64,000 nucleotides of DNA from Anaerolineales bacterium UBA6092 (GTDB taxonomy: Bacteria > Chloroflexota > Anaerolineae > Anaerolineales > UBA4823): positions 40,436-104,435 of the forward strand of contig DIXA01000055.1 in assembly GCA_002428565.1 (NCBI GenBank). The letters run 5' to 3'. The position numbers were made by a program, and so were the translations under genes. This document shows, piece after piece, positions 1-64,000 of the stretch. Position 1 is the stretch's first letter. The number at the start of each line of letters is the position of its first letter. A model generated the notes under the pieces. It searched no databases, was not told where the DNA came from, and saw only the letters and a list, made by a program, of their open reading frames with translations.

Positions 1-1033
1 CGGTGTGGAAGGTATGCTCCAGGGTCACCTCCGCCTCAGCAAAGCCCTGTGCCACGTTGCCCTTGCGCACTTTGATATGCTTGAGCATGTTGCCGTGAGG
101 GTGCAGCGCAGGCGCTTCCGAGCGGCGCGCCTGCACCGGGTCGGAGATAACCAGTTGCTTTTCCAGCATCACCTCGATCAGGCCCAGAGCTTCGGCGGCA
201 ATCTGGCGCGTCTCCGCGGCCACGATCGCCAGGGTATCGCCCACGTAGCGCACGCGCTCATCCAGCCCGATCATCGCCGGCCAATCGAAAGTCACCAGGC
301 CGTGGTTGTGCTCGCCGGGGATATCTGCGGCGGTCAGCACCGCCGCTACCCCGGGCAGTTGGCGCGCCTTTTTCACATCGATGCGGCGCAGGATGGCATG
401 CGGCACACCGGCGCGCAGCGCCAGCGCATGCAGCATGCCGTCAAATTTAAGATCATCGGTAAATATGGCCGCCCCGCTGACTTTGGCAGCCGCATCGGGG
501 CGCGGCTGTGCATGGCCCACCGTGCCATAGGGAGATTCCAGCGCGGGCGGCAGGGGCGGTGGGGAAATCGGCTCACCGGTGCGCAGCGACTGTGCAGCAG
601 CCTGTATGGCGCGCACGATGGTGGGGTAACCGGCGCAGCGGCACAAAGTGTCTTTGAGCGCGTGCCGGATCACCTCCTCCGTAGGCTGGGGATCCGTTTG
701 CAGCAAGGCATAGGCGGTCATGATCTGCCCGGGGATGCAGAAACCGCACTGCACCGCGCCATGCTCGATAAACGCCTGCTGCAAGGGGTGCAGGCTGCCA
801 TTCGCGGCCAGCCCTTCGATGGTCAGCACATGCTTGCCCTCGGCGCGAGGGGCCGGGTAAGAGCAGGAAAGCACCGGCACGCCATCCACCAGCACAGTGC
901 AGGCGCCGCACTCGGCCTCGTTACAGCCGATCTTGGTGCCGGTCAGGCCCAGGCGGTTACGCAGGACATCTGCCAGCATCTCGCCGGGGGCAGGTTCGAG
1001 GGTGTAGGGGATACCGTTAACAACCAGGTTCAT
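1..1033 (-). CDS. Fused [2Fe-2S]-binding / molybdopterin-binding subunit of a xanthine dehydrogenase/aldehyde oxidase-family enzyme (N-terminal part; runs off the left edge)
   Basis: Absent from the ORF track because it has no stop in the window. My own minus-strand translation from ATG 1033 gives MNLVVNGIPYTLEPAPGEMLADVLRNRLGLTGTKIGCNEAECGACTVLVDG...FIEHGAVQCGFCIPGQIM...CRCAGYPTIV (the two classic 2Fe-2S Cys clusters). It continues without a stop into a Mo-subunit N-terminus (AAKVSGAAIFTDDLKFDGMLHALALR...VRYVGDTLAIVAAET). The start lies 2 nt after the stop of the FAD-subunit gene. Confidence 0.85.
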   Translation of the reverse strand, partial: MNLVVNGIPYTLEPAPGEMLADVLRNRLGLTGTKIGCNEAECGACTVLVDGVPVLSCSYPAPRAEGKHVLTIEGLAANGSLHPLQQAFIEHGAVQCGFCIPGQIMTAYALLQTDPQPTEEVIRHALKDTLCRCAGYPTIVRAIQAAAQSLRTGEPISPPPLPPALESPYGTVGHAQPRPDAAAKVSGAAIFTDDLKFDGMLHALALRAGVPHAILRRIDVKKARQLPGVAAVLTAADIPGEHNHGLVTFDWPAMIGLDERVRYVGDTLAIVAAETRQIAAEALGLIEVMLEKQLVISDPVQARRSEAPALHPHGNMLKHIKVRKGNVAQGFAEAEVTLEHTFHT

Positions 1034-1035
1034 GC

Positions 1036-1911
1036 TTATTCTTCCGTCCGCTGCCATACTTTTTCCAGCACCTCTGCCAACAGGTGCCCAGCCAGGTGTT
1101 GGCGGTATTCCGCCGTGGCGCGCTGCGGGCTGGTGCGGAAGCGCGCCTCTGCCAGCAGGGCGGTCTGAGCCTGGGCCAGGGTCTCCGCATTCAAAGGCTG
1201 CCCGCGCAGCACCTCTTCAGTTTTGCGCGCCCGGAAGGGCACCGGCCCGGCTGGACCAACCGCCAGGCGTGCATCGGCCATCACCTGGCCCTCCCGGCGC
1301 AGCCAGAGGGCCATATTCAACACCGGCAGGGCCACACCCTGCGGGCGCATCACCCGTTGAAAGGTCGAGGCCTGCCCGCGGCGGCGCAGGGGCAGGTAAA
1401 AGCCCACCACGATCTCGCCGCCAGGAACTAACGCCGAGCGTCCCGGCCCGCGGTACAGCTCACCGATGGGCACGCGCCGCCGCCCGGTAGAGGCAGCCAC
1501 TTCGGCCTGGGCATCCAGCGCGGCCAGGGCGATGCTGCCATCCGCGGCAGGCAGGGCGTGGGCCACGTTGCCGCCCAGCGTCGCTGAGTTGCGCACCTGC
1601 GGCCCGCCCACCTGCCCGCAGGCCTCCACCAGCGCCTGGGCGTGTTCATTCACCAGGGCTAATTCAGCCAGCAGGCGCAGTGGAGCCGCTGCGCCGATGT
1701 ACAAGGCATCCGCGCGCAGCTCGATGAAGTTCATTTCAGGGATAGCGTTGAGATCAACCAGGGTGTCAACGGGGGCATGGCGGCCCTGCTGCAAATCGAG
1801 CAGCAGGTCGGTGCCGCCGGCAATGGGAAGCGCCGGGCCCTGGGCCGAGGCCAGTGCCAGGAGTGCATCTTCCACAGATCGAGCGAGGTAGTAGTTCTTC
1901 CAGATGGGCAT
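1036..1911 (-). CDS. FAD-binding (medium) subunit of the xanthine dehydrogenase / CO dehydrogenase family (CoxM/XdhB/YgfM-like)
   Basis: 291-aa ORF with ATG at 1909-1911. FAD-binding motifs PIAGGTDLLLDL and NSATLGGNVAHALPAADG. Tightly followed by the FeS/Mo gene. Confidence 0.85.
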   Translation of the reverse strand: MPIWKNYYLARSVEDALLALASAQGPALPIAGGTDLLLDLQQGRHAPVDTLVDLNAIPEMNFIELRADALYIGAAAPLRLLAELALVNEHAQALVEACGQVGGPQVRNSATLGGNVAHALPAADGSIALAALDAQAEVAASTGRRRVPIGELYRGPGRSALVPGGEIVVGFYLPLRRRGQASTFQRVMRPQGVALPVLNMALWLRREGQVMADARLAVGPAGPVPFRARKTEEVLRGQPLNAETLAQAQTALLAEARFRTSPQRATAEYRQHLAGHLLAEVLEKVWQRTEE

Positions 1912-2042
1912 GAGATCGGCGGATACGGCGGTCCTTTTCGACGGGCCAGGTTTTGCCCGACGCCGGCACAGGTTTCCCTGCGACGACCGCCGATCATACC
2001 ATGCGATTCTAACATGAAAAGTGGATGTGGTGGGCGGCTTCG

Positions 2043-2068
2043 CCGTAAGGTCCAGGGCGATTGCATCT
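2043..2068. repeat. Left target-site duplication (2043-2052, CCGTAAGGTC) plus left terminal inverted repeat (2053-2068)
   Basis: Read directly. 2053-2068 is the exact reverse complement of 3267-3282, and 2043-2052 is identical to 3283-3292. The boundary is ambiguous by 1 nt (a G on both sides). Confidence 0.9.
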
Positions 2069-3282
2069 TATGCACCGGCGAGCACCTTTAGGAGATATTC
2101 TTCGCTCCAAGCACATTGAAGCCGCTTGGCTTTGATACCGCCTTTGGCTGTTTTCTCCTGTTTGAGCAAGTTAAGCGCCATATGGCGTATGACAGCCAGG
2201 TTTTCAGGGGCATGATCTTTGCGCACTCGGCTCTGATCTTCGGCAAAAGCAATGTCCAGGGTCCAATGCAAGCCATTCTCGATCCCCCAATGGCTGCGAA
2301 CTGCTTTCAAGAGGCGTTGTGCATCGCTTGGGAGACTGGAGATGAAATAGCGAGTCTCCGCACTCGATTTACCTTCAATGATCCTTTCCGAATCGATCAT
2401 GGCGATACTTTTCAGGCCCTTCCAGTTATGTCGATTGCGGATACTCTCCAGGTACTCAGGGGCGGAAGTGCTCCAACACTGACGAACTTCGATCCGGCCA
2501 TGATCCTTCCCCACCGTTTTCGCGTATTCGTAGGGCGATTCCTGGAAGTTGCACCGCCGGTCGTAGTCAAATAAGGCCGTGATGTCTTGGTACAGTTTGC
2601 CTTGGTTTTCCTTGACGGCCAAAATGTAGTCTGCTTCGGCTTCCACAATCAACCTGGCTATTTTGGTTTGTGTTCCAATGGCATCAATTGTGATGATACA
2701 ACCCGAAATCTCCAGCATCTTGAGCAATTCAGGAATGGCGGTAATCTCCTTGGATTTATCATTGACTTTCTGTTGTCCAAGAACCAGGTGGTTCGCTGCC
2801 GCCCAGGCACTCACCATGTAGATTGCTCGCTTCCCTGAACTTCGGTTGTGTGAACCGCGCAATTGCTTCCCATCAATAGCAATCACTTGGCCCTGGGTCA
2901 GCTGATTGACCGCCTGAACCCATTCCAAGAAACTCCTTTGAAATTCTTCCGGGTTTACCAGCCCAAACACCCGGCCAAACGTATCATGCGAGGGTATCCC
3001 ATTGGACAGTTCCAGAAAGGTCTGCAACCACACCTGTTTCTGCCGACCAAAGTTTTCTACTTCTACCCAGTTATCTGCCCCACAGATGACTGCACAGATG
3101 GCGATGCAGATAATATCGAGCAGCTTATGCCGTTTCGTGCGATCTATCCGCGGATCCCTAACTTTGGAAAAATGCTTCCCTATCGAGCCAACTGGCATAT
3201 CGGGCATTGGTGGCCTCCATCTCCATTGTATTGACCACCATTATCCCATTCATCGAACTATATTTTAGATGCAATCGCCCTG
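2053..3282 (-). mobile_element. Intact ISAs1-family insertion sequence (1230 bp)
   Basis: Single transposase ORF bounded by perfect 16-bp terminal inverted repeats (CAGGGCGATTGCATCT) and flanked by a 10-bp direct repeat, CCGTAAGGTC. The interior is visibly more AT-rich than the flanks. As far as I recall, a CAGGG terminus is the ISAs1 family signature. Confidence 0.9.
2068..3207 (-). CDS. ISAs1-family (H-repeat-associated, YhhI-like) DDE transposase
   Basis: 379-aa ORF with ATG at 3207. Strong resemblance to E. coli H-repeat/YhhI proteins: [72 protein letters not shown]. Confidence 0.9.
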
Positions 3283-3292
3283 CCGTAAGGTC
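3267..3292. repeat. Right terminal inverted repeat (3267-3282) plus right target-site duplication (3283-3292)
   Basis: Read directly. The duplicated copy supplies the first two bases (3291-3292) of the stop codon complement (TCA at 3291-3293) of the regulator gene 3291-6551. Confidence 0.9.
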
Positions 3293-6200
3293 AACCGCTT
3301 TGCAGGAGAGAGGCCGCCATCTCATCCAGCGGGCGAGCCTGGCCGCGGGCCAGGGCCTGCCCGGAGACCTCAACGGGCAGGCGCGCCGCGGTTTGCTGGA
3401 TCAGATCGCTCGCCCGGTGGCGCGTCTGCTGATCCACCCCCTCCTGCACCTGCACACAGGCCAAAACCTCCAGGGCGGGTTCCACCTTGCCCCGGGCCAG
3501 GTCCACTTCCGCCAATCCGCAGGCCACATCTGCCACCAGCGAAGCCTGGGAGATCTCCACCGCCAGGCGCAGCGCTTCCAGGTAACAACGGCGGGCCTCG
3601 TCCAGGTCGTTGACCTGAAGATGCAGATTGCCCAGGCTATTATAGGTGTACGAGACGCTCTTGCGGTCGTTCAGCGCCTGGCTCATCACCAGGCTTTCAT
3701 GATAATGCTGCCGGGCGTTCTCAATCTCACCCAGGGCGCGCTCGGTATCCGCCAGGTGCTTCAAAACGCTGCTGATGCCCCAACGGAAACCGATCTCGCG
3801 GCAGATGTCCAGGCATTCCAGGCGCAGGTCGCGGGCTTTGGCATAATCTCCGCCCAGGTACGCCAGGATACTCAGGTTTTGCAGGCCGCGCGCCACGCCG
3901 GAGCGGTCACCGATGGATTGAAAAAGCTCCAGGGCGCGCAGGAAGGCCTCCTCGGCGGCGGGGTAATCACCGCGCATGCCTGCCAGGGTGCCCAGGCTGT
4001 TGGAGGAGCAGGCAATCCCCCAGGGATCGCCCAACTGCTGGAACAACGCCAGTGCCCGCTGATAATTTTCCTGCGTCAGGGCCCACTCGCCCAGGTCACC
4101 CAGCACGCTGCCCAACGCGTCAGAGAGTGAGGCCCGCAGCCAGGCATTGGAACTGTCGCCCAGCAGGGCCAGGGCCTGCTCGTAGTGCTGCCGCCCCTGG
4201 GGCAGGTTACCCTGCTCCACACAGGTTTTGCCCAGGATATAGCGGGCAAAAACCATCTCCGCGGCCGCCCCCAGCGGCTCCAGAATCGCCAGGCTCTGCG
4301 CCAACGAATCCCGGGCCGCATCGTACTGGCCCAGGTGCTTTTCAAACAGCCCCTGGTAAGCCAGGCACACGCCGCGCGCCCGCCCGGCCTGAGGGTTCTC
4401 TTCCAGCCCAGCCAGGGCCGCAGCCGCCTCAGTAAAGGTCTGCCGGCCTTGCCCAAAGGCGCTGCGCATTTCGTAATAACTGCCCAATGTTTCCGCCGCC
4501 CCCTCCAGCGCGGCCGCCTGACGCTGCCCCACTGCCCACTGCCAGGCCGCGTGCAGGTTCTCCACCTCGCTGTTCAATACATCCAAAACGCGGCGCTGCG
4601 CGGGGCTGCGCAAGGCAGCCTTGTTCTGCTCCAGCAGACGCAGGAAATAATCGCTATGCGCCTGGCGCACCTGGCGCATAGCTGTGGCCTCTTGCTGAAG
4701 TTTCTGCCCGGCAAACTGCTGCAGCATGGCATGCAGCACATAGCGCTGCGCGCCAAACCGGTGCAAAAGCGATTTCTCTGCCAGGGCAGCCAGGTGTTCT
4801 GCCTCTGCGCCAGCCACCTGCCCGGCAGCCGCCAGCGAAAAACTGCCCTGGAAGGCCGACAAGGCCGCAAGGCGCCGTTTTTCCTCTGCACTGAGCAAGT
4901 TCCAGGAATACTCAAACACAGCTCGCAGGCTGCGGTGACGCTCGGGCATGTCGCGCATACTGGTCACCAGGAACTCCAGGCTGCGCTCCACCTGGGCGGC
5001 AATCTCCTCGCAGGAATGCACCCGCACCCAGGCCGCGGCTAATTCGATGCCCAGCGGCAGCCCGCCCACCGCCTGGCAGATGCGCGTCACCGCGGCCCAT
5101 TCGGCCCGCCCGCTAAACTGCGGCTGCGCGCGCCGGGCTGAGTGGATAAAGAACTGCACCGCGCCGGCTTCTTCCCAACCCGCGGGCGGCGCAGAGGCAG
5201 CCAGGGCAGCGGCGGCGAGTTCGGGGTATGGCAATACGTCCACCTCGCAAACCCATTCCTGGTGCAGGTGCAGCGGCTCGCGCGAGGTCACCAGCACGCT
5301 GACACCGGGCGACTGCTCCAGGATCTCCACCAGCAGGTCCACGGCATCCGGGCCTGCCGAGAGCAGATGCTCAAAGCTGTCCAGCACCAGCAAGAGTTGT
5401 TTTTCGCGCAGGTAGTTGAGCAACTGCGCCGACGGGTCCTGGGCATTGTACAGGTTCAGGCGCAGCGCATCCGCGATCACCAGCGGCAGCAGCCCGGCAG
5501 AAGAAAGCGAGGCCAGGGGCACAAAGAACACCCTACCGGGGAGCAGGCCCACCTGTCCCGCGGCCGCCTCCAACGCCAGGCGCGTCTTGCCCACCCCGCC
5601 GGGGCCGGTCAGGGTCAGCAGGCGGCACTGCGGGTCTGCCAGGCGGTCTGCCAACAGGTCCAGTTCGGCCGGTCGGCCCACAAAGGGCAGCGCCATCTGC
5701 GGTAAGTTGTGCTGTGCAACAGGAAAACGCGGCTGAAAGGCCGAGAGCGCCGCGGCAGCCGGGCCGCTGCGGGCAGCCTGCCGCGCGGCTTGATACAACG
5801 CCGTGGTTTCCGGGGCAGGCTCCACCCCGATCTGCTGATCCAGGTAGCGGCGGCAGGCGGCATACTGCGCCTGCACCGCCGCCCACTGCCCGTCCAGGCC
5901 CAAAAGGCGCATCAGCTGGCGGTGGGCGTCTTCCTCCCAGGGCATGATCTGCACGATCCGGGCGGCAGCCTGGGCCGCCAGGGAATATTCGCCGCGCCGC
6001 TCGTGCACCTCTGCCAGGCGAGAAAACGCCTCCACCGCCAGGCGGTTGTAATGCTCACGCTGCAGCATGGCCCATTCGTCAAACAATGGCCCGCCGCTCA
6101 TGGACAACTGCTCGAGGAATGGGCCATTAAAAAGGCCCACCGCAGCGCGCAGGCGGCGCACATTCAAGCAGCCGCCCGCTGCACAGCGCTGGTAAAAAGC

Positions 6201-6551
6201 CAGCGCCGCGGCCAGCCCTTCCTGAAAAGCAACCGCATCCAGCCAGAGATCGGCGGCGGGGTTGATCTGCACACCGTCAGATATCACCAGGAGATAAGAC
6301 TGCGCCGGCCCATCATCGTGCAGGGCCTTGCGCAAGCTGGAGAGCGCCTGGCGCAGGCTGTGCAGCGCCTTCGCCTCGGGCTGGTCGGACCACAACAAGC
6401 CCGCCAGGTGCTCGCGGCGATGAACCCGGTGCGACTCCACTGCCAGGTAAGCCAGCAGGGCCAGGGCTTTTTCGGAGGCTGCCGCGCTCAGGGACAGCCC
6501 GTTCAAAGAAACAGAAAAGGAGCCGAAGCAGGTGATCTTGAGTGCAGCCAT
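3291..6551 (-). CDS. SARP/AfsR-like transcriptional activator: OmpR-type winged helix + BTAD + NB-ARC (STAND) ATPase + C-terminal TPR array
   Basis: 1086-aa ORF with ATG at 6551. N-terminus ALALLAYLAVESHRVHRREHLAGLLWSDQPEAKALHSLRQALSSLRKAL (SARP DNA-binding domain). BTAD region (...EDAHRQLMRLLGLDGQWAAVQAQYAACRRYLDQQIGVEPAPET). Walker A LTGPGGVGKTRLALE. Many TPR-like repeats in the C-terminal half. Confidence 0.85.
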   Translation of the reverse strand: MAALKITCFGSFSVSLNGLSLSAAASEKALALLAYLAVESHRVHRREHLAGLLWSDQPEAKALHSLRQALSSLRKALHDDGPAQSYLLVISDGVQINPAADLWLDAVAFQEGLAAALAFYQRCAAGGCLNVRRLRAAVGLFNGPFLEQLSMSGGPLFDEWAMLQREHYNRLAVEAFSRLAEVHERRGEYSLAAQAAARIVQIMPWEEDAHRQLMRLLGLDGQWAAVQAQYAACRRYLDQQIGVEPAPETTALYQAARQAARSGPAAAALSAFQPRFPVAQHNLPQMALPFVGRPAELDLLADRLADPQCRLLTLTGPGGVGKTRLALEAAAGQVGLLPGRVFFVPLASLSSAGLLPLVIADALRLNLYNAQDPSAQLLNYLREKQLLLVLDSFEHLLSAGPDAVDLLVEILEQSPGVSVLVTSREPLHLHQEWVCEVDVLPYPELAAAALAASAPPAGWEEAGAVQFFIHSARRAQPQFSGRAEWAAVTRICQAVGGLPLGIELAAAWVRVHSCEEIAAQVERSLEFLVTSMRDMPERHRSLRAVFEYSWNLLSAEEKRRLAALSAFQGSFSLAAAGQVAGAEAEHLAALAEKSLLHRFGAQRYVLHAMLQQFAGQKLQQEATAMRQVRQAHSDYFLRLLEQNKAALRSPAQRRVLDVLNSEVENLHAAWQWAVGQRQAAALEGAAETLGSYYEMRSAFGQGRQTFTEAAAALAGLEENPQAGRARGVCLAYQGLFEKHLGQYDAARDSLAQSLAILEPLGAAAEMVFARYILGKTCVEQGNLPQGRQHYEQALALLGDSSNAWLRASLSDALGSVLGDLGEWALTQENYQRALALFQQLGDPWGIACSSNSLGTLAGMRGDYPAAEEAFLRALELFQSIGDRSGVARGLQNLSILAYLGGDYAKARDLRLECLDICREIGFRWGISSVLKHLADTERALGEIENARQHYHESLVMSQALNDRKSVSYTYNSLGNLHLQVNDLDEARRCYLEALRLAVEISQASLVADVACGLAEVDLARGKVEPALEVLACVQVQEGVDQQTRHRASDLIQQTAARLPVEVSGQALARGQARPLDEMAASLLQSG

Positions 6552-6647
6552 GTCGTCAGGGTCTCCAGGATATCACCTGCACATTATAAACGTGAATGGT
6601 ATCATCTCGATAAATTGGGGGGAGAAGACACCGTGAATGTCAATTCT

Positions 6648-6679
6648 TTGACGTTTTGTTGACGCTGATTGTGTATGAT
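6648..6679 (+). promoter_or_regulatory. Candidate SARP-dependent promoter: two heptamer direct repeats (TTGACGT / TTGACGC) at 11-bp periodicity, 8 bp upstream of a TATGAT -10 box
   Basis: TTGACGT at 6648-6654, 4-nt spacer, TTGACGC at 6659-6665, 8 nt, TATGAT at 6674-6679. This matches the geometry described for SARP targets. It lies between the divergent SARP gene and the small-ORF/beta-helix operon. Confidence 0.45.
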
Positions 6680-6734
6680 GGGGATAAGTACCGGTGAACC
6701 CGGCTTGAACCTGACCCGGCAAAGGGAACAACTC

Positions 6735-6947
6735 ATGAAGCCTTACTTCTCATTCCTGCTGCGCTTGTGGCAGGCAGGCACCCCGCAAAACCCGATCTGG
6801 GCCGCATCGCTGGAGGACCCCCACACCCACGAGCTCATTTGTTTTCCTACGATTGGAAGCCTTTTTGATTATGTGCACCACCTGGCGGAAGATGAGGCCA
6901 CTCCTGATCTGCCGACCGGCAATCCATCCAACCCAAACCAACAATGA
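6735..6947 (+). CDS. Small conserved-looking hypothetical protein (70 aa), MKPYFSFLLRLWQAGTPQNPIWAASLEDPHTHELICFPTIGSLFDYVHHLAEDE...
   Basis: ATG at 6735 preceded by AAAGGGA at 6721-6727. The stop overlaps the next gene's ATG (ATGA at 6944-6947). The longer 92-aa track ORF starts at a non-ATG codon upstream and is less likely. Confidence 0.55.
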   Translation: MKPYFSFLLRLWQAGTPQNPIWAASLEDPHTHELICFPTIGSLFDYVHHLAEDEATPDLPTGNPSNPNQQ

Positions 6948-8593
6948 AAGGATCACCCGAAATGAACCACTCTTTGCTCCGCTCCAAACCAGCCGCCTTG
7001 CTCGTTGCCGTGCTGGCGCTGGCAATCATCCTCAGCCTGTTCAATCCTGGGCCCAGTGCAGCCGCGCCGTTGGCGCCGCAAACGCCCGATTGGGCGCAGC
7101 GCGATCCCGCCACCATCATCACGGTCAACAGCGGCACCGACCCCGATGACAGCCAGTCGAGAACCTGCATCTCACACACCCCCTGCACCCTGCGCCGGGC
7201 CATCGTCCAGGCCAATAGTCTAACTGGCGGCCAATTGCCCGTACTGATCCAATTCGCCATCCCCGCGGATGCAGCCAACAATTACAACGCCACCCTGGGC
7301 ATCTGGAAGATCCCCCTGTATGCCACCACACAACTCACCGCCCTGCCGCGGCTGGGTGGCAAGATCACTATTGATGGCTATACGCAAAGCGGCGGTACCG
7401 TCATCGGCCCCAAGATCTTCCTGGTGGGGCCGGGCACTGGCTCCAAAGATGGCATGGTGGTGGGTGATCTCGGCACCGATAACGAAATTGTGATCCGCGG
7501 CCTGGCCTTCCAGAACTTCAAGACCCACATGTACCTCACCTCCAGCCAAAACCTGATCGAGCAGAACTGGTTTGGCCTGAGTGATGACGGTATGGGCATC
7601 TACCTGCGCGCCGCCGGTGTCGAGGATGGCAGCGGCAACACGGGCATCTCCTTCAACGGCTCGCCCAGCGGCAACATCGTGCAGAGCAATGTCTTTGCCG
7701 GGTTGGATGGCGTATCGGTGGCCTTGCTGGGCAATGCCAATACCTTCAACAGCAATTTCATTGGCACCACCTACAATGGTACCGTGCCCGAAAAGCAAAC
7801 CGACCCTGCCCTGATCTGCACCCCGGTAGATTGGCTGGGCGGCGGCGGCATCAGCGTGGCGGGGACGAACCACATCATCCGCGACAATACCTTCGCCGGC
7901 CTGCGCCAGCACATTTCGGCAACATCTCTGCAACCCGACGCCATCCGCGTCAGCGGCAGCAGTGGCCACACCATCCAGGATAACTGGATCGGCATCGACA
8001 GCGAGGACAACGTTATCGGCGTATGTGGGCGCGGCATCTACCTGGCAGACGGCCCCAAGAACCTGATGGTAACCGGCAACTGGATCATCAACCCCGGCTA
8101 CTCGGCCATCTCACTCAACGGCTCTCTGTACGATGCCAACACCCTGCGCAGCAACATCATCATGAACATCAACGGCTGGCCCGAACTGGCCAACATGAGC
8201 CAGGCCGAAGATGCCATCCAGGTGGGCAAAAGCCTGCCCCTGGCCTTCCGCAACTTCCAGCCCGCCGCCATCACCTCGATTGCCGGCACGGAGATCAGCG
8301 GCACCAGCGGCGCTGGCAGCCTGTGCAAACTTTGCGAAATCGAGATCTTCCTGGATGACATCGATAATGTTGCCGAGGCAATGGAATCGTTGGCTGTAGT
8401 GACGGCTGACTCCAATGGTAACTGGTCGGCCTCCCTACCGTATGCGCTGGGTGTGGGACAGGCCCTGCGCACCACCACCACCACGCACCAGTACAACGAT
8501 ATCTCTGGGATGAGCGCTGGGACGACCACCGGGCTTTCGCAGTTGTACCTGCCGGCGCATTGGGTTTTCATCCCCACCGTCGTGAAGCGCTAA
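6944..8593 (+). CDS. Secreted right-handed parallel beta-helix repeat protein
   Basis: 549-aa ORF. Signal/anchor segment LLRSKPAALLVAVLALAIILSLF. CTLRRAIVQAN (the CxLRxAIxxAN motif common at the start of secreted beta-helix proteins). Repeated short G/N/I-rich turns. The alternative start at ATG 6962 (MNHSLL) has a better SD (AAAGGA). Confidence 0.7.
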   Translation: MKGSPEMNHSLLRSKPAALLVAVLALAIILSLFNPGPSAAAPLAPQTPDWAQRDPATIITVNSGTDPDDSQSRTCISHTPCTLRRAIVQANSLTGGQLPVLIQFAIPADAANNYNATLGIWKIPLYATTQLTALPRLGGKITIDGYTQSGGTVIGPKIFLVGPGTGSKDGMVVGDLGTDNEIVIRGLAFQNFKTHMYLTSSQNLIEQNWFGLSDDGMGIYLRAAGVEDGSGNTGISFNGSPSGNIVQSNVFAGLDGVSVALLGNANTFNSNFIGTTYNGTVPEKQTDPALICTPVDWLGGGGISVAGTNHIIRDNTFAGLRQHISATSLQPDAIRVSGSSGHTIQDNWIGIDSEDNVIGVCGRGIYLADGPKNLMVTGNWIINPGYSAISLNGSLYDANTLRSNIIMNINGWPELANMSQAEDAIQVGKSLPLAFRNFQPAAITSIAGTEISGTSGAGSLCKLCEIEIFLDDIDNVAEAMESLAVVTADSNGNWSASLPYALGVGQALRTTTTTHQYNDISGMSAGTTTGLSQLYLPAHWVFIPTVVKR

Positions 8594-8608
8594 TCATCCA
8601 CCCCACCC

Positions 8609-8638
8609 CTACCCCCGCCCCTCCAGGGGCGGGGGTAG
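8609..8638. repeat. C4GC4-type GC hairpin (CTACCCCCGCCCC-TCCA-GGGGCGGGGGTAG), copy 1 of 4 in the window
   Basis: Perfect 13-bp stem read directly, 15 nt after the stop of 6944-8593. Confidence 0.8.
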
Positions 8639-8640
8639 AC

Positions 8641-8694
8641 CGCCAAACATGGGTTGCGTGGTGCTTTTCACCACCACGCAACCCATGTTTGGCG
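8641..8694. terminator. Long perfect hairpin (23-bp stem, 8-nt loop), probable intrinsic terminator
   Basis: CGCCAAACATGGGTTGCGTGGTG ... CACCACGCAACCCATGTTTGGCG, immediately after the GC hairpin. Confidence 0.55.
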
Positions 8695-8702
8695 TTAGTT
8701 TT

Positions 8703-8733
8703 CCTCCCCCATCCTGGGTTTGGATGGGGGAGG
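8703..8733. other. Third consecutive hairpin (CCTCCCCCATCC-N7-GGATGGGGGAGG)
   Basis: 12-bp perfect stem read directly. Function unknown. Confidence 0.5.
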
Positions 8734-8846
8734 GCCAGGGAGGGGGTCTGTTCGCCCCCACAGGAACTAGAAGCCCTACGAGGGCGTCTCAATAGCATTG
8801 ACCGCTGCCCCCAGCAGTGGGTTATAATCGTTGCTGGAGTTCAAAA

Positions 8847-9557
8847 ATGTCTTTGCTACGCAGCACCCATCGCTTCCTGGTCAGCCAGTCGTTTTACCCG
8901 CTGGTGCTGGCCTCGTTCCTGAGTCTCATTTTCTTCATCGGGCGGGTGGTTTACACCGACTCGTGGAACTACCGCAACCTGGTCTGGAACCTGTTCCTGG
9001 CCTGGGTGCCGTATGGATTCAGCATGCTCGCCGCCGGGATCGGGCGGCTTGCCCCGCGCCACGGCTGGCTGCTGATCTTACCGGGGGTGGCCTGGCTGGC
9101 CTTTTTCCCCAACGCCCCCTACATCATCACCGATTTTTATCACCTGGTGTTGCGCCCACCCGTGCCGCTGTGGTTCGATATCATGCTGATCGCTATTTTT
9201 GCCTTCACCGGCTTCTTCCTGGCGATCGCCTCGCTGCGCACCATGCAATACCTGGTGGAGCGACACCTGGGCAAGATCATCGGCTGGCTCTTTGCCATCG
9301 GCGCGCTGGGACTGAGCGGGCTGGGCGTCTACATGGGGCGCTTCGGGCGCTGGAACACCTGGGATATCTTGCTGCACCCCAAGCCGGTGCTGAAAGATAT
9401 TGCCGAGCACGTCTTGAACCCGCTGGAAAACCCGGGCTTCACCGGCTTTACGCTGATGTTCACCGCTGTGCTGTTTGTCTTCTACCTGATGTTCGTTTCG
9501 ATGAGCCATCCGCAGGCTGCCGAAGAGCCTGAAAGAGAGAATACGCCAATCCGTTGA
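8847..9557 (+). CDS. DUF1361-family integral membrane protein
   Basis: ATG at 8847 with CTGGAG 6 nt upstream. Multiple TM segments and the family-typical NLFLAWVPY ... FFPNAPYIITDFYHL stretch. Confidence 0.75.
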   Translation: MSLLRSTHRFLVSQSFYPLVLASFLSLIFFIGRVVYTDSWNYRNLVWNLFLAWVPYGFSMLAAGIGRLAPRHGWLLILPGVAWLAFFPNAPYIITDFYHLVLRPPVPLWFDIMLIAIFAFTGFFLAIASLRTMQYLVERHLGKIIGWLFAIGALGLSGLGVYMGRFGRWNTWDILLHPKPVLKDIAEHVLNPLENPGFTGFTLMFTAVLFVFYLMFVSMSHPQAAEEPERENTPIR

Positions 9558-9577
9558 GTTCATGGGAGGATATGAAG

Positions 9578-10465
9578 ATGTCTAAACTCACTTTTCTGGA
9601 ACGCCTGAATGCCGGGCAAACCCTGGTCGCCGATGGCGCCACCGGCACCAACCTGCTGGCGCGCGGCCTGCCAACCGGCATCACCGCAGAAGATTGGGTG
9701 TTGGAGCAGCCCGAGAAGATCATCGCTCTGCACCGCGACTTTGTCGCCGCGGGGGCCGATATTCTGCTCACCAGCACCTTTAGCGCCACGCCGCTGCGCC
9801 TGGCGGGCACACCGCTGGCGGGCCGCGCCGCTGAGATCAACCGGACTGCGCTGGGGCTGGCGCGCCAGGCCGCCCAGGGCACCGCCGTGCTGATCGCCGG
9901 GTCGCTGGGACCGGTGGGGCAATTGCTCAAGCCGTACGGGCCGGTAGAACCCCAGGCCGCCGCGGATGCCTACGCCGAGCAGGCCCAGGCGCTGAGCGAA
10001 GCCGGGGCCGACCTGCTGGTGATTGAAACCCAATTCGACCTGAGCGAAGCCAAAGCCGCCATCCAGGGCGTGCGCCGCGTCTCCACCCTGCCGCTGGTGT
10101 GCTCTTTCAGCTATGACCGCGGCCGGCGCACCATGATGGGCGTCAGCCCGGCGCAGGTAGGCCGCGAGCTCTCCTCCCTGGGCGTGGATGCGCTGGGGAT
10201 CAACTGCGGTCGCAGCCTGGACGAGAACGTGGGCAACCTGCACGAACTGCGCCAGGCCACCTCCCTGCCCATCTGGTTCAAGCCCAATGCCGGCTTGCCC
10301 AAGCTGGACGCCCACGGCAACACCACCTACGATGTTACCCCCGAAGCCATGGCTGCCCACACCGTTGAGTGGCTGGTCGCCGGGGCGCGCGTGGTGGGCG
10401 GCTGCTGCGGCACCAGCCCAGAGCACCTGCGCCAGATCGCCCTGGCTGCCAAGCCGCAGGCGTAA
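9578..10465 (+). CDS. Stand-alone homocysteine S-methyltransferase domain protein (MmuM/MetH N-terminal-like)
   Basis: DGATGTNL near the N-terminus and the Zn-site motif GGCCGTSPEH near the C-terminus. The track ORF starts at TTG 9554. ATG 9578 sits 7 nt after GGGAGGA and is preferred (ATG 9572 is also possible). Confidence 0.85.
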   Translation: MSKLTFLERLNAGQTLVADGATGTNLLARGLPTGITAEDWVLEQPEKIIALHRDFVAAGADILLTSTFSATPLRLAGTPLAGRAAEINRTALGLARQAAQGTAVLIAGSLGPVGQLLKPYGPVEPQAAADAYAEQAQALSEAGADLLVIETQFDLSEAKAAIQGVRRVSTLPLVCSFSYDRGRRTMMGVSPAQVGRELSSLGVDALGINCGRSLDENVGNLHELRQATSLPIWFKPNAGLPKLDAHGNTTYDVTPEAMAAHTVEWLVAGARVVGGCCGTSPEHLRQIALAAKPQA

Positions 10466-10474
10466 AACCTGACC

Positions 10475-10507
10475 TTTTTCCCCGCCCCCCCAGGGGGCAG
10501 GGAGAAG
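10475..10507. repeat. C4GC4-type GC hairpin, copy 2 (imperfect: TTTTTCCCCGCCCCC-CCA-GGGGGCAGGGAGAAG)
   Basis: Read directly. One mismatch and two G-T pairs. Lies 9 nt after the stop at 10465. Confidence 0.6.
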
Positions 10508-10508
10508 C

Positions 10509-10562
10509 TTGCGAAAACAGATGTGCTGCGTGGCAAAGCCACGCAGACATCTGTTTTCGCAA
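10509..10562. terminator. Long hairpin (TTGCGAAAACAGATGTGCTGCGTGGC-AAA-GCCACGCAGACATCTGTTTTCGCAA), probable intrinsic terminator
   Basis: About 25-bp stem with one bulged base. A-tract in the left arm and T-tract in the right arm. Confidence 0.6.
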
Positions 10563-10699
10563 ATATGGGATGGAATATGGAATAAGGTAAGAAATGCCAG
10601 GCTTAAGAAACATTCACGAACGGAGCGGTGCGTTCATGCCGCCAGTGCGGTATAATTCTTCTGCCAAAAATCAAACCTAAACCATCCATAGGAGAACCC

Positions 10700-12076
10700 A
10701 TGTCCGATCCACGCGCTGCCGCGATCCAATATGCTCACGATCACCAAGATCGCTTCCTTGAAGAACTGAAAGAGTTTGCCACCATCCCCTCCATTTCCAC
10801 CGACCCGGCGGCAGTGCCTGATATGCAGCGCGCCGCAGAGTGGGTTGCCGCGCAACTGCACGCCCTGGGATTGGAGCACGTGCAGGTCTATGCCACCAAC
10901 CGCCACCCCGTGGTCTATGGCGATTGGCTGAAGGCTGGCGCCAAGGCGCCCACGGCCCTCATCTACGGCCATTATGATGTGCAGCCCGCTGACCCGCTGG
11001 AACTGTGGACCAGCGGCCCCTTTGAGCCGACCGTGCGCGGCGAGAACATCTACGCCCGCGGCATCACCGATATGAAAGGCCAGGTGCTGGCCTCCATCAA
11101 GGCCATCGAGGCCATTGTGCGCACCAGCAGCCTGCCGGTCAACGTCAAGTTCCTCATCGAGGGCGAAGAAGAGATCGGCTCACCATCCTTAGTGCCTTTC
11201 ATGCACGAGCATAAAGATCTGCTGGCCTGCGATTTCGCCGTCAATCCAGATACCGGCATGCTGTCTCCTGATCTGCCCACCATCACCTACGCTCTGCGCG
11301 GCCTGGCCTACTTCGAGCTGCGCGTGCACGGCCCCGACCATGACCTGCATTCGGGTGTGTTCGGCGGAGCGATCTTGAACCCGGCGCAGGCGCTGTGCGA
11401 GTTGATCGCCGGCATGCACGACGCCCAGGGCCATATCACCCTGCCCGGCTTTTACGACAGCGTGCGCCCCATCGAAGCCGAGGAACGCGCCGAGTTGGCC
11501 CGCCTGCCCATCACCGACGAGTTCTTCCTGCGCAACACCGGCGCGCCCGCCCTGTACGGCGAAGCCGGTTACACCCCCATCGAGCATGTCGGCGCTCGCC
11601 CCACCCTGGAAGTCAACGGCCTGCTCTCCGGCTTTACCGGCGAGGGCGCCAAGACCGTGCTGCCCGCCTGGGCCATGGCCAAGATTTCCTGCCGCCTGGT
11701 GCCTGACCAGGATCCCGAAGAGGTGCACCAGCAAATGCTGAAGTACCTGGAGGCGCATGCCCCCAAGACCATCCGCTGGACGCTGGCCAAGCATACCGGC
11801 GGCCCGGCCTCCATCTCTGACCGCAAATCCGCCTATGTGCAGGCGCTGAGCCAGGCCATGGAAACCGTGTGGGGCAAGCGGCCCGTCTTCAAGCGTGAGG
11901 GCGGCAGCGTGCCGGTGGTTACCCAGTTCCAGCAGATCCTGGGCGTTGAATCGGTCAACACCGGCTTTGGCCTGCCCGACGATAACATGCACAGCCCCAA
12001 CGAGAAGATGCACCTGCCCACCTGGCGCCGCGGCATTGATGCCCTGATCCACTTCTTCTTCAACCTGGCCCAATAA
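10700..12076 (+). CDS. M20-family metallopeptidase (dipeptidase, ArgE/DapE/CPG2 clan)
   Basis: ATG at 10700 with GGAG at 10691-10694. Motifs: LIYGHYDVQPADP, ARGITDMKGQ, LIEGEEEIGSP, DDNMHSPNEKM. Confidence 0.8.
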   Translation: MSDPRAAAIQYAHDHQDRFLEELKEFATIPSISTDPAAVPDMQRAAEWVAAQLHALGLEHVQVYATNRHPVVYGDWLKAGAKAPTALIYGHYDVQPADPLELWTSGPFEPTVRGENIYARGITDMKGQVLASIKAIEAIVRTSSLPVNVKFLIEGEEEIGSPSLVPFMHEHKDLLACDFAVNPDTGMLSPDLPTITYALRGLAYFELRVHGPDHDLHSGVFGGAILNPAQALCELIAGMHDAQGHITLPGFYDSVRPIEAEERAELARLPITDEFFLRNTGAPALYGEAGYTPIEHVGARPTLEVNGLLSGFTGEGAKTVLPAWAMAKISCRLVPDQDPEEVHQQMLKYLEAHAPKTIRWTLAKHTGGPASISDRKSAYVQALSQAMETVWGKRPVFKREGGSVPVVTQFQQILGVESVNTGFGLPDDNMHSPNEKMHLPTWRRGIDALIHFFFNLAQ

Positions 12077-12107
12077 CCGGCCCCAGACAATTGACTTTTT
12101 TATTGGT

Positions 12108-13007
12108 GTGAATAACCTGATGACAGACAAGTGCAGACTCCCCTCTTACGGCGGCCAGGCAGTGATCGAAGGCGTGTTGATGCGCGGCAAAAATGTGGCC
12201 GCCATTGCCATGCGCGAGCCGGGCGGCCAGATCGTGATCCACAAGGAAAAGCTAGGTAAGATCTACCGCGGCACCCTGGCGAAGATCCCCTTCCTGCGCG
12301 GGTTGGTGATGCTGTGGGATGCGCTGGCCCTGGGCCTGCGCGCCCTCACCATCTCGGCCAACACGCAGACCGGCGAAGATGAAAAGATCGAAGGCCCGCT
12401 GATGTACCTGACCCTGTTCGGCACCATGGCGGTAGCCATCTTCATGTTCAAGGCCGCCCCGGCAGCCGTGGGCGGGCTGGCAGAGGAGTACCTGGGCTGG
12501 CCGTTTTGGGCCGGGAACCTGGTGGAGGGCCTGATCCGCCTGCTGCTGCTGGTGGGCTACATCTGGGCCATCGGCCACATGCCCGATATCCGGCGCGTCT
12601 TCGCCTATCACGGCGCAGAACACAAGACGATCAATGCCTTTGAGGCCGGTGCCGAGCTGACCCCCGAAAACGTGGCGCGCTTCTCCGTGGAGCATCCACG
12701 CTGCGGCACGGCCTTCCTGCTGACCCTGGTGGTCTTTTCGGTACTTTTGTATGGCCTGTTGGGCCCCATGCCCACGCTGTGGCGCATGGGCAGCCGCATC
12801 CTGCTGCTGCCGGTGCTGGCGGGCATCTCTTACGAGTACATCCGCTGGACCGCCAACCACCTCAGCATCCCCATCGTGGGCCTGCTGGCTAAGCCGAACC
12901 TTTGGCTGCAGCACCTGACCACGCGCGAGCCGGATTTGCAGGTGTTGGAAGTGTCGATTGCCGCATTCAACGCCATGCGCGAAGAAGAGGAAATTCCGGT
13001 CACTTGA
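12108..13007 (+). CDS. DUF1385 (YqhQ-like) membrane protein
   Basis: SYGGQAVIEGVLMRG near the N-terminus and AYHGAEHKTINAFE...EHPRCGT. The track start is GTG 12108. ATG 12120 is an equally plausible start. Confidence 0.8.
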   Translation: MNNLMTDKCRLPSYGGQAVIEGVLMRGKNVAAIAMREPGGQIVIHKEKLGKIYRGTLAKIPFLRGLVMLWDALALGLRALTISANTQTGEDEKIEGPLMYLTLFGTMAVAIFMFKAAPAAVGGLAEEYLGWPFWAGNLVEGLIRLLLLVGYIWAIGHMPDIRRVFAYHGAEHKTINAFEAGAELTPENVARFSVEHPRCGTAFLLTLVVFSVLLYGLLGPMPTLWRMGSRILLLPVLAGISYEYIRWTANHLSIPIVGLLAKPNLWLQHLTTREPDLQVLEVSIAAFNAMREEEEIPVT

Positions 13008-13029
13008 GGGTTTTCACCCCACCCCCTGC

Positions 13030-13051
13030 CCCCGCCCCTCAAGGGGCGGGG
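13030..13051. repeat. C4GC4-type GC hairpin, copy 3 (CCCCGCCCC-TCAA-GGGGCGGGG)
   Basis: Perfect 9-bp stem, 22 nt after the stop at 13007. Confidence 0.8.
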
Positions 13052-13057
13052 AAGATA

Positions 13058-13109
13058 CCCAAAAAGAGTGTCAGGCGGTGCTAAAGCACCGCCTGACACT
13101 CTTTTTGGG
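13058..13109. terminator. Bidirectional intrinsic terminator between convergent genes (24-bp perfect stem, TAAA loop)
   Basis: CCCAAAAAGAGTGTCAGGCGGTGC-TAAA-GCACCGCCTGACACTCTTTTTGGG. The A-tract and T-tract are built into the stem arms. Confidence 0.7.
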
Positions 13110-13112
13110 AGA

Positions 13113-13535
13113 TTATGCCTCGCCAATTACCTGGACCACCAATTCCCGGCGGCGGGAGCGGGTGTCAAAATCCACGTAGATGATCTGCTGCCAGGTTCCC
13201 AGCGTCAGCCGGGCATTGACGAAGGGAACGCACAAGGACGCCCCCAGCAGCGCGGCGCGCACGTGGGCATGCCCGTTGCCATCGCCCCAGGCGGCATCAT
13301 GGGCGTAGGGCTGGTCAGGGCCGATGATCTGATCGAACAGGCGGCGCAAATCGCTCAGGCAGCCAGGCTCATATTCGATGGTGGTCAGGCCGCTGGTTGA
13401 GGAGGGGCAGAACAGCGTCACCGTGCCGTTTTTCAGGCCGCTCTCATTGACGCAGTTTGCCACCTGCGCGGTGATATCCACCATATCGGCGTTGCCGCGC
13501 GTGTTCAATTGGATAACCATCGGGATCACGGGCAT
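13113..13535 (-). CDS. yjbQ: YjbQ/UPF0047 family protein (secondary thiamine-phosphate synthase enzyme)
   Basis: 140 aa. Family-typical GNGHAHVRAALLGASLCVPFVNARLTLGTWQQIIYVDFD. Confidence 0.85.
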   Translation of the reverse strand: MPVIPMVIQLNTRGNADMVDITAQVANCVNESGLKNGTVTLFCPSSTSGLTTIEYEPGCLSDLRRLFDQIIGPDQPYAHDAAWGDGNGHAHVRAALLGASLCVPFVNARLTLGTWQQIIYVDFDTRSRRRELVVQVIGEA

Positions 13536-13626
13536 TGATTCACCTCAAGGTTGTGCCGGTAAATATATCATAAGATGAGAAAAATTCGCCTTCCCATTCC
13601 GCGGCAAATCATGTAGACTCAAGGCC

Positions 13627-14415
13627 ATGCCAAAACTCGAACTCAATACCCTCATCCAAGGCGACGGTCCGCCGGTGGTGCTCGTCCACGGGCTGGCGGC
13701 ATCGCTGCACAACTGGGATGCACAGATCCCCGCCCTGGCGCAGGCGGGTTACCGCGTCTATGCCATGGATCTGCCCGGTCACGGCGACAGCCCCATGCCC
13801 GAAGAGCCAGAATACTACCATGCCGATACCTTCTGCCAGGCGCTGGAGGATTGGTTCGAGGCGCAGAGCTTTCACCAACCCGTAGCGCTGGTGGGGCATT
13901 CGCTGGGCGGCTACCTCAGCCTGTGCTACACCCTGCGCCACCTGCCCTTCGTGCGCAAGCTGGCCCTGATCGACCCATTCTACCGCCCGCGCCAGATGCA
14001 AGCCCCCCTGCGGCGCGCCCTGCGCCTGCGCCCCAACGTGGGCGTGCGCATCCTCAGCCTGGCGCGCGAGACCTGGATTGATCGGCTGCTGGAGGCGATG
14101 CCCGAGAACCTGGCTGGTTTCCCACCTGAGCCGCGCCATCAGATCGCGGTGGATTACAAGCGCGCCTCGCCGCTGGTGATGCGCATCCCCGCCACCTTTC
14201 GGGATCTGACCGATCACCTGCCCGCCCTGGACCTGCCCGCCTGCGTCATCTGGGGGGCTGACGACATCACCCTGCACCCGCTCTCCTTCTCTGCCCTGGC
14301 GCGCAACCTGCCCAACGCCGAGGGCCATTCCCTGCCGCGCACCGCCCACCAGCCGCACGTCAGCCGGGCCGCGCAGGTCAACGAGTTGCTGCTGGCATTC
14401 CTGAGGCAATCATGA
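13627..14415 (+). CDS. Alpha/beta-fold hydrolase
   Basis: 262 aa. PPVVLVHGLAASLHNW, DLPGHGDS, nucleophile elbow GHSLGG. The stop overlaps the next ATG (ATGA at 14412-14415). Confidence 0.8.
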   Translation: MPKLELNTLIQGDGPPVVLVHGLAASLHNWDAQIPALAQAGYRVYAMDLPGHGDSPMPEEPEYYHADTFCQALEDWFEAQSFHQPVALVGHSLGGYLSLCYTLRHLPFVRKLALIDPFYRPRQMQAPLRRALRLRPNVGVRILSLARETWIDRLLEAMPENLAGFPPEPRHQIAVDYKRASPLVMRIPATFRDLTDHLPALDLPACVIWGADDITLHPLSFSALARNLPNAEGHSLPRTAHQPHVSRAAQVNELLLAFLRQS

Positions 14416-15071
14416 CCGAATCAGAAATCGATGCAACCTGGTACCAACGCCCGCCGGGCATCAAAGAGCGCATCTCGGCAGGCGGCATTGTGGTGCGCAC
14501 CACGCCTGAGGGCCCACTGATCGCCTTTGCCCGCGAGCAAAACCACCCGCTGTATGTGCTGCCCAAGGGCGGCGTGGAGGCTGGCGAAACCATCGAAGAA
14601 GCTGCCCGGCGCGAGATCCTGGAAGAAGCCGGCATCTCCGACCTGCAGGTCGTACGCTACCTGGGCACACGCCCACGCCTGAATTACCGCAAAGACCGCT
14701 GGATGGTGATCCACTACTTCCTCTTCACCACCCAGCAGGTAGAAGGCACCCCCACTCACACCGAGCGGCATTACGGGCTGTGGTGGTTTCCTCTCAGCAG
14801 CCTGCCGCCCATGCTGTGGCCCGAGCAGCGCCAATTGATCGAGACTGTTCTGGGAAAATCCGGGTACAATACCCCTATGCCCGCAACCCTGATCTTACGC
14901 AACAAAGAATACGAAGCCCGCCCCGGCATCACCCTGCGCATGGCCCTCAAAAAGCACGGCATCCAGCCTGACACTGTGCTGGCAACCCGCAACGGCGAGA
15001 TGCTCACCGACGATGAGGTCGTAAAAGAGGGCGATGTGATCAAGCTGGTGACGGTCATCTCTGGAGGGTAA
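14412..15071 (+). CDS. Nudix hydrolase fused to a C-terminal ThiS/MoaD-like beta-grasp domain ending in Gly-Gly
   Basis: Perfect Nudix box GGVEAGETIEEAARREILEEAGI (GX5EX7REUXEEXGU). The last 64 aa (from ATG 14877), MPATLILRNKEYEARPGITL...VVKEGDVIKLVTVISGG-stop, mirror the ThiS C-terminus (...GDxIxxxxxxxGG). Confidence 0.7.
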   Translation: MTESEIDATWYQRPPGIKERISAGGIVVRTTPEGPLIAFAREQNHPLYVLPKGGVEAGETIEEAARREILEEAGISDLQVVRYLGTRPRLNYRKDRWMVIHYFLFTTQQVEGTPTHTERHYGLWWFPLSSLPPMLWPEQRQLIETVLGKSGYNTPMPATLILRNKEYEARPGITLRMALKKHGIQPDTVLATRNGEMLTDDEVVKEGDVIKLVTVISGG

Positions 15072-15075
15072 AACC

Positions 15076-15843
15076 ATGCGCCTGGAAAACCGCACTGCCA
15101 TCATCACCGGAGGCGCCAACGGCATCGGCCGCGCCACCGCCCGGCGCTTTGCCGCCGAAGGCGCGCGCGTGGCGGTGTGGGATATGGACGACGAGGCCGG
15201 ACTGGCGCTGGAGCACGAGATCGGCCCGGAGCACCTGCTCTACACCCCCGTGGATGTCAGCGACCCCGATGCCGTGGAGGCTGCCGCCAAACAGGCGCAT
15301 GCCACCTGGGGCAAGATCGATATCCTGATCAACAACGCCGGCATCCTGCGCGATGCCCAGTTCATCAAAGTCAAAGATGGTGAAGTGCTCAGCCGCATGA
15401 CGCTGAAGCAGTTCGATGAGGTGATCAACGTCAACCTGCGCGGCATCTTCATCACCACCCGCGCCATCGCCCCCTACATGATCCGCCAGGGCTACGGGCG
15501 CATCATCAGCACATCTTCCATCGTCGGGCTGTATGGCAACTTTGGGCAGACCAATTACGTGGCTGCCAAGGCGGGCATCATCGGCCTGACGCGGGTGTGG
15601 GCGCGCGAGCTGGGCCGCTTCAATATCACCGCCAACGTGGTGGCGCCCGGCTTCATCGAGACGGATATGGTCGGGCAAATGCCGCCCAAGGTGCTGGAGA
15701 TGATGGTGCAGCGCACCCCGCTCAAGCGCTTGGGCAAGCCCGAGGAAATTGCCAGCGTGTTCCTCTTCCTGGCCTCGGACGACGCCTCGTTCATCAACGG
15801 CGCGGTGCTCTGCGCTGACGGCGGCACCGTGGTCGGCACCTGA
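15076..15843 (+). CDS. Short-chain dehydrogenase/reductase, 3-oxoacyl-ACP reductase (FabG)-like
   Basis: TGGANGIGRA cofactor motif, NNAG, and the catalytic S...YxxxK region (NYVAAKAG). SD GGAGGG lies upstream of ATG 15076. Confidence 0.8.
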   Translation: MRLENRTAIITGGANGIGRATARRFAAEGARVAVWDMDDEAGLALEHEIGPEHLLYTPVDVSDPDAVEAAAKQAHATWGKIDILINNAGILRDAQFIKVKDGEVLSRMTLKQFDEVINVNLRGIFITTRAIAPYMIRQGYGRIISTSSIVGLYGNFGQTNYVAAKAGIIGLTRVWARELGRFNITANVVAPGFIETDMVGQMPPKVLEMMVQRTPLKRLGKPEEIASVFLFLASDDASFINGAVLCADGGTVVGT

Positions 15844-15853
15844 GCCCCCAACC

Positions 15854-16720
15854 ATGCCCGCCATCAGCCTGGACCGCTTGAATGCCCACCGGGGGCGCAC
15901 CTTCCGCCTGGAAGCCTCCCTGCGCTTGCACTCCCAAGAGGAGGCGGTCGCCTTCGTGCAGGAGCGCGGCTTTGTATACTTCTGGCCCATCACCGGCATC
16001 ACCCTGCCCAGCCTGTGGACGGCAACTGCTGGCGACCGTCCCGTCGCCGACGCCCACGACGACCCCGGGCACGTTACCTGGGGCTGGAAGGACGCACTGC
16101 TAGGCCAACGCGCCTGGTATTACGGCAAGGTGCTGCGCAAGCGGGGCACCATGATCGCCCTGCCCCTGCTGCCATACTTCTACGCCCTCTCTGAAAACTA
16201 CGGCTCACCCGAAGAAGATTACCTGACCCTGTACGAACAGGGCCTGCTCACCCTGGAATCCCGCACCGTCTACGAGGCGCTGCTCACCCATGGCCCGCTG
16301 GACACACTGGCCCTGCGCAAGGCTGCTCGCCTCTCCAGTGCAGAGAGCAACACCCGCTTTGAAAAAGCTCTCAGCGATCTGCAAGCCGATTTCAAGATCG
16401 TCCCGATGGGCGTGGCTGAGGTAGGTTCGTGGCGTTACGCTTTCATCTACAACGTCACCGCCCGCCAATACCCAGAACTGCCCGACCTGGCCCACCCCAT
16501 CCAAGAGCGACCGGCCCGGCTGGAACTGGCGCGGGCCTATTTCCACTCGGTGGGCGCAGCCCGGCCGCGCGATGTGGCCAAACTGTTCGGCTGGCGCCTG
16601 CCCGCGGTGGAAAGAGCCATCGATGACCTGGTCGAATCGGGTTTGCTGCGCCGCGGCCTCTCCCTGCCAGGCCAAACGGGCGAATGGATCGCACTGAGCG
16701 AGCTGTGTGAGGAAGGTTAA
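15854..16720 (+). CDS. Hypothetical protein, possibly a winged-helix (YcaQ/AlkZ-like) fold
   Basis: ATG at 15854, just after the SDR stop. The track ORF extends upstream in overlap and is less likely. There is only a vague resemblance to winged-helix DUF1006-type proteins, and no motif I can name with certainty. Confidence 0.5.
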   Translation: MPAISLDRLNAHRGRTFRLEASLRLHSQEEAVAFVQERGFVYFWPITGITLPSLWTATAGDRPVADAHDDPGHVTWGWKDALLGQRAWYYGKVLRKRGTMIALPLLPYFYALSENYGSPEEDYLTLYEQGLLTLESRTVYEALLTHGPLDTLALRKAARLSSAESNTRFEKALSDLQADFKIVPMGVAEVGSWRYAFIYNVTARQYPELPDLAHPIQERPARLELARAYFHSVGAARPRDVAKLFGWRLPAVERAIDDLVESGLLRRGLSLPGQTGEWIALSELCEEG

Positions 16721-16727
16721 AGAGCCC

Positions 16728-17534
16728 ATGCCCAAAACTGCCCTGATCACCGGCGCCTCCAGCGGCCTGGGCGCCGAGTTTGCCCGACAACTCGCCGCCC
16801 AAGGTTATGATCTGGTGCTGACCGCCCGCCGCCTGCCGCGCCTGGAGGCCCTGGCGCAAGAGCTGCAAGCCCAATTTTCGATCTCAGCCCAAGTGCTGCC
16901 CGCCGATCTTTCAACCCGCGAGGGCATGGAAAGGCTGGAGGAGTGCATTGCCCACCTGCCCACGCTCGATCTGTTGGTCAACAATGCCGGGTTTGGCACC
17001 AATGGGCCCTTTGTGGATGTGGAACGTTCTGCCCACGATGCCATGCTGCAGGTGCACATCACCGCGGCCGTGCGCCTGACCCACGCTGCCCTGCCGGGTA
17101 TGCTCGCCCGCGGGCAGGGCGGTATCATCAACGTGGCCTCGGTGGCAGGCATCCTGCCTATCCGCAGCGAGTTATACGGCAGCACCAAAGCCTTCCTCAT
17201 CATCTTCTCTCAAGCCGTGCAGTCACAATTGCGCGGCCGGGAGGTGCACATCCAGGCCCTGTGCCCTGGCTTCACCGTCACCGAGTTCCACGAAACGCCC
17301 GCCTTTGCCGGTTTTGACCGCCGCCAGATCCCGCGCTGGCTGTGGCTCGACGCCAGCCAGGTGGTGCGCGATTCGCTGCAAGCCCTACCGCGCCGGGCAG
17401 TGGTTTACATCCCCGGCGGTCAGTATCGCCTGATCGCCCTGCTGGCCCGCCTGCCGCTGGCAGGCGCCATCACCCGCTTCGTTGGAGACCATTTTTTTGC
17501 CAATGATCACCCGAGAGCAAAGGAGATTGTATGA
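16728..17534 (+). CDS. Short-chain dehydrogenase/reductase family oxidoreductase
   Basis: [20 protein letters not shown]. The stop overlaps the fbp start (17531-17534). Confidence 0.8.
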
Positions 17535-18562
17535 GTGAGCTATCCGAGAAACACGGTCATGTCATCACCATCGAGCGCCACATCCTGGAAGAACAGTTGG
17601 GGCACCCCTCTGCCACCGGCGCACTGACCAACCTGCTTTATGACCTGGCGCTGGTTGGCAAGTTCATTGCCAGCCGCACCACCCGCGCCGGCCTGGCAGA
17701 GATCTTGGGCAGCACCGAGTCGATCAACGTTCAAGGCGAGCGGGTAATGAGACTGGATCAGCTGGCAGACCAGACGATGTTCAGCATGAACGACCACACC
17801 GGGCGGCTGGCGGTGATGGGCTCGGAGGAACACGAGGATATTATCCCCATCCCTGAACGCTTCCCCACCGGCAAATATGTGCTGCTCTTCGACCCCCTGG
17901 ACGGCTCATCGAACATCGATTACAACGCCCCCATTGGCACCATCTTCTCTATTTACCGCCGCAAATCGCCGGATGGCGAGCGCGGCACCCTGGAAGACTG
18001 CCTGCAGCCCGGCAAAGACCTGGTGGTGGCGGGTTACGTCATCTACGGCTCTAGCACCATGATGGTTTACACCAGCGGCGACGGCGTGCACGGCTTCACC
18101 CTGGATACCACCATCGGCGAATTCCTGCTCTCACATCCAAACATTCGCGTGCCCCAAAAACCCCGCTATTACAGCGTGAACCAGGGGAACGAAAAATATT
18201 GGAGCGAGGGCGTGCGCCGTTATACCAGCTGGCTGCAGGGTTTGGAGGGTGATCAAAAACCGCTCTCCATGCGCTACGTTGGCTCGCTGGTGAGCGATTT
18301 CCACCGCAACCTGCTCTCGGGCGGGGTTTTCTATTACCCTTCAGATACGCAAGACCCAGCCAAGCCGCACGGCAAGCTGCGCCTGCTCTACGAAGCCGCC
18401 CCGCTGGCTTTCATTGCCTCGCAGGCAGGCGGCTGTGGCTCAGACGGACGCCAGGATATCCTGGAGGTGCAGCCCACCTCGCTGCACCAGCGCACCCCGC
18501 TCTTCATTGGTAACTGCGAGCAGGTGCACAAGGCGGAGGAATTCATCCGCTTGTACGGGTAA
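17531..18562 (+). CDS. fbp: Class 1 fructose-1,6-bisphosphatase
   Basis: 343 aa. [41 protein letters not shown] lies upstream. Confidence 0.9.
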
Positions 18563-18657
18563 ATTGCCGAGCTATCAATTCCTATCATCTCGGCGGCTTG
18601 CACAACCTGAGAGGTTTCGCAAGCCGCTGGTGCTTAAGATAGGCTCAGGAGGCTCGT

Positions 18658-19014
18658 ATGATGACAACTGAAAACACTCGGCCGCTTGTAATCGAGGTCA
18701 TCAAGGTCCAGGGACATTGCCCGGTCTTCCGCGTGGGCGATAGCTTTGCGATCAAGAAAGGCCACCAGTTAGTATCCGACATGCCCGTCTGCATGCATGC
18801 GCTGCAGGCATTTTCCCCTTATTACATCCCACTCAGCCGGGGCATGCACCCCATCGATCTGGGTCTGGCAGGCCCCAACGGGCATGCCTACGTGCAGTGC
18901 CAGGATCCGCAAAGCTACACCGGCGGCGGCACAGTCACCTTCCGCATCACGAACGATGAAAAACGCCTGGATGCCAATAAACCCTTCCAGGGACGCATGC
19001 CCGTTCGTTGGTGA
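18658..19014 (+). CDS. Small Cys/His-containing protein, TIGR04076-like
   Basis: 118 aa with SD CAGGAGG. VIKVQGHCPVFRVGDSFAI...MPVCMHALQAF resembles the TIGR04076 family as I remember it. Not verified. Confidence 0.45.
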   Translation: MMTTENTRPLVIEVIKVQGHCPVFRVGDSFAIKKGHQLVSDMPVCMHALQAFSPYYIPLSRGMHPIDLGLAGPNGHAYVQCQDPQSYTGGGTVTFRITNDEKRLDANKPFQGRMPVRW

Positions 19015-19027
19015 GATCAATCCCTAT

Positions 19028-19072
19028 AAAAACAAAGAGAAGCGGGGCAGCTGCCTCGCTTCTCTTTGTTTT
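19028..19072. terminator. Bidirectional intrinsic terminator between convergent genes
   Basis: AAAAACAAAGAGAAGCG-GGGCAGCTGCC-TCGCTTCTCTTTGTTTT, with A-tract/T-tract arms. Confidence 0.65.
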
Positions 19073-19101
19073 ATTCAATTTGAATTCTACGACAAGATCT
19101 A

Positions 19102-19695
19102 CTAGATGTACTTGATGTAGGTATTGCCGTCGTGAACCATGCCAGACCACTGGTCCGGTCCGATGCGAACCCAGATATTCTTGCCGTCGGTCCATTCCTC
19201 GAAGATGGTAACTTCATTGCCTTCCACCAGGCCACCCACCACACCGGCCTCGGTGCTGTGATCCTTGCGGATGCGCAGGCTGCGGATCGTGACAACACCC
19301 TTCTTGGGTGCCGCAACTTTGGCAGCAAAGGCAGACTGGGCAGCGGCGGCCTTAGCAGCAGCAGCCTGAACGGCAGCCGCGGGCTTGGCAGCGACGGGTT
19401 TGGCAGCCATGGGCTTCGCAGCCATGGGCTTCGCAGCCGCGGGTTTGGCAGCCACCGGTTTCGCAGCCACGGGCTTGGCGGCAACGGGTTTCGCAGCGGG
19501 GATCTTGGGTGCGGCGGGTACCTTGGCAGCAGCAGCCTTGGCAGCGGCGGCTTTGGCAGCAGCAGCCTTAGAAGCAATCACGCGATCAGCCTCAGCCTTT
19601 TCAGCAGCAGCCTTGGCAGCAGCGGCCTCTTTTTCGTCTTTGTCGGTCAGTGCATCAATCGCCTGACCAAAGATGGATTTCTTTTTTTCAGCCAT
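19102..19695 (-). CDS. Ala/Lys/Pro-repeat protein (AAKPx pentapeptide array, histone-H1/AlgP-like) with a C-terminal SH3b-like domain
   Basis: 197 aa with ATG at 19695. ...AAKPVAAKPVAAKPVAAKPAAAKPMAAKPMAAKPVAAKPAAA... followed by VVTIRSLRIRKDHSTEAGVVGGLVEGNEVTIFEEWTDGKNIWVRI (SH3_3-like). Confidence 0.7.
   Translation of the reverse strand: MAEKKKSIFGQAIDALTDKDEKEAAAAKAAAEKAEADRVIASKAAAAKAAAAKAAAAKVPAAPKIPAAKPVAAKPVAAKPVAAKPAAAKPMAAKPMAAKPVAAKPAAAVQAAAAKAAAAQSAFAAKVAAPKKGVVTIRSLRIRKDHSTEAGVVGGLVEGNEVTIFEEWTDGKNIWVRIGPDQWSGMVHDGNTYIKYI
19381..19500. repeat. Eight tandem copies of a 15-bp unit (GGGYTTSGCAGCNNN) inside the CDS
   Basis: Units read directly at 19381, 19396, 19411, 19426, 19441, 19456, 19471 and 19486. 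They are in frame and encode the AAKPx repeats. Confidence 0.9.
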
Positions 19696-19829
19696 TTTTT
19701 GTCTCCCTATTACTTAATCGAACCTGATGTTTTTTCGCTGGCTTGTTCAGCCTGGTTTAATTATACCCCCATCCTTAACATCGGGCTACTAAAAATAAGA
19801 GGATTTTTAACAAACGTAGCGAATGCCTC

Positions 19830-19857
19830 TTGACAAATAGCACGCATGTTCTATAAT
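19830..19857 (+). promoter_or_regulatory. Sigma-70-type promoter (TTGACA, 16-nt spacer, TATAAT) for the 19905 gene
   Basis: TTGACA at 19830-19835 and TATAAT at 19852-19857, in an AT-rich divergent intergenic region. The AAGGAGG SD follows. Confidence 0.55.
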
Positions 19858-19904
19858 AGGAATATATTAGAACATCTGTTCAGGGTTCCCTAAGGAGGTT
19901 TTCC

Positions 19905-20615
19905 ATGAACCGCTCTGGTATCCAATCCCTCAACTTTGCCCGCCTCACCCGTCACTCCAAAATCTCACGCGGCCTGCTTTTCGGCGTGCTCATCATGGGC
20001 GCATTGCTGGCCTTTGAGATCTTCAACTACTCCACCACCGATTTCGCCCTGGCCGACCTGCTGGGCGACCTGCGCTTTGCCGGCATCCGCTGGGCCACCA
20101 TCCTGGCGGTGGCCTTCTGCGGCATCGACTTTGCCGGCATCGCCCGTCTCTTCACCCCCGAGCAGGGCGCCGACGAGCCCAAGGAAGTGTGGTACCTGTT
20201 TGGGGCCTGGCTGCTGGCAGCCACCATGAACGCCATGCTCACCTGGTGGGGCACCTCGGTGGCTGTGCTCAACCACCAATCGCTGGGCAATGCCGTGGTC
20301 GACCGCGAGACGATGATCAAGGTGGTGCCGGTGTTTGTGGCGGTGATGGTCTGGCTGATCCGCATCCTGATCATCGGCACCTTCTCGGCCGCCGGAGACC
20401 GGCTGTTCTCGCAGGCAGACACCCGGCGCAGCAGCCGCAGCTCCAGCAGCCTGGGCAGTCACAGCACCAGCAATCCCCGGCCCAACACCGCCCCGGCTTT
20501 CCGCCCCATGCCCAAGACCAACCAGGAGCCATCCCGGGGCTACTCTCGCCCCGAGCCAACCTATCACCCCGCCTCGATGAACGGCTACTCCAACAACAAC
20601 CAGACCCGCCGCTAA
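19905..20615 (+). CDS. Hypothetical integral membrane protein with a Ser/Pro/Asn-rich cytoplasmic tail
   Basis: 236 aa, ATG with a strong SD. About 4 TM segments. No family recognised. Confidence 0.6.
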   Translation: MNRSGIQSLNFARLTRHSKISRGLLFGVLIMGALLAFEIFNYSTTDFALADLLGDLRFAGIRWATILAVAFCGIDFAGIARLFTPEQGADEPKEVWYLFGAWLLAATMNAMLTWWGTSVAVLNHQSLGNAVVDRETMIKVVPVFVAVMVWLIRILIIGTFSAAGDRLFSQADTRRSSRSSSSLGSHSTSNPRPNTAPAFRPMPKTNQEPSRGYSRPEPTYHPASMNGYSNNNQTRR

Positions 20616-20631
20616 AACGCATCCCCCAACC

Positions 20632-20684
20632 CCTAAAAACAGGGTTGCAGTATGGCTATGCCATGCTGCAACCCTGTTTTTAGG
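20632..20684 (+). terminator. Intrinsic terminator (19-bp outer stem CCTAAAAACAGGGTTGCAG...CTGCAACCCTGTTTTTAGG followed by TTTTTC)
   Basis: Read directly, 16 nt after the stop at 20615. Confidence 0.7.
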
Positions 20685-20878
20685 TTTTTCGGGCGATGAG
20701 CACTGCTTATTGACCTGCCCCTTGTTTTGTGCTATTTTATTAACAGTTGCTCATCTTTTCCCCTTACCGGTATTATTCATAATCGAGCCAACCAGAAAGG
20801 AGGGTCTTACTGAACACTGCTTGTTTGACTTTCTCTTCAATATACTCAAACCATAGCGAATCTTAGGAGAAACAGCGT

Positions 20879-23800
20879 ATGAATAAGCCCAGATTATTCG
20901 TCTTAACCGCCGTCTTCCTGCTCATGCTTGGGCTGGGCACGGCGGCATATGCCATGGACAGCCAGCAAGCCAATGGGCCTGTGGCGGAGACGCCTCCCAG
21001 CGAGCCGGTGGCCTTCACCGGCGCCCCCGCGTCCAGCCAGGGCATCCAGTCGCTCAGCGGCTCATTTGTCATCTTCGATCCGTCCGTCGGCGGCGACTCG
21101 TGCTTCGTCCCTGGCACAGCGCAGACCTTCTGCTTCCGGGCCGAGTCGTTCTCCCCCGACTGGGAATACGTCTACAACCTGTGGCAGAAGTTCCCGGCTG
21201 ACTGGACGGTGAACAATGTCTACGTTCAGGGCACGCCCGCCTGCACCAGCACCGGCACCTGGGGCACCTTCGGCTGGGCTTTCCAAACCTCACCCTACGA
21301 GGTCAATATATCCCACACCCGCTTCCATGCCAACGGCGGTGACCACTGCACCGCCTTCTACTGCTTCGATGTCACCTCGGGTACTGGCACACCAGACGCA
21401 CTCGAATCCTGGTACTGGGACGGCGACGGTTACAACGCCGCCCCTCACAACCCCTGCAGCAGCGACAGTTACACCCCCGCCGGGCAGAACGCCTGCGACG
21501 AGGCAGTCAACACCCTCGCCGCCATCCCAGCCTGTGTACTGCCGCCTGTTATGCTGACGCCAGACCTGCTCGAGAAACGTGAGTGCGCCTGCGGGGCGCA
21601 AGATTATCTCCTGACCGCCTGGAACAATGCCGGTTATAACACGAACATTCAATTGACATACACCCTGGTTGCTGGCGTAGGTTCCTGCACTGGCCCATCC
21701 GCGATCAATGTGCCGGATGGCGCCAATGCGAACTTTCTGGTGAGCGTCTTGCCGGTCGGCCAGCCCGGCGATACGGTGGTCTGTGAGGTGCACGCCGAAG
21801 ATGCTGCCAACCCGGCCAACAACGATACTTCTATCATCGTGGTAGAACTGATCGCCGGCAGCTTTGACCCGGCTGGCTGGCAACTGGGGCCGATCGTTGG
21901 CGCTACGCCTAACCAGTGGGCCGGTGCAACGGTAGGCACTAACCCGGCAGCCTCCGGACCGGTGGGCTACGTGGTAGGCGGATTAACTACGGGCTCCAGC
22001 ATTCTCACTCCCGACCTGCAGATGTTCGACCCCGCCTCAGGCACCTGGACGCAGCTGGCAGACCTGCCCAACCCACGCTTCAGCCCTGTCGTTGGTTGGA
22101 TCAATGGCTTGCTGTATGCCGCCGGTGGTTATGACGCGGCATTCAGCGCTACCGCCGACCTGCAGGTGTATGATCCCGCCACCGACACCTGGGATAACAC
22201 CACCCCAGCCGATCTGCCGAACATTCGCGGCGGCGGTGCGGGTGGGGTAGGCGCCTGCGCCTCCGGCACGGGCGACTGCCTCTTCCACGTGGGCGGCGGG
22301 CCAGATGGCACGTTTGCCAACACTACACTGGAGACCTGGGAGTACGACCCCAGCACGGGCGCCTGGACGCAGCTGGATAACAAGCCGGCTGGCTCCTCGC
22401 CCGATGGTCACCTCCTGGGCGCGGGCGTGAGCTGCCTGGGCCAGGTCTACGTGGGCGGCGACTATCGCGGTTACCACCACTTCTTCCGCCTGGATGCCAC
22501 TCAGCCGAGCGGCTCGCAGTGGGTGCAGTTAGCCGACATCCCCGCCGGCGCAGGGGCGATGACCCCCGCCCTGGTGTGCAAGGAAGACTGGCAAGCCATC
22601 GTGCTGATCGGCGGCGACCCGGATGGCGGCTGGGGCACCTACAACAACACCGTCTTCGTGTACGACATTGGTGCGGATACCTGGATTGGGCCGCTGGCTG
22701 CCACACTCAACGTAGGTCAACTTGGCTCGGTAGGCTGGCACCTGGACAACCGGGTGTGGACGGTCGGCGGCACGGTGGGCTCAGGCGCCATCACTCCCAT
22801 GCCCTTCGAATCGCTGGCGCAGATCATTTGCAATCCCGGGCTATGCCTGAACCTGTTCAACGTGTGGAAGGATGCTCCGCTGACTGCCCGCAACGGTGAT
22901 GTGATCTCTTATACCATCACACTCGAGCCGCAGATCCTGATGCCGGGCCTGTATATTGTCGATCCGCTGCCGTCCGGCGTGGAATACGCCGGCAACCTGC
23001 AATGGAACATGGGCGACGCCTGGTACAGCGACACGGTCAACACCGTCTTCTGGGAGTATACTGGCGTGACGCACCTCGCCACCCCGGCGGTGCCTGTGCC
23101 ATCTCTGCCGCCCGACCCGGCAGCCGCACTTGACCTGGCTGGTGAGCCAGCCGGGGAGGCCTGCGCCCCGGCGGCCTTGAATGGCGTCGACATCTTCGCT
23201 TACCCCGATGCCGTGCTGTGGGATAATGGTCCACTGGTCACCCACCCTGGCGCGTGCAGCGGCATGGACGCCAGCCGCCTGCAGACGGACCTGAGCATGA
23301 ACACGCTCGGCTTTGGGCATCAGCTCTCAGTGGGCAACCGCATGGCCGATGACTTCACCATCACCAACCCGCTGGGCTGGCAGATCGACCAGGTCACCTT
23401 CTTTGCTTACCAGACGGGTGCGCCAGTGACTTCGACCATCACCGGCGTGTACTACCAGATCTGGGACGGCCCGCCGGACAACCCCGCCAGCAGCGTAGTC
23501 TTTGGCGACCTGGCAACCAACCGCCTGCTGGAGACCACCTTCACCGGTATCCAGCGCGACTCGGGCACCAGCCCATGCGCCAACAACCGCTACATCTTTG
23601 CCGACGTAGCCAGCGCCGGTGTGACGCTGCCGCCGGGCACCTACTGGCTAGACTGGATGACGGACGGCTCGCTGGCCTCTGGGCCGTGGGCGCCGCCGAT
23701 CACCATCATCAGTAATACGGTTACGGGCAATGCCCTGCAATTCACCACTTCTACTGGCGCATGGGCGCCAGCCAATGACAGCGGCACCCTCACGCAGCAA

Positions 23801-25315
23801 GGCATGCCTTTCATCATCGAGGGCGAGCCTGTGCCTCTGCCAGAGATCACTTTTGATGTGAACGTGACCGGTCACTGCGGCGACGTGATCTTCAACGAGG
23901 GCTGGGCTGGCATCGACGGCATCAACAAGCCATTCGCCGCCACCACGGTGGTCAGCGGCGATGCCACCATCGATGTCTCGCCGCCTTCGCTGGAGGCAAG
24001 CCTCTGCCCGGATGCTACCAACGTCGACACGCTGCAAATCTGCAACCTGGGCGACTGCCCGCTCTCGTGGGTGCTGAACGAGATGAGCGTGATTAAAATC
24101 CTGGACGGCTCCATGCCCTTTGTGCCGGTGGATGTGACCGGTGTTGGGCCTGCCCCTGAGGGGCTGACCGTCTCATCGCCGCAGGATGCGCCGCTGGCTG
24201 CGCCAGCCGCGCCGGTTGTGTTGGCAAGCCCCGACGATGTGTTATGGGATCAGCCATTGAACCCCATCACGCAGTCAGCCTGGGTGGACCAGGAGTTCAC
24301 CGACTTTCCAGTTTACAGCTCCTTCCTGGCGGATGACTTTGTCAATGCCGACCCGTGGCTGATCAACAGCATCTTTATTCCCGGCGACTTGTGGAACGGC
24401 GCCTATGACCTGCACATGGTTGAATCGCTCACCTGGCAGATCTACGCCGACAATGGCAGCGGCCTCCCCGATGGCGACCCCTCCGGGGGCGGCAACCCGC
24501 CTGTGTGGACGCTGACGCTGCCGCCGCTCAGCCCCTATGTCACCATCACGCCCGGTTCCAACGGGTATCCGTCCAATGTCACGCTTAACCCGCCGCATCT
24601 GTTCACCCTGCCGCCGGGCAACTGGTGGCTGGTGTTTTACCCGACCGCACCGTTTGGCGGGTTTGGACAGTACGGGCGCCAGCCCGCCGATACGACCAAT
24701 GGCGCGGTAGGCAAGTTCATCAACCCCGGCGGCGGTTTCGGCTTTGGCCCCAACTGGCAAGACTGGACCGTGCTTGGCATCACTCTGCCAGACATCGCCT
24801 TCCGCCTGGAGGGCATTGTGCTGCCCGCGATGGCTGACATCCCCTGGCTGAGCACCAGCCCCATCACGGGTACCGTGCCATGGGGCGAGTGCCAGGATGT
24901 GGAGGTGACCTTCGACGCTTCCAGCCTGGCTCCCGGCGACTACACCGCCGAACTGCTCATCTTCAGCAACGACCTCGCCGCGCCGTTGACCTCTGTCCCC
25001 GTCCAAATGACAGTGCTGGCGCCCGTGTCTGGTGCAGCCTTCACCTGGTTGCCACTGGCGCCGGATGCGGGTACACCGGTCAACTTCACCGCCAGCGTGG
25101 GCAGCGGCACGCCGCCATTCACCTACGCCTGGAACTTTGGGGATGGTGGCACCGGCAGCGGTATGAGCGCCAGCCACACCTACCTGGTGGCGGGCGTCTA
25201 CGGCCCCGAGCTGACGGTAGCGAATGCCTGCGGCGTAAGCAGTGTGTCGCACACGCTGACAGTGGAGCCTGGCCTCTATCAAATCTACCTGCCCACCACC
25301 CTGAAGAGGCCTTAG
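20879..25315 (+). CDS. Large secreted protein with a Kelch-type beta-propeller region and a C-terminal PKD domain
   Basis: 1478 aa. Signal peptide MNKPRLFVLTAVFLLMLGLGTAAYA. Kelch-like blades (PNPRFSPVVGWINGLLYAAGGYD...LQVYDPATDTW, WEYDPSTGAWTQL). PKD segment FTASVGSGTPPFTYAWNFGDGGTGSGMSASHTY. Confidence 0.8.
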   Translation: MNKPRLFVLTAVFLLMLGLGTAAYAMDSQQANGPVAETPPSEPVAFTGAPASSQGIQSLSGSFVIFDPSVGGDSCFVPGTAQTFCFRAESFSPDWEYVYNLWQKFPADWTVNNVYVQGTPACTSTGTWGTFGWAFQTSPYEVNISHTRFHANGGDHCTAFYCFDVTSGTGTPDALESWYWDGDGYNAAPHNPCSSDSYTPAGQNACDEAVNTLAAIPACVLPPVMLTPDLLEKRECACGAQDYLLTAWNNAGYNTNIQLTYTLVAGVGSCTGPSAINVPDGANANFLVSVLPVGQPGDTVVCEVHAEDAANPANNDTSIIVVELIAGSFDPAGWQLGPIVGATPNQWAGATVGTNPAASGPVGYVVGGLTTGSSILTPDLQMFDPASGTWTQLADLPNPRFSPVVGWINGLLYAAGGYDAAFSATADLQVYDPATDTWDNTTPADLPNIRGGGAGGVGACASGTGDCLFHVGGGPDGTFANTTLETWEYDPSTGAWTQLDNKPAGSSPDGHLLGAGVSCLGQVYVGGDYRGYHHFFRLDATQPSGSQWVQLADIPAGAGAMTPALVCKEDWQAIVLIGGDPDGGWGTYNNTVFVYDIGADTWIGPLAATLNVGQLGSVGWHLDNRVWTVGGTVGSGAITPMPFESLAQIICNPGLCLNLFNVWKDAPLTARNGDVISYTITLEPQILMPGLYIVDPLPSGVEYAGNLQWNMGDAWYSDTVNTVFWEYTGVTHLATPAVPVPSLPPDPAAALDLAGEPAGEACAPAALNGVDIFAYPDAVLWDNGPLVTHPGACSGMDASRLQTDLSMNTLGFGHQLSVGNRMADDFTITNPLGWQIDQVTFFAYQTGAPVTSTITGVYYQIWDGPPDNPASSVVFGDLATNRLLETTFTGIQRDSGTSPCANNRYIFADVASAGVTLPPGTYWLDWMTDGSLASGPWAPPITIISNTVTGNALQFTTSTGAWAPANDSGTLTQQGMPFIIEGEPVPLPEITFDVNVTGHCGDVIFNEGWAGIDGINKPFAATTVVSGDATIDVSPPSLEASLCPDATNVDTLQICNLGDCPLSWVLNEMSVIKILDGSMPFVPVDVTGVGPAPEGLTVSSPQDAPLAAPAAPVVLASPDDVLWDQPLNPITQSAWVDQEFTDFPVYSSFLADDFVNADPWLINSIFIPGDLWNGAYDLHMVESLTWQIYADNGSGLPDGDPSGGGNPPVWTLTLPPLSPYVTITPGSNGYPSNVTLNPPHLFTLPPGNWWLVFYPTAPFGGFGQYGRQPADTTNGAVGKFINPGGGFGFGPNWQDWTVLGITLPDIAFRLEGIVLPAMADIPWLSTSPITGTVPWGECQDVEVTFDASSLAPGDYTAELLIFSNDLAAPLTSVPVQMTVLAPVSGAAFTWLPLAPDAGTPVNFTASVGSGTPPFTYAWNFGDGGTGSGMSASHTYLVAGVYGPELTVANACGVSSVSHTLTVEPGLYQIYLPTTLKRP

Positions 25316-25335
25316 CCTTTTCCCCATCGGTAATC

Positions 25336-25388
25336 GCAAAAAAAAACATCTGCTGCGGCGCTTTGCACCGCAGCAGATGTTTTTTTGC
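25336..25388. terminator. Bidirectional intrinsic terminator between convergent genes
   Basis: GCAAAAAAAAACATCTGCTGCGG-loop-CCGCAGCAGATGTTTTTTTGC. Confidence 0.7.
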
Positions 25389-25392
25389 GGAG

Positions 25393-26268
25393 TTATCTCC
25401 GCACAATGGCATCCGTCATGCGCGCCACCCGCGCCATGAAAGCCACATCGTGCACGCGCACGATATCCGCCCCACGCGCAATGCCCACCGCCGTGGCCGC
25501 GGCGGTGCCTTCCAGGCGCTGATCTGGCGGCAGGTTGAGGGTATAGCCGATGAAGGATTTGCGCGACGGCCCCAGCAGCACCGGGTAGCCCAGGGCGCGG
25601 ATCTCGTCCAGGCGATCGAGCAGCTCCAGGTTCTGCTCCACGGTCTTGCCGAAGCCGATGCCGGGATCCAGGATGATCTGCTCTTCGGGGACGCCCGCCT
25701 GCCGGGCAATGGCTACGCTCTCCAGCAGCTCACGGCGCACATCTTCGAGCAGGTTCTCATAGGGAATGCCCACATAATGCCCACCCAGGCGGTCCTTGAT
25801 CTCGGCGTGCGCCCAGGAAGAACGGTTATGCATCAAGATTACCGGCGCGCCATGTTGCGCCGCCACCTCTGCCAGGGCCGGGTCCACCTTGAGGCCCCAC
25901 ACATCGTTGATGATGTGCGCCCCGGCCTGCAGGGCAGCCTCGGCGACGCTGGCCTTGTAAGTATCTACCGAGATGAGCAGGTCTAGTTCGCGGGCTAAAG
26001 CCTGCACCACCGGCACAACCTGCGCCATCTCCTGCTCCGCGCTGACCGGCTGCGCCCCGGGGCGAGTGCTTTCGCCGCCCACATCCAAAATATCGGCCCC
26101 CTCCTGGGCAAAGCGCAGGCCGCGCGCCAGGGCGCGCTCCACGCCCAGATTGTCCACGCCAGCCAGGCCATCGCCAGAGAAGCTGTCGGTGGTCAGGTTG
26201 AGGATGCCCATCACATAGGTGCGGGAGCCCCAATCCAGGGTGTGACCGTGAAGGGTAAGTGGTTGCAT
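25393..26268 (-). CDS. folP: Dihydropteroate synthase
   Basis: 291 aa. VMGILNLTTDSFSGDG, ADILDVGGESTRPGA, DPGIGFGKT. Confidence 0.9.
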   Translation of the reverse strand: MQPLTLHGHTLDWGSRTYVMGILNLTTDSFSGDGLAGVDNLGVERALARGLRFAQEGADILDVGGESTRPGAQPVSAEQEMAQVVPVVQALARELDLLISVDTYKASVAEAALQAGAHIINDVWGLKVDPALAEVAAQHGAPVILMHNRSSWAHAEIKDRLGGHYVGIPYENLLEDVRRELLESVAIARQAGVPEEQIILDPGIGFGKTVEQNLELLDRLDEIRALGYPVLLGPSRKSFIGYTLNLPPDQRLEGTAAATAVGIARGADIVRVHDVAFMARVARMTDAIVRR

Positions 26269-26282
26269 CTTCCTGTGCCTCC

Positions 26283-27119
26283 TTAGCGCTCAGCCATCTG
26301 CAGCACGCGCTGCGCATCTGCCGTGATAAATGGATTGGCGCGCCGCTTGCTAATGCCCCCCCAATCTACCGGAGAATAGCCGTTCACCTCTGGCCTGGTC
26401 CGGCGGTAAAAACAGATCTCGGCCGGGAAACCACCATCCGGCAGGCGCTTGCTCTCCAGCAGGTCCAGTGCGGGCGCACAGCGCGGGTCGCTGAGGAAAC
26501 CAGCCTCAGACATTACCTTGAGGCCCGCCAGGATATTGTAGTGCCAGTAGAAGGGGAAGAACAGTTCCACAAAAGTATGCTCGATCACCGCGCCATCGCG
26601 CAGGCGGCGGAACAACTGCCGCTTCAAGAACACGTCTGCGGCGCGCTCCGCCGCCCGGGCTGCCGCCGGGTCACCAGAGGCGCGCCCATACAATGCCAGG
26701 GCGCGTAGGGGGATCCACGTTTCGTGAAAGGAGGACACAGCCGCCTCGGGGCGTTTATCGCAGTTCCAGCCGCCATCCGGCCACTGCCATTTCATCAACC
26801 GTTCAGCCAGTTCTTGCGTGCGCTCATCCGCCAGGCCCAACGCCAGCGAATAATAAACGCAGTTGCCCTCTTGCGAGGTGCAGCGCCGCGTGCGCCCGGC
26901 GATGGTGCGGATACGCTGGGCATGCTCTTTCGAGAGCAGCCAGGTATAGCACTGCTCCAGCAGCGGGCGCAGGCGCTCATCCCCCGGCGGGTGGCCCAGT
27001 TCGGCCAGGCAAGCCAACGCCCAATGCGCCCCGCGCCACTTGTGATACGGGTGGAAGGGGATGCATCCATCCGGGCTTTGATCGACGAGGAGTTGAGAAA
27101 CCAAAGCGGGTTCAGCCAT
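26283..27119 (-). CDS. Hypothetical protein with prenyltransferase/terpene-cyclase-like alpha-alpha toroid repeats
   Basis: 278 aa. Repeats of the QWPDGGW / RLPDGGF type. Lies 14 nt upstream of folP. Confidence 0.5.
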   Translation of the reverse strand: MAEPALVSQLLVDQSPDGCIPFHPYHKWRGAHWALACLAELGHPPGDERLRPLLEQCYTWLLSKEHAQRIRTIAGRTRRCTSQEGNCVYYSLALGLADERTQELAERLMKWQWPDGGWNCDKRPEAAVSSFHETWIPLRALALYGRASGDPAAARAAERAADVFLKRQLFRRLRDGAVIEHTFVELFFPFYWHYNILAGLKVMSEAGFLSDPRCAPALDLLESKRLPDGGFPAEICFYRRTRPEVNGYSPVDWGGISKRRANPFITADAQRVLQMAER

Positions 27120-27121
27120 TT

Positions 27122-27658
27122 TTACCTCTCTCGGATGCCCAACAGCGCCGCCAGTACCGCCGGGTCCAGATCCACCTCGGGGATTTCCTGGGTCTGGTAA
27201 GCCTGCCCGGCGCGCTCGCGCAGCGCTGCCCAGAGCGTCTTGCGCTCCTCTGACTGTACCACCAGGTCGTTGACCGTCTCAGCCCGCAGCAGGTACTCGC
27301 CGGTGGTGTAGAGGAAGGTCACCCGCCGCCACTTGCCCGCCGGAATAGGCTGCGGCAGCGCCTCCAGCGGGCCGATCTGTACCTTGTAGTATTCCTCACG
27401 GGCACGCGGGTGGTCGGGCTCGTCTTGCAGCAGCTCGGCACGCGTCACCAGCTCGTGCCCGCGCACCGGCGCCACATGCTGGATGCGCCACTTCTGCTCC
27501 TCGAAGGCGCCGGTCTGGTAAAAGGCCAGATAATCCACCGCCACCACCTTGGGCGCGCTGCGCAGAGGGATGCGGTACCAACCCAACAGCCGGGCGATCT
27601 CCAGATCGCGCGGCTGGTTGAGCACCGCCACCAACACCAGCGAAGTTGCCGAGAGCAT
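27122..27658 (-). CDS. Conserved-looking hypothetical protein (178 aa)
   Basis: ATG at 27658 (the track ORF starts at an upstream non-ATG codon). 2-nt gap to the next gene. GWYRIPLRSAPK...DYLAFYQT motif. No family name recalled. Confidence 0.55.
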   Translation of the reverse strand: MLSATSLVLVAVLNQPRDLEIARLLGWYRIPLRSAPKVVAVDYLAFYQTGAFEEQKWRIQHVAPVRGHELVTRAELLQDEPDHPRAREEYYKVQIGPLEALPQPIPAGKWRRVTFLYTTGEYLLRAETVNDLVVQSEERKTLWAALRERAGQAYQTQEIPEVDLDPAVLAALLGIRER

Positions 27659-27692
27659 CGCATCGCCCTCCTGACCCCCCACCTAACAATAC

Positions 27693-27747
27693 TGCCGAAA
27701 CAGGGTGTTTGCGGGCGCAAAGCGCCTGCGAACACCCTGTTTCGGCA
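27693..27747 (-). terminator. Long hairpin (about 26-bp stem with two G-T pairs, AAA loop) after the PLP-enzyme gene
   Basis: TGCCGAAACAGGGTGTTTGCGGGCGC-AAA-GCGCCTGCGAACACCCTGTTTCGGCA, 3 nt after the stop at 27751. It may be a terminator or attenuator within the co-directional block. Confidence 0.5.
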
Positions 27748-27750
27748 ACT

Positions 27751-29214
27751 TTACAGTCCAACCTCGCGGTTGAACTCCTCGATCAGTGCATCCATCTCCG
27801 GAATCTGCTTCTGAACGTCCGTCCAGTAATCCCGCTCATGCCACTGCGCCAGGATCTCCTCGTAGGTCTTGCCCTGCTGCTCCACCCAGGTGTAGTACTT
27901 CAGATTGTGCACCCGGCGGCGGTCGGTGTAGGTCAGCTCAGCCATGTTGTCGGTCGACTGCCCATGCAGATAGCGGGCGAAATCCGTCGCCGCGTCGATC
28001 TCAGTGTATTGGCCGTACTCCTGGTGCATCTCCACCAGGCGGCTTTCGTACAGTTCCATCGAGTCGGTCAGCACGGTCAGCAGGATATCCTGCTCGCCCA
28101 GCTCGTAATACTTGGCCATCTTGATGGCGCTGAGCACGTTGGAGATGCTCGAAAAGCCCATCAGATCCAGGCTGGCTACCACGGCCTCAGGCACGCCCTT
28201 CTTGGCCAGGTAAGCCCGCCCGGCCGGCTCGTTGAACAGGCGCGACAGGTTGACCACAGCATTATCGTCGATCGCCACCACCATATCGGTATTCTTCGAG
28301 TTATGGATCCAGGGCACATGCTTATCGCCGATGCCCTCGATGCGGTGGGCGCCGAAGCCGTTCTCCAACAGCGTGGGGCACTGCAGCGCCTCGCTGGCGC
28401 AGATCTTGCTGGCGGGGAACAACTGCTTCAGGTAATCGCCGCTGGCAATGGTGCCCGCCGAGCCGGTGGCCGAGGCCATGCCGCGGTACTCGTCGCCGGG
28501 GCGCATCACCTGCTGCAGCACCTCTTCCATAGCGTGCCCGGTGATCTCGTAATGCCACAGGTAGTTGCCAAACTCATCGAACTGGTTGAAGATCATCAGG
28601 TCTTGCCCCGATTTACGCAGCTCCCAGCATTTGTCGAAGATCTCTTTGACGTTCGACTCGCTGCCGGGGGTCTTGATCGTCTCACCGGCGATCTTGGAAA
28701 GCCAATCGAAGCGCTCCTGGCTCATGCCTTCGGGCAAGATAGCGATCGATTCGCAGGCCAAAAGGGTCGAATCATAAGCGCCGCCGCGGCAGTAGTTGCC
28801 GGTAGAAGGCCAGACGGCTTTCTGCGTGGTCGGGTCGAACTGTCCCGTGACCAGGCGCGGCACCAGGCAGCCAAAGGCCGCCCCCACCTTGTGCGCACCG
28901 GTGGGGAACCACTTACCCACCAGGACGATGATGCGCGCCGGGACGCCGGTCAGGCTGGAGGGCAGCTCCATATAGTTAACGCCGCCAAACCCGCCGCCCT
29001 TGGGCGTGGGCTGGTTCTTCCAGGTGATGCGGAAGAGGTTACGCGGGTTCACGTCCCACAAGCCAATCGTGCTAAGCTGCTCTTTGATGCGCGCCGGGAT
29101 CTTGCCAGGGTCTTTCATCTGGGCAAAGGTGGGGATGATGATATTGCGCTCACGCACACGCTGAATGGCGCGGGCGCGGCGGTCGGGATGTACGGTTAAA
29201 TCAATCTTGGTCAT
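27751..29214 (-). CDS. Fold-type-II PLP-dependent enzyme (cysteine synthase/CysK superfamily, long 487-aa form)
   Basis: TGAHKVGAAFG (candidate PLP lysine) and the glycine-rich loop ATGSAGTIASG. Extra N- and C-terminal extensions relative to CysK. Confidence 0.7.
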   Translation of the reverse strand: MTKIDLTVHPDRRARAIQRVRERNIIIPTFAQMKDPGKIPARIKEQLSTIGLWDVNPRNLFRITWKNQPTPKGGGFGGVNYMELPSSLTGVPARIIVLVGKWFPTGAHKVGAAFGCLVPRLVTGQFDPTTQKAVWPSTGNYCRGGAYDSTLLACESIAILPEGMSQERFDWLSKIAGETIKTPGSESNVKEIFDKCWELRKSGQDLMIFNQFDEFGNYLWHYEITGHAMEEVLQQVMRPGDEYRGMASATGSAGTIASGDYLKQLFPASKICASEALQCPTLLENGFGAHRIEGIGDKHVPWIHNSKNTDMVVAIDDNAVVNLSRLFNEPAGRAYLAKKGVPEAVVASLDLMGFSSISNVLSAIKMAKYYELGEQDILLTVLTDSMELYESRLVEMHQEYGQYTEIDAATDFARYLHGQSTDNMAELTYTDRRRVHNLKYYTWVEQQGKTYEEILAQWHERDYWTDVQKQIPEMDALIEEFNREVGL

Positions 29215-29273
29215 GGCTTTTTTATCCTATTCGTGTGTTCTATGGTTGTCCAATACCCTCGCTGGCCCTTTAT

Positions 29274-29341
29274 GACGACGAAAGTCGTCACTACAATATG
29301 CCTTGTAGCAACAACTTCAGTCGTTACCGCAGCGAAGGCAT
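29274..29341. repeat. Cluster of short tetraloop hairpins (GACGAC-GAAA-GTCGTC; CTACAA-N6-TTGTAG; AACAAC-TTCA-GTCGTT), related to 37743-37788
   Basis: Read directly. Shares GTAGyArCrACTTCAGTCG (16 of 19 nt) with the second locus. Confidence 0.55.
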
Positions 29342-29356
29342 TGGTTGGTTCGTTGA

Positions 29357-30310
29357 TTAGTCTTGCTCCGCGGGTGCCTCTTTCGACGGCGCCTCGCGCA
29401 CAATATACATCGGGCGGCCCTTGGCCTGGTCGTACAGGCGGCCAATATACTCGCCCAAGATGCCCAACGAAATGAGCTGCACCCCGCCCAGGAACAGCAC
29501 AGCAATGAGCGTGGTGGCCTGCCCAAGGAAAGCCTCATCGCCGGCGATGCGCAGCACGATCACCACCGGGATGGCCAAAATACTCAAACCCGCCGCGACA
29601 AAGCCGACGTAGGTGGCTAACTGCAAGGGCAGGTACGAGAACGAGGTGATGGCATCGCTGGCGAATTTCACCATCTTCTTCAGCGGGTACTTGGTCTCGC
29701 CGCTGAAACGGGCGGCGCGGCGGTATTCCACACCCGTCTGCTTGAAGCCCACCCACACCGACATGCCGCGCAGGAAGCGATGGCGCTCGCGCATCTGGTT
29801 CATCACATTCACCACTTTGCGGTCCAGCAGACGGAAGTCGCCGGTATCCATGGGGATGTTCACATCCGTGATGCGGTAGATCAGCCGGTAGAAGAGCTTG
29901 GCGGTAAACAGCTTGAACCAGGTCTCGCCTTCGCGCTCAGAGCGGATGGCGTACACCACCTCAAAACCCTCGCGCCACTTGGCGATCAGGTCAGGCACGG
30001 CTTCGGGCGGGTCTTGCAGGTCCGAGTCCATGATCACCACAGCCTGGCCGCGGGCGTAATCCAGCCCGGCAGTGACGGCGATCTGATGGCCAAAGTTGCG
30101 GGCAAAGATCACCGGGCGCAGGCGCGGGTCTTGCCGGGCCAGCTCGCGCATCATATCCGTCGAGCCATCCGTCGAGCCGTCGTCCACCAGCACCAGCTCC
30201 CAGGGCTCGCCCAACCCGTCCATGGTCTCTTTGACGCGGCGGTACAGCTCGGGCATATTGCCGATCTCGTTGAAAATGGGGCAAACAATAGAGAAAGTTG
30301 GAGAAGTCAT
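29357..30310 (-). CDS. GT2 glycosyltransferase, polyprenyl-phosphate sugar synthase type (GtrB/ArnC/DPM1-like) with 2 C-terminal TM helices
   Basis: 317 aa. SIVCPIFNE, LVLVDDGSTDGS, VIMDSDLQDPP. The start overlaps the upstream gene's stop (4 nt). Confidence 0.85.
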   Translation of the reverse strand: MTSPTFSIVCPIFNEIGNMPELYRRVKETMDGLGEPWELVLVDDGSTDGSTDMMRELARQDPRLRPVIFARNFGHQIAVTAGLDYARGQAVVIMDSDLQDPPEAVPDLIAKWREGFEVVYAIRSEREGETWFKLFTAKLFYRLIYRITDVNIPMDTGDFRLLDRKVVNVMNQMRERHRFLRGMSVWVGFKQTGVEYRRAARFSGETKYPLKKMVKFASDAITSFSYLPLQLATYVGFVAAGLSILAIPVVIVLRIAGDEAFLGQATTLIAVLFLGGVQLISLGILGEYIGRLYDQAKGRPMYIVREAPSKEAPAEQD

Positions 30311-31578
30311 GATCGATTTTCAATCACCTTTTTTAGAGAATCCAGGTTCGGTGCGATCACCGGGGGTTCGCCTGCAGCCTGCATGGCGGCGCGCACATCT
30401 TTCAACCCGCTGCCCGTGTTGAGCACCAACACCGGGTCATCTGGCGCCAGCAGGCCGTCTTGCAACGCCTTGAGCATCCCGGCGTAAGAAGTGGCCCCGG
30501 CAGGCTCGGCGAAGATGCCCGCCTGGCCCAGTTCCGTAATTGCCGCCAGGATCTCGGCATCGCACACCACCACATAGCGGCCGCCGGTCTGGCGCGCCGC
30601 CCGCACACCGCGCACACCGTCGCGTGGCAGGTCTACGGAAATACTGTCAGCCAGGGTCTTGGCTGAAACCGGAATGATCGTCTCGCTGCCGGCGAAGAAC
30701 GCGTTGGCAATCGCCGCCGAGCCTTCGGCCTGCACGCCAAAGATGCGCGGCATGTAATCCAACCAGCCCAGGGCCTGCAGGTCTTTGAAGCCTTTGTGGA
30801 TGCCCGAGATGATATTGCCATCGCCTACCGAAACGAACACGTTCAGCGGCTTTTGGCGCAGTACCGGCTGCGGGTTATTCGTCAGCCACTCCCAGATCTC
30901 CAGCGCGGCGGTCTTCTTGCCCTCCGCAGTGAAGGGGTTATATCCCGTGTTGCGGCAGTACCAGCCAAATTCCTGGGCGGCCTGAATGGTCAGATCGAAA
31001 GCATCATCGTAGGTGCCGTTCACCAGCACCACCGTAGCCCCGTAGATGAGCAATTGGGCCACTTTGGCCGGAGGGGCGGTGCGCGGCGCCAGGATCACTG
31101 CCGGTTGGCCCACCGCCGCCGCCATGCCCGCCAGGGCAGCCCCGGCATTGCCGGTGGAGGCGGTCACTACCACACCCGCCTTGATCTGGCGGGCGCGGCC
31201 CACCAGCACGGCGCTGGCGCGGTCTTTAAATGAAGCGGTGGGGTTGCGGCTTTCATCTTTCACCCACAGATACGCCAGGTTGTGCTTGCGCGCCAGCCGC
31301 TCCGGCGCAAAGACCGGCGTCCAGCCTGCGGCATGCAGCGGGGTGCCTTCGCCGCCGGGGTCGCCCACCGGCAGCAGCGGCAGGTAGCGCCACAAGGAAG
31401 GCTCGCGGCTGGCAAAGATATCGGCAGGCTGCACGCGGCGGCGAATGAACTCGTAATCCAGCAACACATCCAGGTTGCCGCCGTCTTTGGGGCAGGTATA
31501 GGTCACCTCGCCGGAGGCGTAACCTGTGCCGCACAGCGAGCAGCGGTAACCGCTGAAGTATTCCCGGTTGCTCATCAT
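30307..31578 (-). CDS. Threonine-synthase-like fold-type-II PLP enzyme with an N-terminal zinc ribbon
   Basis: 423 aa. CSLCGTGY...YTCPKDGG zinc ribbon and SFKDRAS (PLP lysine motif). 4-nt overlaps on both sides (permease upstream, GT2 downstream). Confidence 0.7.
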   Translation of the reverse strand: MMSNREYFSGYRCSLCGTGYASGEVTYTCPKDGGNLDVLLDYEFIRRRVQPADIFASREPSLWRYLPLLPVGDPGGEGTPLHAAGWTPVFAPERLARKHNLAYLWVKDESRNPTASFKDRASAVLVGRARQIKAGVVVTASTGNAGAALAGMAAAVGQPAVILAPRTAPPAKVAQLLIYGATVVLVNGTYDDAFDLTIQAAQEFGWYCRNTGYNPFTAEGKKTAALEIWEWLTNNPQPVLRQKPLNVFVSVGDGNIISGIHKGFKDLQALGWLDYMPRIFGVQAEGSAAIANAFFAGSETIIPVSAKTLADSISVDLPRDGVRGVRAARQTGGRYVVVCDAEILAAITELGQAGIFAEPAGATSYAGMLKALQDGLLAPDDPVLVLNTGSGLKDVRAAMQAAGEPPVIAPNLDSLKKVIENRS

Positions 31579-32543
31579 CCACCTCGCTCCCCACGCACAT
31601 AGGGCAGACCCAGCGCGGCCGGAGAGCCCAGGCGTTTACGCACTGCCTCGCGTGAGCCGATCACCAGCACGATCATGGTGAAAGCATACGGCAGCATTTG
31701 CAGGAAGAAGCCCCAATATGGATTATAGTAGAAGGGGTTGCGCAGGCCCAGGATCATCATCGGGCCCTGGATATCCAGGATCAGCCGCCGCAGCGCACCG
31801 AAGGCATACGCGCCAAAAGCCGCCCGCAGCGGGTTCCACTGGGCAAAGATCACCAGGCCCACGGCAATCCAGCCTTGCCCGCCGGTGGTCAGCTCGCTGA
31901 ACCAGCCGGGGGCAACCGCCAGGCTGATGGTCGCGCCGCCCAGCCCTGCCAGCATCCCACCGACGAAAACATACAAGTAGCGCAGACCGCGCACATTGAT
32001 GCCCTGCGAATCGACCGCCGCAGGGTTCTCGCCCACCGCCCGCAGGTGCAGCCCGGGACGAGTGTGGTTAATGTAATACCAGGTCAGCGGGGTGAGCAGG
32101 TAGCCAATGTACACCATGATGCTCTGTTTGGTGAAAAAGATCGGCCCCAGCAGGGGGATCCTCTCCAGCAGGGGGATGGAAAAGTTCGGCAGCAGCGCAA
32201 TCGTACCCGCCTTGCTCAGTCCCTCGCCCAAGACCAGGCTGATGCCCGTGGCCAGGAAGGTCAGCGCCAGGCCGCTCACCACCTGGTCGGCCTGTAGGTG
32301 AATAGATATGTAGGCATGGATCTGGCTGACCAGCCCGGCGGCGATCATCGCCACCAGCAAGCCCAGCCAGGGGTTGCCGGTGGCCACCGCGGTGCTGAAG
32401 GCACTCATGGCGCCGATCAGCATCATCCCTTCCACGCCCAGGTTCAACACGCCAGAGCGTTCGGTCAGCAGTTCGCCAATCGTAGCAAACAGCAGCACCG
32501 TTCCGCTGGCGACCCCTGCCTGTAAGATAATGATCAAGTCCAT
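31575..32543 (-). CDS. ABC transporter permease (BMP/nucleoside-type, second permease)
   Basis: 322 aa, polytopic, typical of the RbsC/NupQ-like family. Confidence 0.8.
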   Translation of the reverse strand: MDLIIILQAGVASGTVLLFATIGELLTERSGVLNLGVEGMMLIGAMSAFSTAVATGNPWLGLLVAMIAAGLVSQIHAYISIHLQADQVVSGLALTFLATGISLVLGEGLSKAGTIALLPNFSIPLLERIPLLGPIFFTKQSIMVYIGYLLTPLTWYYINHTRPGLHLRAVGENPAAVDSQGINVRGLRYLYVFVGGMLAGLGGATISLAVAPGWFSELTTGGQGWIAVGLVIFAQWNPLRAAFGAYAFGALRRLILDIQGPMMILGLRNPFYYNPYWGFFLQMLPYAFTMIVLVIGSREAVRKRLGSPAALGLPYVRGERGG

Positions 32544-32546
32544 GGA

Positions 32547-33686
32547 TCAGGCCTCCTCTGGGCTGCGCTCGATGCGCACCTGATAGTGCAGCAGGAAGTC
32601 GCTGGCGATCAGGCACACCAGTATGATGCCCTGGATCATCTTGGGGATGCCGGAGGGCTGGATCTCGCGTCCGGCAAGGATCAGCGCCCCGAACAAGATC
32701 GAAACGATGATCACCGCCAGCGGGTTCAGCTTCGCCAGCCAGGCAATGATGATGCCGGTGAAGCCATAACCCGGCGAGACGCGCTCTTGCAAACGGTGCA
32801 CCACCCCCGTCACCTCCGACATACCCGCCAGCCCCGCCAGCGCACCCGAGAGCATCATCACCAGGATCGTATTGCGGGCAATATTGATCCCGGCATAGCG
32901 GGCGTTCTGCGGGTTATCGCCAATCAGGCGGATCTCGTAGCCCCAGCGGCTGCGGTAAACGATGAACCACACCACCGCCGCCGCCACCAGACCAAAGATC
33001 AAGCCTAGGTGCGAGGTCAACCCGCGCAGCGCCGGGATCTGTTCCGCCAGGTCGGAGATGCGCGGCAGCCAGGCCGTTTTGGGGAACATCTCGCTCATCT
33101 GGAAACCGCCGTAAGACCAGACCGCAAAGATGAAATAATTGTTCCAGGCCACGGCAATGTAGTTCATCATCAAGGTGGAGATGATCTCATTGACATTGAA
33201 ACGGGCCTTCAAGAAGCCGGGGATGAGACCCCAGACTGCGCCTGCCACCATCCCCGCCACCATCATCACCGGGATAAAGATCCACGGCGAGGTATCGGCA
33301 GGCAGCACCGGCAGCAGCACAATGGCGCTGGCCCCAAACACGCCCAGGTAGAACTGTCCCTCCGCACCGATGTTCCACAGGCGCATGCGGAAAGCCACCG
33401 AGCAGGCCAAACCCACCAGAATGAGCGGCGTGGCTTTAACGATCGTATCCGAAAAGACGCCCCAACTGCCAAAAGAAGCCCGGGCGATGTGCGCATACGA
33501 GGCAAAGGGATTGGCGCCCGCCAGCGCCATGATGACCCCGCCCAAGATCAGCGCGACCACGATGGCGCCAAAAGAAATCATCACCGGGTACCAGCGCGGC
33601 GGCTGTACCAGGCGCTTTTCCAGGCGCACAGTAAAAGGCAGTCCCCACTTCCGGGGCGGAACAGGGGATTTGGTTGATTCTGTCAT
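32547..33686 (-). CDS. ABC transporter permease (BMP/nucleoside-type, first permease)
   Basis: 379 aa, polytopic. 4-nt overlap with the ATPase gene. Confidence 0.8.
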   Translation of the reverse strand: MTESTKSPVPPRKWGLPFTVRLEKRLVQPPRWYPVMISFGAIVVALILGGVIMALAGANPFASYAHIARASFGSWGVFSDTIVKATPLILVGLACSVAFRMRLWNIGAEGQFYLGVFGASAIVLLPVLPADTSPWIFIPVMMVAGMVAGAVWGLIPGFLKARFNVNEIISTLMMNYIAVAWNNYFIFAVWSYGGFQMSEMFPKTAWLPRISDLAEQIPALRGLTSHLGLIFGLVAAAVVWFIVYRSRWGYEIRLIGDNPQNARYAGINIARNTILVMMLSGALAGLAGMSEVTGVVHRLQERVSPGYGFTGIIIAWLAKLNPLAVIIVSILFGALILAGREIQPSGIPKMIQGIILVCLIASDFLLHYQVRIERSPEEA

Positions 33687-35266
33687 GATGGGCTTTCTCC
33701 TGAAATTTCATCCAGCGGTGTGCCGGTCATCATCAGGCCAATCTTCTCAAAACTATCTTGCAGGGCGCTGCCGCTCAACTCGCCCATGATCTTCCCCTCA
33801 TAGATCACCAAAACACGGTCACTGAGCGCCAACAATTCCTCCAGCTCCTCCGAGATCAGCAAAATGGCCGAACCGTTCTCGCGCTGGTCCAAGAGCAGGC
33901 GGTGCACCCCTTCGATGGCGCCCACGTCCAGGCCGCGGGTTGGCTGCACGGCGACCATCAGGGCGGGGTTGGCAGAAATCTCGCGCGCCAGGATGACGCG
34001 CTGCAAATTACCCCCCGAGAGCATACGCACGGGCGTCTCCATGGTGGGGGTGATGATATCGTAGGTTTCTTTCAAATCATTGGCAAAGCGGTTGGCTTCT
34101 ACCATATCCAGCACCCAGCCGTGCGCCAGGGGCGGCTGGCGGTATTTCTTGGTGATCAGGTTATCGGTCACGCTCAGGTTGGGGGCGGTGCCAACGTGCG
34201 TGCGGTCTTCGGGGACGTAAGAAACGCCGCGCTGGATGGCTACGGCAGCCGGGCGGTTGGTCAGGTCTTCCCCGTTCAGCAGCACCCGCCCCTTCAGGCA
34301 GGTGCGCAGCCCGGTGATCACCTGAGCCAGCTCGGTCTGCCCGTTCCCGGCAACCCCTGCCAGCCCCACGATCTCCCCGGTGCGCACGTTCAAAGACAGA
34401 TCACGCAGCGCCGGCAGGCCCTTATCGTTCTCTGCTTCCAGGTTCTCCAGCGAAAGCACCACCTCGCCCGCAGCCACCGGCTTCTTTTCCAATTGGAAGA
34501 GCACTTCACGTCCCACCATCAGGTTCGCCAGTTCCTGGCGGGAGGTTTCCGCGGTCTTGATCCCGGCCGCGGTCAGCACGCCCTTGCGCAGCACGGTCAC
34601 CCGGTCGGCAATCTCCATCACCTCTTGCAGTTTATGGCTGATGAAGATGACCGACTTACCCCCGGCAACCATCTTGCGCAGGGTATTGAACAACCCTTCG
34701 ATCTCCCGAGGCGCCAGGACGGCGGTTGGCTCATCCATGATCAGCACATCTGCGCCGCGGTAGAGCAGCTTCAGGATCTCCACACGCTGCTGCTCGCCCA
34801 CCGAGATCTGCCAGACCTTGGCGTTTGGGTCCACCTTCATCCCAAAGCGCTCGCCCACATCCGCTACGATCTGGTCATAATGCTTCAAGCGCAAGAAAAA
34901 GCGCGGCAACTCCATGCCCAGCAGCACATTCTCAGTAACCGTCTGCGAAGGGACGAGCATGAAGTGTTGGTGTACCATGCCAATGCCGGCCCGGATGGCA
35001 TCTCGCGGCGAGGAGAAGGAAACCGGCACACCTTTAACGCGGATCATCCCGGCGTCTGGGCGGTAAAGCCCACCCAGGATGTTCATCAGCGTACTCTTGC
35101 CAGCGCCGTTCTCGCCCAGCAAGGCATGGATCTCACCGGGGCGCAGGTCGAAATCCACATGATCATTCGCCAACACACCGGGGAATTTTTTGACAATGCC
35201 GCGCATTTCCACAACCCTGCTAAAAGCGGCTTCGGGATCGGAAACAGAAGGTGGAGATTGGATCAT
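33683..35266 (-). CDS. ABC transporter ATP-binding protein with duplicated ATPase domains
   Basis: First Walker A GENGAGKST, LSVGEQQRVEI signature and ILIMDEPTA. Second cassette with GVAGNGQ and LSGGNLQR. The track start is TTG 35278. ATG 35266 is preferred. Confidence 0.85.
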   Translation of the reverse strand: MIQSPPSVSDPEAAFSRVVEMRGIVKKFPGVLANDHVDFDLRPGEIHALLGENGAGKSTLMNILGGLYRPDAGMIRVKGVPVSFSSPRDAIRAGIGMVHQHFMLVPSQTVTENVLLGMELPRFFLRLKHYDQIVADVGERFGMKVDPNAKVWQISVGEQQRVEILKLLYRGADVLIMDEPTAVLAPREIEGLFNTLRKMVAGGKSVIFISHKLQEVMEIADRVTVLRKGVLTAAGIKTAETSRQELANLMVGREVLFQLEKKPVAAGEVVLSLENLEAENDKGLPALRDLSLNVRTGEIVGLAGVAGNGQTELAQVITGLRTCLKGRVLLNGEDLTNRPAAVAIQRGVSYVPEDRTHVGTAPNLSVTDNLITKKYRQPPLAHGWVLDMVEANRFANDLKETYDIITPTMETPVRMLSGGNLQRVILAREISANPALMVAVQPTRGLDVGAIEGVHRLLLDQRENGSAILLISEELEELLALSDRVLVIYEGKIMGELSGSALQDSFEKIGLMMTGTPLDEISGESPS

Positions 35267-35370
35267 CTTTGCACTCAATGTCTCACAGTCTCACAGCAAA
35301 AAACCAAGGGGCAGCCGGAGACCGGAACCGCCCCCCTGGCAGTTCCGGCCCCCGGCGAGGAAAGAAAGAT

Positions 35371-36564
35371 TTAGTTACCCGGCAGTTCAGCGGTGATCCC
35401 CTCAGCCCACCACTTCATGCAGAAGGTGCAGCCCAGCCCGTATTCAGGGAACTGGTCCAGGTCGGCCTGCGACAGCGCCTGGCCTTGCGGCACAAGCAGG
35501 TTGCCCTGGCTGTCATTGATGGGGCCAGTGAAGACATCGAAGCGGTCGAAATCGCCCACCAGCGAGGCAGCCACCAGGTCGCGTACTTCCTGAATCACTT
35601 CAGGCGGCAGCGAGGCGACACCCGAGGGAAGCGTCTGGCCTTCCATGAAGCCATACAGGCCCAGAGCGCCCGTCTCGGCGTCAAAGTAATCGAAGCCGGG
35701 TACGTAAGTGCCAGCGATGACCTTCTCGGTGATGGAGGCATATACCGGGCCCCAGTTCCAGTAGGGGGCGGTCAGGCAGCGCTCGACCTTGCAAGAGCCA
35801 TACCAGTCATACGTCACGCCCCATTTGCCCTTTTCCTGAGCCACATCGGCCACAGCGGGCGTATCCGCACCGGTGAAGACCACCTGCGCACCCGCGTCAA
35901 ACAGCGAGGCGGCGGCCTCTTTCTCGATGATGGGATCGTGCCAGGTGTTGATCCAGCGCACATCCATGGTGCATTCAGGGCAGGTTCGGCGCATGCCCAG
36001 GGCAATGGCGTTGCCCAGGCGCAGTTCTTCGGGGATGGGGAAGGTGGCCATGTAGCCCAGCTTGGGGTTGCCGTCGGCTTGAGCGCGCGCCCCAGCCAGC
36101 ATGCCTGCCAGGTACTTCATCACTTCCATGGCGCCAAACAGGTTGCCAAAGTTGGTGCCATTAGATTTGATGCCGCTGATGTGAACGAACATCGCCTCGG
36201 GGAACTCGCCCGCCACGATCTCCATGGGATCCATGAAGCCGTAGGAGGTGCCGATGATCAACTGGAAGCCTTTGCGCGCCAGGGCACGGAAGATCTGCTC
36301 TGAGTCGGCGCCTTCCGGCACGTTCTCTACATAAGCAATGTTCACGTCGGGTACGTTTTCCTTGACGTACAGCAGGCCTTCATAGTGCGCCTGCGACCAG
36401 CCGCCATCGTCATGCGGGCCGATCAGCACCATGGCTACGTTGAACTTACCGCTCTGCACATTGGGGATCTGGAACCCGCCCACTTCTTCAGGCCCGCAGG
36501 CCGTAAGAACCAGCGAGAGCACCAGAAGCACAGAGACAATTTGCCACACGATCTTGGAACGCAT
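35371..36564 (-). CDS. BMP-family (Med/PnrA-like) substrate-binding lipoprotein of the ABC transporter
   Basis: 397 aa. Lipoprotein signal VLLVLSLVLTAC. SD AGGAGG upstream of ATG 36564. Confidence 0.8.
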   Translation of the reverse strand: MRSKIVWQIVSVLLVLSLVLTACGPEEVGGFQIPNVQSGKFNVAMVLIGPHDDGGWSQAHYEGLLYVKENVPDVNIAYVENVPEGADSEQIFRALARKGFQLIIGTSYGFMDPMEIVAGEFPEAMFVHISGIKSNGTNFGNLFGAMEVMKYLAGMLAGARAQADGNPKLGYMATFPIPEELRLGNAIALGMRRTCPECTMDVRWINTWHDPIIEKEAAASLFDAGAQVVFTGADTPAVADVAQEKGKWGVTYDWYGSCKVERCLTAPYWNWGPVYASITEKVIAGTYVPGFDYFDAETGALGLYGFMEGQTLPSGVASLPPEVIQEVRDLVAASLVGDFDRFDVFTGPINDSQGNLLVPQGQALSQADLDQFPEYGLGCTFCMKWWAEGITAELPGN

Positions 36565-36753
36565 AGTTACTCCTCCTGACTCGGTTGTGAATGGTTGATA
36601 CGAAAACAGCGTATGTAAGATGATCGGTTCGTTATCGCCAAGACCAGCACCTCCTTTTCCGAGAAATTATGATTAAGGGCCGGGTAGATGCGAGGGAAAA
36701 CCCCCGCATGCTACCCACTCCTCTGACAGGCAGAGAACACCCTTAATTGTACC

Positions 36754-37707
36754 TTAAGGCACGATCAAAGTGCCGGTTTCGCCGCGCAATGCGCGGCCAA
36801 TATTTTCCGGATTGGTGATGAGCGCCTGCTTGCCGCCGTTGTCCAGGTACCACAGGATAGCCTGGATCTTGGGCGCCATGGAGCCTTTGGCAAAGTGCGT
36901 GCCTTCTGCCAGGTATGCCCTGGCTTCCGCGGCGGTCATGCGATCCAGCCACTTCTGCTCGGGCTTGCCAAAGTTGATCGCCACCTTCTCCACCGCGGTG
37001 GAGATGAGGAAGAGATCGGCGTTGATCTTGCTGGCGAGCAGGCTGCTGGCGTAATCCTTATCGATCACCGCCGCGGTGCCGACGTAATTGCCGCTGCCGT
37101 CATCCACCACCGGGATGCCGCCGCCGCCCACAGTGATCACCACCACACCCGCGTCCACCAGCGTGCGCACCGAATCAAGCTCCACTACCTCTTCGGGCAG
37201 GGGCGAGGCCACCACGCGCCGCCAGCCGCGCCCGGCATCTTCAACGATGTTCCAGCCCATCTCGGCCTCTCGGCGCTTGGCATCGGCTTCATCCATAAAG
37301 CCGCCAATGGGTTTGGAGGGGGTCTGGAAGGCTTTGTCGTTGCGGTTCACCAGCACCTGGGTGATCACGGTCGCCACGTTCTTCTGGATACCGCGGCGGT
37401 GCAGTTCATTTTGCAGCGTCTGCTGCAGGGCGTAACCGATGGCGCCCTGGCTGTCTGCGCCGCACACATCCAGCGGCACCTCGTGCATGCCCTCCACACG
37501 GGCGGCGATCTCGGAACGGCGCAGGATGAAGCCCACCTGCGGCCCGTTGCCGTGGCCAATGGCCACATCCCAGCCCGCCTCGATCATATCGGCGATGTGG
37601 AAGGTGGTTTCTTTGGCGGCCAGGTACTGATCTTCTACGGTCTGGTGGTTTTTATCTTTGATCAGCGAATTGCCGCCGATGGCAACCACTGCGATTTTCT
37701 TTTTCAT
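36754..37707 (-). CDS. arcC: Carbamate kinase
   Basis: ATG at 37707 (MKKKIAVVAIGGNSL) with GGAG upstream. The track start is farther upstream. Typical carbamate kinase architecture along the whole length. Confidence 0.9.
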   Translation of the reverse strand: MKKKIAVVAIGGNSLIKDKNHQTVEDQYLAAKETTFHIADMIEAGWDVAIGHGNGPQVGFILRRSEIAARVEGMHEVPLDVCGADSQGAIGYALQQTLQNELHRRGIQKNVATVITQVLVNRNDKAFQTPSKPIGGFMDEADAKRREAEMGWNIVEDAGRGWRRVVASPLPEEVVELDSVRTLVDAGVVVITVGGGGIPVVDDGSGNYVGTAAVIDKDYASSLLASKINADLFLISTAVEKVAINFGKPEQKWLDRMTAAEARAYLAEGTHFAKGSMAPKIQAILWYLDNGGKQALITNPENIGRALRGETGTLIVP

Positions 37708-37742
37708 CGTCAATTCTCCATTAAATATCAAATTTTTCTGTC

Positions 37743-37788
37743 GTAGTAGCGACTTCAGTCGCTGAGGGACGGCTGAAGCCGTACCTAC
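37743..37788. repeat. Hairpin cluster GTAG-[AGCGAC-TTCA-GTCGCT]-[ACGGC-TGAA-GCCGT]-CTAC, related to 29274-29341
   Basis: Read directly. Two tetraloop hairpins closed by a 4-bp outer helix, between the carbamoyltransferase stop and the carbamate kinase start. Confidence 0.55.
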
Positions 37789-37800
37789 AAAGTGCTATCT

Positions 37801-38781
37801 TTAGCGCATGGTCAGCGCCATAACGGCCTTCTGGGCGTGCAGGCGGTTCTCGGCCTCATCGTACACCACCGAGTTCGGGCCGTCCATCACGCCATCGGTC
37901 ACCTCAATGTTGCGGTCGGCGGGCAGCGGGTGCATATAGATGGCATCCGATTTCGCCAGGGCCATCTTGCGCTCGTCGGTGATCCAGTGGCTGTATTTCT
38001 TGATGATCTTGGCGCCTTCATCCGCATCGGGAGTGTGCACCATCGCGCCCCACGACTTGGCGTAGACGATATCGGCATCTTTGAAAGCCTCTTCCATATC
38101 GTTCACCACTTCAAAGCCCACACCGAACTTGCGCGCCTGCTCCTGGGCCTGATCCATGATCTCTGGCATCAGGCGGAACTCTGGCGGGTGCGCCAGCACC
38201 ACATCCAGGCCAAAGCGCGGCATCTGCAAGATCAGCGACTGCGGCACGCTCATCGGCTTCTGGTAAGAGGCGGCATACGCCCAGGAGACCACCATCTTCT
38301 TGCGGCGCAGATCGCGGCCCTTCTTCTCGATGATGGTCATCAGGTCAGCCAGGCACTGGAAGGGGTGGTAGACATCGCATTGCATGTTCAGCACCGGCAC
38401 GCGCGAAGCCTTCGCCACGGCGTTCAGGTAACCGTTGCCAATGGCCCAATCACAATGGCGGATGGCAATGCCATCATAATAGCGCCCAAAGATCTCGCCG
38501 ATCTCTTTGGGGGTATCGCCGTGGGAGATCTGGGTGCTCTTGCTCTCGATAAAAGCGCCGTGCCCGCCCAACTGAGCGATACCAGCCTCAAACGAGCCAC
38601 GCGTGCGCGTGCTGGAGAAGAAGAACAGCATCGCCAACACCTTGTCGCGCAGGTAGGCATGCGGCTCGCCCAGGGCGCGCTTGCGCTTCAGGTCAAAGGC
38701 CACATCCAATACGGTTTCCACTTCCTCCTTCGAAAAATCCAAATCGCCAATCAAATCTCGGTTTCTTAAGTCTGTTTGCAT
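37801..38781 (-). CDS. YgeW-like (knotted-type) carbamoyltransferase of the OTCase/ATCase superfamily
   Basis: 326 aa. SSTRTR carbamoyl-P motif, MQCDVYHPFQCLADL (HPxQ), VSWAYAASYQKPMSVPQS (close to the YgeW segment TWAYSPSYGKPLSVPQ as I recall it), and YMHPLPADR in place of HCLP. Confidence 0.75.
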   Translation of the reverse strand: MQTDLRNRDLIGDLDFSKEEVETVLDVAFDLKRKRALGEPHAYLRDKVLAMLFFFSSTRTRGSFEAGIAQLGGHGAFIESKSTQISHGDTPKEIGEIFGRYYDGIAIRHCDWAIGNGYLNAVAKASRVPVLNMQCDVYHPFQCLADLMTIIEKKGRDLRRKKMVVSWAYAASYQKPMSVPQSLILQMPRFGLDVVLAHPPEFRLMPEIMDQAQEQARKFGVGFEVVNDMEEAFKDADIVYAKSWGAMVHTPDADEGAKIIKKYSHWITDERKMALAKSDAIYMHPLPADRNIEVTDGVMDGPNSVVYDEAENRLHAQKAVMALTMR

Positions 38782-38811
38782 TTTTACTTTCTCCTTTGTG
38801 AACGAGTGATT

Positions 38812-40866
38812 CTAAGGGTTACAGCCAAGCTCCGCATAAAGCGCAGCAATGACCACATCCCTGTCAGAACTGGGTTGGGTTGCTTCAGCCAGGCGCCCCC
38901 ACACCAGGCACAGCGGCACGCTCATCTCCGGCGAGACGATCTGGGCCAGCCGCGTTTGCTCTTGCGCTTGCTGCCAGGCGCCGGTGTGGGCATAACCCTC
39001 GATGAAGGGGACGCGTTCCAGCGGGTCGTTGGGATAATCGCCCAGGGCAAAAGCCTGCTCGCCCAGGGCCACCACCTGCTCCCAATCACCCTGCTGGCGG
39101 GCCAGGTCGGCCTTCTCGAAATAATAGCACCAACCGTGCGCTGGTTCCGCGCCGTAAAAATCGGGCAGGATGCGCTGGCTGCCTGCGGGCGGGTCGGGCA
39201 AGATATACTGGGGGTCTGAAAGCACGGCAGCCTGCTGCATCATCACCGATAAGAGCGGCGACTCGGTATCCAGATTGGGGTTCAGCACGCGCAGGCAGGC
39301 GGGCGGCTCGTAATACACTGCCACCACCTGCGAGGTGCTGCCGTGGAAGGCTGCCGCCAGGTAATCCACATCGATCGGCAGGCCGCTGGTCAGGCTGGAA
39401 AGGCTCCCCCCCAGCCGCCGCTCTGGGTAGAGCAGCAGCAGGGACATCTCTTGCGAGGTGTTTTCAGAGGCGTAGATCCAGTTCAGCGGCGCGGTGAGCG
39501 AGTTATCGGTGTAATAATCCAGCGCGCCGGGTTGATTCATCATCACGATCGTGCCGGGCTCCAGGGCAGGCATGCGCCAGGCCATCTGCCAGAAGAAGCG
39601 CTCCTGCGCCACCCAGGCACGGCGGTAATCGTTGGCAACGGTGAAATGTTTGCCCGCTGCCAGGCTCACCAGCAGCACCAGCAGGCCCCAGCGCAGCCAG
39701 GCGCGGCCCGGCAGGGCTGCCAGCAGCCCGGCAACCAGCAGGCTGGCGCCAAACAGGAACGGCAGGGTGAAGCGGTCCATGGCAAAGGCCAGTTGCGGCA
39801 CAATGCCGATCAGCCAGATCGAGCCGCCGCCCGCCAGGCAGGCCAGCAGGCCCAGGAGCAGCGCCGGTTTGACCCAGGGCGGGCGCTGCGCGAGCATGTT
39901 CAGATCGCGCCGCGCCAGGTAGAAAGCTCCCGCCAGCAGCGCTGCCGCCGCCAGGACCACCAGCACCCCCAGCAGAATGGTGCGCATCCCCGCCGTCTGC
40001 ACATCGGGCAGGGCAAAAACGCTGGCCCAGGCGGCCACAATGGTCACCCACAGCGATTGGAGGATGCTCCACAGCAGCGCCAGGATGGCCTGCAGCGGCT
40101 GCTCGCCCAAATCCTGAAAGAAGCTCAGCTCGTAATTCTCGGTCTGATAGTTAAAGAAGAACAACCGCCACACCATCACACCGGCAAACAAAGCCAGGTA
40201 AGGCCAGGCGCTTTGCAGCGTGCGCCGCAGCCGCAAACGCCTCTCTGGCTGCTGGTCTGTGAGGGCAAGGTAGATCAACAGCGGGCGCAGCAGCTCGATC
40301 AGGAAGAAATATTCCATCGCCAGCAGATGATAGGCTGAGAGCAGCAGCGCCAGGAGGTGCAAAGCCCAGCCGCGGCGCCCCAGGCGGGCGGCTTTGACGC
40401 TCAACCACAACGAAAAGATGAAGATCGTCAGAACAATGAAAAAATGGCTGTAGAGCAATGCTATGGCCTGCTGCATAAAGCCCGGATACACCAGGAAGAG
40501 CAGGCTGCCCCAGGCGGCTGCCTGAGGATGAGACGGCCACACGGCGCGCAGCAAAAGCCAAAACGCCGCCGCGCTGGCCCAACGCCAGAACAAAGCCAGG
40601 AGCTGCCAGGCCAGCAGGTTCTGCCCGAATAGCGGGGTGGTGATCTCGTACAGCAGCCCCCACACCGGGCGATTGGTGGAGAAATAGCGCGCCAGGCCCT
40701 GCGGCCCAAACTGATTGGCAATCCAGGACATGGGATAATCGTCCCAATAAAAGCCCAACCAGGGGATCACCAGGCCGTAAGCCAGCACGGCCACCGCCAA
40801 GAGCAGCAGCGGGTGGATGCCCGCAGGCAGGCGCAGCCCGCCAGCCCGGCGCAAGAACTTAGCCAT
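38812..40866 (-). CDS. Polytopic membrane protein, GT-C-fold glycosyltransferase-like (ArnT/PMT/GT39-like) with a soluble C-terminal domain
   Basis: About 684 aa from ATG 40866, which overlaps the GT2 stop by 8 nt (the track start is farther upstream). At least 10 predicted TM helices and an early FYWDDYP loop. Confidence 0.6.
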   Translation of the reverse strand: MAKFLRRAGGLRLPAGIHPLLLLAVAVLAYGLVIPWLGFYWDDYPMSWIANQFGPQGLARYFSTNRPVWGLLYEITTPLFGQNLLAWQLLALFWRWASAAAFWLLLRAVWPSHPQAAAWGSLLFLVYPGFMQQAIALLYSHFFIVLTIFIFSLWLSVKAARLGRRGWALHLLALLLSAYHLLAMEYFFLIELLRPLLIYLALTDQQPERRLRLRRTLQSAWPYLALFAGVMVWRLFFFNYQTENYELSFFQDLGEQPLQAILALLWSILQSLWVTIVAAWASVFALPDVQTAGMRTILLGVLVVLAAAALLAGAFYLARRDLNMLAQRPPWVKPALLLGLLACLAGGGSIWLIGIVPQLAFAMDRFTLPFLFGASLLVAGLLAALPGRAWLRWGLLVLLVSLAAGKHFTVANDYRRAWVAQERFFWQMAWRMPALEPGTIVMMNQPGALDYYTDNSLTAPLNWIYASENTSQEMSLLLLYPERRLGGSLSSLTSGLPIDVDYLAAAFHGSTSQVVAVYYEPPACLRVLNPNLDTESPLLSVMMQQAAVLSDPQYILPDPPAGSQRILPDFYGAEPAHGWCYYFEKADLARQQGDWEQVVALGEQAFALGDYPNDPLERVPFIEGYAHTGAWQQAQEQTRLAQIVSPEMSVPLCLVWGRLAEATQPSSDRDVVIAALYAELGCNP

Positions 40867-41857
40867 TGCGGGCCTCGCTTTGGCTTGCAGGGGCGGCATC
40901 TTCCGGCCAGGTGCGCCGCACCAGGTAGAGCGGGCGGCGCTTCACTTCCTGAAAGATATAGCCCACGTAAATGCCAATAAAGCCCATGGTCACCATCAGG
41001 CTGCCGCCTACCACCAGCAGCACGAACATCAGCGAGGACCAGCCCGGAGCCAGCCCCGCCTGCTGCCCGGTGACCCAAAAACTGAGCACATAGATCATCT
41101 CTGCCAGCGCCAGCACCAGAAACAGCGCCCCCACCGAAATGCCAAAATACAGCGGGGCCAGGGAGAAGGAGAAGACAGCGTCCATCGCCAGGCGGAGCAT
41201 CTTGCCCAGCGAGTACTTGCTCTCTCCCGCCAGGCGCGCCGGCGGCTGGTACGGCAGGATCACCGTACGGTAGCCCATCCAGGCCACCATGCCGCGCAGC
41301 AGGCGGTGATATTCGCGCATGCCGCGCAGCGAGCGCACCACCGAGCGGGTGAGCAGGCGGAAATCTGCCGAGCCCGGCAAGATGTGCGTATCGCCCACGC
41401 GGTTGATCAAGCGGTAGAAGAGCGCCGAGGTCCAGCGCTTGAACGCCGAGACCTGGCGCTCTTCGATCCGCTGCGTTAATACGATATCATAGCCAGCCTG
41501 CGCCTGTTGGAGCATCTCACCGATCAGCGCCGGGGGGTGCTGGCCATCGCCATCCATGGTGATGACGCAGTCGCCCTCGGCCTGGTCCAGCCCGGCAGTC
41601 AGCGCGGCCTGGTGGCCAAAGTTGCGGCTTAATTCGATGATCCTCATGCGCGGCTCGCCCTGGGCGATCTGCGCCAGCACCTGCGCCGTGTTGTCGGTCG
41701 AGCCGTCGTTCACGTACCAGAAAGTGAACGCGTGCGGCAGACCGTCCACCGCCTGGCACAACTGCTGGTGAAAGGCGATCACGGCTTCTGCCTCGTTGTA
41801 CACCGGCACAACGATGGCAACTTGCAGCGCGGGTAAACCCGGAACAGGCTGGATCAA
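40859..41857 (-). CDS. GT2 glycosyltransferase, polyprenyl-phosphate sugar synthase type (GtrB-like), second copy
   Basis: 332 aa. VVPVYNE, YVNDGSTDNT, ITMDGDGQHPP, two C-terminal TM helices. The track start codon is TTG, so the start is uncertain. Confidence 0.8.
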   Translation of the reverse strand: MIQPVPGLPALQVAIVVPVYNEAEAVIAFHQQLCQAVDGLPHAFTFWYVNDGSTDNTAQVLAQIAQGEPRMRIIELSRNFGHQAALTAGLDQAEGDCVITMDGDGQHPPALIGEMLQQAQAGYDIVLTQRIEERQVSAFKRWTSALFYRLINRVGDTHILPGSADFRLLTRSVVRSLRGMREYHRLLRGMVAWMGYRTVILPYQPPARLAGESKYSLGKMLRLAMDAVFSFSLAPLYFGISVGALFLVLALAEMIYVLSFWVTGQQAGLAPGWSSLMFVLLVVGGSLMVTMGFIGIYVGYIFQEVKRRPLYLVRRTWPEDAAPASQSEARNG

Positions 41858-41865
41858 CGGATGGT

Positions 41866-42819
41866 TTACTCCATGGCTCCCAGCACCAACGCCAGCAGCG
41901 CCATGCGCATCACCACGCCGTTGAAGGCTTCCTGCCAGTAGCGCGACCAGCGGGTGATATCCACATCCACCGGCACCTCGTCCATGCGCGGCAGCGAGTG
42001 CAGCAGGATGGCATCGGAGCGGGCCTTGGTGGAGAGCAGTTCGCGGGTGATCTTGTAGTTGGCGGGGGTCAGGCCCAGGTCGCCCTTGCGCTCATCGCGC
42101 GACTTGGTGTAATCGGGCTGCACCACCGGCTCCACCAGGATCACATCGGCATCGGCAATGGCCTGCTCCACGTGCTCCACCTCGCGGAAGTCTACGCTGA
42201 AGCCCTTCAGCTCCTCTTTGAACTCGGGCGTCAGGCCCATATCGGGCGGGGAGACAAAGGTGATGGGGCAGTCAAACTGCGAGAGGGCATAGCCCAGCGA
42301 GTGCATGGTGCGCATGCGCATATCGCCCACCGCCAGCCAGTTCAAGCCGTCGATGGTGCCCTTCTCCTTCAGCACGGTGTACAGGTCGGTGAGGATCTGG
42401 GTGGGGTGTTCGCCCCAGCCGTCGCCGCCGTTGATGATGGGAATGCTGGCCCATTTGGCGGCTTCGTGCGGCGCGCCCTGCTGGAAATGGCGCATAACGA
42501 TCACATCGCCGTAGTATTCCAGCATCTTGACCGTGTCTTTGATCGACTCCTGGTAGAAGTCGCCGGCGCGGGTCATCTTGGCATCCGAGAAACCGGTCAC
42601 ATGCCCGCCCAGGCGGTGCATGGCGGCCTCGTGGGCCAGGCGGGTGCGGGTGCTGGGCTGGTAGAAAGCCGTCACCAGCGTTTTCTCTGCCAGCAGGTCA
42701 CTGTTGCGGCGGGTGGCAGCAATAGGCTCCAATTCCGCGGCTACATCGAACACATGGAAAAACTCGTTCCGTTCAAAATCCTTCAGAGAAAGAATGTCAC
42801 GACCAGCAAAACTACGCAT
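41866..42819 (-). CDS. Aspartate-carbamoyltransferase-like (PyrB paralogue) carbamoyltransferase with a divergent second-substrate pocket
   Basis: 317 aa. PSTRTR, GEHPTQILTDL, HSLPRMDEVPVDVD and a C-terminus very close to E. coli PyrB. However, the PyrB segments GKKGE and MTRVQKER are replaced by GDFYQE and VEPVVQPD. Confidence 0.75.
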   Translation of the reverse strand: MRSFAGRDILSLKDFERNEFFHVFDVAAELEPIAATRRNSDLLAEKTLVTAFYQPSTRTRLAHEAAMHRLGGHVTGFSDAKMTRAGDFYQESIKDTVKMLEYYGDVIVMRHFQQGAPHEAAKWASIPIINGGDGWGEHPTQILTDLYTVLKEKGTIDGLNWLAVGDMRMRTMHSLGYALSQFDCPITFVSPPDMGLTPEFKEELKGFSVDFREVEHVEQAIADADVILVEPVVQPDYTKSRDERKGDLGLTPANYKITRELLSTKARSDAILLHSLPRMDEVPVDVDITRWSRYWQEAFNGVVMRMALLALVLGAME

Positions 42820-42904
42820 ACCAAACTCCTTTTCTAGAATCTTGTTTTTTTTTGAGAGGCCAAAACACCCTCCACGGGGTGCTTTGGCCTCAAGTCAGCA
42901 CTTT

Positions 42905-44122
42905 TTATTTGATTTTTTCGCTCAAAATCTTGGGGAACAGGGCGTAAAATTCCGTCGCGGCCACCACATCGTCAAGCGGCACCTGCTCGTCATCGCGATG
43001 AGCAAACTTCTCGTCGCCGGGGCCAAACCCAATGCTGGGGATGCCCGCCTTGCCCGCCCAATAGGTGCCGTTGGTGGAGAAGTCCCACTTATCCAGGGAG
43101 CGCTTCTCACCCCATAACGTCTCAACCACGCTCTGCCCCACCTGCACCAAGGGGTGGTCATCTTCCAGCAGCCAGGCCGGGTAATACTTGGCCACCGGGA
43201 AGACGAAGCCGGTGTAGGAGGGCTCATCGTAGAACAACTCTTCCACCTTGATCTCCTCCTGCAGGTAATCGGGGATCAGCCCCTTGATCTGCGCGATGAC
43301 TTCATCATGCGGCTCGTTGGAGGTGATGCGGCGATCAAGGTAGATGGTGAACTGATCGGGCACGGCGTTGAGCGAGGCCGTGCGCACCGAGACATCCGTC
43401 ACAGCAATGGAAGGGTGCCCCTGCACCGGGTGCGACCCCATGCCAAAGCGGAAGCGGCGGTCCAGCTCGCGGATCTGGGTGATGATAGCCATCATCTTAT
43501 ACACGGCGTTATCGCCCAGGTAGTGCGAGGCGGCGTGCGCCGAGCGCCCAGAGGCGGTGATCTTCAACTCGATGCGCCCCTTGTGGCCGCGATCAACGTG
43601 CATCTTGGTCGGCTCGCCAATGACCACATAATCCGGGCGCACTTTGGGATCCACCTCCACAAAGGCGTTGGGAGCAAGGCCGTCACACCACTCTTCCATG
43701 TTGCCAAAGTAGTAGGCGGTGATGCCGTCCAGCCAGCCCAAATCCCTGGCGAACGCCAGCCCATACACCATGCCCGGCGTGGAGCCTTTTTCGTCGCAGG
43801 CGCCGCGCGCATAAAAGATGCCGTTCTCCACCTTGCCAATGAAGGGGTCCCACTGCCAGGTGTCTGGGTCGGCCAGGCCCACCGTGTCGATATGCGAGTC
43901 GTAGACGATGACGCGCTTGCCAGAGCCGATGCGCCCGAGAATATTGCCCATCTTGTCAAAGCGCACTTCGTCAAAGCCCAGCTGGTTCATCTCTGCGGCA
44001 ATGCGCTCGCCCACATCTTTCAACTGCCCCTCCATGCTGGGAATGGCGCAGATGTCGCGCATGAACTGGATGATATTGGCGCGGTTCTCTTCCACTTTTT
44101 GCTTTAGTTTTTGAATTTCCAT
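42905..44122 (-). CDS. YgeY-family M20 peptidase/amidohydrolase
   Basis: 405 aa. FMRDICAIPSMEG, DSHIDTVG, ARGACDEKG, DKWDFSTNG and GIPSIGFGPG match my recollection of E. coli YgeY (DKWTFSTNG, GIPVIGFGPG). Confidence 0.8.
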   Translation of the reverse strand: MEIQKLKQKVEENRANIIQFMRDICAIPSMEGQLKDVGERIAAEMNQLGFDEVRFDKMGNILGRIGSGKRVIVYDSHIDTVGLADPDTWQWDPFIGKVENGIFYARGACDEKGSTPGMVYGLAFARDLGWLDGITAYYFGNMEEWCDGLAPNAFVEVDPKVRPDYVVIGEPTKMHVDRGHKGRIELKITASGRSAHAASHYLGDNAVYKMMAIITQIRELDRRFRFGMGSHPVQGHPSIAVTDVSVRTASLNAVPDQFTIYLDRRITSNEPHDEVIAQIKGLIPDYLQEEIKVEELFYDEPSYTGFVFPVAKYYPAWLLEDDHPLVQVGQSVVETLWGEKRSLDKWDFSTNGTYWAGKAGIPSIGFGPGDEKFAHRDDEQVPLDDVVAATEFYALFPKILSEKIK

Positions 44123-44162
44123 TGCAGATCTCCCATCGAGGTATTTTTAGCCTTGCCCGGCC

Positions 44163-44879
44163 CTAAACCCGCCGGACCACATGGAACCGGAAATAGCCCG
44201 GCAGAAAATAAGAATATGAGTAATCGACCACGCGGCCGTTGCCGGCGTAGAGATAGGCCACAAACCGCAGGAGCACGTCGCCGCGCTGGATATGCATGGC
44301 TCGGGCCACGTCCACCGAAGCCGTGACGGCGTTGATCTCGCAGCGAGAGGAGGCCAACGGCGGATTGCCCTGCTTGAGCAGCAGATCCAGCACCGAGCCG
44401 GTAAAATCCACCTCGAGCGCTTTGGGAGAGAGCACGTCCTCCGGCAGAGTATCCACCAGGTAGGCCGCGGAATGATCCTGGGCCATGATCACGCGCCGCA
44501 CGCAGATCACGCCGCTTTCCAGTTCGATATTCAAAGCCTGGGCTTCTTCTTCCGTGGGGGTGCGGGGGTCAATGTGCAGCTCGCCCAACGAGACGGGCAG
44601 GCCAATGTGCCGGGCCAGCGTTTCGATGCTTTGCAGCACTTCCAGGCCGCTGTCGATCACCTGGGTGGGGTGCGTGACATAGGTGCCAGAACCCTGCCGG
44701 CGGTAGATCATGCCCTGGGTCTCGAAGGCACGCATGGCCTCGCGCAGGGTGGCCCGCGAGACGCTCATGCGGCGGGCCAGTTCTGGCTCGGAGGGCAGGC
44801 GCTCGCCCGGGGCCGAATCGGCGATCAGCCGGGCCAGGTTTTCGTGCAAACGCTGAGAGGTTGAGAGAACGCTCACCAT
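44163..44879 (-). CDS. GntR-family transcriptional regulator (HutC/FarR-type, UTRA effector domain)
   Basis: 238 aa. LPSEPELARRMSVSRATLREAMRAFETQGMIYRRQGSGTYV winged helix, with a UTRA-like C-terminal half. Confidence 0.85.
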   Translation of the reverse strand: MVSVLSTSQRLHENLARLIADSAPGERLPSEPELARRMSVSRATLREAMRAFETQGMIYRRQGSGTYVTHPTQVIDSGLEVLQSIETLARHIGLPVSLGELHIDPRTPTEEEAQALNIELESGVICVRRVIMAQDHSAAYLVDTLPEDVLSPKALEVDFTGSVLDLLLKQGNPPLASSRCEINAVTASVDVARAMHIQRGDVLLRFVAYLYAGNGRVVDYSYSYFLPGYFRFHVVRRV

Positions 44880-44897
44880 GATTGACCGCTGATCGGT

Positions 44898-46691
44898 TCA
44901 GCCCTCCAACACAGGTACGAACGTAAAGCGGGTGGTATCCACCAGCCCCAGGTCTGAGATGCGCAGCTCAGGGATCACCACCAAAGCCAGCAGGCTGAGC
45001 TGCATATTGGGGTTATTCAATGTGCAGCCGCAAGCCCGGAAGCCTTCCAGCACGGTGGCGGCCTTGCCGGCCACGGTCTGAGCGTTTTCGTCAGACATCA
45101 GCCCGGCAATGGGCAGCTGCACCTGGCCGATCACCTGGCCCTGGCGCACCACCACCTGCCCGCCGCCGGCCTTGGCCAGCTCATTGGCAGCCTGGGCCAT
45201 ATCGGCTTCGCTGGTGCCCACCACGATCAGGTGGTGGCTGTCGTGCGCCACGGTGGTGCCGATGGCGCAGGGGACGGTGAAGCCAAAGCCATGCGCCAGT
45301 CCCACCGTCACCTTGCCCGTGCCCTGGTGACGCTCCACCACCGCCAGTTTGACCAGGTCATGCGCTACATCCACGCCCACCTGCCCATCCACAGCCTGCA
45401 CTTCAACGCGTAGATGACGGGTGGGAGCCTGGTTTTCGATCACGCTAATCACGTTGGCGGTTAGTTTGCCATCCCGCGGCGCGGCCAGGCGGAAATCTTC
45501 GGCCGTGAGCGGCTTGCCCAGGTGCACCGAATGCAGCGCCCAATCGGGGTATGGATAGTGCGGCAGGTTGAGCAGCATGCGGCCGTTCTCGGCAGCCAGG
45601 GCGCCGCGGGCAATGACCATCTCTGGCTTGAGGGCGGTCAGGTCACTGAGGATGAGCACGTCGGCATAGCGCCCGGGGGCGATCATGCCCACCTCGCGCG
45701 TGACGCCGAAGTGATCGGCGGTGTTGATCGTGGCCATCTGGATAGCGGTGATGGGCGGCACACCCTGTGCAATGGCCACCCGCACGGCACGGTTGATATG
45801 CCCCTCATTGACCAGCGTCTCAGAGTGCAGGTCATCGGTGCACAGGATCAAGCGCCTCGAGTCCAGGCCCATCTCCGTGATAATACGCACCTGCTCAGCC
45901 ACATCTTTCCAGCCGGAGCCGTAGCGGATCATGGGCTTCATGCCCTGGCGCAGGCGCGCCACGGTATCTTCCAGGCGGGTGCCCTCATGGTCATCTTCCG
46001 CGCCGCCCGCCACGTAGCCGTGGAAGGGCAGGCCCAGGTCGGGGGTGGCGTAATGCCCGCCAATCACCTTGCCCGCGGCGCGCGTCTCGCCCATCTCGGC
46101 GTGCATCTTCTCGTCGCCCAGGAACACGCCGGGGAAGTTCATCACCTCGCCCAGGCCGATGATGCCCGGCCACTGCAGCGCCTCGGCCACTTCTGCCGGG
46201 CCAATGCTCGCTCCGGGCGTCTCCAGCCCAGGGGCGGAGGGCACGCAGGAGGGCACCTGCACCCACACGTGGATCGGCTGGACAGCGGCCTCATCCACCA
46301 TCAGGCGCACGCCGCGCAGCCCAAACACATTGGCAATCTCGTGCGGGTCCACGAACATGCCCGTGGTGCCATGCGGCACGGCAGCACGCACAAACTCCGT
46401 CACCGTCAGCATGCCCGATTCGACGTGCATGTGCCCGTCCAGCAGCCCGGGGCAGAGGTAACGCCCGGCAGCGTCGATCACCTTCGTCTTTTCGCCAATG
46501 GCGTGCGAAGCGTCTGGCCCCACATAGGCGATGCGCTCGCCCAGGATGGCAATATCGGTATGGGGGATGATCTCACCCGATTGCACGCACACCCAGCGGC
46601 CGTCGCGGATCACCAGATCGGCGGGGGCGCGGCCCATGGCCACATCCACCAGGGAGCGAGTCAGCGCAGCATAATCAAATTGGGTCATCAT
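44898..46691 (-). CDS. ade: Adenine deaminase (amidohydrolase superfamily, long AdeC/Ade type)
   Basis: 597 aa. ADLVIRDGRWV, PGLLDGHMHVESGMLT, GHY..., with the C-terminal domain typical of the roughly 600-aa adenine deaminases. Confidence 0.8.
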   Translation of the reverse strand: MMTQFDYAALTRSLVDVAMGRAPADLVIRDGRWVCVQSGEIIPHTDIAILGERIAYVGPDASHAIGEKTKVIDAAGRYLCPGLLDGHMHVESGMLTVTEFVRAAVPHGTTGMFVDPHEIANVFGLRGVRLMVDEAAVQPIHVWVQVPSCVPSAPGLETPGASIGPAEVAEALQWPGIIGLGEVMNFPGVFLGDEKMHAEMGETRAAGKVIGGHYATPDLGLPFHGYVAGGAEDDHEGTRLEDTVARLRQGMKPMIRYGSGWKDVAEQVRIITEMGLDSRRLILCTDDLHSETLVNEGHINRAVRVAIAQGVPPITAIQMATINTADHFGVTREVGMIAPGRYADVLILSDLTALKPEMVIARGALAAENGRMLLNLPHYPYPDWALHSVHLGKPLTAEDFRLAAPRDGKLTANVISVIENQAPTRHLRVEVQAVDGQVGVDVAHDLVKLAVVERHQGTGKVTVGLAHGFGFTVPCAIGTTVAHDSHHLIVVGTSEADMAQAANELAKAGGGQVVVRQGQVIGQVQLPIAGLMSDENAQTVAGKAATVLEGFRACGCTLNNPNMQLSLLALVVIPELRISDLGLVDTTRFTFVPVLEG

Positions 46692-48076
46692 CTCACCTCC
46701 GTTAATCTTCGGGCAGCCCGGTTATGTGCTTCGATCAATCGCGGCAAGTCCACGGTCACAGGCTGGCCTTCCTTCACCACCATCTTGCCGCCCACCACGG
46801 TGTAATCGGCCCGCACCGGGGCGCAGAACACCAGCGCCGCCACAGGGTCATGCAGCGCACCGGCAAAATCCAGCCGGTTCAGGTTCACGGCGAAGAAATC
46901 GGCGCATTTACCCGGCTGCAGCGAGCCCAGGTCCGCGCGCCCCAGCACCGCGGCGCTGCCGCGCGTGGCAATTTCCAGCGCCTGGCGGGCGGTCATCAGG
47001 GGCGGGGCCGCTTCGCCCGAAAGCGAAGCCCCCATCAGCCCAGCGCGCACGCGTGAGGCCAGCATGGCCTGGCGCACTTCCTCCAGCAGGTTCGAGCCGT
47101 CGTTGCTGGCTGAGCCATCCACACCCAGGCCCACTTTGACGCCCGCGGTGAGCATCTCCAGGATGGGGGCAATGCCCGAGGCCAGGCGCATGTTGGAGGT
47201 GGGGCAGTGCGCCACACCGCAGCCTGTGCGGGCATACAGGTCGATCTCTTCCTTGTTCACATGCACAGAATGAGCAAACCACACGTCCGGCCCGATCCAA
47301 TTCACAATATCCATGTATTCCACCGGGCGGTAGCCAAACAACTCCAGGCAGAAGGCTTCTTCATCCTGCGTCTCTGCCAGGTGAGTGTGCAGGCGCACGC
47401 CGTACTCACGCGCCAGCGAAGCGCTGGCGCGCATCAGGTCTGAGGTCACGCTGAAGGGAGAGCAGGGCGCCAGCACAATCTGCAGCATCGATCCGGGGTT
47501 CGGGTCGTGGTACTGCTCGATGAGGCGCTGCGAATCCTTGAGGATGAAGGCCTCATCTTCCACCACATGGTCAGGCGGCAAGCCGCCCTTGCTTTCACCC
47601 CGGCTCATCGAACCGCGCGAGGCGTGCAGGCGCAGGCCCACTTCGCGCGCCGATTCGATCTCGTCATCCAGCCGTGAGTCGTTGGGAAAGATGTACAGGT
47701 GATCCGAGGCGGTGGTGCAGCCCGAAAGAGCCAGCTCCACCAGCGCCGTCTTGGTGGATATGCGGATATCCTCCGGCTGCATGCGCCCCCAGATGGGGTA
47801 AAGCGTTTTCAGCCAGTTGAACAGGTTGGCATCCTGCGCCGCGGGCACCGCCCGCGTCAGCGTCTGGTAGAAGTGGTGATGGGTATTGATCAGCCCGGGC
47901 AAGAGCACATGCCCGCGCAGGTCCAGCACCTCATCGGCCTGGGCGGGCAGGTCCACGCTCGGGCCAACCTGCTCGATCATGCCATCGCATACAAAAAGAC
48001 CACCGCCGGGGATTTCTCGGCGCTGGTCATCCATGGTCACTAACACATCGGCGTTACGGACAAGGAGAGTTTTCAT
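46688..48076 (-). CDS. 8-oxoguanine-deaminase-like amidohydrolase (TRZ/ATZ / SsnA-related)
   Basis: ATG at 48076 (MKTLLVRNADVLVTMDD). The track ORF's N-terminal extension is rejected. LINTHHHFYQTLTR metal-binding motif, HLAET, VGLGVDGSASND. The stop overlaps the ade start (ATGA). Confidence 0.75.
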   Translation of the reverse strand: MKTLLVRNADVLVTMDDQRREIPGGGLFVCDGMIEQVGPSVDLPAQADEVLDLRGHVLLPGLINTHHHFYQTLTRAVPAAQDANLFNWLKTLYPIWGRMQPEDIRISTKTALVELALSGCTTASDHLYIFPNDSRLDDEIESAREVGLRLHASRGSMSRGESKGGLPPDHVVEDEAFILKDSQRLIEQYHDPNPGSMLQIVLAPCSPFSVTSDLMRASASLAREYGVRLHTHLAETQDEEAFCLELFGYRPVEYMDIVNWIGPDVWFAHSVHVNKEEIDLYARTGCGVAHCPTSNMRLASGIAPILEMLTAGVKVGLGVDGSASNDGSNLLEEVRQAMLASRVRAGLMGASLSGEAAPPLMTARQALEIATRGSAAVLGRADLGSLQPGKCADFFAVNLNRLDFAGALHDPVAALVFCAPVRADYTVVGGKMVVKEGQPVTVDLPRLIEAHNRAARRLTEVR

Positions 48077-48121
48077 CGGCTGTCGCTTTCTGGCAAGCCA
48101 TTGGTTTTTTGGGGGGACGAA

Positions 48122-48132
48122 TTGTCTGACAA
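48122..48132. promoter_or_regulatory. Candidate GntR-type operator O1, palindrome TTGTC-N-GACAA, just downstream of the putative -10
   Basis: TTGTCTGACAA read directly. Same palindrome as at 48167-48177. Confidence 0.45.
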
Positions 48133-48137
48133 GCGAT

Positions 48138-48166
48138 AGTTTAACAAAAAAAAGCGCAGATGTCAA
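48138..48166 (-). promoter_or_regulatory. Candidate promoter of the purine-catabolic block (minus strand: TTGACA, 17-nt spacer, TAAACT)
   Basis: Plus-strand TGTCAA at 48161-48166 and AGTTTA at 48138-48143, about 60 nt upstream of ATG 48076. Confidence 0.45.
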
Positions 48167-48189
48167 TTGTCAGACAATTGACATCTGCG
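48146..48189 (-). terminator. Intrinsic terminator after folD (15-bp stem CGCAGATGTCAATTG/CAATTGACATCTGCG, then T8 on the minus strand)
   Basis: Stem at 48155-48169 / 48175-48189. The A8 run at 48146-48153 gives U8 on the minus-strand transcript. Confidence 0.65.
48164..48180. promoter_or_regulatory. Candidate GntR-type operator O2, 17-bp palindrome CAATTGTC-A-GACAATTG abutting/overlapping the -35
   Basis: Read directly. The core TTGTCAGACAA is the reverse complement of O1. Confidence 0.45.
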
Positions 48190-48198
48190 AAATTATCT

Positions 48199-48239
48199 GT
48201 GGTGTTGGTTTTGCGGGCAATGTCCGCAAAACCAACACC
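48199..48239 (-). terminator. First hairpin after the folD stop (17-bp perfect stem TGGTGTTGGTTTTGCGG/CCGCAAAACCAACACCA)
   Basis: Read directly, 18 nt after the folD stop (48258). Confidence 0.5.
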
Positions 48240-48257
48240 ACAAAAATTAATGCCCGC

Positions 48258-49139
48258 CTAGATCTTGTTTTGGATCTTGGCGGCGCGCACGGTGTTGGAA
48301 AGCAGCTTGGCAATGGTCATCGGCCCGACCCCGCCGGGCACCGGGGTGATCCACCCCGCCACTTCTTTGGCCTCCTCGTAAGCCACATCGCCGGTCAGGC
48401 GGTAGCCCTTCTCGCGGGTGGCATCGTCAACGTGATTGATGCCCACATCGATCACCACTGCGCCGGGCTTGATCCAATCGCCGCGCACCATCTCAGCCCG
48501 CCCCACCGCGGCAATCAGCACATCGGCCTGGCGGCAGATGCCGGGCAGGTCCTTCGAGCGCGAGTGGCAGATGGTCACCGTGGCATCGCGCTTGAGCAGC
48601 AACAGCGCCACCGGCATGCCCACAATGTTCGAGCGGCCCAGCACCACAGCGTTGGCGCCCTTGAGCGGGTAGCCGATCTGGTCGATCAAATAGATACAGC
48701 CATCCGGCGTGCAGGGCACAAAGAGCGGCTCGCGGCCTTTCTGCGCCAACCGGCCAATATTCAAGGGGTGGAAGCCATCCACGTCCTTCTCGATGCTGAT
48801 GGCGCCGAGCACCCGCTCCTCATCCAGGCCGGCGGGCAGGGGCAGCTGCACCAGGATGCCGTTCACCTTGGGATCGGCGTTGAGTTCCTGCACGAGGGTC
48901 TCGACCTGCGCCTGCGTGGCATCGGCGGGCAGGCTGTAGCCATACGAGGCCATACCGGCTTTCTCGCAGGCTTTGCCTTTACTGCGCACATATGTCTGCG
49001 AGGCCGGGTTATCCCCCACCAGAACGGTTGCCAACCCCGGCTTGGGGAGGCCGGCCTCGACCATCTTGACCACATCTGCAGCCACTTCTTCGCGCAGCCG
49101 GGCCGCAATGGCTGTACCATCAATGATTTGTGCCGTCAT
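48258..49139 (-). CDS. folD: Bifunctional methylenetetrahydrofolate dehydrogenase (NADP+) / methenyl-THF cyclohydrolase
   Basis: 293 aa. [61 protein letters not shown]. Confidence 0.9.
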
Positions 49140-49203
49140 AGTTCTCTCCTTGGGGGCAATTATCCCACATTTTGCATCTCATCATAACATAACAAGAACG
49201 GGG

Positions 49204-49248
49204 TTTGGGGTGTGAACGGGCGGCTTCGCCGCCCGTTCACACCCCAAA
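49204..49248. terminator. Long perfect hairpin (about 21-bp stem TTTGGGGTGTGAACGGGCGGC/GCCGCCCGTTCACACCCCAAA)
   Basis: Read directly. Partner of the GC hairpin at 49258-49281, downstream of the minus-strand gene 49315-50325. Confidence 0.55.
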
Positions 49249-49257
49249 TTCTTCTTA

Positions 49258-49281
49258 TTTCCCCGCCCTGGGGCGGGGAAA
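49258..49281. repeat. C4GC4-type GC hairpin, copy 4 (TTTCCCCGCC-CTGG-GGCGGGGAAA)
   Basis: Read directly. Confidence 0.7.
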
Positions 49282-49314
49282 GCAGAGCTTAACGGCTTTG
49301 TTAAGGCCCTACTT

Positions 49315-50325
49315 TTACGGCGCGGGCCGCGGCTCCAGCAGAGCCAGGTCGCGCAGCAGGGCGTCCAGAGTTTCCAGGGCGCTGAAGTTGCGGGCATCCC
49401 AGGCGTCGGGAATCAGGTAGATGTTATCCTCGTCCAGGCCGTGGTTGGGCAGGTACTGTACCGCCAGCCAGGCATTGTAAAGCGGCACATCTTCTTCGTA
49501 GGCAATCCGGGCGATGGACTCATTCAGGGCGTAATCCTGCTCGATGTTATCGGCCTTGGTCACCAGGATGGGCACGACGCCGTGCTCAAGCGAATACGTC
49601 ACGATCTGGCGCAGATATTTCTCAAAGGAGAGCGAGGCGTTAGGCACCCAGTTGGTGCCCATTGCAATGAAGGCGAAGGCTGGCTGGCGCAGGCGGAACT
49701 CGCATTCGAGGGGGGTTTCAGACCCATCGCACAGCTCGGGGTCGGAGAGCAGCGGCGAAAAAACGGAGGCAACCCCAAACCCGTCTTTGGCTGCCACGCT
49801 CTCCACCAGGAACGACGGGCGGAACCACTCGACGGTCTGCTCCAGGTACATGGTGTTTGCGCTGAAATAGTAGCGCTCGGTGCCATAGATGCCCAGGAAG
49901 ACATCGGGAACGCTCTGGCAGTCGCCGATGCGCGTGAAGACGTGGGTGTCGGCGCCGAGGGTTTGGCCCAGCTCGAAGGCGGTGCGGGCGCGGCCGGTGA
50001 GGGCCGGCACGATCGGCCATTGGCGCCAGTAGCGAGGCAGGAGGCGGGTGTCGGGAGTAGGCGTCAGCGTTGGCCCAACCGGGGTGGCGGTCGGCGGGAC
50101 TGTGGTCGAGGTGGGTGGGGGCAAGGGCTGCTGCGTCTCAGGGAGTGCGGTTGGAGAATCCTGGGCTCCGGCTGTCTGGCTGGCCTGCGGGGTGAGCGAG
50201 GGCTCCATGCTGGGAGAGGGGAAGGCAGTGACTCCCGCCGCGCTTGGAACAGCCTGGGGAGTGGCGGTACAGGCGGCGAGCAGGGCAAGCAAGAAAAGGG
50301 CAAGCAAGAAGGAAAGTGGTTTCAT
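49315..50325 (-). CDS. Lipoprotein with a Pro/Thr-rich linker and a possible SGNH/GDSL-like hydrolase domain
   Basis: 336 aa. Lipobox LLAAC. FTRIGDCQS (block-I-like, but with Cys at the usual Ser position) and AMGTNW (block-III-like). The assignment is tentative. 20 nt downstream of the SGNH gene. Confidence 0.5.
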   Translation of the reverse strand: MKPLSFLLALFLLALLAACTATPQAVPSAAGVTAFPSPSMEPSLTPQASQTAGAQDSPTALPETQQPLPPPTSTTVPPTATPVGPTLTPTPDTRLLPRYWRQWPIVPALTGRARTAFELGQTLGADTHVFTRIGDCQSVPDVFLGIYGTERYYFSANTMYLEQTVEWFRPSFLVESVAAKDGFGVASVFSPLLSDPELCDGSETPLECEFRLRQPAFAFIAMGTNWVPNASLSFEKYLRQIVTYSLEHGVVPILVTKADNIEQDYALNESIARIAYEEDVPLYNAWLAVQYLPNHGLDEDNIYLIPDAWDARNFSALETLDALLRDLALLEPRPAP

Positions 50326-50345
50326 GGTTATGGTTCGGATACGCT

Positions 50346-51467
50346 TTACTTAAGGATCGATTCTACGGCCCGGGCAACGGCCTCAGCCAAAAGCTCTTCA
50401 CCGGCGGGGGTCAGGTGGATGGCCTGGTTGGTAAATTCAGCCGCGGGCACGAGGTCCCAGGCATCGAGATAAGCCCAGCCGCCAGACTGGCTGGCCTGCG
50501 CCAGGGCCTGGCGATAGGCGTCGTAAGCCCAGCGCGGGTAGAAGAAATTGTAACGGATATCGCTGTTTTGTCCATCGCTGATAAAGATTGGCTCGTTGAC
50601 CACCAGCACCGGGGTGCCGCCCACCCGAGCAAACCCGGCATTAAAAACATCCCAGGCCAGGGAGTTACTAGAACCAAAGGTCTCGGGGGTAAGATCGTGA
50701 AAGGAGGCATCCGGCTCGAAATCGCTTTGGGGCGGGCCGTACTCGGCAGGGTAGGCCTGGTCCACGCCGGTGGCGGCCCACAGCGCACCGTACAGCTGCA
50801 GGCGCAGCAGGTCTGCCAGGGGGCGGCGCTGCCCGAGGAGGGTGCGGCTGTAGAAGGTGGGGCGCTCCAGGCCGGGGTCATTCAGATCCAGGTTGAGTTG
50901 GCATTGCGAGACCAGGGTCTGCAAGCGCGGCAGGTTGTGCTGGACAAGCGGGGAACTGAGCTGCTTGGAGCCCGGGAACGATTCGAGCGTAACCAGCCAG
51001 ATGACCAGGTCGGGCTGGTAGCGCATGGCCTCGTCGAGGAACAGCAGGTCTTTGGTAAGCGAGAGGGTGGGGTAACCCAGGTTGTAGAAGCGCACGCGCT
51101 GCCCCCCCACGGTGACGATTTGGCGGGCGTTCAGCCGGGCGGCGAGGGTATCTTCGGGACGCAGCAAAAAGCCCCAGGTGGACGAATCGCCGATCAGTAT
51201 GACACGGTATTCCTCCGCTTCGGCTGGGGCGGCAATCTCGTGCGAGGCGAACATGGCCTCCAACGAGAACAGGCTCAGGTTGAAGGCCCGGGCGGGGTCG
51301 TCGCCGTAGGGGAAACGCTCCCGCCCCGGGAACAGCCAGTTATAGGCTGAAACCCGGCCCAGGGCAGGGGTAGGGTTCAGCACGGCAAACAGCAGGTTGG
51401 CTAGGATGAACAAGACGGCGGCCTTAGCGAGCAGCCGGGGGAGGTTGAGGGCGGGGTTCTGGTTCAT
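50346..51467 (-). CDS. Membrane-anchored SGNH/GDSL-like acyl-transfer protein (DltD/AlgJ/PatB-like partner of the MBOAT)
   Basis: ATG at 51467 overlaps the MBOAT stop (ATGA). N-terminal TM segment AAVLFILANLLFAVL. Block I VILIGDSSTWG. The track ORF's 410-codon upstream extension overlaps the MBOAT gene out of frame and is rejected. Confidence 0.7.
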   Translation of the reverse strand: MNQNPALNLPRLLAKAAVLFILANLLFAVLNPTPALGRVSAYNWLFPGRERFPYGDDPARAFNLSLFSLEAMFASHEIAAPAEAEEYRVILIGDSSTWGFLLRPEDTLAARLNARQIVTVGGQRVRFYNLGYPTLSLTKDLLFLDEAMRYQPDLVIWLVTLESFPGSKQLSSPLVQHNLPRLQTLVSQCQLNLDLNDPGLERPTFYSRTLLGQRRPLADLLRLQLYGALWAATGVDQAYPAEYGPPQSDFEPDASFHDLTPETFGSSNSLAWDVFNAGFARVGGTPVLVVNEPIFISDGQNSDIRYNFFYPRWAYDAYRQALAQASQSGGWAYLDAWDLVPAAEFTNQAIHLTPAGEELLAEAVARAVESILK

Positions 51468-52981
51468 CTGATCCATCCGAAGAGGGCAGCGAAGGTGCGC
51501 AGTGCCAGGGCGGGATCGGGCAAGGCGAACCAGACCCAGCCCAGGGAGACGAACTGAAAGGTGAGCAGTACGCTGCCCCACTCCAGGGCCTGTTTGAGGC
51601 GCGGCCGAGAGGCCAGCCCCGCCGAACGGGGGCGCATCCAGTTGATCCAGCGGTTGTGGACGAACAGGCCCAGCCCGTGCCAGGCGCCCCAGATGGCAAA
51701 GTTCCAGGTGACGCCGTGCCACAGACCAATCAGCAGCATGGTGGTGACCTGGACGAAAAACAGGATCAGATCGGCAGAGATGGGCCGCGGGCGCGAGCGC
51801 AAGGCACGCGTGAGCGGGTTGAAGTAATAGGCACGGAACCACTGCGCCAGGGTGATGTGCCAGGAGTTCCAGAAGGCGGTCAGGTTGGGCTTGAGGTAGG
51901 GGCGGTCGAAGTTCTCGGGCAGGCGGATGCCGGCCAACAGCCCCAGGCCAATGGCCAGGTCGGTGTAGCCCGAAAAGTCGAAGTAGATGCGCCAGGAGAA
52001 GGCGTACAGCAGCACCCAACCCCACAGCGGGCGGTCGATTTGCCCGGCGTTGGCAGCGCTGAGGGCGATCAGGGCCAGGCTGTCCGCCAGGACGAATTTC
52101 TTGAACAGGCCCAGGGCCAGGCGGCTGCCGCCCGAGAGCAGGCTGCTCTGGTTGAGCGTAAAATCGCGGTTCAGGTCGCCCACAAAGCGCGGCAGGCGGT
52201 CGATCGGCCCGGCGGTATAGGCGGGAAAGAAAAAGGCGTAGATCATGAAATCCTGCAGGGGTACGGCGGGCAAGCGCCCGGCGGCGTGATCTCTCAAGAT
52301 GTGCAGCAGGCGAAAGGCCAGGTACGAGAAGCCCAGCCAGCGCAGGTCGAGGGCGGCGGCGGTAGCCGTGCTCTGCCCGGACAAGGCGCGCAAGGCGGTG
52401 GCAGCAGCCAGGGCCAGGGAGGGAGTTTTCAAAACCACCAGCAGGGCGATCAGCAGAAAACCAGCCGCACCGACAAAAAACGGCTGACCCAGGCGGCGCC
52501 TGGCGACAAAGACCAGCCCGGCAGCGGCAGCCAGGGCCAGCAGCACCTGACCGATCTCGGGGGGTCTGGAGGGGGTGAGGCAGCAGACGGGGCCCAGGTA
52601 GCGTGTCAGGGCCACACCCAACACGAGGGCGGCAACCAGGGCGGCGGCGGGCAGGTCGGGGCGCAGGCTGGTATCCGCCGGGCGGGCGGCAGCCCACACC
52701 ACCACGGCGAGTGTCAGGGCGGCGGTGGCGAGCCAGAAGTCCAGGTGGCGGATGGGCAGCAGCGGCTGCAGCCAGTAGACGGCGAGCACGCTGGCAGACA
52801 GCAGCAGCGCTTTGCGCAGAGCGGGGCGGCGCACGAGGCTGACCAGCACGAGGGCGAGGGCAAAGACGAGCAGGTGAAGGAGAGTCAAGGTTTTGGCGGC
52901 GGCGGGGGCTAGAAGCCCTGGTAGATCCACTCGGGCGACAGGCTGGCAGTGGCGATGAGCAGGGCGATGACCAGCAAGCAC
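51464..52981 (-). CDS. MBOAT-family membrane-bound O-acyltransferase (AlgI/DltB/PatA-like)
   Basis: Polytopic. LGFSYLAFRLLHILRD, FSWRIYFDFSGYTDLAIG, and the conserved His region LIGLWHGVTWNFAIWGAWHG. The start is uncertain: the track start at 52981 would overlap the small upstream ORF by 73 nt, and TTG at 52888 (MTLLHLLVFALAL...) is a plausible alternative. Confidence 0.8.
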   Translation of the reverse strand: MLAGHRPAHRHCQPVARVDLPGLLAPAAAKTLTLLHLLVFALALVLVSLVRRPALRKALLLSASVLAVYWLQPLLPIRHLDFWLATAALTLAVVVWAAARPADTSLRPDLPAAALVAALVLGVALTRYLGPVCCLTPSRPPEIGQVLLALAAAAGLVFVARRRLGQPFFVGAAGFLLIALLVVLKTPSLALAAATALRALSGQSTATAAALDLRWLGFSYLAFRLLHILRDHAAGRLPAVPLQDFMIYAFFFPAYTAGPIDRLPRFVGDLNRDFTLNQSSLLSGGSRLALGLFKKFVLADSLALIALSAANAGQIDRPLWGWVLLYAFSWRIYFDFSGYTDLAIGLGLLAGIRLPENFDRPYLKPNLTAFWNSWHITLAQWFRAYYFNPLTRALRSRPRPISADLILFFVQVTTMLLIGLWHGVTWNFAIWGAWHGLGLFVHNRWINWMRPRSAGLASRPRLKQALEWGSVLLTFQFVSLGWVWFALPDPALALRTFAALFGWIR

Positions 52982-53031
52982 AATGCCAGGGCGAGGAAAT
53001 TTTCGCGGGAGAGGAGTTTGCGCAGGAACAT
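52909..53031 (-). CDS. DltX-like 40-aa single-pass membrane peptide ending in W-I-Y-Q-G-F
   Basis: ATG at 53031. MFLRKLLSRENFLALALCLLVIALLIATASLSPEWIYQGF-stop. One TM helix, with the aromatic-x-Tyr-x-x-Phe motif at the extreme C-terminus, immediately upstream of the MBOAT gene. Confidence 0.6.
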   Translation of the reverse strand: MFLRKLLSRENFLALALCLLVIALLIATASLSPEWIYQGF

Positions 53032-53080
53032 AGAGAGGCTCAGTTTGGTAGTGTCCAACACGGGGTAACCCGGATCATCT

Positions 53081-53485
53081 TTATTTATACCCGCACATGC
53101 GCCACTGCCCGTCTTCCTGGGTGACGCGGTAGGTCTGGCGATCGACGGAGAATTCCTGGTTTTCGCCATTGTAGCTGGCGACGATCTTGCCGGTGCAGTC
53201 TACCAACTGGTCTGCGCCATCTGTGCCGCTGGTCGCACAGGACAGGTCCTGGGTCTGGATGTTGACGCCGGTGAACCCGTCCAGCTCGACCAGGGCCGAT
53301 TCTTCCCAGGCCTTACAGACCGTCTCTGAAAGCTGGGCGGCGTCCTTGGCGACCAGGGCCTGGATGTAATTCACCACCGCCTGTGCCGGAGCGTCGGCTT
53401 CAGCCTCAGATTGGCAGGCTGTTAGAAATACCAGGGATAGGGCCATCAGTAAGATAAATCCTTTGATTCTTCGATCCATGTGCAT
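53081..53485 (-). CDS. Small lipoprotein, hypothetical
   Basis: ATG at 53485 or 53479 (MHMDRRIKGFILLMALSLVFLTAC). Lipobox LTAC. The track ORF's upstream extension is rejected. Confidence 0.6.
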   Translation of the reverse strand: MHMDRRIKGFILLMALSLVFLTACQSEAEADAPAQAVVNYIQALVAKDAAQLSETVCKAWEESALVELDGFTGVNIQTQDLSCATSGTDGADQLVDCTGKIVASYNGENQEFSVDRQTYRVTQEDGQWRMCGYK

Positions 53486-53504
53486 GCGCTCCAGGAAACG
53501 TAAA

Positions 53505-54881
53505 TTAGGGGGGATAGACCCACAACATGAGTTCGGGCGGGGGCGGAGGCCAGATAAAGTAGACCGTGGAATACTGGTGCCAGGAGACATATTCAGCCTG
53601 GGTGTAGCCCAAATCGATCCAGCGCGGGGTGATGTTGCCGGTGTCGGCGGCCTCGGCGTATCCGTAACCGGGAACGTACATCATGGTACCGTAAGGGATG
53701 TATTGCGGGAGCACGCCGACCAGGCCCTTGCGCACGCGCTGCCCGCTGGCAGTGATAGTGCCATATTTGTCGTTGTAGCTGGTGATCCACATGGTCAGGG
53801 CGCGCCAGTAGTAAATGGTGCCGTCGGCGGTCTCGACCGAGCGCATAACAATGTTGGTGCCGTAGCCAATGATGCGCTCTTGCGGGGTGCGTGCCTGCCA
53901 CTGGTCTTCCAGCGTGCGCGCAACTTCCACGCCGTCTTCGTAACGCAGGCGCAACCGCTGGGCGGTCAGGCCGTATTCGCCGGTCTGGATCACGCTCTGG
54001 GTATCAAGATCCATATCAGCAACCGCCTGGTACACCGTTTCAAATTCCAGCGGGGTTTGTTCAATGATCACTTCCTCACGCACGCGCACCAGGCGAATGA
54101 GGCCATCCTCAGGCAGGGGCGCATCCGCGGCAGGCAGGCTGTAATCCAACCCTTGCAGGGCCAGCCCCGCTTGCGCCAGCGCCTCGCCCACGGTGGCGCC
54201 AGCAGTGCGCAGGGTCAGCGCGCCCGCCTGGGTCTGCACGGTTACCAGGCGGGAACGTTCCAGCCGGGCTTGCAGGCCGATGGTCAGCGGTGCGCCGGGC
54301 GGGGGGGTCAGGCGATCGGCGGCGTAGAGCAAGATGCCGTTTTCCCACAACGCCTGCCCCAGGCTGGAGGCCGAGGAGCGCAGAGCCAGGCTCGCACCGT
54401 TCTCCTCGAGCGTGAAAGGCACATCTCGCTGCACCTGCAAGGAGAGGCTGTTCTGCCAGTAGGGCAGCGCCTGGGTCGGGTTGACCGGCTGGCCCAGCCA
54501 AAGCAGCTGGTCAGCGGGGTTGAGCGTAAGGCCAGATAGGGCTAACAGGTTGATAGGCAGGCGCTCTGGAGAAACCAGGTTGTACATCTGTCCATCGGCC
54601 TGGATCTGCACTGCCGCGGCCCGCTCCAGGGTCACCTGTGCGCCATGCGCCAGCCAGGCATCTCCGGGCGGGGTGAGGCGGTCTTGCGCGCCGAGGGGGA
54701 CACCCGCCGAGCGCAGCAGATCGTTGACGGTGATGGCGTAAACGGTGTACGGCTGGCTCTGCCCATCGACCACCAGGGTGACGCTTTTATGCAGGGCCAG
54801 GTTCAGCAATGCCGCCACGCCTACCAGCACCGCCAGAAGCGGGAAAAGGAACTCGCGGAGCAATCTGGGTTTCACCGTCAT
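53505..54881 (-). CDS. RpfB/YabE-like cell-wall protein: N-terminal anchor, DUF348 repeats, G5 domain, C-terminal 3D domain
   Basis: 458 aa. Repeated V/T-L-xxDG...Y segments (DUF348-like), a G5-like region (EEVIIEQTPLEFETVY...) and a 3D-domain end (ITASGQRVRKGLVGV...YGYAEAADTG). Confidence 0.75.
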   Translation of the reverse strand: MTVKPRLLREFLFPLLAVLVGVAALLNLALHKSVTLVVDGQSQPYTVYAITVNDLLRSAGVPLGAQDRLTPPGDAWLAHGAQVTLERAAAVQIQADGQMYNLVSPERLPINLLALSGLTLNPADQLLWLGQPVNPTQALPYWQNSLSLQVQRDVPFTLEENGASLALRSSASSLGQALWENGILLYAADRLTPPPGAPLTIGLQARLERSRLVTVQTQAGALTLRTAGATVGEALAQAGLALQGLDYSLPAADAPLPEDGLIRLVRVREEVIIEQTPLEFETVYQAVADMDLDTQSVIQTGEYGLTAQRLRLRYEDGVEVARTLEDQWQARTPQERIIGYGTNIVMRSVETADGTIYYWRALTMWITSYNDKYGTITASGQRVRKGLVGVLPQYIPYGTMMYVPGYGYAEAADTGNITPRWIDLGYTQAEYVSWHQYSTVYFIWPPPPPELMLWVYPP

Positions 54882-54920
54882 ATCTCTCCTTGGGGCTATT
54901 ATCCCACAATTTAAGGGGAA

Positions 54921-54961
54921 TCAAGGGTTCGCAGCGGGCGAAGCCCACTGCGAACCCTTGA
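54921..54961 (-). terminator. Hairpin after the 1823-aa gene (TCAAGGGTTCGCAG-[GGGC-GAA-GCCC]-CTGCGAACCCTTGA)
   Basis: 14-bp outer stem plus a 4-bp inner stem, read directly. The downstream U-tract is weak. Confidence 0.45.
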
Positions 54962-54985
54962 TCATATATCTCGTTTCGATTTCAG

Positions 54986-57900
54986 CTATCGAGGCAGCCG
55001 GCGCCGCCCCATCACAAAGCGCAGCGCCAGGGCCACGCCGATGAGCAAACCTACCACCAGCACACTGACCCAGCCGCTGACGCCGGGCTGCCCCGTCGCA
55101 GTAAAGCTGCTAAGGATCACTGCCGTGGGGCTGGTGTTCAGTGTTACCGAAGCATTGTTATTGCTCGACACCGCATCAGTGATGCCCGAGGGCGTCGTAA
55201 CGGTCACCAGATAGTCCAGGGTAACTCCCGGATAATTGGGCGGCAGCCTGCCCACCACGGTCATAACCAGTATATCGCCCGTTAAGAAGGTCACCCCACT
55301 CCACTCATTGGTATCCGGGTCATAACTGCCCACGCCAGGCAGATAAACCGCCGTACCCGCCAGCATCTGGGTGGGCAGCACATCCGAAAAGAAGAAAGAC
55401 GTCATGCCGGTGGAGCCGTTATTGACAATGGTGATGGTATACGTGATCACCTGGTCATTCTGCACCCCGGTCACGCCAATGCCCAGGTCAGCCAGGCGAG
55501 CGGGCGTGTTGGAATCGCTGGCGGTGTTGTCGCTCATGTCAGTCTCGGAGGCCTGCCCGGAACTGACGCTGGCGGTGTTGTCAAGCGTGCCGTCAAACAA
55601 CGGGTCGATCAGCCCGGTGATCTCGAGCGTCAGGCTGCCGCCTGAGGCCAACGAGATCTCCGTCCACGCGCCGGTGAGCGGATCATAGCTGCCCGCGCTG
55701 GGCGTGTACACCGGCGAGAGCAGGGCGCTGGGCAGCCCATCGATGAGGGTCAGGCTGGTGAGGGTGCGCGGCCCGTTGTTGCTCACCGTGAGCGTGTAGG
55801 TCAGATCCTCGCCAACGGTCCCCGGGTTCGGAGAGCTGGATTTGGTCAGGGTCAGGTCTACCAGCGGCAGGTCGAAAGCCGTTCCGCTGGAGGTCGTATA
55901 GGGGGCGACGCTGTATGCGTTGGTGTAACTGGCCGAGGCCGTATTCGCCACCAGGTTCGCATCAGACGGCAAGACGGTGATGGTCAGCGTATCCGCGGCG
56001 GTGCAGCCAGCGCCATCGCGAGCACGCACCACGGCCGTGTAAACGCCGGGGTTGTTATAGGTGTACGTGGCCGTGGCTGTGGTCGAGTAATCCTGCGGCG
56101 TGCCCTCGCCAAACTCAAAGCGGTAGTTCAACGCCCCTTGCCCCACCAACGCCTGCGGGTTGGCGCTAAAGGATACCATTTGCCCGGCCAGGATGACCGT
56201 GTTGGCCTGGGCAAATGGCTGGTAACTGCTCCATTCCAGGCTCAGGTTATACAGCAAGCCCACGTGGTCCAGCCCGCCGTAGACAGCATGCCCGCCATGG
56301 CGGTTGTTGAGCAAGCGCACCGCCAACAGATTCGGCCCAGGCTGGGCAGCGCCGCTTCCGTTGAAATGGGTCGAGCCGCCGCCGCCCACCTGGTTACCCA
56401 AGAAAGCGCCATTCAGATAGATATCGGACACATCGTCGCCGGCCAGGTTAAGGCTGGCGGTCAGACCCGCAGCGTTGAGCGGCAGGCAGACCGATTGACG
56501 GAAGAAGGTGTAATTGGGGTCGATCTGTCCAGAAGCATTCACTGCTACCCACTCAGCCGTCAGGGCGGTGGGGGTTAACCAGTAGCTCTCAAAGTAAGAC
56601 GCCACCGTCGCGCTCCATGCAGCGCCAAACGCTCCTGCCACCGGGTTGGCCTGCCAGCCGGCAGGTCCCACCGGATCGGTGTCGTTCCATAGACCCCTTA
56701 AGCTGGCTGCGCCCACCGTGGAGGTGATCACCAGGCTGCCGCCGCCGCTTTGAGGGGCGTAGGTTGGCGTGGAGGTAGAGCCCCCCCCTGCTGTGTCGCT
56801 CAGATCCATCTGGAAGGTGAGTGTGCCGCTGCCGCCTGGGGGTACAGTGCCAATAATCCACGTCACGGTGCCGCCACTTTCGCTACAACTCGTCCCGCCT
56901 GCGCAACTCGCCTCAACGTAGCTGGTGCCGCCGGGTAGGCTGTCATTGACAACAACGTTCTGCGCTTCGGCTGCGGATGGATTGCTATAGCTCAAGGTGA
57001 CAAGTACTGGGCTGTCCAGGCGAGCCGGACCGCTGACTGTCTTGCTCAGCACCAGGTCGGGTCGGATGGTGATATCGCTGTCGCTGGCAGTGTTGTTCGA
57101 GAGATCCTGGTCGGTTCCGTGCGTGCCATCGTCCGTGATCGCAGCAGTAGCGGCCAGCACGGTCGCTGGATTCACCGCTGGATCCACCTGGGCGGTAAAG
57201 CTGAGCGCCCCAGACGCTCCAGGGACGAGCGTTGCCAGCGCCGGGGTAGTAGTCGAATCCCAGGTGATGGTTCTGGTTCCCGGATCATACACACCGCCGT
57301 CAGACGGGGTGATATCGGTCAACCCCTCTGGAACCTGCACCGTGACAATGTTGGTGGTGGCATCGGCGTTGCCGATATTGGCATAGGTCAGGTTGTAGGT
57401 CAAAGGCTGCCCTGCCAGCACCTGAGTTTGCCCATCGGTGATCGTCACCTTCAGGTCAGGAGCGGAAAGGATGGCATCGATATCCGAGTTTTCATTATCG
57501 GTCAGGTCGCTTTCGGGGGTGGTCGTGGTCACATAGGCATAGTTTGAAACGCTCCCCGATGAAGCCGTGACCAGGGCCGAAAGGGTGAGCGTTATGCTGT
57601 CGCCGGGAGCCAGCGACTCAGTCAGCGTCCAGATCACATCCTGACCACTGACCAAACAGGGGGTTGGCAAGCAGGAGTTATCGTTATAGCTCAGGCCGAG
57701 AGAAAGCGTGTCGTAGATCGTCAGGTTTTCGGCCGCCAGGCCGCCCGTGTTCTGGATGATGATCGTGTACACCAGCGTCGCCCCGTTCGTGGTTGTGGTC
57801 TGACCATCCGATTTGAACAGCACCAGATCGGCGTTGTTCAGTTCCAGGTCTTGTATGTTGGCCCTACCCGAGATGACGTCTGTGGTAATGCTATCGGTCG

Positions 57901-60457
57901 CATAACCGGTCTTTTCAGCAGAGACGCTGGCGCTGCCCGCGGCCAGCCCACTGACGGTGTAACTGCCATCGGCGCCGGTGACCACGATATACGTGTTGTT
58001 GTTGGCGTCAACCACCGTTACGGTAGCCCCGGCAAGCGGTGTACCGGTGACGGCGTCGGTGATGATGCCGGTCAGCACGGTGGGCTTGACATTCACCGTA
58101 GCGCTGGCGGCATCGTTGGCGCTGTTGTAATCATAGGGGGAGGAGGCTGTGCGCGTGGCGGTGTTGGTGATGTCGCTGCCGGCAGTGAGGAGATCGACGG
58201 TGGCATGGATGGTCAGTGTGGCCGAGGTGGCGTTGGGCAAGCCGCCTACCACCCACACGCCAGTGCCGGGGGTATAGCTGCCCTGCGTGGCGCTCGCACT
58301 GACATAAGTCAAGCCAGGCGGCAGCAGGTCAGTTACTTCTACACTGCTGGCATCGCTTGGCCCCAGGTTGGCAGCCACAATGGTAAAGCTGATGGCATCC
58401 CCTTCCGACGGGTTGTTGTTCGAGACTGTTTTCGTCACCTGGATATCGGCGCTGTTAACCGTTGCAATATCGGTGAATTGGTTGTTGGTAGATACAGTGT
58501 CATTGGCATTTGCCACGCTGGCTGTGTTTGCCACGCTGGGGGCGGCGGCGTTGCCAACATCCACGATCAGCGTGATGACGGGCAGGCTGGCGCCGGCAGC
58601 CAAACCGCCGTCATTGGTATGGATGCAGGTAACATCCTGCCCAAGCGCCGAGCAGCTCCAGTTGGTGCCGCTGGCGCTGCGATAGGTCAGGCTGGCTGGC
58701 AAAGCATCCGTGACAGTGACTTGCCCACTGACCGTTGAAGTGCCCGAATTGCTAACCAGCAGGCTGAAGGTGCCGCCCGATTCGCCAATATTAAAAGCGA
58801 TGGTGTGGCTTTTGACAATGCGCAGATCTTGGCCTACCTGCGGAATGACATCCAGGGTGCCGTTGATGGGGGCAATCGGGAAATACGTCCACAGGTCAAG
58901 CCCTTTCCAATCGCCAAAACCGCTGCTGCTGTCGTTGCCGAAAGCGCGCTGGGCTGTGCTGGTATCAAAGCCGGTGCTGGGGTTGCTGAAGGCCGTGGCA
59001 GGCGGAGTGTTGCCAGGCAGCACGGTGCCAACCGTGCCCACGGTGGCTCCGGTAGAGACTCGGTAACCGCGGTCATCGTAGAAGGCGTGCCGGCAGGTCA
59101 GCAGGGGGCAGGTTCCGCCAATGGGGTTCATCAGGGTGATGGTCGGGCCGCCCAGCCTGCTGTTTTCCACGTCCAGCATGGGGAAGTGGTATTCGCCAGC
59201 GCGGAAGCTCATTTGGAAGGGATAATCGTTTGCTACCGGGAAAGCCACGCCAGAATTATCTTTACCATCCCAGGCGATGGTGTTCACCCCCACCACAGAT
59301 TGCCCATACAGGACGCGGTTGTTGGGGTTAGCAGGGTCAAAGTTGACGCCATCCCGGCTGATGATGATTTGATTGATCCCGCCGATATTGCCGGTGTAAG
59401 TGAATTCGCCGCCAATGGAAAAATACCCCTGAGCGCCGCTGGCCGAGCCGCGATAGCTGATGTTCGTGATGGAAGGCTGAGTGGGGGTTGGTAAAATATT
59501 GGCCGGCAGATCGGCCGCAGGGTAGCTAAAAAACATCTTTGCTGCAGCCGGAGACAGTTTGGTATTTCCGAGGGCCGTGCTGAGGGTGTTTTCCGTGAAC
59601 ACCATATCGTGATACAGCGGGGTCTTACCATCTGGATCCAGGAAACCAACCCGGTTGCCATAAAAGATGAAACCGTTGGGATCCAGGCCGCGGAACTCCA
59701 CCTTGTAAATAAACCCGTCATTGGTGACCGAATAGATGGTCGAATAGATCCGCCGCGAGGTGCCATTGCCGCCCGTAATCTGCGCCAGATAATCCACAAA
59801 GACGCGCCCTGAAATGGTGACGGTATTGGCCGCATTGCGCACGGTGATATCCCACATCGAGACCCCGCTTCTCTGCGCGGTGGTGACGTTTGGAGAATCG
59901 ATCGTGCCGGCATCGCCGTCCGCACTACCGTTGACGCCATCTGGGCCATACATCGCCACCCAATAAGTACCAGTCGCCGGAACAGTATAGGTGCAGGGAA
60001 CGTACCCGCCGCTGGCCGGTTGAGGTCCAGCCAGCTCTTGGGCACGCGTGGTGAGCCTGCCGCGCCCACCGCCTGTGCCGCCGGTGCTGCATTTAAACTC
60101 AGGCGTAATGAGGGCGAGCGCCGCGGGAGCGATCTGTGAGCTAGAGATCTGATTTTCGCGGTACAGAACAATGTCCCCAGATCCAACCCCCATGGCGCTG
60201 GAACCCATGAGAATGTTTTCACCAGCAACAGCGTACACCCGAAAAAAAGTGCGCCGGTATAACCCGGCCGTCGTATTGATGCGCCACTCGGTCAGAGCAC
60301 GCTTGCCGCCACCGGTGTTCAGGTTACGGCTGCCTTCAGCAGAGGCGGCGCGAATGCCCCACAGGCTGAACGCGCCGATAATAACCAGGGCCAGCGCGAA
60401 AAAGACACGCGCAGAGTTTTTTCCGCGGCCGGGAAAGAGGTGCAAAAACTTAAACAT
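54986..60457 (-). CDS. Giant surface protein (1823 aa) with DUF11-type repeats, a PKD domain and a C-terminal TM anchor
   Basis: N-terminal signal/anchor VFFALALVIIGAFSLWGIRAASA. Many copies of the ...TYTLTVSNNGP... / ...FTIVAANLGPSDA... DUF11-like motif. PKD-like FEFGEGTPQDYSTTATATYTY. The C-terminus SSFTATGQPGVSGWVSVLVVGLLIGVALALRFVMGRRRLPR is a TM helix plus a basic tail. Confidence 0.8.
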   Translation of the reverse strand: MFKFLHLFPGRGKNSARVFFALALVIIGAFSLWGIRAASAEGSRNLNTGGGKRALTEWRINTTAGLYRRTFFRVYAVAGENILMGSSAMGVGSGDIVLYRENQISSSQIAPAALALITPEFKCSTGGTGGGRGRLTTRAQELAGPQPASGGYVPCTYTVPATGTYWVAMYGPDGVNGSADGDAGTIDSPNVTTAQRSGVSMWDITVRNAANTVTISGRVFVDYLAQITGGNGTSRRIYSTIYSVTNDGFIYKVEFRGLDPNGFIFYGNRVGFLDPDGKTPLYHDMVFTENTLSTALGNTKLSPAAAKMFFSYPAADLPANILPTPTQPSITNISYRGSASGAQGYFSIGGEFTYTGNIGGINQIIISRDGVNFDPANPNNRVLYGQSVVGVNTIAWDGKDNSGVAFPVANDYPFQMSFRAGEYHFPMLDVENSRLGGPTITLMNPIGGTCPLLTCRHAFYDDRGYRVSTGATVGTVGTVLPGNTPPATAFSNPSTGFDTSTAQRAFGNDSSSGFGDWKGLDLWTYFPIAPINGTLDVIPQVGQDLRIVKSHTIAFNIGESGGTFSLLVSNSGTSTVSGQVTVTDALPASLTYRSASGTNWSCSALGQDVTCIHTNDGGLAAGASLPVITLIVDVGNAAAPSVANTASVANANDTVSTNNQFTDIATVNSADIQVTKTVSNNNPSEGDAISFTIVAANLGPSDASSVEVTDLLPPGLTYVSASATQGSYTPGTGVWVVGGLPNATSATLTIHATVDLLTAGSDITNTATRTASSPYDYNSANDAASATVNVKPTVLTGIITDAVTGTPLAGATVTVVDANNNTYIVVTGADGSYTVSGLAAGSASVSAEKTGYATDSITTDVISGRANIQDLELNNADLVLFKSDGQTTTTNGATLVYTIIIQNTGGLAAENLTIYDTLSLGLSYNDNSCLPTPCLVSGQDVIWTLTESLAPGDSITLTLSALVTASSGSVSNYAYVTTTTPESDLTDNENSDIDAILSAPDLKVTITDGQTQVLAGQPLTYNLTYANIGNADATTNIVTVQVPEGLTDITPSDGGVYDPGTRTITWDSTTTPALATLVPGASGALSFTAQVDPAVNPATVLAATAAITDDGTHGTDQDLSNNTASDSDITIRPDLVLSKTVSGPARLDSPVLVTLSYSNPSAAEAQNVVVNDSLPGGTSYVEASCAGGTSCSESGGTVTWIIGTVPPGGSGTLTFQMDLSDTAGGGSTSTPTYAPQSGGGSLVITSTVGAASLRGLWNDTDPVGPAGWQANPVAGAFGAAWSATVASYFESYWLTPTALTAEWVAVNASGQIDPNYTFFRQSVCLPLNAAGLTASLNLAGDDVSDIYLNGAFLGNQVGGGGSTHFNGSGAAQPGPNLLAVRLLNNRHGGHAVYGGLDHVGLLYNLSLEWSSYQPFAQANTVILAGQMVSFSANPQALVGQGALNYRFEFGEGTPQDYSTTATATYTYNNPGVYTAVVRARDGAGCTAADTLTITVLPSDANLVANTASASYTNAYSVAPYTTSSGTAFDLPLVDLTLTKSSSPNPGTVGEDLTYTLTVSNNGPRTLTSLTLIDGLPSALLSPVYTPSAGSYDPLTGAWTEISLASGGSLTLEITGLIDPLFDGTLDNTASVSSGQASETDMSDNTASDSNTPARLADLGIGVTGVQNDQVITYTITIVNNGSTGMTSFFFSDVLPTQMLAGTAVYLPGVGSYDPDTNEWSGVTFLTGDILVMTVVGRLPPNYPGVTLDYLVTVTTPSGITDAVSSNNNASVTLNTSPTAVILSSFTATGQPGVSGWVSVLVVGLLIGVALALRFVMGRRRLPR

Positions 60458-60679
60458 GTAAACTCCTATTCTTGGGCTTACTGCGAATGAGTAACGATAC
60501 TATTACCAGTCAGGTTGCCTGAGTCAAATATTAATTTTTTTTCCCACCACATGCTGGTTAACATGTTCATTGTAACCTAATAATACCGCTTTAGGTATAC
60601 ACTTATGAAAGGTGGGAGCGCTCAAAGGCTGATTGGTTTGATCCCCAAATTCGATTACAATAGCACCTTGAGAGGACCT

Positions 60680-60931
60680 ATGGACACTATCCAAGAAACC
60701 CTGGCAACCTTCATCGCCACGCATATCCTGCACAAACCGGGGCGGACCATTGACCCCGCCGAGAAACTCATTTCCAGCGGGCTGATCGACTCGTTCAATC
60801 TGGTTGACCTGGCGATCCACATTGAGGAAAAACTCGGCGTGCAGATCGATGATACCGAGCTGACCGCCACAACCTTCGACACACTGGCTGAACTGGCTGA
60901 ACTGATCCGCCAGCGCCAGGGCGCACAATGA
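60680..60931 (+). CDS. Acyl/aminoacyl carrier protein, DltC-like (phosphopantetheine attachment site)
   Basis: ATG at 60680 with GAGAGGA upstream. 83 aa. SSGLIDSFNLVDLAIHIEEKLG resembles the DltC EGLLDSFGTVELL serine motif. The stop overlaps the next ATG (ATGA at 60928-60931). Confidence 0.75.
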   Translation: MDTIQETLATFIATHILHKPGRTIDPAEKLISSGLIDSFNLVDLAIHIEEKLGVQIDDTELTATTFDTLAELAELIRQRQGAQ

Positions 60932-61211
60932 CCACCCTGCCCCAACGGTTGTACGAAATCTACCAAAGCCAGCCGGAAAGCCCGGCAGTACGCCTGCTGT
61001 ACAATGCTCAACCAGACCAGGCGCTGACATGCCGCGACCTGCTGCTCGGCTCCGCAGGCTATGCGCAGGCACTGGCCCAGGCTGGCATCCAGCCGGGCGA
61101 AGTGGTCATCTGGTTAAGTTAGTGGAGAGGGGCTGGCTGCTGAAGACCAGCAGCGGCAAGGTGGCGCGCAGCGCCAACCGCGAGAAATACCTGAGCGAGC
61201 CTCAGGGCTGA
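60928..61211 (+). pseudogene. Remnant of an AMP-dependent synthetase/ligase (adenylating enzyme) with a large internal deletion
   Basis: The 64-aa N-terminal piece (…ALTCRDLLLGSAGYAQALAQAGIQPGEVVI) ends at the stop at 61120-61122. A typical ligase C-terminal tail (…LLKTSSGKVARSANREKYL) follows at once in another frame and ends at 61211. The roughly 450 codons expected in between are absent. Confidence 0.7.
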
Positions 61212-63388
61212 TTGCCTATGGGCCGCCAGGCCGGGTCGAAATCGTAAGCGTTGTTTTCCACCAGGGGGCGGCGGTCCACACCGTTGGAGCGCATGATGTA
61301 GATTTCGTGGTTGGCGGTGAACCAGCTGCGCAGCACGATCCAATAGCCGTCCGGCGAATAGTACATCTCCGAAACCAGCTCAACTTTCGAAACCTCGATG
61401 GGCACGGCGCCATTCTCGGTATACTGCACCGCCATCAACTGGGTGCGATTGGAGGGGTCGTCCACCTGGCGGCGGGTAAAGATCACGGTAGTGCCGTCCG
61501 GCGACCACTTGGGGCTGTTGTTGGTGTAGTTACCACCGCCCACTGAAAGCGCATGGCGGTTTGTGCCGTCCACAGCCATGGCCCAGATGCGCCCATCGCC
61601 GCCGATGTAGGCCAGCATTTTCCCGTCCGGCGACCAGGCCGGTTGAGAGTTCGCCTTGCCATTGGGGTCCAGCAGCGAGGTGACGGTATTGGTGCGCAGA
61701 TCCAGCAAGAAGATCTGCGGCGTTGGCCCGCTGCGCAGGGAAGTGAAGGCGATGGTATTGCCATCCGGCGACCAGACCGGGTCAAAATCCCCGCCGGGGA
61801 CCACTGGCAGCGGGAACAGGTTCGTGCCATCGGCGTTGATGGTGAACATGCTGGAGCCAGGGTATGTTTCCAGGTTCTTGCTGCACGGCGAGATAAAGAT
61901 CAGGCGCAGCCCATCCGGAGACCATTCGGGCTGGCAGGCGCCATCGGGGAAATCGGTGATCTGGCGCAGCCCGCTGCCATCCACATTGATCAGGTAGATT
62001 TCCGGCACGCTGCTGCGGTCGGAAGCAAAAGCGATCATCCCACCCCCACCGCCGATCGGCGTAGGCAGCGGTGTAATTGTGGCTGTCTCGGTGGGAAGAG
62101 GCGTTTCGGTCTGCGTCGGCGTCTCGCTGGGGGGGAGCGTTTCGGTGATGGTAGGGGTCAGGGTGGGTTCAGGCGTGGGCGTGTCGGTAGCAGCGGGAGG
62201 CGCCATCAGCGTTTCGGTAATAGCTGGCACAGGTGTGCCCGGCGCAACCGACGTATTGACCCAGGCCACCATTTGGCTGGGGAGGTTGGGGTTCACCATA
62301 TAGGCGGCCGCGCCGCCCGCCACCAATAACATCAGCAAAATAAAGACCATCCCCAGCCCCGAGAACTTGCGCTTGCGCGGCCGGGAGGGGTTGACCACCG
62401 GCGTCGGCAGGCCGTCCAGAGGGCGGCTGATCGGCATGGAAATGATGCCTTCATCCCCTTCCTGAGCCATCCCGCTCAGATCGCTGCCCAGGGCGATCGC
62501 GTCCAGGTCGGTGATCTCCTGGCCCAAAGCCAGCGGCGGCGGCGGCAGCACCAGCTCGATGGGCAGGTTGCGCCGGGTGGTGCTGCGGCAGTTGAGCAGT
62601 TCTTGCTTGAGTTCCTCTGCGCTCTGATAGCGGTTATCGGGGCGCACTTCCAGGCACTTCTCCAACACCTGCGCCAGGCGTTTGGAGATCTTGGCGTTGT
62701 GCTTCAGGAGCGGGGTCAGGTCGGCCTGCTCCATGGCCCGCGCCAACCCGTCTTCGGGCAGGGCGTTGGTCAGGGCAGAATAGAGCGTGGCGCCCAGCGA
62801 ATAGACATCCGAGCGGTGGTCGGTGCGGGCGGTGCCGTACTGCTCTGGCGGGGAGTAACCCGGGGTCATGGCGCGCGCCCCGGTGCTGGTGGCCTCGCGG
62901 CCCACCATCACTTTGGCCAGGCCAAAATCCACCAGATAGATATGCCCGTGCGGGGTGATACGCACATTGCCGGGCTTAATGTCGCGGTGCAGCACAGCGG
63001 GCTTGCGCGTGTGCATGTAAGCCATGGCGTCGCACAGCGCCACGCCAATGACGATACATTCCTGCTCAGGCAGCGCGCCGATGCGGTCCATGCGCTGGCG
63101 CAGGTCCTCCCCCTCGATATAATCCATCACCAGGTATTGGCCCTGCTGCTCGATCACAAAGTGATCGGTCACGCGCGGCAGGTTGGGGTGGCGCAGGTTT
63201 GCCAGGATGGTGGCTTCCAGGCGGAACTGGCGTGCATACTCTTCTGTGGTGAAGAGGTTCTCTTTAACGGCAACTTCCACTCCCAAGTTCTCGTCAATGG
63301 CGCGATAAACTGCCGCCATGCCGCCTTGCCCCAAGATCTCGGCAATGCGATAGCGTTTATTCAGGAGCGAGCCGCGTTCCATAGTCAT
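61202..63388 (-). CDS. Ser/Thr protein kinase - TM - Pro/Thr-rich linker - TolB-like (PD40/WD40-like) beta-propeller
   Basis: 728 aa. GQGGMAAVY, VAVK, HRDIKPGNV, DFGLA. TM segment GMVFILLMLLVAGGAAAYMV. PT-rich linker. Repeated ...P.WSPDG... propeller blades. Confidence 0.85.
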   Translation of the reverse strand: MTMERGSLLNKRYRIAEILGQGGMAAVYRAIDENLGVEVAVKENLFTTEEYARQFRLEATILANLRHPNLPRVTDHFVIEQQGQYLVMDYIEGEDLRQRMDRIGALPEQECIVIGVALCDAMAYMHTRKPAVLHRDIKPGNVRITPHGHIYLVDFGLAKVMVGREATSTGARAMTPGYSPPEQYGTARTDHRSDVYSLGATLYSALTNALPEDGLARAMEQADLTPLLKHNAKISKRLAQVLEKCLEVRPDNRYQSAEELKQELLNCRSTTRRNLPIELVLPPPPLALGQEITDLDAIALGSDLSGMAQEGDEGIISMPISRPLDGLPTPVVNPSRPRKRKFSGLGMVFILLMLLVAGGAAAYMVNPNLPSQMVAWVNTSVAPGTPVPAITETLMAPPAATDTPTPEPTLTPTITETLPPSETPTQTETPLPTETATITPLPTPIGGGGGMIAFASDRSSVPEIYLINVDGSGLRQITDFPDGACQPEWSPDGLRLIFISPCSKNLETYPGSSMFTINADGTNLFPLPVVPGGDFDPVWSPDGNTIAFTSLRSGPTPQIFLLDLRTNTVTSLLDPNGKANSQPAWSPDGKMLAYIGGDGRIWAMAVDGTNRHALSVGGGNYTNNSPKWSPDGTTVIFTRRQVDDPSNRTQLMAVQYTENGAVPIEVSKVELVSEMYYSPDGYWIVLRSWFTANHEIYIMRSNGVDRRPLVENNAYDFDPAWRPIGNQP

Positions 63389-63654
63389 GGTTGGTATATA
63401 TTATACGTGAAGCGTGAACGTTTTCCCATACAATTTCGGCTCACTTTTAACATTGGTTGGCATTTTCTGCGCAACAGTGAACCGTTTCTTTGTATCGTCA
63501 GCGCTCACGCTTCACTACAAGACCTTCTGTGTCGGTTTCGAACGATTTCAGGTACAGGATGCTAAGAACCGATCCGGAAATTGGGGGCGAGGCGGGTGTT
63601 TGGCAGGGCCATGCCCCGCCAAACACCCACACCCTTGTCATTTTCGGATAGCTA

Positions 63655-64000
63655 TCAAATGTTGATCACCTGTCCGCAATACTCGCACGTGATGCTGGTC
63701 TGGCCGCGCAAGATGGGGGCTGTCAGGCCGGCGCCGCAGTTGGTGCACTGGCGCGGGGCATTCTTGATGCGCTCCAGTTCAGACTGGTCGATCTCCTCAG
63801 CCCGGTCTTTATCATAGCCGCCAGAGCGCGCCCGGCCAACCATCTTGAGCCAGGCATCCGCCACGGGCAGGGCCAGCTCCACCTTTGCCGAGGGGTAAGG
63901 CGCACCCGAAGCCAGGCGGAAATCTAGGAACTCCACGCCCGTGGCCTCGTCCACTTCCTTCTGCACACCTTCCACCTGAGCCAGGGGCACGTTCAGCTTC
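63655..64000 (-). CDS. Hypothetical protein with a C-terminal zinc ribbon (partial; probably continues beyond the right edge)
   Basis: CTNCGAGL...CEYCGQVI at the C-terminus. The track start at 63990 is a GTG, and the frame stays open to position 64000. Confidence 0.5.
   Translation of the reverse strand, partial: KLNVPLAQVEGVQKEVDEATGVEFLDFRLASGAPYPSAKVELALPVADAWLKMVGRARSGGYDKDRAEEIDQSELERIKNAPRQCTNCGAGLTAPILRGQTSITCEYCGQVINI

Follow-up and report, generated by a model that had tools for sequence, protein, structure and literature searches.

The gene block analysed here is probably a GntR-controlled operon, or set of operons, encoding the steps that feed the reductive 2,8-dioxopurine pathway of purine and urate degradation, together with its lower half, in which ATP is gained, in the form that this pathway takes in Chloroflexota/Actinomycetota. 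It most likely represents a previously uncharacterised version with two carbamoyltransferases, hereafter CT1 and CT2. The block lies in a 64,000 nucleotide stretch of the Anaerolineales bacterium UBA6092 genome (contig DIXA01000055.1), referred to as the window. The oxygen-free breakdown of urate in E. coli and Clostridium was solved in 2025, which overturns the view, expressed in a previous sequence-only reading of this DNA, that the chemistry is not predictable. The pathway intermediate 2,3-diureidopropionate bears two ureido groups; in E. coli, YgeW and YqeA obtain ATP from this compound, and the ureido group that is left falls to hydrolysis by YgeY. There is still dispute over which of the two groups goes first, even for the YgeW of E. 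coli. An F420 variant of the pathway has already been noted in Chloroflexota.

All seven genes named in the sequence-only reading were recovered at the same positions on the minus strand by family profiles (Table 1). They are co-directional, as had been described, but not tightly spaced throughout: CT1 and CT2 are separated by 3.05 kb containing two overlooked co-directional genes, encoding a GT2 glycosyltransferase and a membrane protein. The functional cluster reaches about position 27122, past the lower boundary first proposed, and its gene order is shared by over 10 further genomes of Anaerolineales, which makes it more than a chance arrangement. The Bmp-type ABC importer does follow the carbamate kinase gene and occupies the same position in several relatives (L007, L010, L012, L013, L016, L024, L026). 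No homologue of hyuA, ygeX, ygfK or ssnA was found within the window, in agreement with the reported lack of hyuA from the block.

Table 1. Features of the purine-degradation gene block and associated genes in the window.
Feature	Coordinates	Strand	Evidence or remark
N-terminus of fused Fe-S/Mo XdhD-like subunit	1..1033	-	runs past window position 1
YgfM/XdhB-like FAD subunit	1036..1911	-	xanthine-dehydrogenase family
178-aa family-less protein	27122..27658	-	conserved position in relatives
PALP2, 487-aa distant CysK-like PLP enzyme	27751..29214	-	PF00291, 37 bits
Second GT2 glycosyltransferase	29357..30310	-	PgfS 272.5, cut-off 500
ThrC-like PLP enzyme	30307..31578	-	threonine synthase models just under cut-off
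Bmp-family ABC importer	31575..36564	-	PF02608, PF00005 x2, PF02653 x2
Bmp importer, binding protein	36564..35371	-	
Bmp importer, ATPase	35206..33683	-	
Bmp importer, permeases	33686..32547 and 32543..31575	-	
Carbamate kinase	36754..37707	-	NF009007 408.6, cut-off 266; TIGR00746 370.7, cut-off 358.25
CT2, compact YgeW-like carbamoyltransferase, AOTCase/YgeW group	37801..38781	-	loops and tree
Polytopic membrane protein, 684-695 aa	38812..40899 (start 40899/40866)	-	family-less
GT2 glycosyltransferase, polyprenyl-phosphate sugar transferase type, PgfS/ArnC-like	40859..41857 (start 41857/41809)	-	PF00535
CT1, pseudo-ATCase carbamoyltransferase	41866..42819	-	TIGR00670 244.5, cut-off 236.95; motif losses
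YgeY-family M20 hydrolase	42905..44122	-	TIGR03526 444, cut-off 321.5
GntR regulator with UTRA effector domain, HutC subfamily	44163..44879	-	PF00392 and PF07702
Adenine deaminase	44898..46691	-	TIGR01178 489.2, cut-off 472.5; Adenine_deam_C domain
8-oxoguanine-deaminase-family amidohydrolase	46688..48076	-	NF006055 695.5, cut-off 532
Two TTGTCWGACAA palindrome copies	48121-48133 and 48166-48178 (span 48121..48178)	-	promoter region before first gene

CT1 had been described as PyrB-like. The ATCase fold and the carbamoyl-phosphate site are indeed retained, as are STRTR, R105, HPTQ and R167, but the protein clears TIGR00670 only marginally, remains below the NF002032 cut-off (216 versus 263) and lacks the aspartate-binding residues K84, R229 and Q231. 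The K84 region reads GFYQ, TRxQ is changed to EPVVQ and HPLP to HSLP, a signature invariant in 43 orthologues from Chloroflexota, Actinomycetota and other groups, and the tree places CT1 outside the genuine ATCase clade. A true ATCase was rejected on these losses, the HSLP motif and the tree position. CT1 fits instead the 'pseudo-ATCase' class (Barba et al. 2013); in Nocardioides, the member of this class adjoins a ygeW homologue, xdhABC and hyuA.

The 'YgeW-like' label of CT2 fails on profile scores, which lie under all family cut-offs (OTC 259 versus 306, AOTC 255 versus 288, YgeW 185-194 versus 453-500), but holds for the loops SWAYxxSYxKPxSVPQ, QIxHG[DE]T, NxQCDxxHPxQ and VY[AP]KSW, shared with YgeW, and for the tree, where CT2 groups with E. 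coli YgeW (bootstrap 80; 34% identity). The YgeW insertions are missing from CT2, as are the ornithine motifs DxxxSMG and HCLP. Motifs and phylogeny thus agree with the earlier suggestion that neither enzyme is an anabolic PyrB or ArgF. Public annotation names them aspartate and ornithine carbamoyltransferase, and they could be taken for an anabolic pair (the second possibly acting on acyl-ornithine) fed by carbamate kinase, comparable to the carbamate-kinase-like enzyme of Pyrococcus. Their 86-96% conservation across Anaerolineales, like that of housekeeping genes, and the bare passing of TIGR00670 by CT1 would suit such a role. We give it almost no credence, however, because both enzymes lack the corresponding substrate motifs, because the neighbourhood is purine-catabolic with no pyr or arg genes, and because a genuine PyrB with all canonical motifs, whose separate presence had been proposed as a check, is found in Anaerolineae, including Bellilinea and Anaerolineaceae.

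The genomic context of CT1 was compared in 45 related loci. The YgeW-YgeY-carbamate kinase triad on which the block was thought to be built is not its basis: YgeY (38% identical to E. coli YgeY in the window) was found in merely 8/45 loci, and YgeX and true YgeW in none of the 45. The conserved core consists of CT1, CT2, carbamate kinase (51% identical to E. coli YqeA) and two unusual PLP enzymes. CT2 is present in 35 of these loci, immediately downstream of CT1 in 27 of the 37 that extend far enough, and carbamate kinase in 32. The CT1 core repeatedly stands beside genes for HyuA, SsnA, XdhD, YgfK or F420 reductase. Among the 21 loci with good coverage, 13 carry HyuA, SsnA, Xdh or YgfK genes, and an F420 LLM reductase gene lies between those of SsnA and CT1 in L044, L045 and L052. 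The two halves are contiguous in L099, L114, L121, L124 and L151, in the order CT1-CT2-CK-(ABC)-ThrC-like-GT2-PALP2-178aa-HyuA-XdhB-XdhD-SsnA-npdG. These uricolytic neighbours uphold the assignment of the block to anaerobic purine/urate degradation. In Actinomycetota loci, an aminotransferase, a D-2-hydroxyacid dehydrogenase and glutamate dehydrogenase occur together, a hint that the C3 compound may be disposed of in another way.

The same loci bear on an alternative in which two separate ureide pathways share one carbamate kinase, with CT2 and YgeY serving urate degradation as in E. coli. CT1 would then use some unrelated ureide, for example allantoate, orotate-derived N-carbamoyl-aspartate or the beta-ureidopropionate that arises from pyrimidines. 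CT1 is of ATCase type, another pseudo-ATCase subgroup (UGTCase, Rubrobacter), encoded beside a carbamate kinase, has been credited with the phosphorolysis of allantoate, and with YgeY in the window diureidopropionate does not strictly require a second transferase. We nevertheless consider this alternative unlikely: the adjacent CT1-CT2 pair usually occurs without YgeY, allantoinase, uricase, dihydroorotase and dihydropyrimidine dehydrogenase are all absent from the loci, CT1 has SsnA, HyuA, XdhD and an F420 reductase as neighbours, and the HSLP and EPVVQ motifs of CT1 differ from HPLA and AIA in the UGTCase subgroup.

At the upper end of the cluster, the 8-oxoguanine-deaminase-type enzyme is 25% identical to E. 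coli SsnA; identity with SsnA was rejected (144 versus a cut-off of 444). Its orthologues directly adjoin HyuA-CT1 in L033, L041, L047 and L051. The start of the adenine deaminase gene overlaps the stop codon of this gene, and the overlap sequence confirms the ATGA coupling reported previously. Upstream of the first gene, the two palindromes, 45 bp apart, are accompanied by a promoter-like site (48166-48138) and a 16-bp hairpin (48189-48155). In 11 further loci from Anaerolineales the same 11-mer stands just before the deaminase orthologue, and a GntR regulator is kept upstream of CT1 in 20/45 loci. The palindromes probably serve as an operator, presumably for the cluster's own GntR regulator.

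The GT2 between CT1 and CT2 (316 aa in the JGI gene call) scores 253.7 with the PgfS model and 157.8 with the ArnC model, each time under the cut-off. The adjoining membrane protein has no Pfam or NCBIfam match even at E<=1 and is probably its partner; homologues with 43-45% identity occur in L024, where they fill the same gap between CT1 and CT2, and in L012, where the carbamate kinase gene precedes them. The second GT2, flanked by the two PLP genes, keeps this slot in 8 loci from genomes and 22/39 from metagenomes. The reported lack of ygeX stands, but where the cluster is conserved, the ThrC-like and CysK-like enzymes take its place. The former scores 251.8 versus 303 and 166 versus 167.1 with threonine synthase models, and 56 versus 276 with the diaminopropionate ammonia-lyase model; it occurs in 20/45 CT1 loci and 20/39 HyuA-seeded loci and is a candidate for part of the YgeX role. 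PALP2 (79.8 versus 351 with the cysK model; best PDB match merely 56 bits) occurs in 19/45 CT1 loci and upstream of HyuA in 28/39 HyuA-seeded loci. As these enzymes are not YgeX-like, the end of the pathway may bypass diaminopropionate. The 178-aa protein gave no match in Pfam and NCBIfam searches; in relatives its gene sits between PALP2 and HyuA, a homologue (53-77% identical) lying directly upstream of HyuA in 57/80 loci, with others in L041, L047 and L051.

JGI contig TOLCLC_10000451 is the same DNA and continues beyond window position 1 with genes for SsnA (NF005540, 531 versus 444), npdG, cofE, cofD, cofC and an F420-dependent LLM oxidoreductase. Together with contiguity in relatives, this continuation supports the suspected functional link of the Xdh operon at the window start. 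This upper operon lies about 26 kb from the lower block, behind an ISAs1 transposase. HyuA was found neither in the window nor in the 10 kb past its left edge, and where HyuA normally follows the 178-aa gene, an unrelated 278-aa ORF is present; the pathway may thus be incomplete here, or HyuA may be located elsewhere in the genome. An IS-associated split could have removed HyuA and left the lower module as a rearranged remnant, cut off from its urate-derived substrate and either decaying or using imported ureides only, which would also suit the two foreign-looking genes inserted between CT1 and CT2. This appears quite improbable: every gene is intact and 88-96% identical to the copies of relatives, the operator is conserved, many relatives hold the upper operon elsewhere (Xdh is adjacent in only 6/39 HyuA-seeded loci) and HyuA could sit in an unsampled part of the genome.

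In the reductive 2,8-dioxopurine reading that we favour, the importer would bring in bases or nucleosides, and the two deaminases would convert aminopurines to oxopurines. The upper operon (YgfM-like and XdhD-like subunits, SsnA and the F420-dependent LLM reductase, the latter replacing YgfK) would reduce urate and open the pyrimidine ring, and a hydantoinase, HyuA in relatives, would yield 2,3-diureidopropionate. The 'two ureido substrates' proposed earlier fit the two ureido groups of this compound. Judging from gene context and active-site residues, CT2 would be the YgeW counterpart, phosphorolysing one ureido group, and CT1, which keeps the carbamoyl-phosphate site and R167 without the side-chain carboxylate binders, would likewise cleave off the remaining one, probably that at the alpha (2-) position. 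With YgeY also encoded, a second phosphorolytic step seems superfluous, which counts against this reading; YgeY may provide a hydrolytic alternative for one ureido-removal step in this lineage. The two PLP enzymes and the 178-aa protein may stand in for YgeX at the step that removes the C3 diamino acid. Carbamate kinase would convert each carbamoyl phosphate to ATP. With two carbamoyltransferases, in contrast to the single one of E. coli, the predicted yield would be up to 2 ATP per urate, compared with 1 for E. coli and 0 for C. difficile.

All genes from 48076 to 36754 lie on the minus strand of the window, whose DNA (GC content about 61%) matches metagenome contigs of JGI sample 3300002498 (TOLCLC names) and related assemblies. 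The contig derives from a methanogenic culture that degrades toluene. The close homologues of its proteins are annotated as Anaerolineales, Anaerolineae or Longilinea. The sequence-only reading had named seven of the nine genes of the block, including the adenine deaminase with its ATGA overlap with the preceding gene, which we confirmed, and had called them tightly spaced. This spacing fails for the two carbamoyltransferases, the ATCase-like CT1 and the YgeW-like CT2, which are 3.05 kb apart. The earlier observation is real but its gene list incomplete, because two overlooked genes, a family GT2 glycosyltransferase and a membrane protein, fill this interval. The YgeY-family M20 hydrolase and the carbamate kinase passed curated family cut-offs, and the amidohydrolase is ruled out as SsnA by its score against the SsnA model. 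The membrane protein, the 178-aa ORF and the 278-aa ORF matched no Pfam or NCBIfam family even at E≤1, and the single-sequence AF2 model of the 178-aa protein (pLDDT 36.7) was too low in confidence to serve as a fold model. As had been stated from the sequence, neither hyuA nor ygeX is recognisable: homology and family-model searches gave no HyuA, YgeX, YgfK or SsnA homologue within the 64-kb window, where the best score against the YgeX diaminopropionate ammonia-lyase model was 56 for a cut-off of 276. No formiminoglycine-route gene was evident besides the adjacent folD.

Coordinates of the features (window positions) with the family-model scores (score vs cut-off) or setting of each.
Feature	Position	Strand	Score or setting
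Two strong hairpins	48155-48260	-	between folD and first block gene
The block	36754-48076	-	
8-oxoguanine-deaminase-family amidohydrolase	48076..46688	-	NF006055 695.5 vs 532; SsnA model 144 vs 444
Adenine deaminase	46691..44898	-	TIGR01178 489 vs 472.5
GntR/UTRA regulator	44879..44163	-	domain matches
YgeY-family M20 hydrolase	44122..42905	-	TIGR03526 444 vs 321.5; NF009555 422.7 vs 321; 38% identity to E. coli YgeY
CT1, ATCase-like carbamoyltransferase	42819..41866	-	TIGR00670 244.5 vs 236.95
GT2 glycosyltransferase	41857/41809..40859	-	PF00535
Membrane protein, 684-695 aa	40899/40866..38812	-	no family match
CT2, second carbamoyltransferase	38781..37801	-	under all family cut-offs
Carbamate kinase	37707..36754	-	TIGR00746 370.7 vs 358.25; NF009007 408.6 vs 266; 51% identity to YqeA
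Bmp ABC importer	36564..31575	-	downstream of carbamate kinase
ThrC-like PLP enzyme	31578..30307	-	downstream of ABC importer
Second GT2	30310..29357	-	between ThrC-like and CysK-like PLP genes
PALP2, distant CysK-like PLP enzyme, 487 aa	29214..27751	-	downstream of second GT2
178-aa ORF	27658..27122	-	no family match
278-aa ORF	26283-27119	-	no family match; in HyuA slot of relatives, then folP
FolP dihydropteroate synthase	25393-26268	-	Sul4 model 402 bits vs 600
ISAs1 transposase	3207..2068	-	directly 5' of upper operon
FAD subunit gene	1911..1036		also on JGI contig TOLCLC_10000451
Fused Fe-S/Mo XdhD-like subunit, 1091 aa	past window position 1		Se-dependent XDH model 789 vs 830, slightly under cut-off
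SsnA	~3.3 kb beyond window position 1		NF005540 531 vs 444; 37% identity to E. coli SsnA
npdG, cofE, cofD, cofC	beyond window position 1		after SsnA
F420-dependent LLM oxidoreductase	beyond window position 1		61-65% identity to those beside CT1 in Actinomycetota loci

CT1 passed one ATCase model narrowly (TIGR00670) and fell below another (NF002032, 216.3 for a cut-off of 263). We built an alignment of CT1, E. coli PyrB and 87 representatives obtained by searching 1.84 billion cluster representatives. CT1 retains STRTR, R105, HPTQ and R167, and its aspartate-binding residues are changed: the K84 loop reads GFYQ (KG replaced by FYQ with an insertion), TR229xQ231 reads EPVVQ and HPLP reads HSLP. 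All 43 orthologues, which belong to several phyla, share this signature unchanged, and the genuine ATCases within the alignment all carry xKG, GRT, TRxQK and HPLP. RxQ is the ATCase-specific motif in Table 1 of Barba et al. 2013 (PMC4016543). In a neighbour-joining tree of limited sampling, CT1 was placed among pseudo-ATCases and excluded, with a bootstrap of 100, from the genuine ATCase clade that holds the enzymes of E. coli and P. abyssi and the Anaerolineae PyrB proteins P0483 and P0391. With STRT and HPTQ retained, RxQ lost, the third motif altered and a catabolic setting away from pyr genes, CT1 belongs to the pseudo-ATCase class of Barba et al. 2013 (PMC4016543).

In that study the pseudo-ATCase of Nocardioides sp. 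JS614 (subgroup 2) adjoins a ygeW homologue, xdhABC and hyuA and is given no function, and Rxyl_2847 of subgroup 1 is a ureidoglycine carbamoyltransferase (Barba et al. 2013, PMC4016543). CT1 is like the published proteins in its conserved STRT and HPTQ, its lost RxQ and the change of HPLP to HSLP, and like subgroup 2 in that its gene has a YgeW-type transferase, xdh and hyuA as neighbours; the Nocardioides orthologue in our set (L044) is 68% identical to it. Unlike them, it aligns as EPVVQ[PA] at the RxQ position, which is not an exact match to the published 'GX[SC]', so that the HSLP motif and the context are the basis for assigning it to the subgroup. CT1 is not of the HPLA/AIA type that marks UGTCases, and a UGTCase/allantoate route was rejected for it on these motifs. 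We also rejected an anabolic PyrB/ArgF module coupled to carbamate kinase, since CT1 is without K84, R229 and Q231 and CT2 without the ornithine motifs. Genuine PyrB with all canonical residues is present in Thermoflexales, Caldilineales, Bellilinea and Anaerolineaceae, its co-existence with CT1 being seen at family and class level only. Two anabolic transferases that are the sole such genes, the finding that the sequence-only reading had named as fatal to itself, are thus not what we found: CT1 falls outside the ATCase clade, and other Anaerolineae have a genuine PyrB. The genuine, canonical-motif PyrB of Anaerolineae and Thermoflexales does not lie in a pyr operon; its gene is directly 5' of xanthine-dehydrogenase-family genes and adjoins an aspartate-aminotransferase-like gene and an IclR regulator (L090, ENA k141_1247195, and L079); this setting may correspond to a separate catabolic use of true ATCase.

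CT2 scored under every curated cut-off, whether for OTC (259.1 against 306 and 254 against 280.85), AOTC (254.7 against 288) or YgeW (TIGR03316, 185.4 against 500; NF005538, 193.7 against 453). It shares 34% identity with E. coli YgeW and is more compact (326 aa against 396 aa), the insertions and the C-terminal extension of YgeW being absent. The two proteins have in common the loop SWAYxxSYxKPxSVPQ and the motifs QIxHG[DE]T, NxQCDxxHPxQ and VY[AP]KSW. The ornithine motifs DxxxSMG, HCLP and GDGNNV are not found in CT2, where the equivalents read AKSWGAM, HPLP and WAYAASYQKP. The phylogeny of both carbamoyltransferases that had been proposed with the sequence-only reading was run as a small neighbour-joining tree; CT1 lies outside the genuine ATCases, and the CT2 clade joins E. 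coli YgeW with a bootstrap of 80, inside the AOTCase/YgeW group. Foldseek comparison of the CT2 AF2 model (pLDDT 80, specificity loops of low confidence) with the PDB matched OTC and AOTC structures about equally (TM 0.80-0.87), giving a generic OTC/AOTC fold only and not telling the families apart.

The pseudo-ATCase alignment was then scanned against one genome per GTDB species, which gave 43 loci, and two more were added via CT2. The 43 CT1 orthologues are 65-94% identical and come from Anaerolineales, Caldilineae, Thermoflexus, Limnocylindria, Acidimicrobiia, Nocardioides, Streptosporangiaceae, Phycisphaerae and Eisenbacteria. L014 and L035 carry CT1 orthologues (70-88%) with Anaerolineales-like neighbours in MAGs titled Verrucomicrobiia and 'uncultured archaeon', labels that probably reflect binning contamination and not true taxonomic spread. 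ORFs were called with a GC3-based caller, the DNA being GC-rich. CT2 occurs in 35 of the 45 loci, directly 3' of CT1 in 27 of the 37 that reach far enough, and carbamate kinase in 32. The ThrC-like PLP enzyme and GntR were each found in 20, PALP2 and the 8-oxoguanine-deaminase-type gene in 19 each, Xdh genes in 17, HyuA in nine, SsnA and YgeY in eight each and YgfK in two; YgeX and true YgeW occur in none of the 45. HyuA, SsnA, Xdh or YgfK is present in 13 of the 21 loci that extend 8 kb or more to both sides. In L044, L045 and L052 the interval from SsnA to CT1 contains a gene for a luciferase-like F420 oxidoreductase, and in Thermoflexus SsnA is flanked by F420 genes. On these occurrence counts the conserved core is CT1, CT2 and the kinase together with the two PLP enzymes, and not the YgeW-YgeY-carbamate kinase triad on which the block had been thought to be built. 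In three loci (L033, L036 and L050) a 565-572 aa Amidohydro_3 protein, of the Pfam family of C. difficile UacY, is encoded directly 5' of CT1; hydrolytic and phosphorolytic ureido-cleaving enzymes may co-exist there.

The Xdh genes at the window start belong to an upper operon that continues past position 1. JGI contig TOLCLC_10000451 is an exact match to window 1..11911 and extends beyond this edge. Its gene content includes what is expected of a reductive uricolytic cluster, namely SsnA, an XdhD/YgfM-type Mo enzyme and a candidate yanthine (2,8-dioxopurine) reductase of the F420 LLM type. No HyuA was found in the window or in L091, with 10 kb beyond the left edge covered. In metagenome contigs of Anaerolineales, HyuA has a conserved place next to PALP2 and the 178-aa gene. 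In a metagenome scan seeded on Anaerolineales HyuA we kept the best 80 loci and used the 39 of at least 9 kb for neighbour counts. Upstream of HyuA, these 39 loci contain PALP2 (28), GT2 (22) and the ThrC-like gene (20); six have an XdhB-like gene after HyuA, and among these six the XdhD-like gene is present as well in four, SsnA in two and npdG in two. In 57 of the best 80 loci, among which there is no TOLCLC contig, a 178-aa ORF homologue separates PALP2 from HyuA and directly precedes the latter. The order in L099 is GntR-CT1-CT2-CK-ThrC-like-GT2-PALP2-HyuA, CK being carbamate kinase. The window thus contains the Anaerolineales supercluster in its canonical make-up but for two differences: the cluster is split, and HyuA is gone from its slot. 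The two halves are about 26 kb apart with unrelated genes between them, and an ISAs1 transposase gene directly precedes the upper operon. This organism's DNA has been assembled twice independently, in JGI TOLCLC_10003857 and ENA k141_366522, and each assembly is broken close to window position ~20.5 kb, which suggests a repeat or a strain-variable junction there. The 278-aa ORF in the HyuA slot has no homologue in any fetched locus and gives weak squalene-cyclase-N/HEAT-like matches (E ~0.2-0.6). The next gene encodes FolP, which scores far higher against the Sul4 sulfonamide-resistance model than against Sul1-3; the gene is a chromosomal folP of Chloroflexota, near the Sul4 lineage. In L142 and L152, too, folP comes after HyuA.

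Upstream of the first block gene we found a hairpin with a 16-bp stem and a T-run, a promoter-like site and two TTGTCWGACAA palindromes 45 bp apart. In 11 other Anaerolineales loci the same 11-mer is located directly 5' of the orthologue of this first gene. Palindromes of this kind are typical targets of GntR/HutC-type regulators, and we infer that TTGTCWGACAA is the operator of the GntR regulator encoded in the cluster. The second of the two hairpins between folD and the block is a perfect 16+3+16 palindrome with one putative operator copy inside, followed by the T-run; it could be the folD terminator and a regulator binding site at once. An Rfam scan of the whole window found no riboswitch or other RNA family.

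The GT2 (PgfS/ArnC-like) and membrane-protein genes between CT1 and CT2 (38812-41857) look like an envelope-glycosylation pair within a catabolic operon. Two other Anaerolineales loci, L024 and L012, have membrane-protein homologues, 43-45% identical, within or next to their CT1-CT2-kinase trio. The second GT2 gene has a conserved place exactly between the ThrC-like and CysK-like genes (L007, L013, L016, L025, L026, L041, L047, L051 and 22 of 39 loci in L094-L173), so that the position of a polyprenyl-phosphate sugar transferase in a purine-catabolic cluster is kept across Anaerolineales and Thermoflexus.

In the published route (bioRxiv 10.1101/2025.04.24.650524; PMC12507026), urate is reduced to 2,8-dioxopurine and then reduced further, and ring opening by SsnA and HyuA yields 2,3-diureidopropionate. 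YgeW phosphorolyses one ureido group, with YqeA turning carbamoyl phosphate into ATP, YgeY hydrolyses the other ureido group and YgeX converts diaminopropionate to pyruvate (same references). Which ureido group YgeW attacks first is disputed in the literature. In the cluster studied here CT2 would take the YgeW step, and CT1 would replace or supplement YgeY: it would phosphorolyse the second ureido group, and the kinase would thus receive two carbamoyl phosphates. The alpha-carboxylate is bound by R167 in E. coli ATCase, whose K84, R229 and Q231 make contacts to the carboxylates of aspartate, mainly the beta one. Because CT1 keeps R167 and has lost the other three, its predicted site would suit an alpha-ureido acid with an amine or ureide side chain. 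The ThrC-like and CysK-like PLP enzymes and the 178-aa protein would stand in for YgeX. In Actinomycetota (L029, L038, L040, L049) and in L021, the neighbours of the CT1, CT2, kinase and PLP genes repeatedly include genes for a class I/II aminotransferase, a D-2-hydroxyacid dehydrogenase and a glutamate dehydrogenase. They hint that the C3 product may be transaminated and reduced rather than simply deaminated, and in Actinomycetota they leave open a route that ends otherwise than in direct deamination to pyruvate. We tentatively propose, giving it a little under an even chance, that CT1 is a new 2-ureido-3-aminopropionate (or 2,3-diureidopropionate alpha-ureido) carbamoyltransferase which with CT2 and the kinase yields two ATP per urate, the pathway ending via the PLP pair and the 178-aa protein and not via YgeX. 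The main weaknesses of the overall reading are the missing HyuA in this genome and the apparent redundancy with YgeY.

The anaerobic urate pathway was solved in 2025, only for gut Proteobacteria and Firmicutes (bioRxiv 10.1101/2025.04.24.650524; PMC12507026). Its frame and the F420 reductase swap (both 2025) and the pseudo-ATCase/YgeW pairing in one genome (2013, no function) were therefore already known. The constant CT1-CT2-kinase trio and its wide spread, and the exchange of YgeX for a different pair of PLP enzymes together with a conserved small protein, are not described in the literature that we searched, and neither is the likely double phosphorolysis. The cluster gives a view of how the pathway is made up in environmental Chloroflexota and Actinomycetota, where about half of the enzymes are swapped; CT1 orthologues are also present in MAGs labelled Phycisphaerae and Eisenbacteria. 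It offers a concrete testable function for the pseudo-ATCase family, routinely mis-annotated as PyrB since at least 2013, and likewise for a family of compact YgeW-like proteins that carry the ornithine carbamoyltransferase annotation. Should both ureido groups indeed be phosphorolysed, purine fermentation would yield twice the energy, which bears on slow-growing anaerobes such as Anaerolineae living off necromass nucleobases. The system would then decide in which order and with which regiochemistry the ureido groups are cleaved, a matter of dispute, because two clearly different transferase lineages would each serve one ureido group, and it would be a clean one in which to ask which group YgeW-type enzymes attack.

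The E. coli and Clostridium sporogenes 2,8-dioxopurine cluster comprises xdhD-ygfM, ygfK, ssnA, hyuA, ygeW, ygeY, ygeX and yqeA (bioRxiv 10.1101/2025.04.24.650524; PMC12507026). The present cluster resembles it in having XdhD-like and YgfM-like subunits, a true SsnA, a YgeY-family hydrolase, a YgeW-related transferase and a YqeA-like kinase, and the clusters of relatives also have HyuA and at times YgfK. In contrast, a second transferase of ATCase lineage (CT1) is a constant partner here, YgeY is optional, YgeX gives way to the ThrC-like and CysK-like PLP enzymes with the 178-aa protein, and YgfK to an F420-dependent LLM reductase with F420 genes; the deaminases, the GntR regulator and the ABC importer are built in, and GT2 genes are embedded. 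An F420 variant of the reductive uricolytic cluster has been noted in Chloroflexota (PMC12507026), and the F420 genes of the CT1 loci match it. The arginine and agmatine deiminase pathways, with catabolic OTCase or PTCase and carbamate kinase, likewise use ureido phosphorolysis to carbamoyl phosphate and substrate-level ATP formation by the kinase. We rejected them as an account of this cluster, which unlike them has no deiminase, lacks the ornithine and putrescine motifs and is set in a purine-catabolic context. The C. difficile variant (UacX reductase, UacY amidohydrolase; PMC12507026) also shows a lineage-specific swap of the reductase and the ureido-cleaving enzymes within the same pathway frame, but it replaces phosphorolysis by hydrolysis and gains no ATP from carbamoyl phosphate. 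The cluster described here appears to do the opposite, with phosphorolysis used twice.

Follow-up and report, generated by a model that had tools for sequence, protein, structure and literature searches.

The closest described counterparts of the locus analysed here are acyl-transfer pathways in which an MBOAT works with an SGNH partner. In Firmicutes, the Dlt pathway consists of DltX, DltA, DltB, DltC and DltD (Schultz, Snow and Walker 2023, to the extent summarised in PMC12148441), and the shuttle hexapeptide FXYXXF has been defined experimentally for acyl shuttling by DltX (PMC12148441); the DltX of L. plantarum ends in ...NQAKFIYNEF (PMC13653941). Non-Dlt MBOAT/SGNH pathways are described as having no DltX-like microprotein, and the acyl-CoA-dependent bacterial MBOATs as bearing the motif fused on two extra transmembrane (TM) helices, with no carrier or ligase (PMC12148441).

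In this study, we have analysed a window of 64,000 nucleotides from the Anaerolineales bacterium UBA6092 (contig DIXA01000055.1) and a set of related loci. We consider it rather likely that a 40-aa microprotein encoded here is an acyl shuttle of the DltX type, belonging to an Anaerolineae/Chloroflexota cassette equipped with a carrier and a FAAL-type ligase. The cassette is widespread in Chloroflexota and resembles the Gram-positive Dlt pathway, with the FAAL-type ligase replacing the D-alanine ligase; its usual gene order is lipoprotein 1, microprotein, DltB-like MBOAT, TM-anchored SGNH protein, GDSL-like lipoprotein 2, carrier and FAAL-type ligase. No published description of a microprotein/MBOAT/SGNH/carrier/FAAL-type ligase cassette was found in the literature.

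As in Dlt, a stand-alone single-pass microprotein of about 40-50 aa ends in aromatic-I-Y-x-x-F, the MBOAT is of the DltB type and bears no fused motif, its SGNH partner is anchored by a TM helix, and a dedicated carrier comes with an adenylating ligase that would load it. However, a FAAL-type ligase takes the place of DltA, the models of the Dlt families are not passed by the peptide, the SGNH protein or the carrier, the genes stand in the order (lipoprotein)-X-B-D-(lipoprotein)-C-A where Dlt has X-A-B-C-D, two extra conserved lipoproteins are present, and the host belongs to the Chloroflexota. With PatA/PatB, AlgI/J/F/X, WssH/I and PatA1B1 the cassette shares the MBOAT and SGNH pair and the Tyr-ester shuttle hexapeptide, but carries the motif on a separate peptide and includes a carrier and a ligase.

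A conserved microprotein gene

The small ORF (52909-53031, minus strand) runs from an ATG at 53031 to a stop at 52909 and encodes MFLRKLLSRENFLALALCLLVIALLIATASLSPEWIYQGF*, a putative DltX-like acyl-shuttle microprotein with a basic N-terminus containing RENxxA, an 18-residue hydrophobic stretch and WIYQGF as its exact C-terminus. We propose that it forms one TM helix with an extracytoplasmic C-terminus (...SPEWIYQGF-stop), in which Tyr37 would be the acyl acceptor. The terminal aromatic-I-Y-x-x-F fits both FXYXXF (PMC12148441) and the FIYNEF of DltX (PMC13653941), in agreement with the DltX-type motif recognised by the first-pass annotation, all of whose listed sequence features are present at the coordinates it gave.

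Conservation, a check which that annotation had proposed, was surveyed in 80 related loci drawn from GTDB species genomes, four of which are broken off at a contig end or by stretches of N. The microprotein is encoded in 72: a small ORF ending in WIYQGF, invariant but for a single WIYQTF, lies directly 5' of the MBOAT gene in 70 loci and about 1.2 kb upstream of it in two more, while no microprotein was found in four Thermoflexus-like loci. Overall pN/pS is 0.36, and over the last 8 codons pS reaches 0.87 and pN 0.07; the codons of the invariant residues vary (ATT/ATC/ATA, TAC/TAT, CAG/CAA, four GGN codons, TTC/TTT), and the terminal WIYQGF is under strong purifying selection. When 1.84 billion representative proteins were searched with a profile, 194 clusters matched at E <= 1e-3, of which 116 reached E <= 1e-10; among the 150 matches listed, nearly all finish at the last residue of the protein, and motif variants within the family include FIYEGF. 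The named database homologues are all 'hypothetical protein', with no Pfam domain. The microprotein itself matches no Pfam model, DltX included, and no NCBIfam model, so that its homology to DltX is argued from motif, size, topology and partners; of the profile checks suggested at first pass, the MBOAT one gave a match (PF03062) and the peptide one did not. The accompanying remark that gene callers usually miss such ORFs is only partly true, since JGI called this gene (as 50 aa) and homologues stand in the databases.

The 40-codon ORF is a genuine, strongly conserved gene, with a pattern far beyond chance. The chance that the frame is no gene, being either fortuitous or simply where the MBOAT gene begins, is practically nil: JGI's MBOAT does start at GTG 52930, overlapping the 3' end of the small ORF, and no Shine-Dalgarno sequence is evident 5' of its ATG, but residues are kept while synonymous codons turn over in 72 loci, 194 protein clusters match the profile, and the MBOAT homologues begin to align downstream. 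The start alignment, the 80-locus survey, the profile search and the codon analysis together refute that reading. In an alignment of twenty MBOAT homologues the shared sequence begins at MTLLxxL, placing the start at TTG 52888, 3' of the microprotein stop; a start at 52981, by which the small frame would be a mere 5' overlap, is rejected on the same alignment. The genes are closely spaced, and in many of the 80 loci the microprotein stop adjoins or overlaps the MBOAT start.

The MBOAT, the SGNH protein and the lipoproteins

The peptide's partner is a DltB-like MBOAT of 474 aa (51464-52888, minus strand, TTG start), which matches PF03062 at E = 5.6e-17. Its sole PDB matches are DltB (6BUG/8JEM, 4e-57), in an alignment reaching residue 404 of the 425-residue DltB chain, and its only NCBIfam match is TIGR04091 (LTA_dltB) at 199 bits, under the cut-off of 375. 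His344 (WNSWH) and His391 (GLWHG) are invariant among homologues, their segments align with WNRWH and GFWHG of DltB, and both are predicted to be catalytic. A fused C-terminal Tyr motif was looked for in this protein and is absent, the chain ending in ...ALFGWIR.

The MBOAT gene overlaps, through ATGA, that of a membrane-anchored, DltD-analogous SGNH-fold protein (50346-51467, minus strand, 373 aa; found in 70 of the 80 loci), with an N-terminal TM helix and a VILIGDSSTWG block, in which G93-D94-S95 and also His351 are invariant. Its AF2 model (pLDDT 77) retrieved SGNH esterases with Foldseek at E about 1e-4; the highest query TM-score (0.40) belongs to DltD 6O93, although by Foldseek E-value generic SGNH esterases are no further from the protein than DltD is. 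A conserved peptide, a DltB-like MBOAT and a TM-anchored SGNH protein thus support the peptide-shuttle reading put forward at first pass.

The second SGNH-like partner proposed there is borne out by alignment and profiles. Lipoprotein 2 (49315-50325, minus strand, 336 aa; 51 of 80 loci) begins 20 nt past the SGNH gene, contains RIGDCQS and MGTNW, and is a member of a GDSL-like family in which the Gly-Asp-Cys of block I is invariant. Its profile finds E. coli TAP at E = 0.006, and Lipase_GDSL_2 matches 8 of 13 homologues (best 8.7e-9) but not the window copy, which has GTNW, plus Tyr where most homologues carry the block-V His. A perfect 20-bp GC-rich hairpin (49205-49247, unstranded), between lipoprotein 2 and folD, may mark the operon end. 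Lipoprotein 1 (53081-53485, minus strand, about 132-134 aa; 57 of 80 loci), directly 5' of the microprotein gene, has a lipobox Cys and four more invariant Cys, a dN/dS of 0.046 against a close relative, and weak DUF4440, SnoaL_3 and Rv0361-like matches, by which it is probably NTF2-like. An RpfB/YabE-like gene (53505-54881, minus strand; three DUF348, G5, weak 3D) and the small lipoprotein gene lie directly upstream of the small ORF, co-directionally. The peptidoglycan context read from the RpfB/YabE-like neighbour is not conserved: this gene is adjacent in just 4 of the 80 loci, and also in the close relative L086, and does not count among the conserved genes of the cassette.

Carrier and ligase in relatives and in this window

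The first-pass annotation had described the module as lacking an attached ligase or carrier and as decoupled from DltA/DltC. This has to be revised, since genes for a PP-binding carrier and for an adenylating ligase form part of the relatives' operon, and the window itself contains, 7.7 kb off, a gene for the carrier and the remnant of a ligase. In the 48 loci with full flanks, and within a distance limit of 6 kb, the carrier accompanies the cassette in 34 (33 on the same strand) and the ligase in 33, while no carrier was found in 14; both also accompany the cassette in L082 and L084, which are divergent loci. Their stop and start codons often overlap.

The stand-alone phosphopantetheine carrier protein of the window (60680-60931, plus strand, 83 aa, ...LISSGLIDSFNLVDL...) matches PF00550 at 6.6e-8 and retains the DSF serine motif; it is the cassette's carrier, displaced by 7.7 kb to the opposite strand. 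Its weak NCBIfam matches, to several ACP families and DltC, are all under cut-off, with several ACP families scoring above DltC. The FAAL-type ligase remnant (60928-61211, plus strand) joins residues 1-61 (60928-61110) out of frame to about 530-559 (61110-61199) and lacks about 468 codons. Full-length homologues, such as the one kept by L086, are FAAL-like proteins of 556-573 aa with YHDMGL and GRKKDLIIVGGKN motifs; they match NF006624 in NCBIfam (7e-110), FAAL 3PBK in PDB (5e-71) and FadD32, and DltA is not among the best 25 of 106 NCBIfam or the best 60 of 133 PDB matches. The family matches of ligase, carrier and MBOAT all lie under curated equivalog cut-offs. Judged from sequence, the cassette ligase is FAAL-type, not DltA, and therefore the acyl group is probably other than D-alanine.

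Known FAAL-ACP pairs serve cytoplasmic PKS/NRPS or lipid synthesis. The cassette resembles such modules (E. coli/Legionella 3PBK/3KXW, FadD32, lipopeptide starter modules) in the end-to-end alignment of the ligase and in the small carrier protein, but it would feed an MBOAT/SGNH relay instead; no report of a FAAL-ACP pair feeding such a trans-membrane relay was found in the literature.

A proposed relay and its alternatives

The existence of the genes, their conservation, their family membership and their synteny are established; from these we infer the chemical steps, together with acyl group and acceptor, in a mechanism modelled as a whole, by analogy, on Dlt/Pat biochemistry. The ligase would adenylate a carboxylic acid and load it on the holo-carrier, the substrate being most likely a fatty acid or another acid outside the amino acids; the acyl-carrier would dock at the cytoplasmic face of the MBOAT, whose His would pass the acyl group to Tyr37 at the extracytoplasmic C-terminus of the microprotein; Ser95 of the SGNH protein would then accept it and hand it to an envelope acceptor. 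Both lipoproteins may be accessory, for instance in binding, editing or de-acylation.

An orthodox Dlt pathway, D-alanylating a teichoic-acid-like polymer and so divergent that the DltX, DltD and DltA models miss it, would share the X-B-D-C-A component logic, and DltB as the MBOAT's only family match, the weak DltC matches of the carrier and a C-terminal motif near FIYNEF point the same way. We regard it as highly improbable, given the clearly FAAL-type ligase, the absence of DltA from its best matches as listed above, the better scores of the carrier with ACP families, and the different gene order with two additional lipoproteins. Somewhat less remote, but still unlikely, is a carrier-independent module, as the first-pass annotation implied, in the form of an O-acetylation fed by acyl-CoA, of the PatAB/AlgI kind; its Tyr motif would just happen to lie on a peptide of its own, and the nearby carrier and ligase would be unrelated. 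The window combines a non-functional ligase with intact peptide, MBOAT and SGNH genes that evolve under purifying selection, and the 14 loci with no nearby carrier would be accounted for; on the other hand, same-strand carrier and ligase genes follow the cassette in about 70% of the full-flank loci, with their often overlapping codons, the MBOAT is like DltB, a carrier-dependent type, and the published acyl-CoA-dependent bacterial MBOATs have a fused motif (PMC12148441).

The state of the locus in this contig raises a different matter. The carrier gene is parted from the cassette and the ligase truncated, and thus the pathway here would depend on another loading enzyme, unless it is impaired or the contig has a chimeric join at this position. 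The cassette may be a decaying relic, or the contig chimeric at about 54960-61110, so that the local arrangement would be uninformative on function; we hold this to be possible, if on balance doubtful. The truncated and frame-shifted ligase and the block-V His missing from lipoprotein 2 speak in its favour, as do the lack of any nucleotide match to segment 54960-61110 in L086, a roughly 90%-identical relative, and the carrier's identity of only 63% to the L086 copy, against 87-97% for neighbouring genes. However, all six minus-strand cassette ORFs are intact and, compared with a close relative, have dN/dS values of 0.05-0.39; the carrier ORF preserves its serine motif, and the segment does not stand out in GC content.

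Returning to the DltX-type shuttle with carrier and FAAL-type ligase, its product may be compared with those of the eukaryotic lipid-transferring MBOATs. HHAT, PORCN and GOAT use an acyl-CoA donor and acylate protein directly, with neither Tyr shuttle nor SGNH partner. If the acyl group of the cassette is a fatty acid, its MBOAT would fatty-acylate an extracytoplasmic substrate, as HHAT, PORCN and GOAT do.

A conserved microprotein gene upstream of the MBOAT gene

All of the features listed by the first-pass annotation are present in the window. On the minus strand, an RpfB/YabE-like gene (54881-53505; three DUF348 domains, a G5 domain and a weak 3D domain) is followed by a small lipoprotein gene (lipoprotein 1, about 53485-53081) and by a 40-codon ORF (53031-52909; MFLRKLLSRENFLALALCLLVIALLIATASLSPEWIYQGF-stop). 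The MBOAT gene (52888-51464) starts 20 nt past this ORF and overlaps by ATGA the gene of a 373-aa SGNH protein (51467-50346), which carries an N-terminal hydrophobic helix and the block VILIGDSSTWG; 20 nt further on lies the gene of a 336-aa lipoprotein (lipoprotein 2, 50325-49315) with the blocks RIGDCQS and MGTNW. All six minus-strand genes are intact, with dN/dS values of 0.05-0.39. Lipoprotein 2 is separated from folD by a perfect, GC-rich inverted repeat of 20 bp with a 3-nt loop (49205-49247), a possible terminator or repeat element, and a promoter scan of the window returned one match, which equals random expectation.

Twenty MBOAT homologues were aligned, and the alignment was used to retrieve, from species-representative genomes, the best 80 of 593 related loci; MAGs of Anaerolineae, Anaerolineales, Thermoflexales or Aggregatilineales make up nearly all of them, joined by Leptolinea tardivitalis. 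A small ORF ending in WIYQGF (in one case WIYQTF) lies directly upstream of the MBOAT gene in 70 of these loci, and in two further ones the peptide is found ~1.2 kb upstream, separated from the MBOAT by another cassette gene. Four of the 80 loci are interrupted by the end of the contig or by a stretch of N. The W, I, Y, Q and F of the C-terminus are invariant in the 72 copies and the G is present in 71, and the codons that specify them vary freely (ATT/ATC/ATA, TAC/TAT, CAG/CAA, all four GGN, TTC/TTT). In the last eight codons pS reaches 0.87 and pN 0.07, and pN/pS is 0.36 over 34 codons. The first-pass annotation had made its case depend on the ORF and its terminal motif recurring in related genomes, and this holds in 72 of 80 loci, with motif residues that are near-invariant. 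The 40-codon ORF is thus a genuine gene, and the reading of it as a spurious frame is rejected, given 72 copies in which invariant residues coexist with synonymous codon turnover.

The family extends well beyond these loci. A profile of the peptide run against 1.84 billion representative proteins retrieved 194 clusters (at 50% identity clustering) with E ≤ 1e-3, of which 116 had E ≤ 1e-10, and the match runs to the last residue in almost all of the best 150 of the 194. C-terminal variants in the family include WLYQGF, FIYEGF, FLYEGF and WIYQGY. Every named database copy is called "hypothetical protein" and none carries a Pfam domain. A second conserved patch, R-E-N-x-x-A, is found where the helix ends on the cytoplasmic side (R9-E10-N11 at 53004-53012 and A14 at 52990-52992), with E and N present in 71 of the 72 copies and A in all of them. 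The literature found on DltX makes no mention of such a patch in that protein; it may serve to contact the MBOAT or the carrier.

The same alignments bear on where the two genes begin. Homologues of the microprotein favour ATG 53031 as its start; in the JGI annotation (window 52888-52930 / 9870-10022 in the related locus L081) it is called as a 50-aa product from GTG 53061. The alignment of the MBOAT homologues begins at MTLLxxL, equivalent to TTG 52888 in the window, and the stop codon of the peptide touches or overlaps the start of the MBOAT gene in many loci. The JGI call for the MBOAT, from GTG 52930, which overlaps the last 22 nt of the microprotein gene, is not supported, the homologue alignment favouring TTG 52888. 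The start at GTG 52981, which would have turned the small frame into a mere 5' overlap of the MBOAT gene, is rejected on the same alignment.

A DltX-type motif, FXYXXF, has been described as a C-terminal hexapeptide with an invariant Tyr on a small, single-pass membrane protein (PMC12148441). The peptide has this layout, with one hydrophobic helix and WIYQGF-stop at the extreme C-terminus. The search against profile models proposed by the first-pass annotation, DltX PF12459 among them, did not recognise it: no Pfam or NCBIfam family was matched at E ≤ 1, and a PDB sequence search gave no meaningful match. Likewise, no Firmicute-type DltX was seen among the 30 profile matches inspected from the best 150 of 194.

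The acyltransferase, the SGNH protein and the lipoproteins

The MBOAT matches the Pfam MBOAT family (5.6e-17), and its His344 and His391 are invariant among 20 homologues. Its sole NCBIfam match is TIGR04091 LTA_dltB (1.3e-58, 199 bits, below the 375-bit cut-off), and its profile, when searched against PDB sequences, retrieves DltB only (6BUG/8JEM, 4e-57), in an alignment that reaches within ~20 residues of the DltB C-terminus. The C-termini of the 20 aligned homologues all read ...KLFGxx, with no fused Tyr motif. Because of the DltB-only matches and the lack of a fused motif, we regard the MBOAT as being of DltB type in architecture, and not of PatA/AlgI type. In all, 4,492 relatives of the MBOAT were scored, and 593 MBOAT-encoding stretches were confirmed in the genome collection.

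In the SGNH protein, which has a TM helix at its N-terminus, G93-D94-S95 and His351 are invariant. Its AF2 model (pLDDT 77) matches SGNH esterases in Foldseek at E about 1e-4; DltD (6O93) ranks 20th by E-value, yet gives the highest query TM-score, 0.40. No DltD model in Pfam or NCBIfam is matched by the SGNH protein.

Lipoprotein 2 belongs to a GDSL-like family in which 8 of 13 homologues match Lipase_GDSL_2 and whose profile reaches E. coli TAP with E = 0.006. The SGNH/GDSL blocks considered were I (GDS), III (GxND) and V (DxxH). Block I of this family is an invariant Gly-Asp-Cys, as opposed to the Gly-Asp-Ser of GDSL enzymes, and for this reason a Cys nucleophile is possible. The window copy, which has no Pfam match, has GTNW and carries Tyr instead of the block-V His; the sub-clade to which it belongs shares this Tyr and is without the block-III Asp. 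No relationship between lipoprotein 2 and the SGNH protein was detectable with hhalign, and the single-sequence structure model of lipoprotein 2 has a pLDDT of 41.5. Lipoprotein 1 is present in 57 of 80 loci and has four invariant Cys besides that of the lipobox; its profile gives weak NTF2-like matches in Pfam and none in the PDB, and its dN/dS (0.046) is the lowest among the genes compared with the close relative.

Carrier and ligase genes in relatives and in the window

The first-pass annotation had described the module as decoupled from any ligase or carrier gene. Comparison of all window proteins with the 80 loci by tblastn leads to a different picture, since the usual cassette runs on one strand in the order lipoprotein 1, peptide, MBOAT, SGNH protein, lipoprotein 2, carrier and ligase. 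Forty-eight loci extend for 5.5 kb or more on each side; of these, 34 have the carrier (downstream on the same strand in 33) and 33 the ligase. A carrier gene is also present in the window, so the decoupling does not stand. The loci L082 (FIYEGF) and L084, which were reached from divergent peptides, hold the same cassette. A complete cassette was also observed in L043, whose contig had been assigned to the MAG of a Methanosarcinales archaeon; mis-binning is likely, because it is closely similar to the Anaerolineae loci.

Cassette ligases at full length comprise 556-573 aa. The full-length ligase matches the NF006624 fatty acyl-AMP ligase model (7e-110, 368 bits against a cut-off of 600), together with FadD32 and the FAAL21/28 families, and its best PDB matches are E. 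coli FAAL 3PBK (5e-71), Legionella 3KXW, PKS-loading FAAL domains and FadD32. DltA is not found among its best 25 of 106 NCBIfam matches or its best 60 of 133 PDB matches. The carrier gene is adjacent to the ligase gene, which fits FAAL loading of a carrier rather than of CoA. The carrier scores 21-25 bits against DltC models (cut-offs 52-68), lower than against other ACP families, several of which are matched weakly, with every score below its cut-off.

According to the precomputed annotation of its contig, the window has a PP-binding gene beyond the gene of an 1823-aa CLIPPER-repeat protein. This carrier gene (60680-60931, plus strand) encodes 83 aa, with LISSGLIDSFNLVDL and a DSF serine, and overlaps by ATGA an ORF that resembles the N-terminus of an adenylating ligase; the ligase C-terminus (...WLLKTSSGKVARSANREKY) is encoded there in a second frame. 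When the full-length ligase is aligned to the window by tblastn, only residues 1-61 (60928-61110) and, in the other frame, 530-559 (61110-61199) are recovered. About 468 codons are therefore missing, with the junction near 61110.

The close relative L086 matches the window at about 88-93% nucleotide identity over 42927-54959 and, more diverged, at 83-86% over 61122-63540, and has no nucleotide match to 54960-61110. In L086 the carrier and a full-length ligase stand in divergent orientation directly beside the RpfB-like gene; the CLIPPER/DUF11-repeat surface protein gene (54986-60457), which in the window sits between the RpfB-like and carrier genes, is extra with respect to this relative. The two carriers share 63% amino acid identity, as against 87-97% for neighbouring genes. 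The missing L086 match, the divergent carrier and the loss of the ligase together indicate that 54960-61211 could be either an insertion or replacement by recombination accompanied by a ligase deletion, or an assembly chimera; composition and GC profile give no sign of 54960-61110 being foreign. In the L086 contig itself many genes are split (RpfB, FolD, the amidohydrolases), and MBOAT and SGNH are called there as one fused gene; we do not trust its fusions and fragmentations, as this pattern is typical of indel errors in long-read assembly.

Some loci depart from the usual pattern. For a Thermoflexus-like MBOAT sub-family (L035, L046, L053 and L068), whose N-terminus reads MTLTHILVF..., no shuttle peptide was recognised within 6 kb, and a search of these four loci for a Tyr motif that is fused or has moved elsewhere gave nothing. 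The SGNH protein next to the MBOAT starts with ...WLYAP..., ahead of its TM helix, in L035 and L046. In the cultured Leptolinea tardivitalis YMTK-2 (L051) the peptide and the MBOAT are present, and SGNH, carrier and ligase genes were not detected within about 6 kb downstream. Judged from its ORFs, the cassette there is broken directly after the MBOAT by an apparent mobile or defence island (7475-12700), which contains a 286-aa ORF, a 1038-aa restriction-modification-like ORF and a ParA-like ORF.

A putative carrier-fed acyl relay

The central proposal of the first-pass annotation was that, in a non-Firmicute, a free DltX-like peptide acts as a Tyr shuttle together with an MBOAT and an SGNH protein. 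It is upheld by the conservation of the peptide, the identity of its motif, the type of its partner and the coupling of the genes. By analogy with characterised systems, the cassette family is a putative carrier-dependent pathway with Dlt logic and a FAAL-type activating enzyme. The FAAL-type ligase would load an acyl group on the carrier, a His of the MBOAT would catalyse its transfer to Tyr37 of the peptide, and the group would then pass to Ser95 of the SGNH protein and from there to the acceptor. We infer these chemical steps from the published biochemistry of Dlt and PatAB (PMC12148441; PMC13653941). As the activating enzyme is FAAL-type, D-alanine is a less likely acyl group than a fatty acid or another acid without an amino group.

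Two known systems have to be set against this proposal. An orthodox Dlt operon would share the same working logic, but the cassette departs from it in three components: the peptide is not recognised by the DltX model, the carrier scores below the DltC cut-offs, and the ligase is FAAL-type, with no DltA among its best 25 of 106 NCBIfam and best 60 of 133 PDB matches. This identification is rejected. In O-acetyltransferases of the PatAB/AlgI type, on the other hand, the shuttle hexapeptide is part of the MBOAT itself, which carries it on two extra TM helices at the C-terminus, and there is no microprotein, carrier or ligase, whereas the Anaerolineae cassette has a separate microprotein, a carrier, a ligase and an unfused MBOAT. 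So far, free DltX-type microproteins have been described only in Dlt, the motif being fused to the MBOAT in other bacterial MBOAT/SGNH pathways (PMC12148441). As for the acceptor, the first-pass annotation had placed the module in a peptidoglycan-related context. The RpfB-like gene adjoins the cassette in 4 of 80 loci and in L086, and because its adjacency is so rarely kept it tells little about the acceptor; peptidoglycan, as the acceptor so implied, is rejected.

The most far-reaching interpretation, held tentatively and at less than even odds, assigns to Anaerolineae and related Chloroflexota an acylation pathway for the envelope. A FAAL would load the carrier, and the DltB-like MBOAT, the free Tyr-shuttle microprotein and the SGNH transferase would pass a fatty acyl group, or another one without an amino function, to an extracytoplasmic polymer or protein of the envelope. 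In the literature we found nothing that links an MBOAT with a FAAL and an ACP, or DltB and DltD with an acyl-AMP ligase, and the Anaerolineae/Chloroflexota papers found make no mention of MBOAT. Nor was the cassette found described in Chloroflexota, a mention in the primary 2023 Dlt study being possible.

In the cassette, a free shuttle peptide occurs in a second and phylogenetically remote lineage, and commonly so, in view of the 194 peptide clusters, the 4,492 MBOAT relatives and the 593 MBOAT-encoding stretches. Since DltX-type peptides escape existing models, further ones would probably come to light in a search anchored on the motif; few hosts are in culture, among them Leptolinea tardivitalis. 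By analogy, the use of another class of activating enzyme alongside the peptide would extend the Tyr-ester relay beyond D-alanine and acetate. If the proposal is correct, the cassette would be the bacterial equivalent of MBOAT lipidation in eukaryotes, but fed by a carrier, and it would suggest a general and testable rule that links a split shuttle to a carrier protein as donor: carrier-fed MBOATs would keep a separate Tyr-shuttle microprotein and acyl-CoA-fed MBOATs would fuse the motif. All together, the cassette points to a novel envelope modification in the Chloroflexota, a major yet little-understood environmental phylum whose envelope chemistry is largely uncharted.
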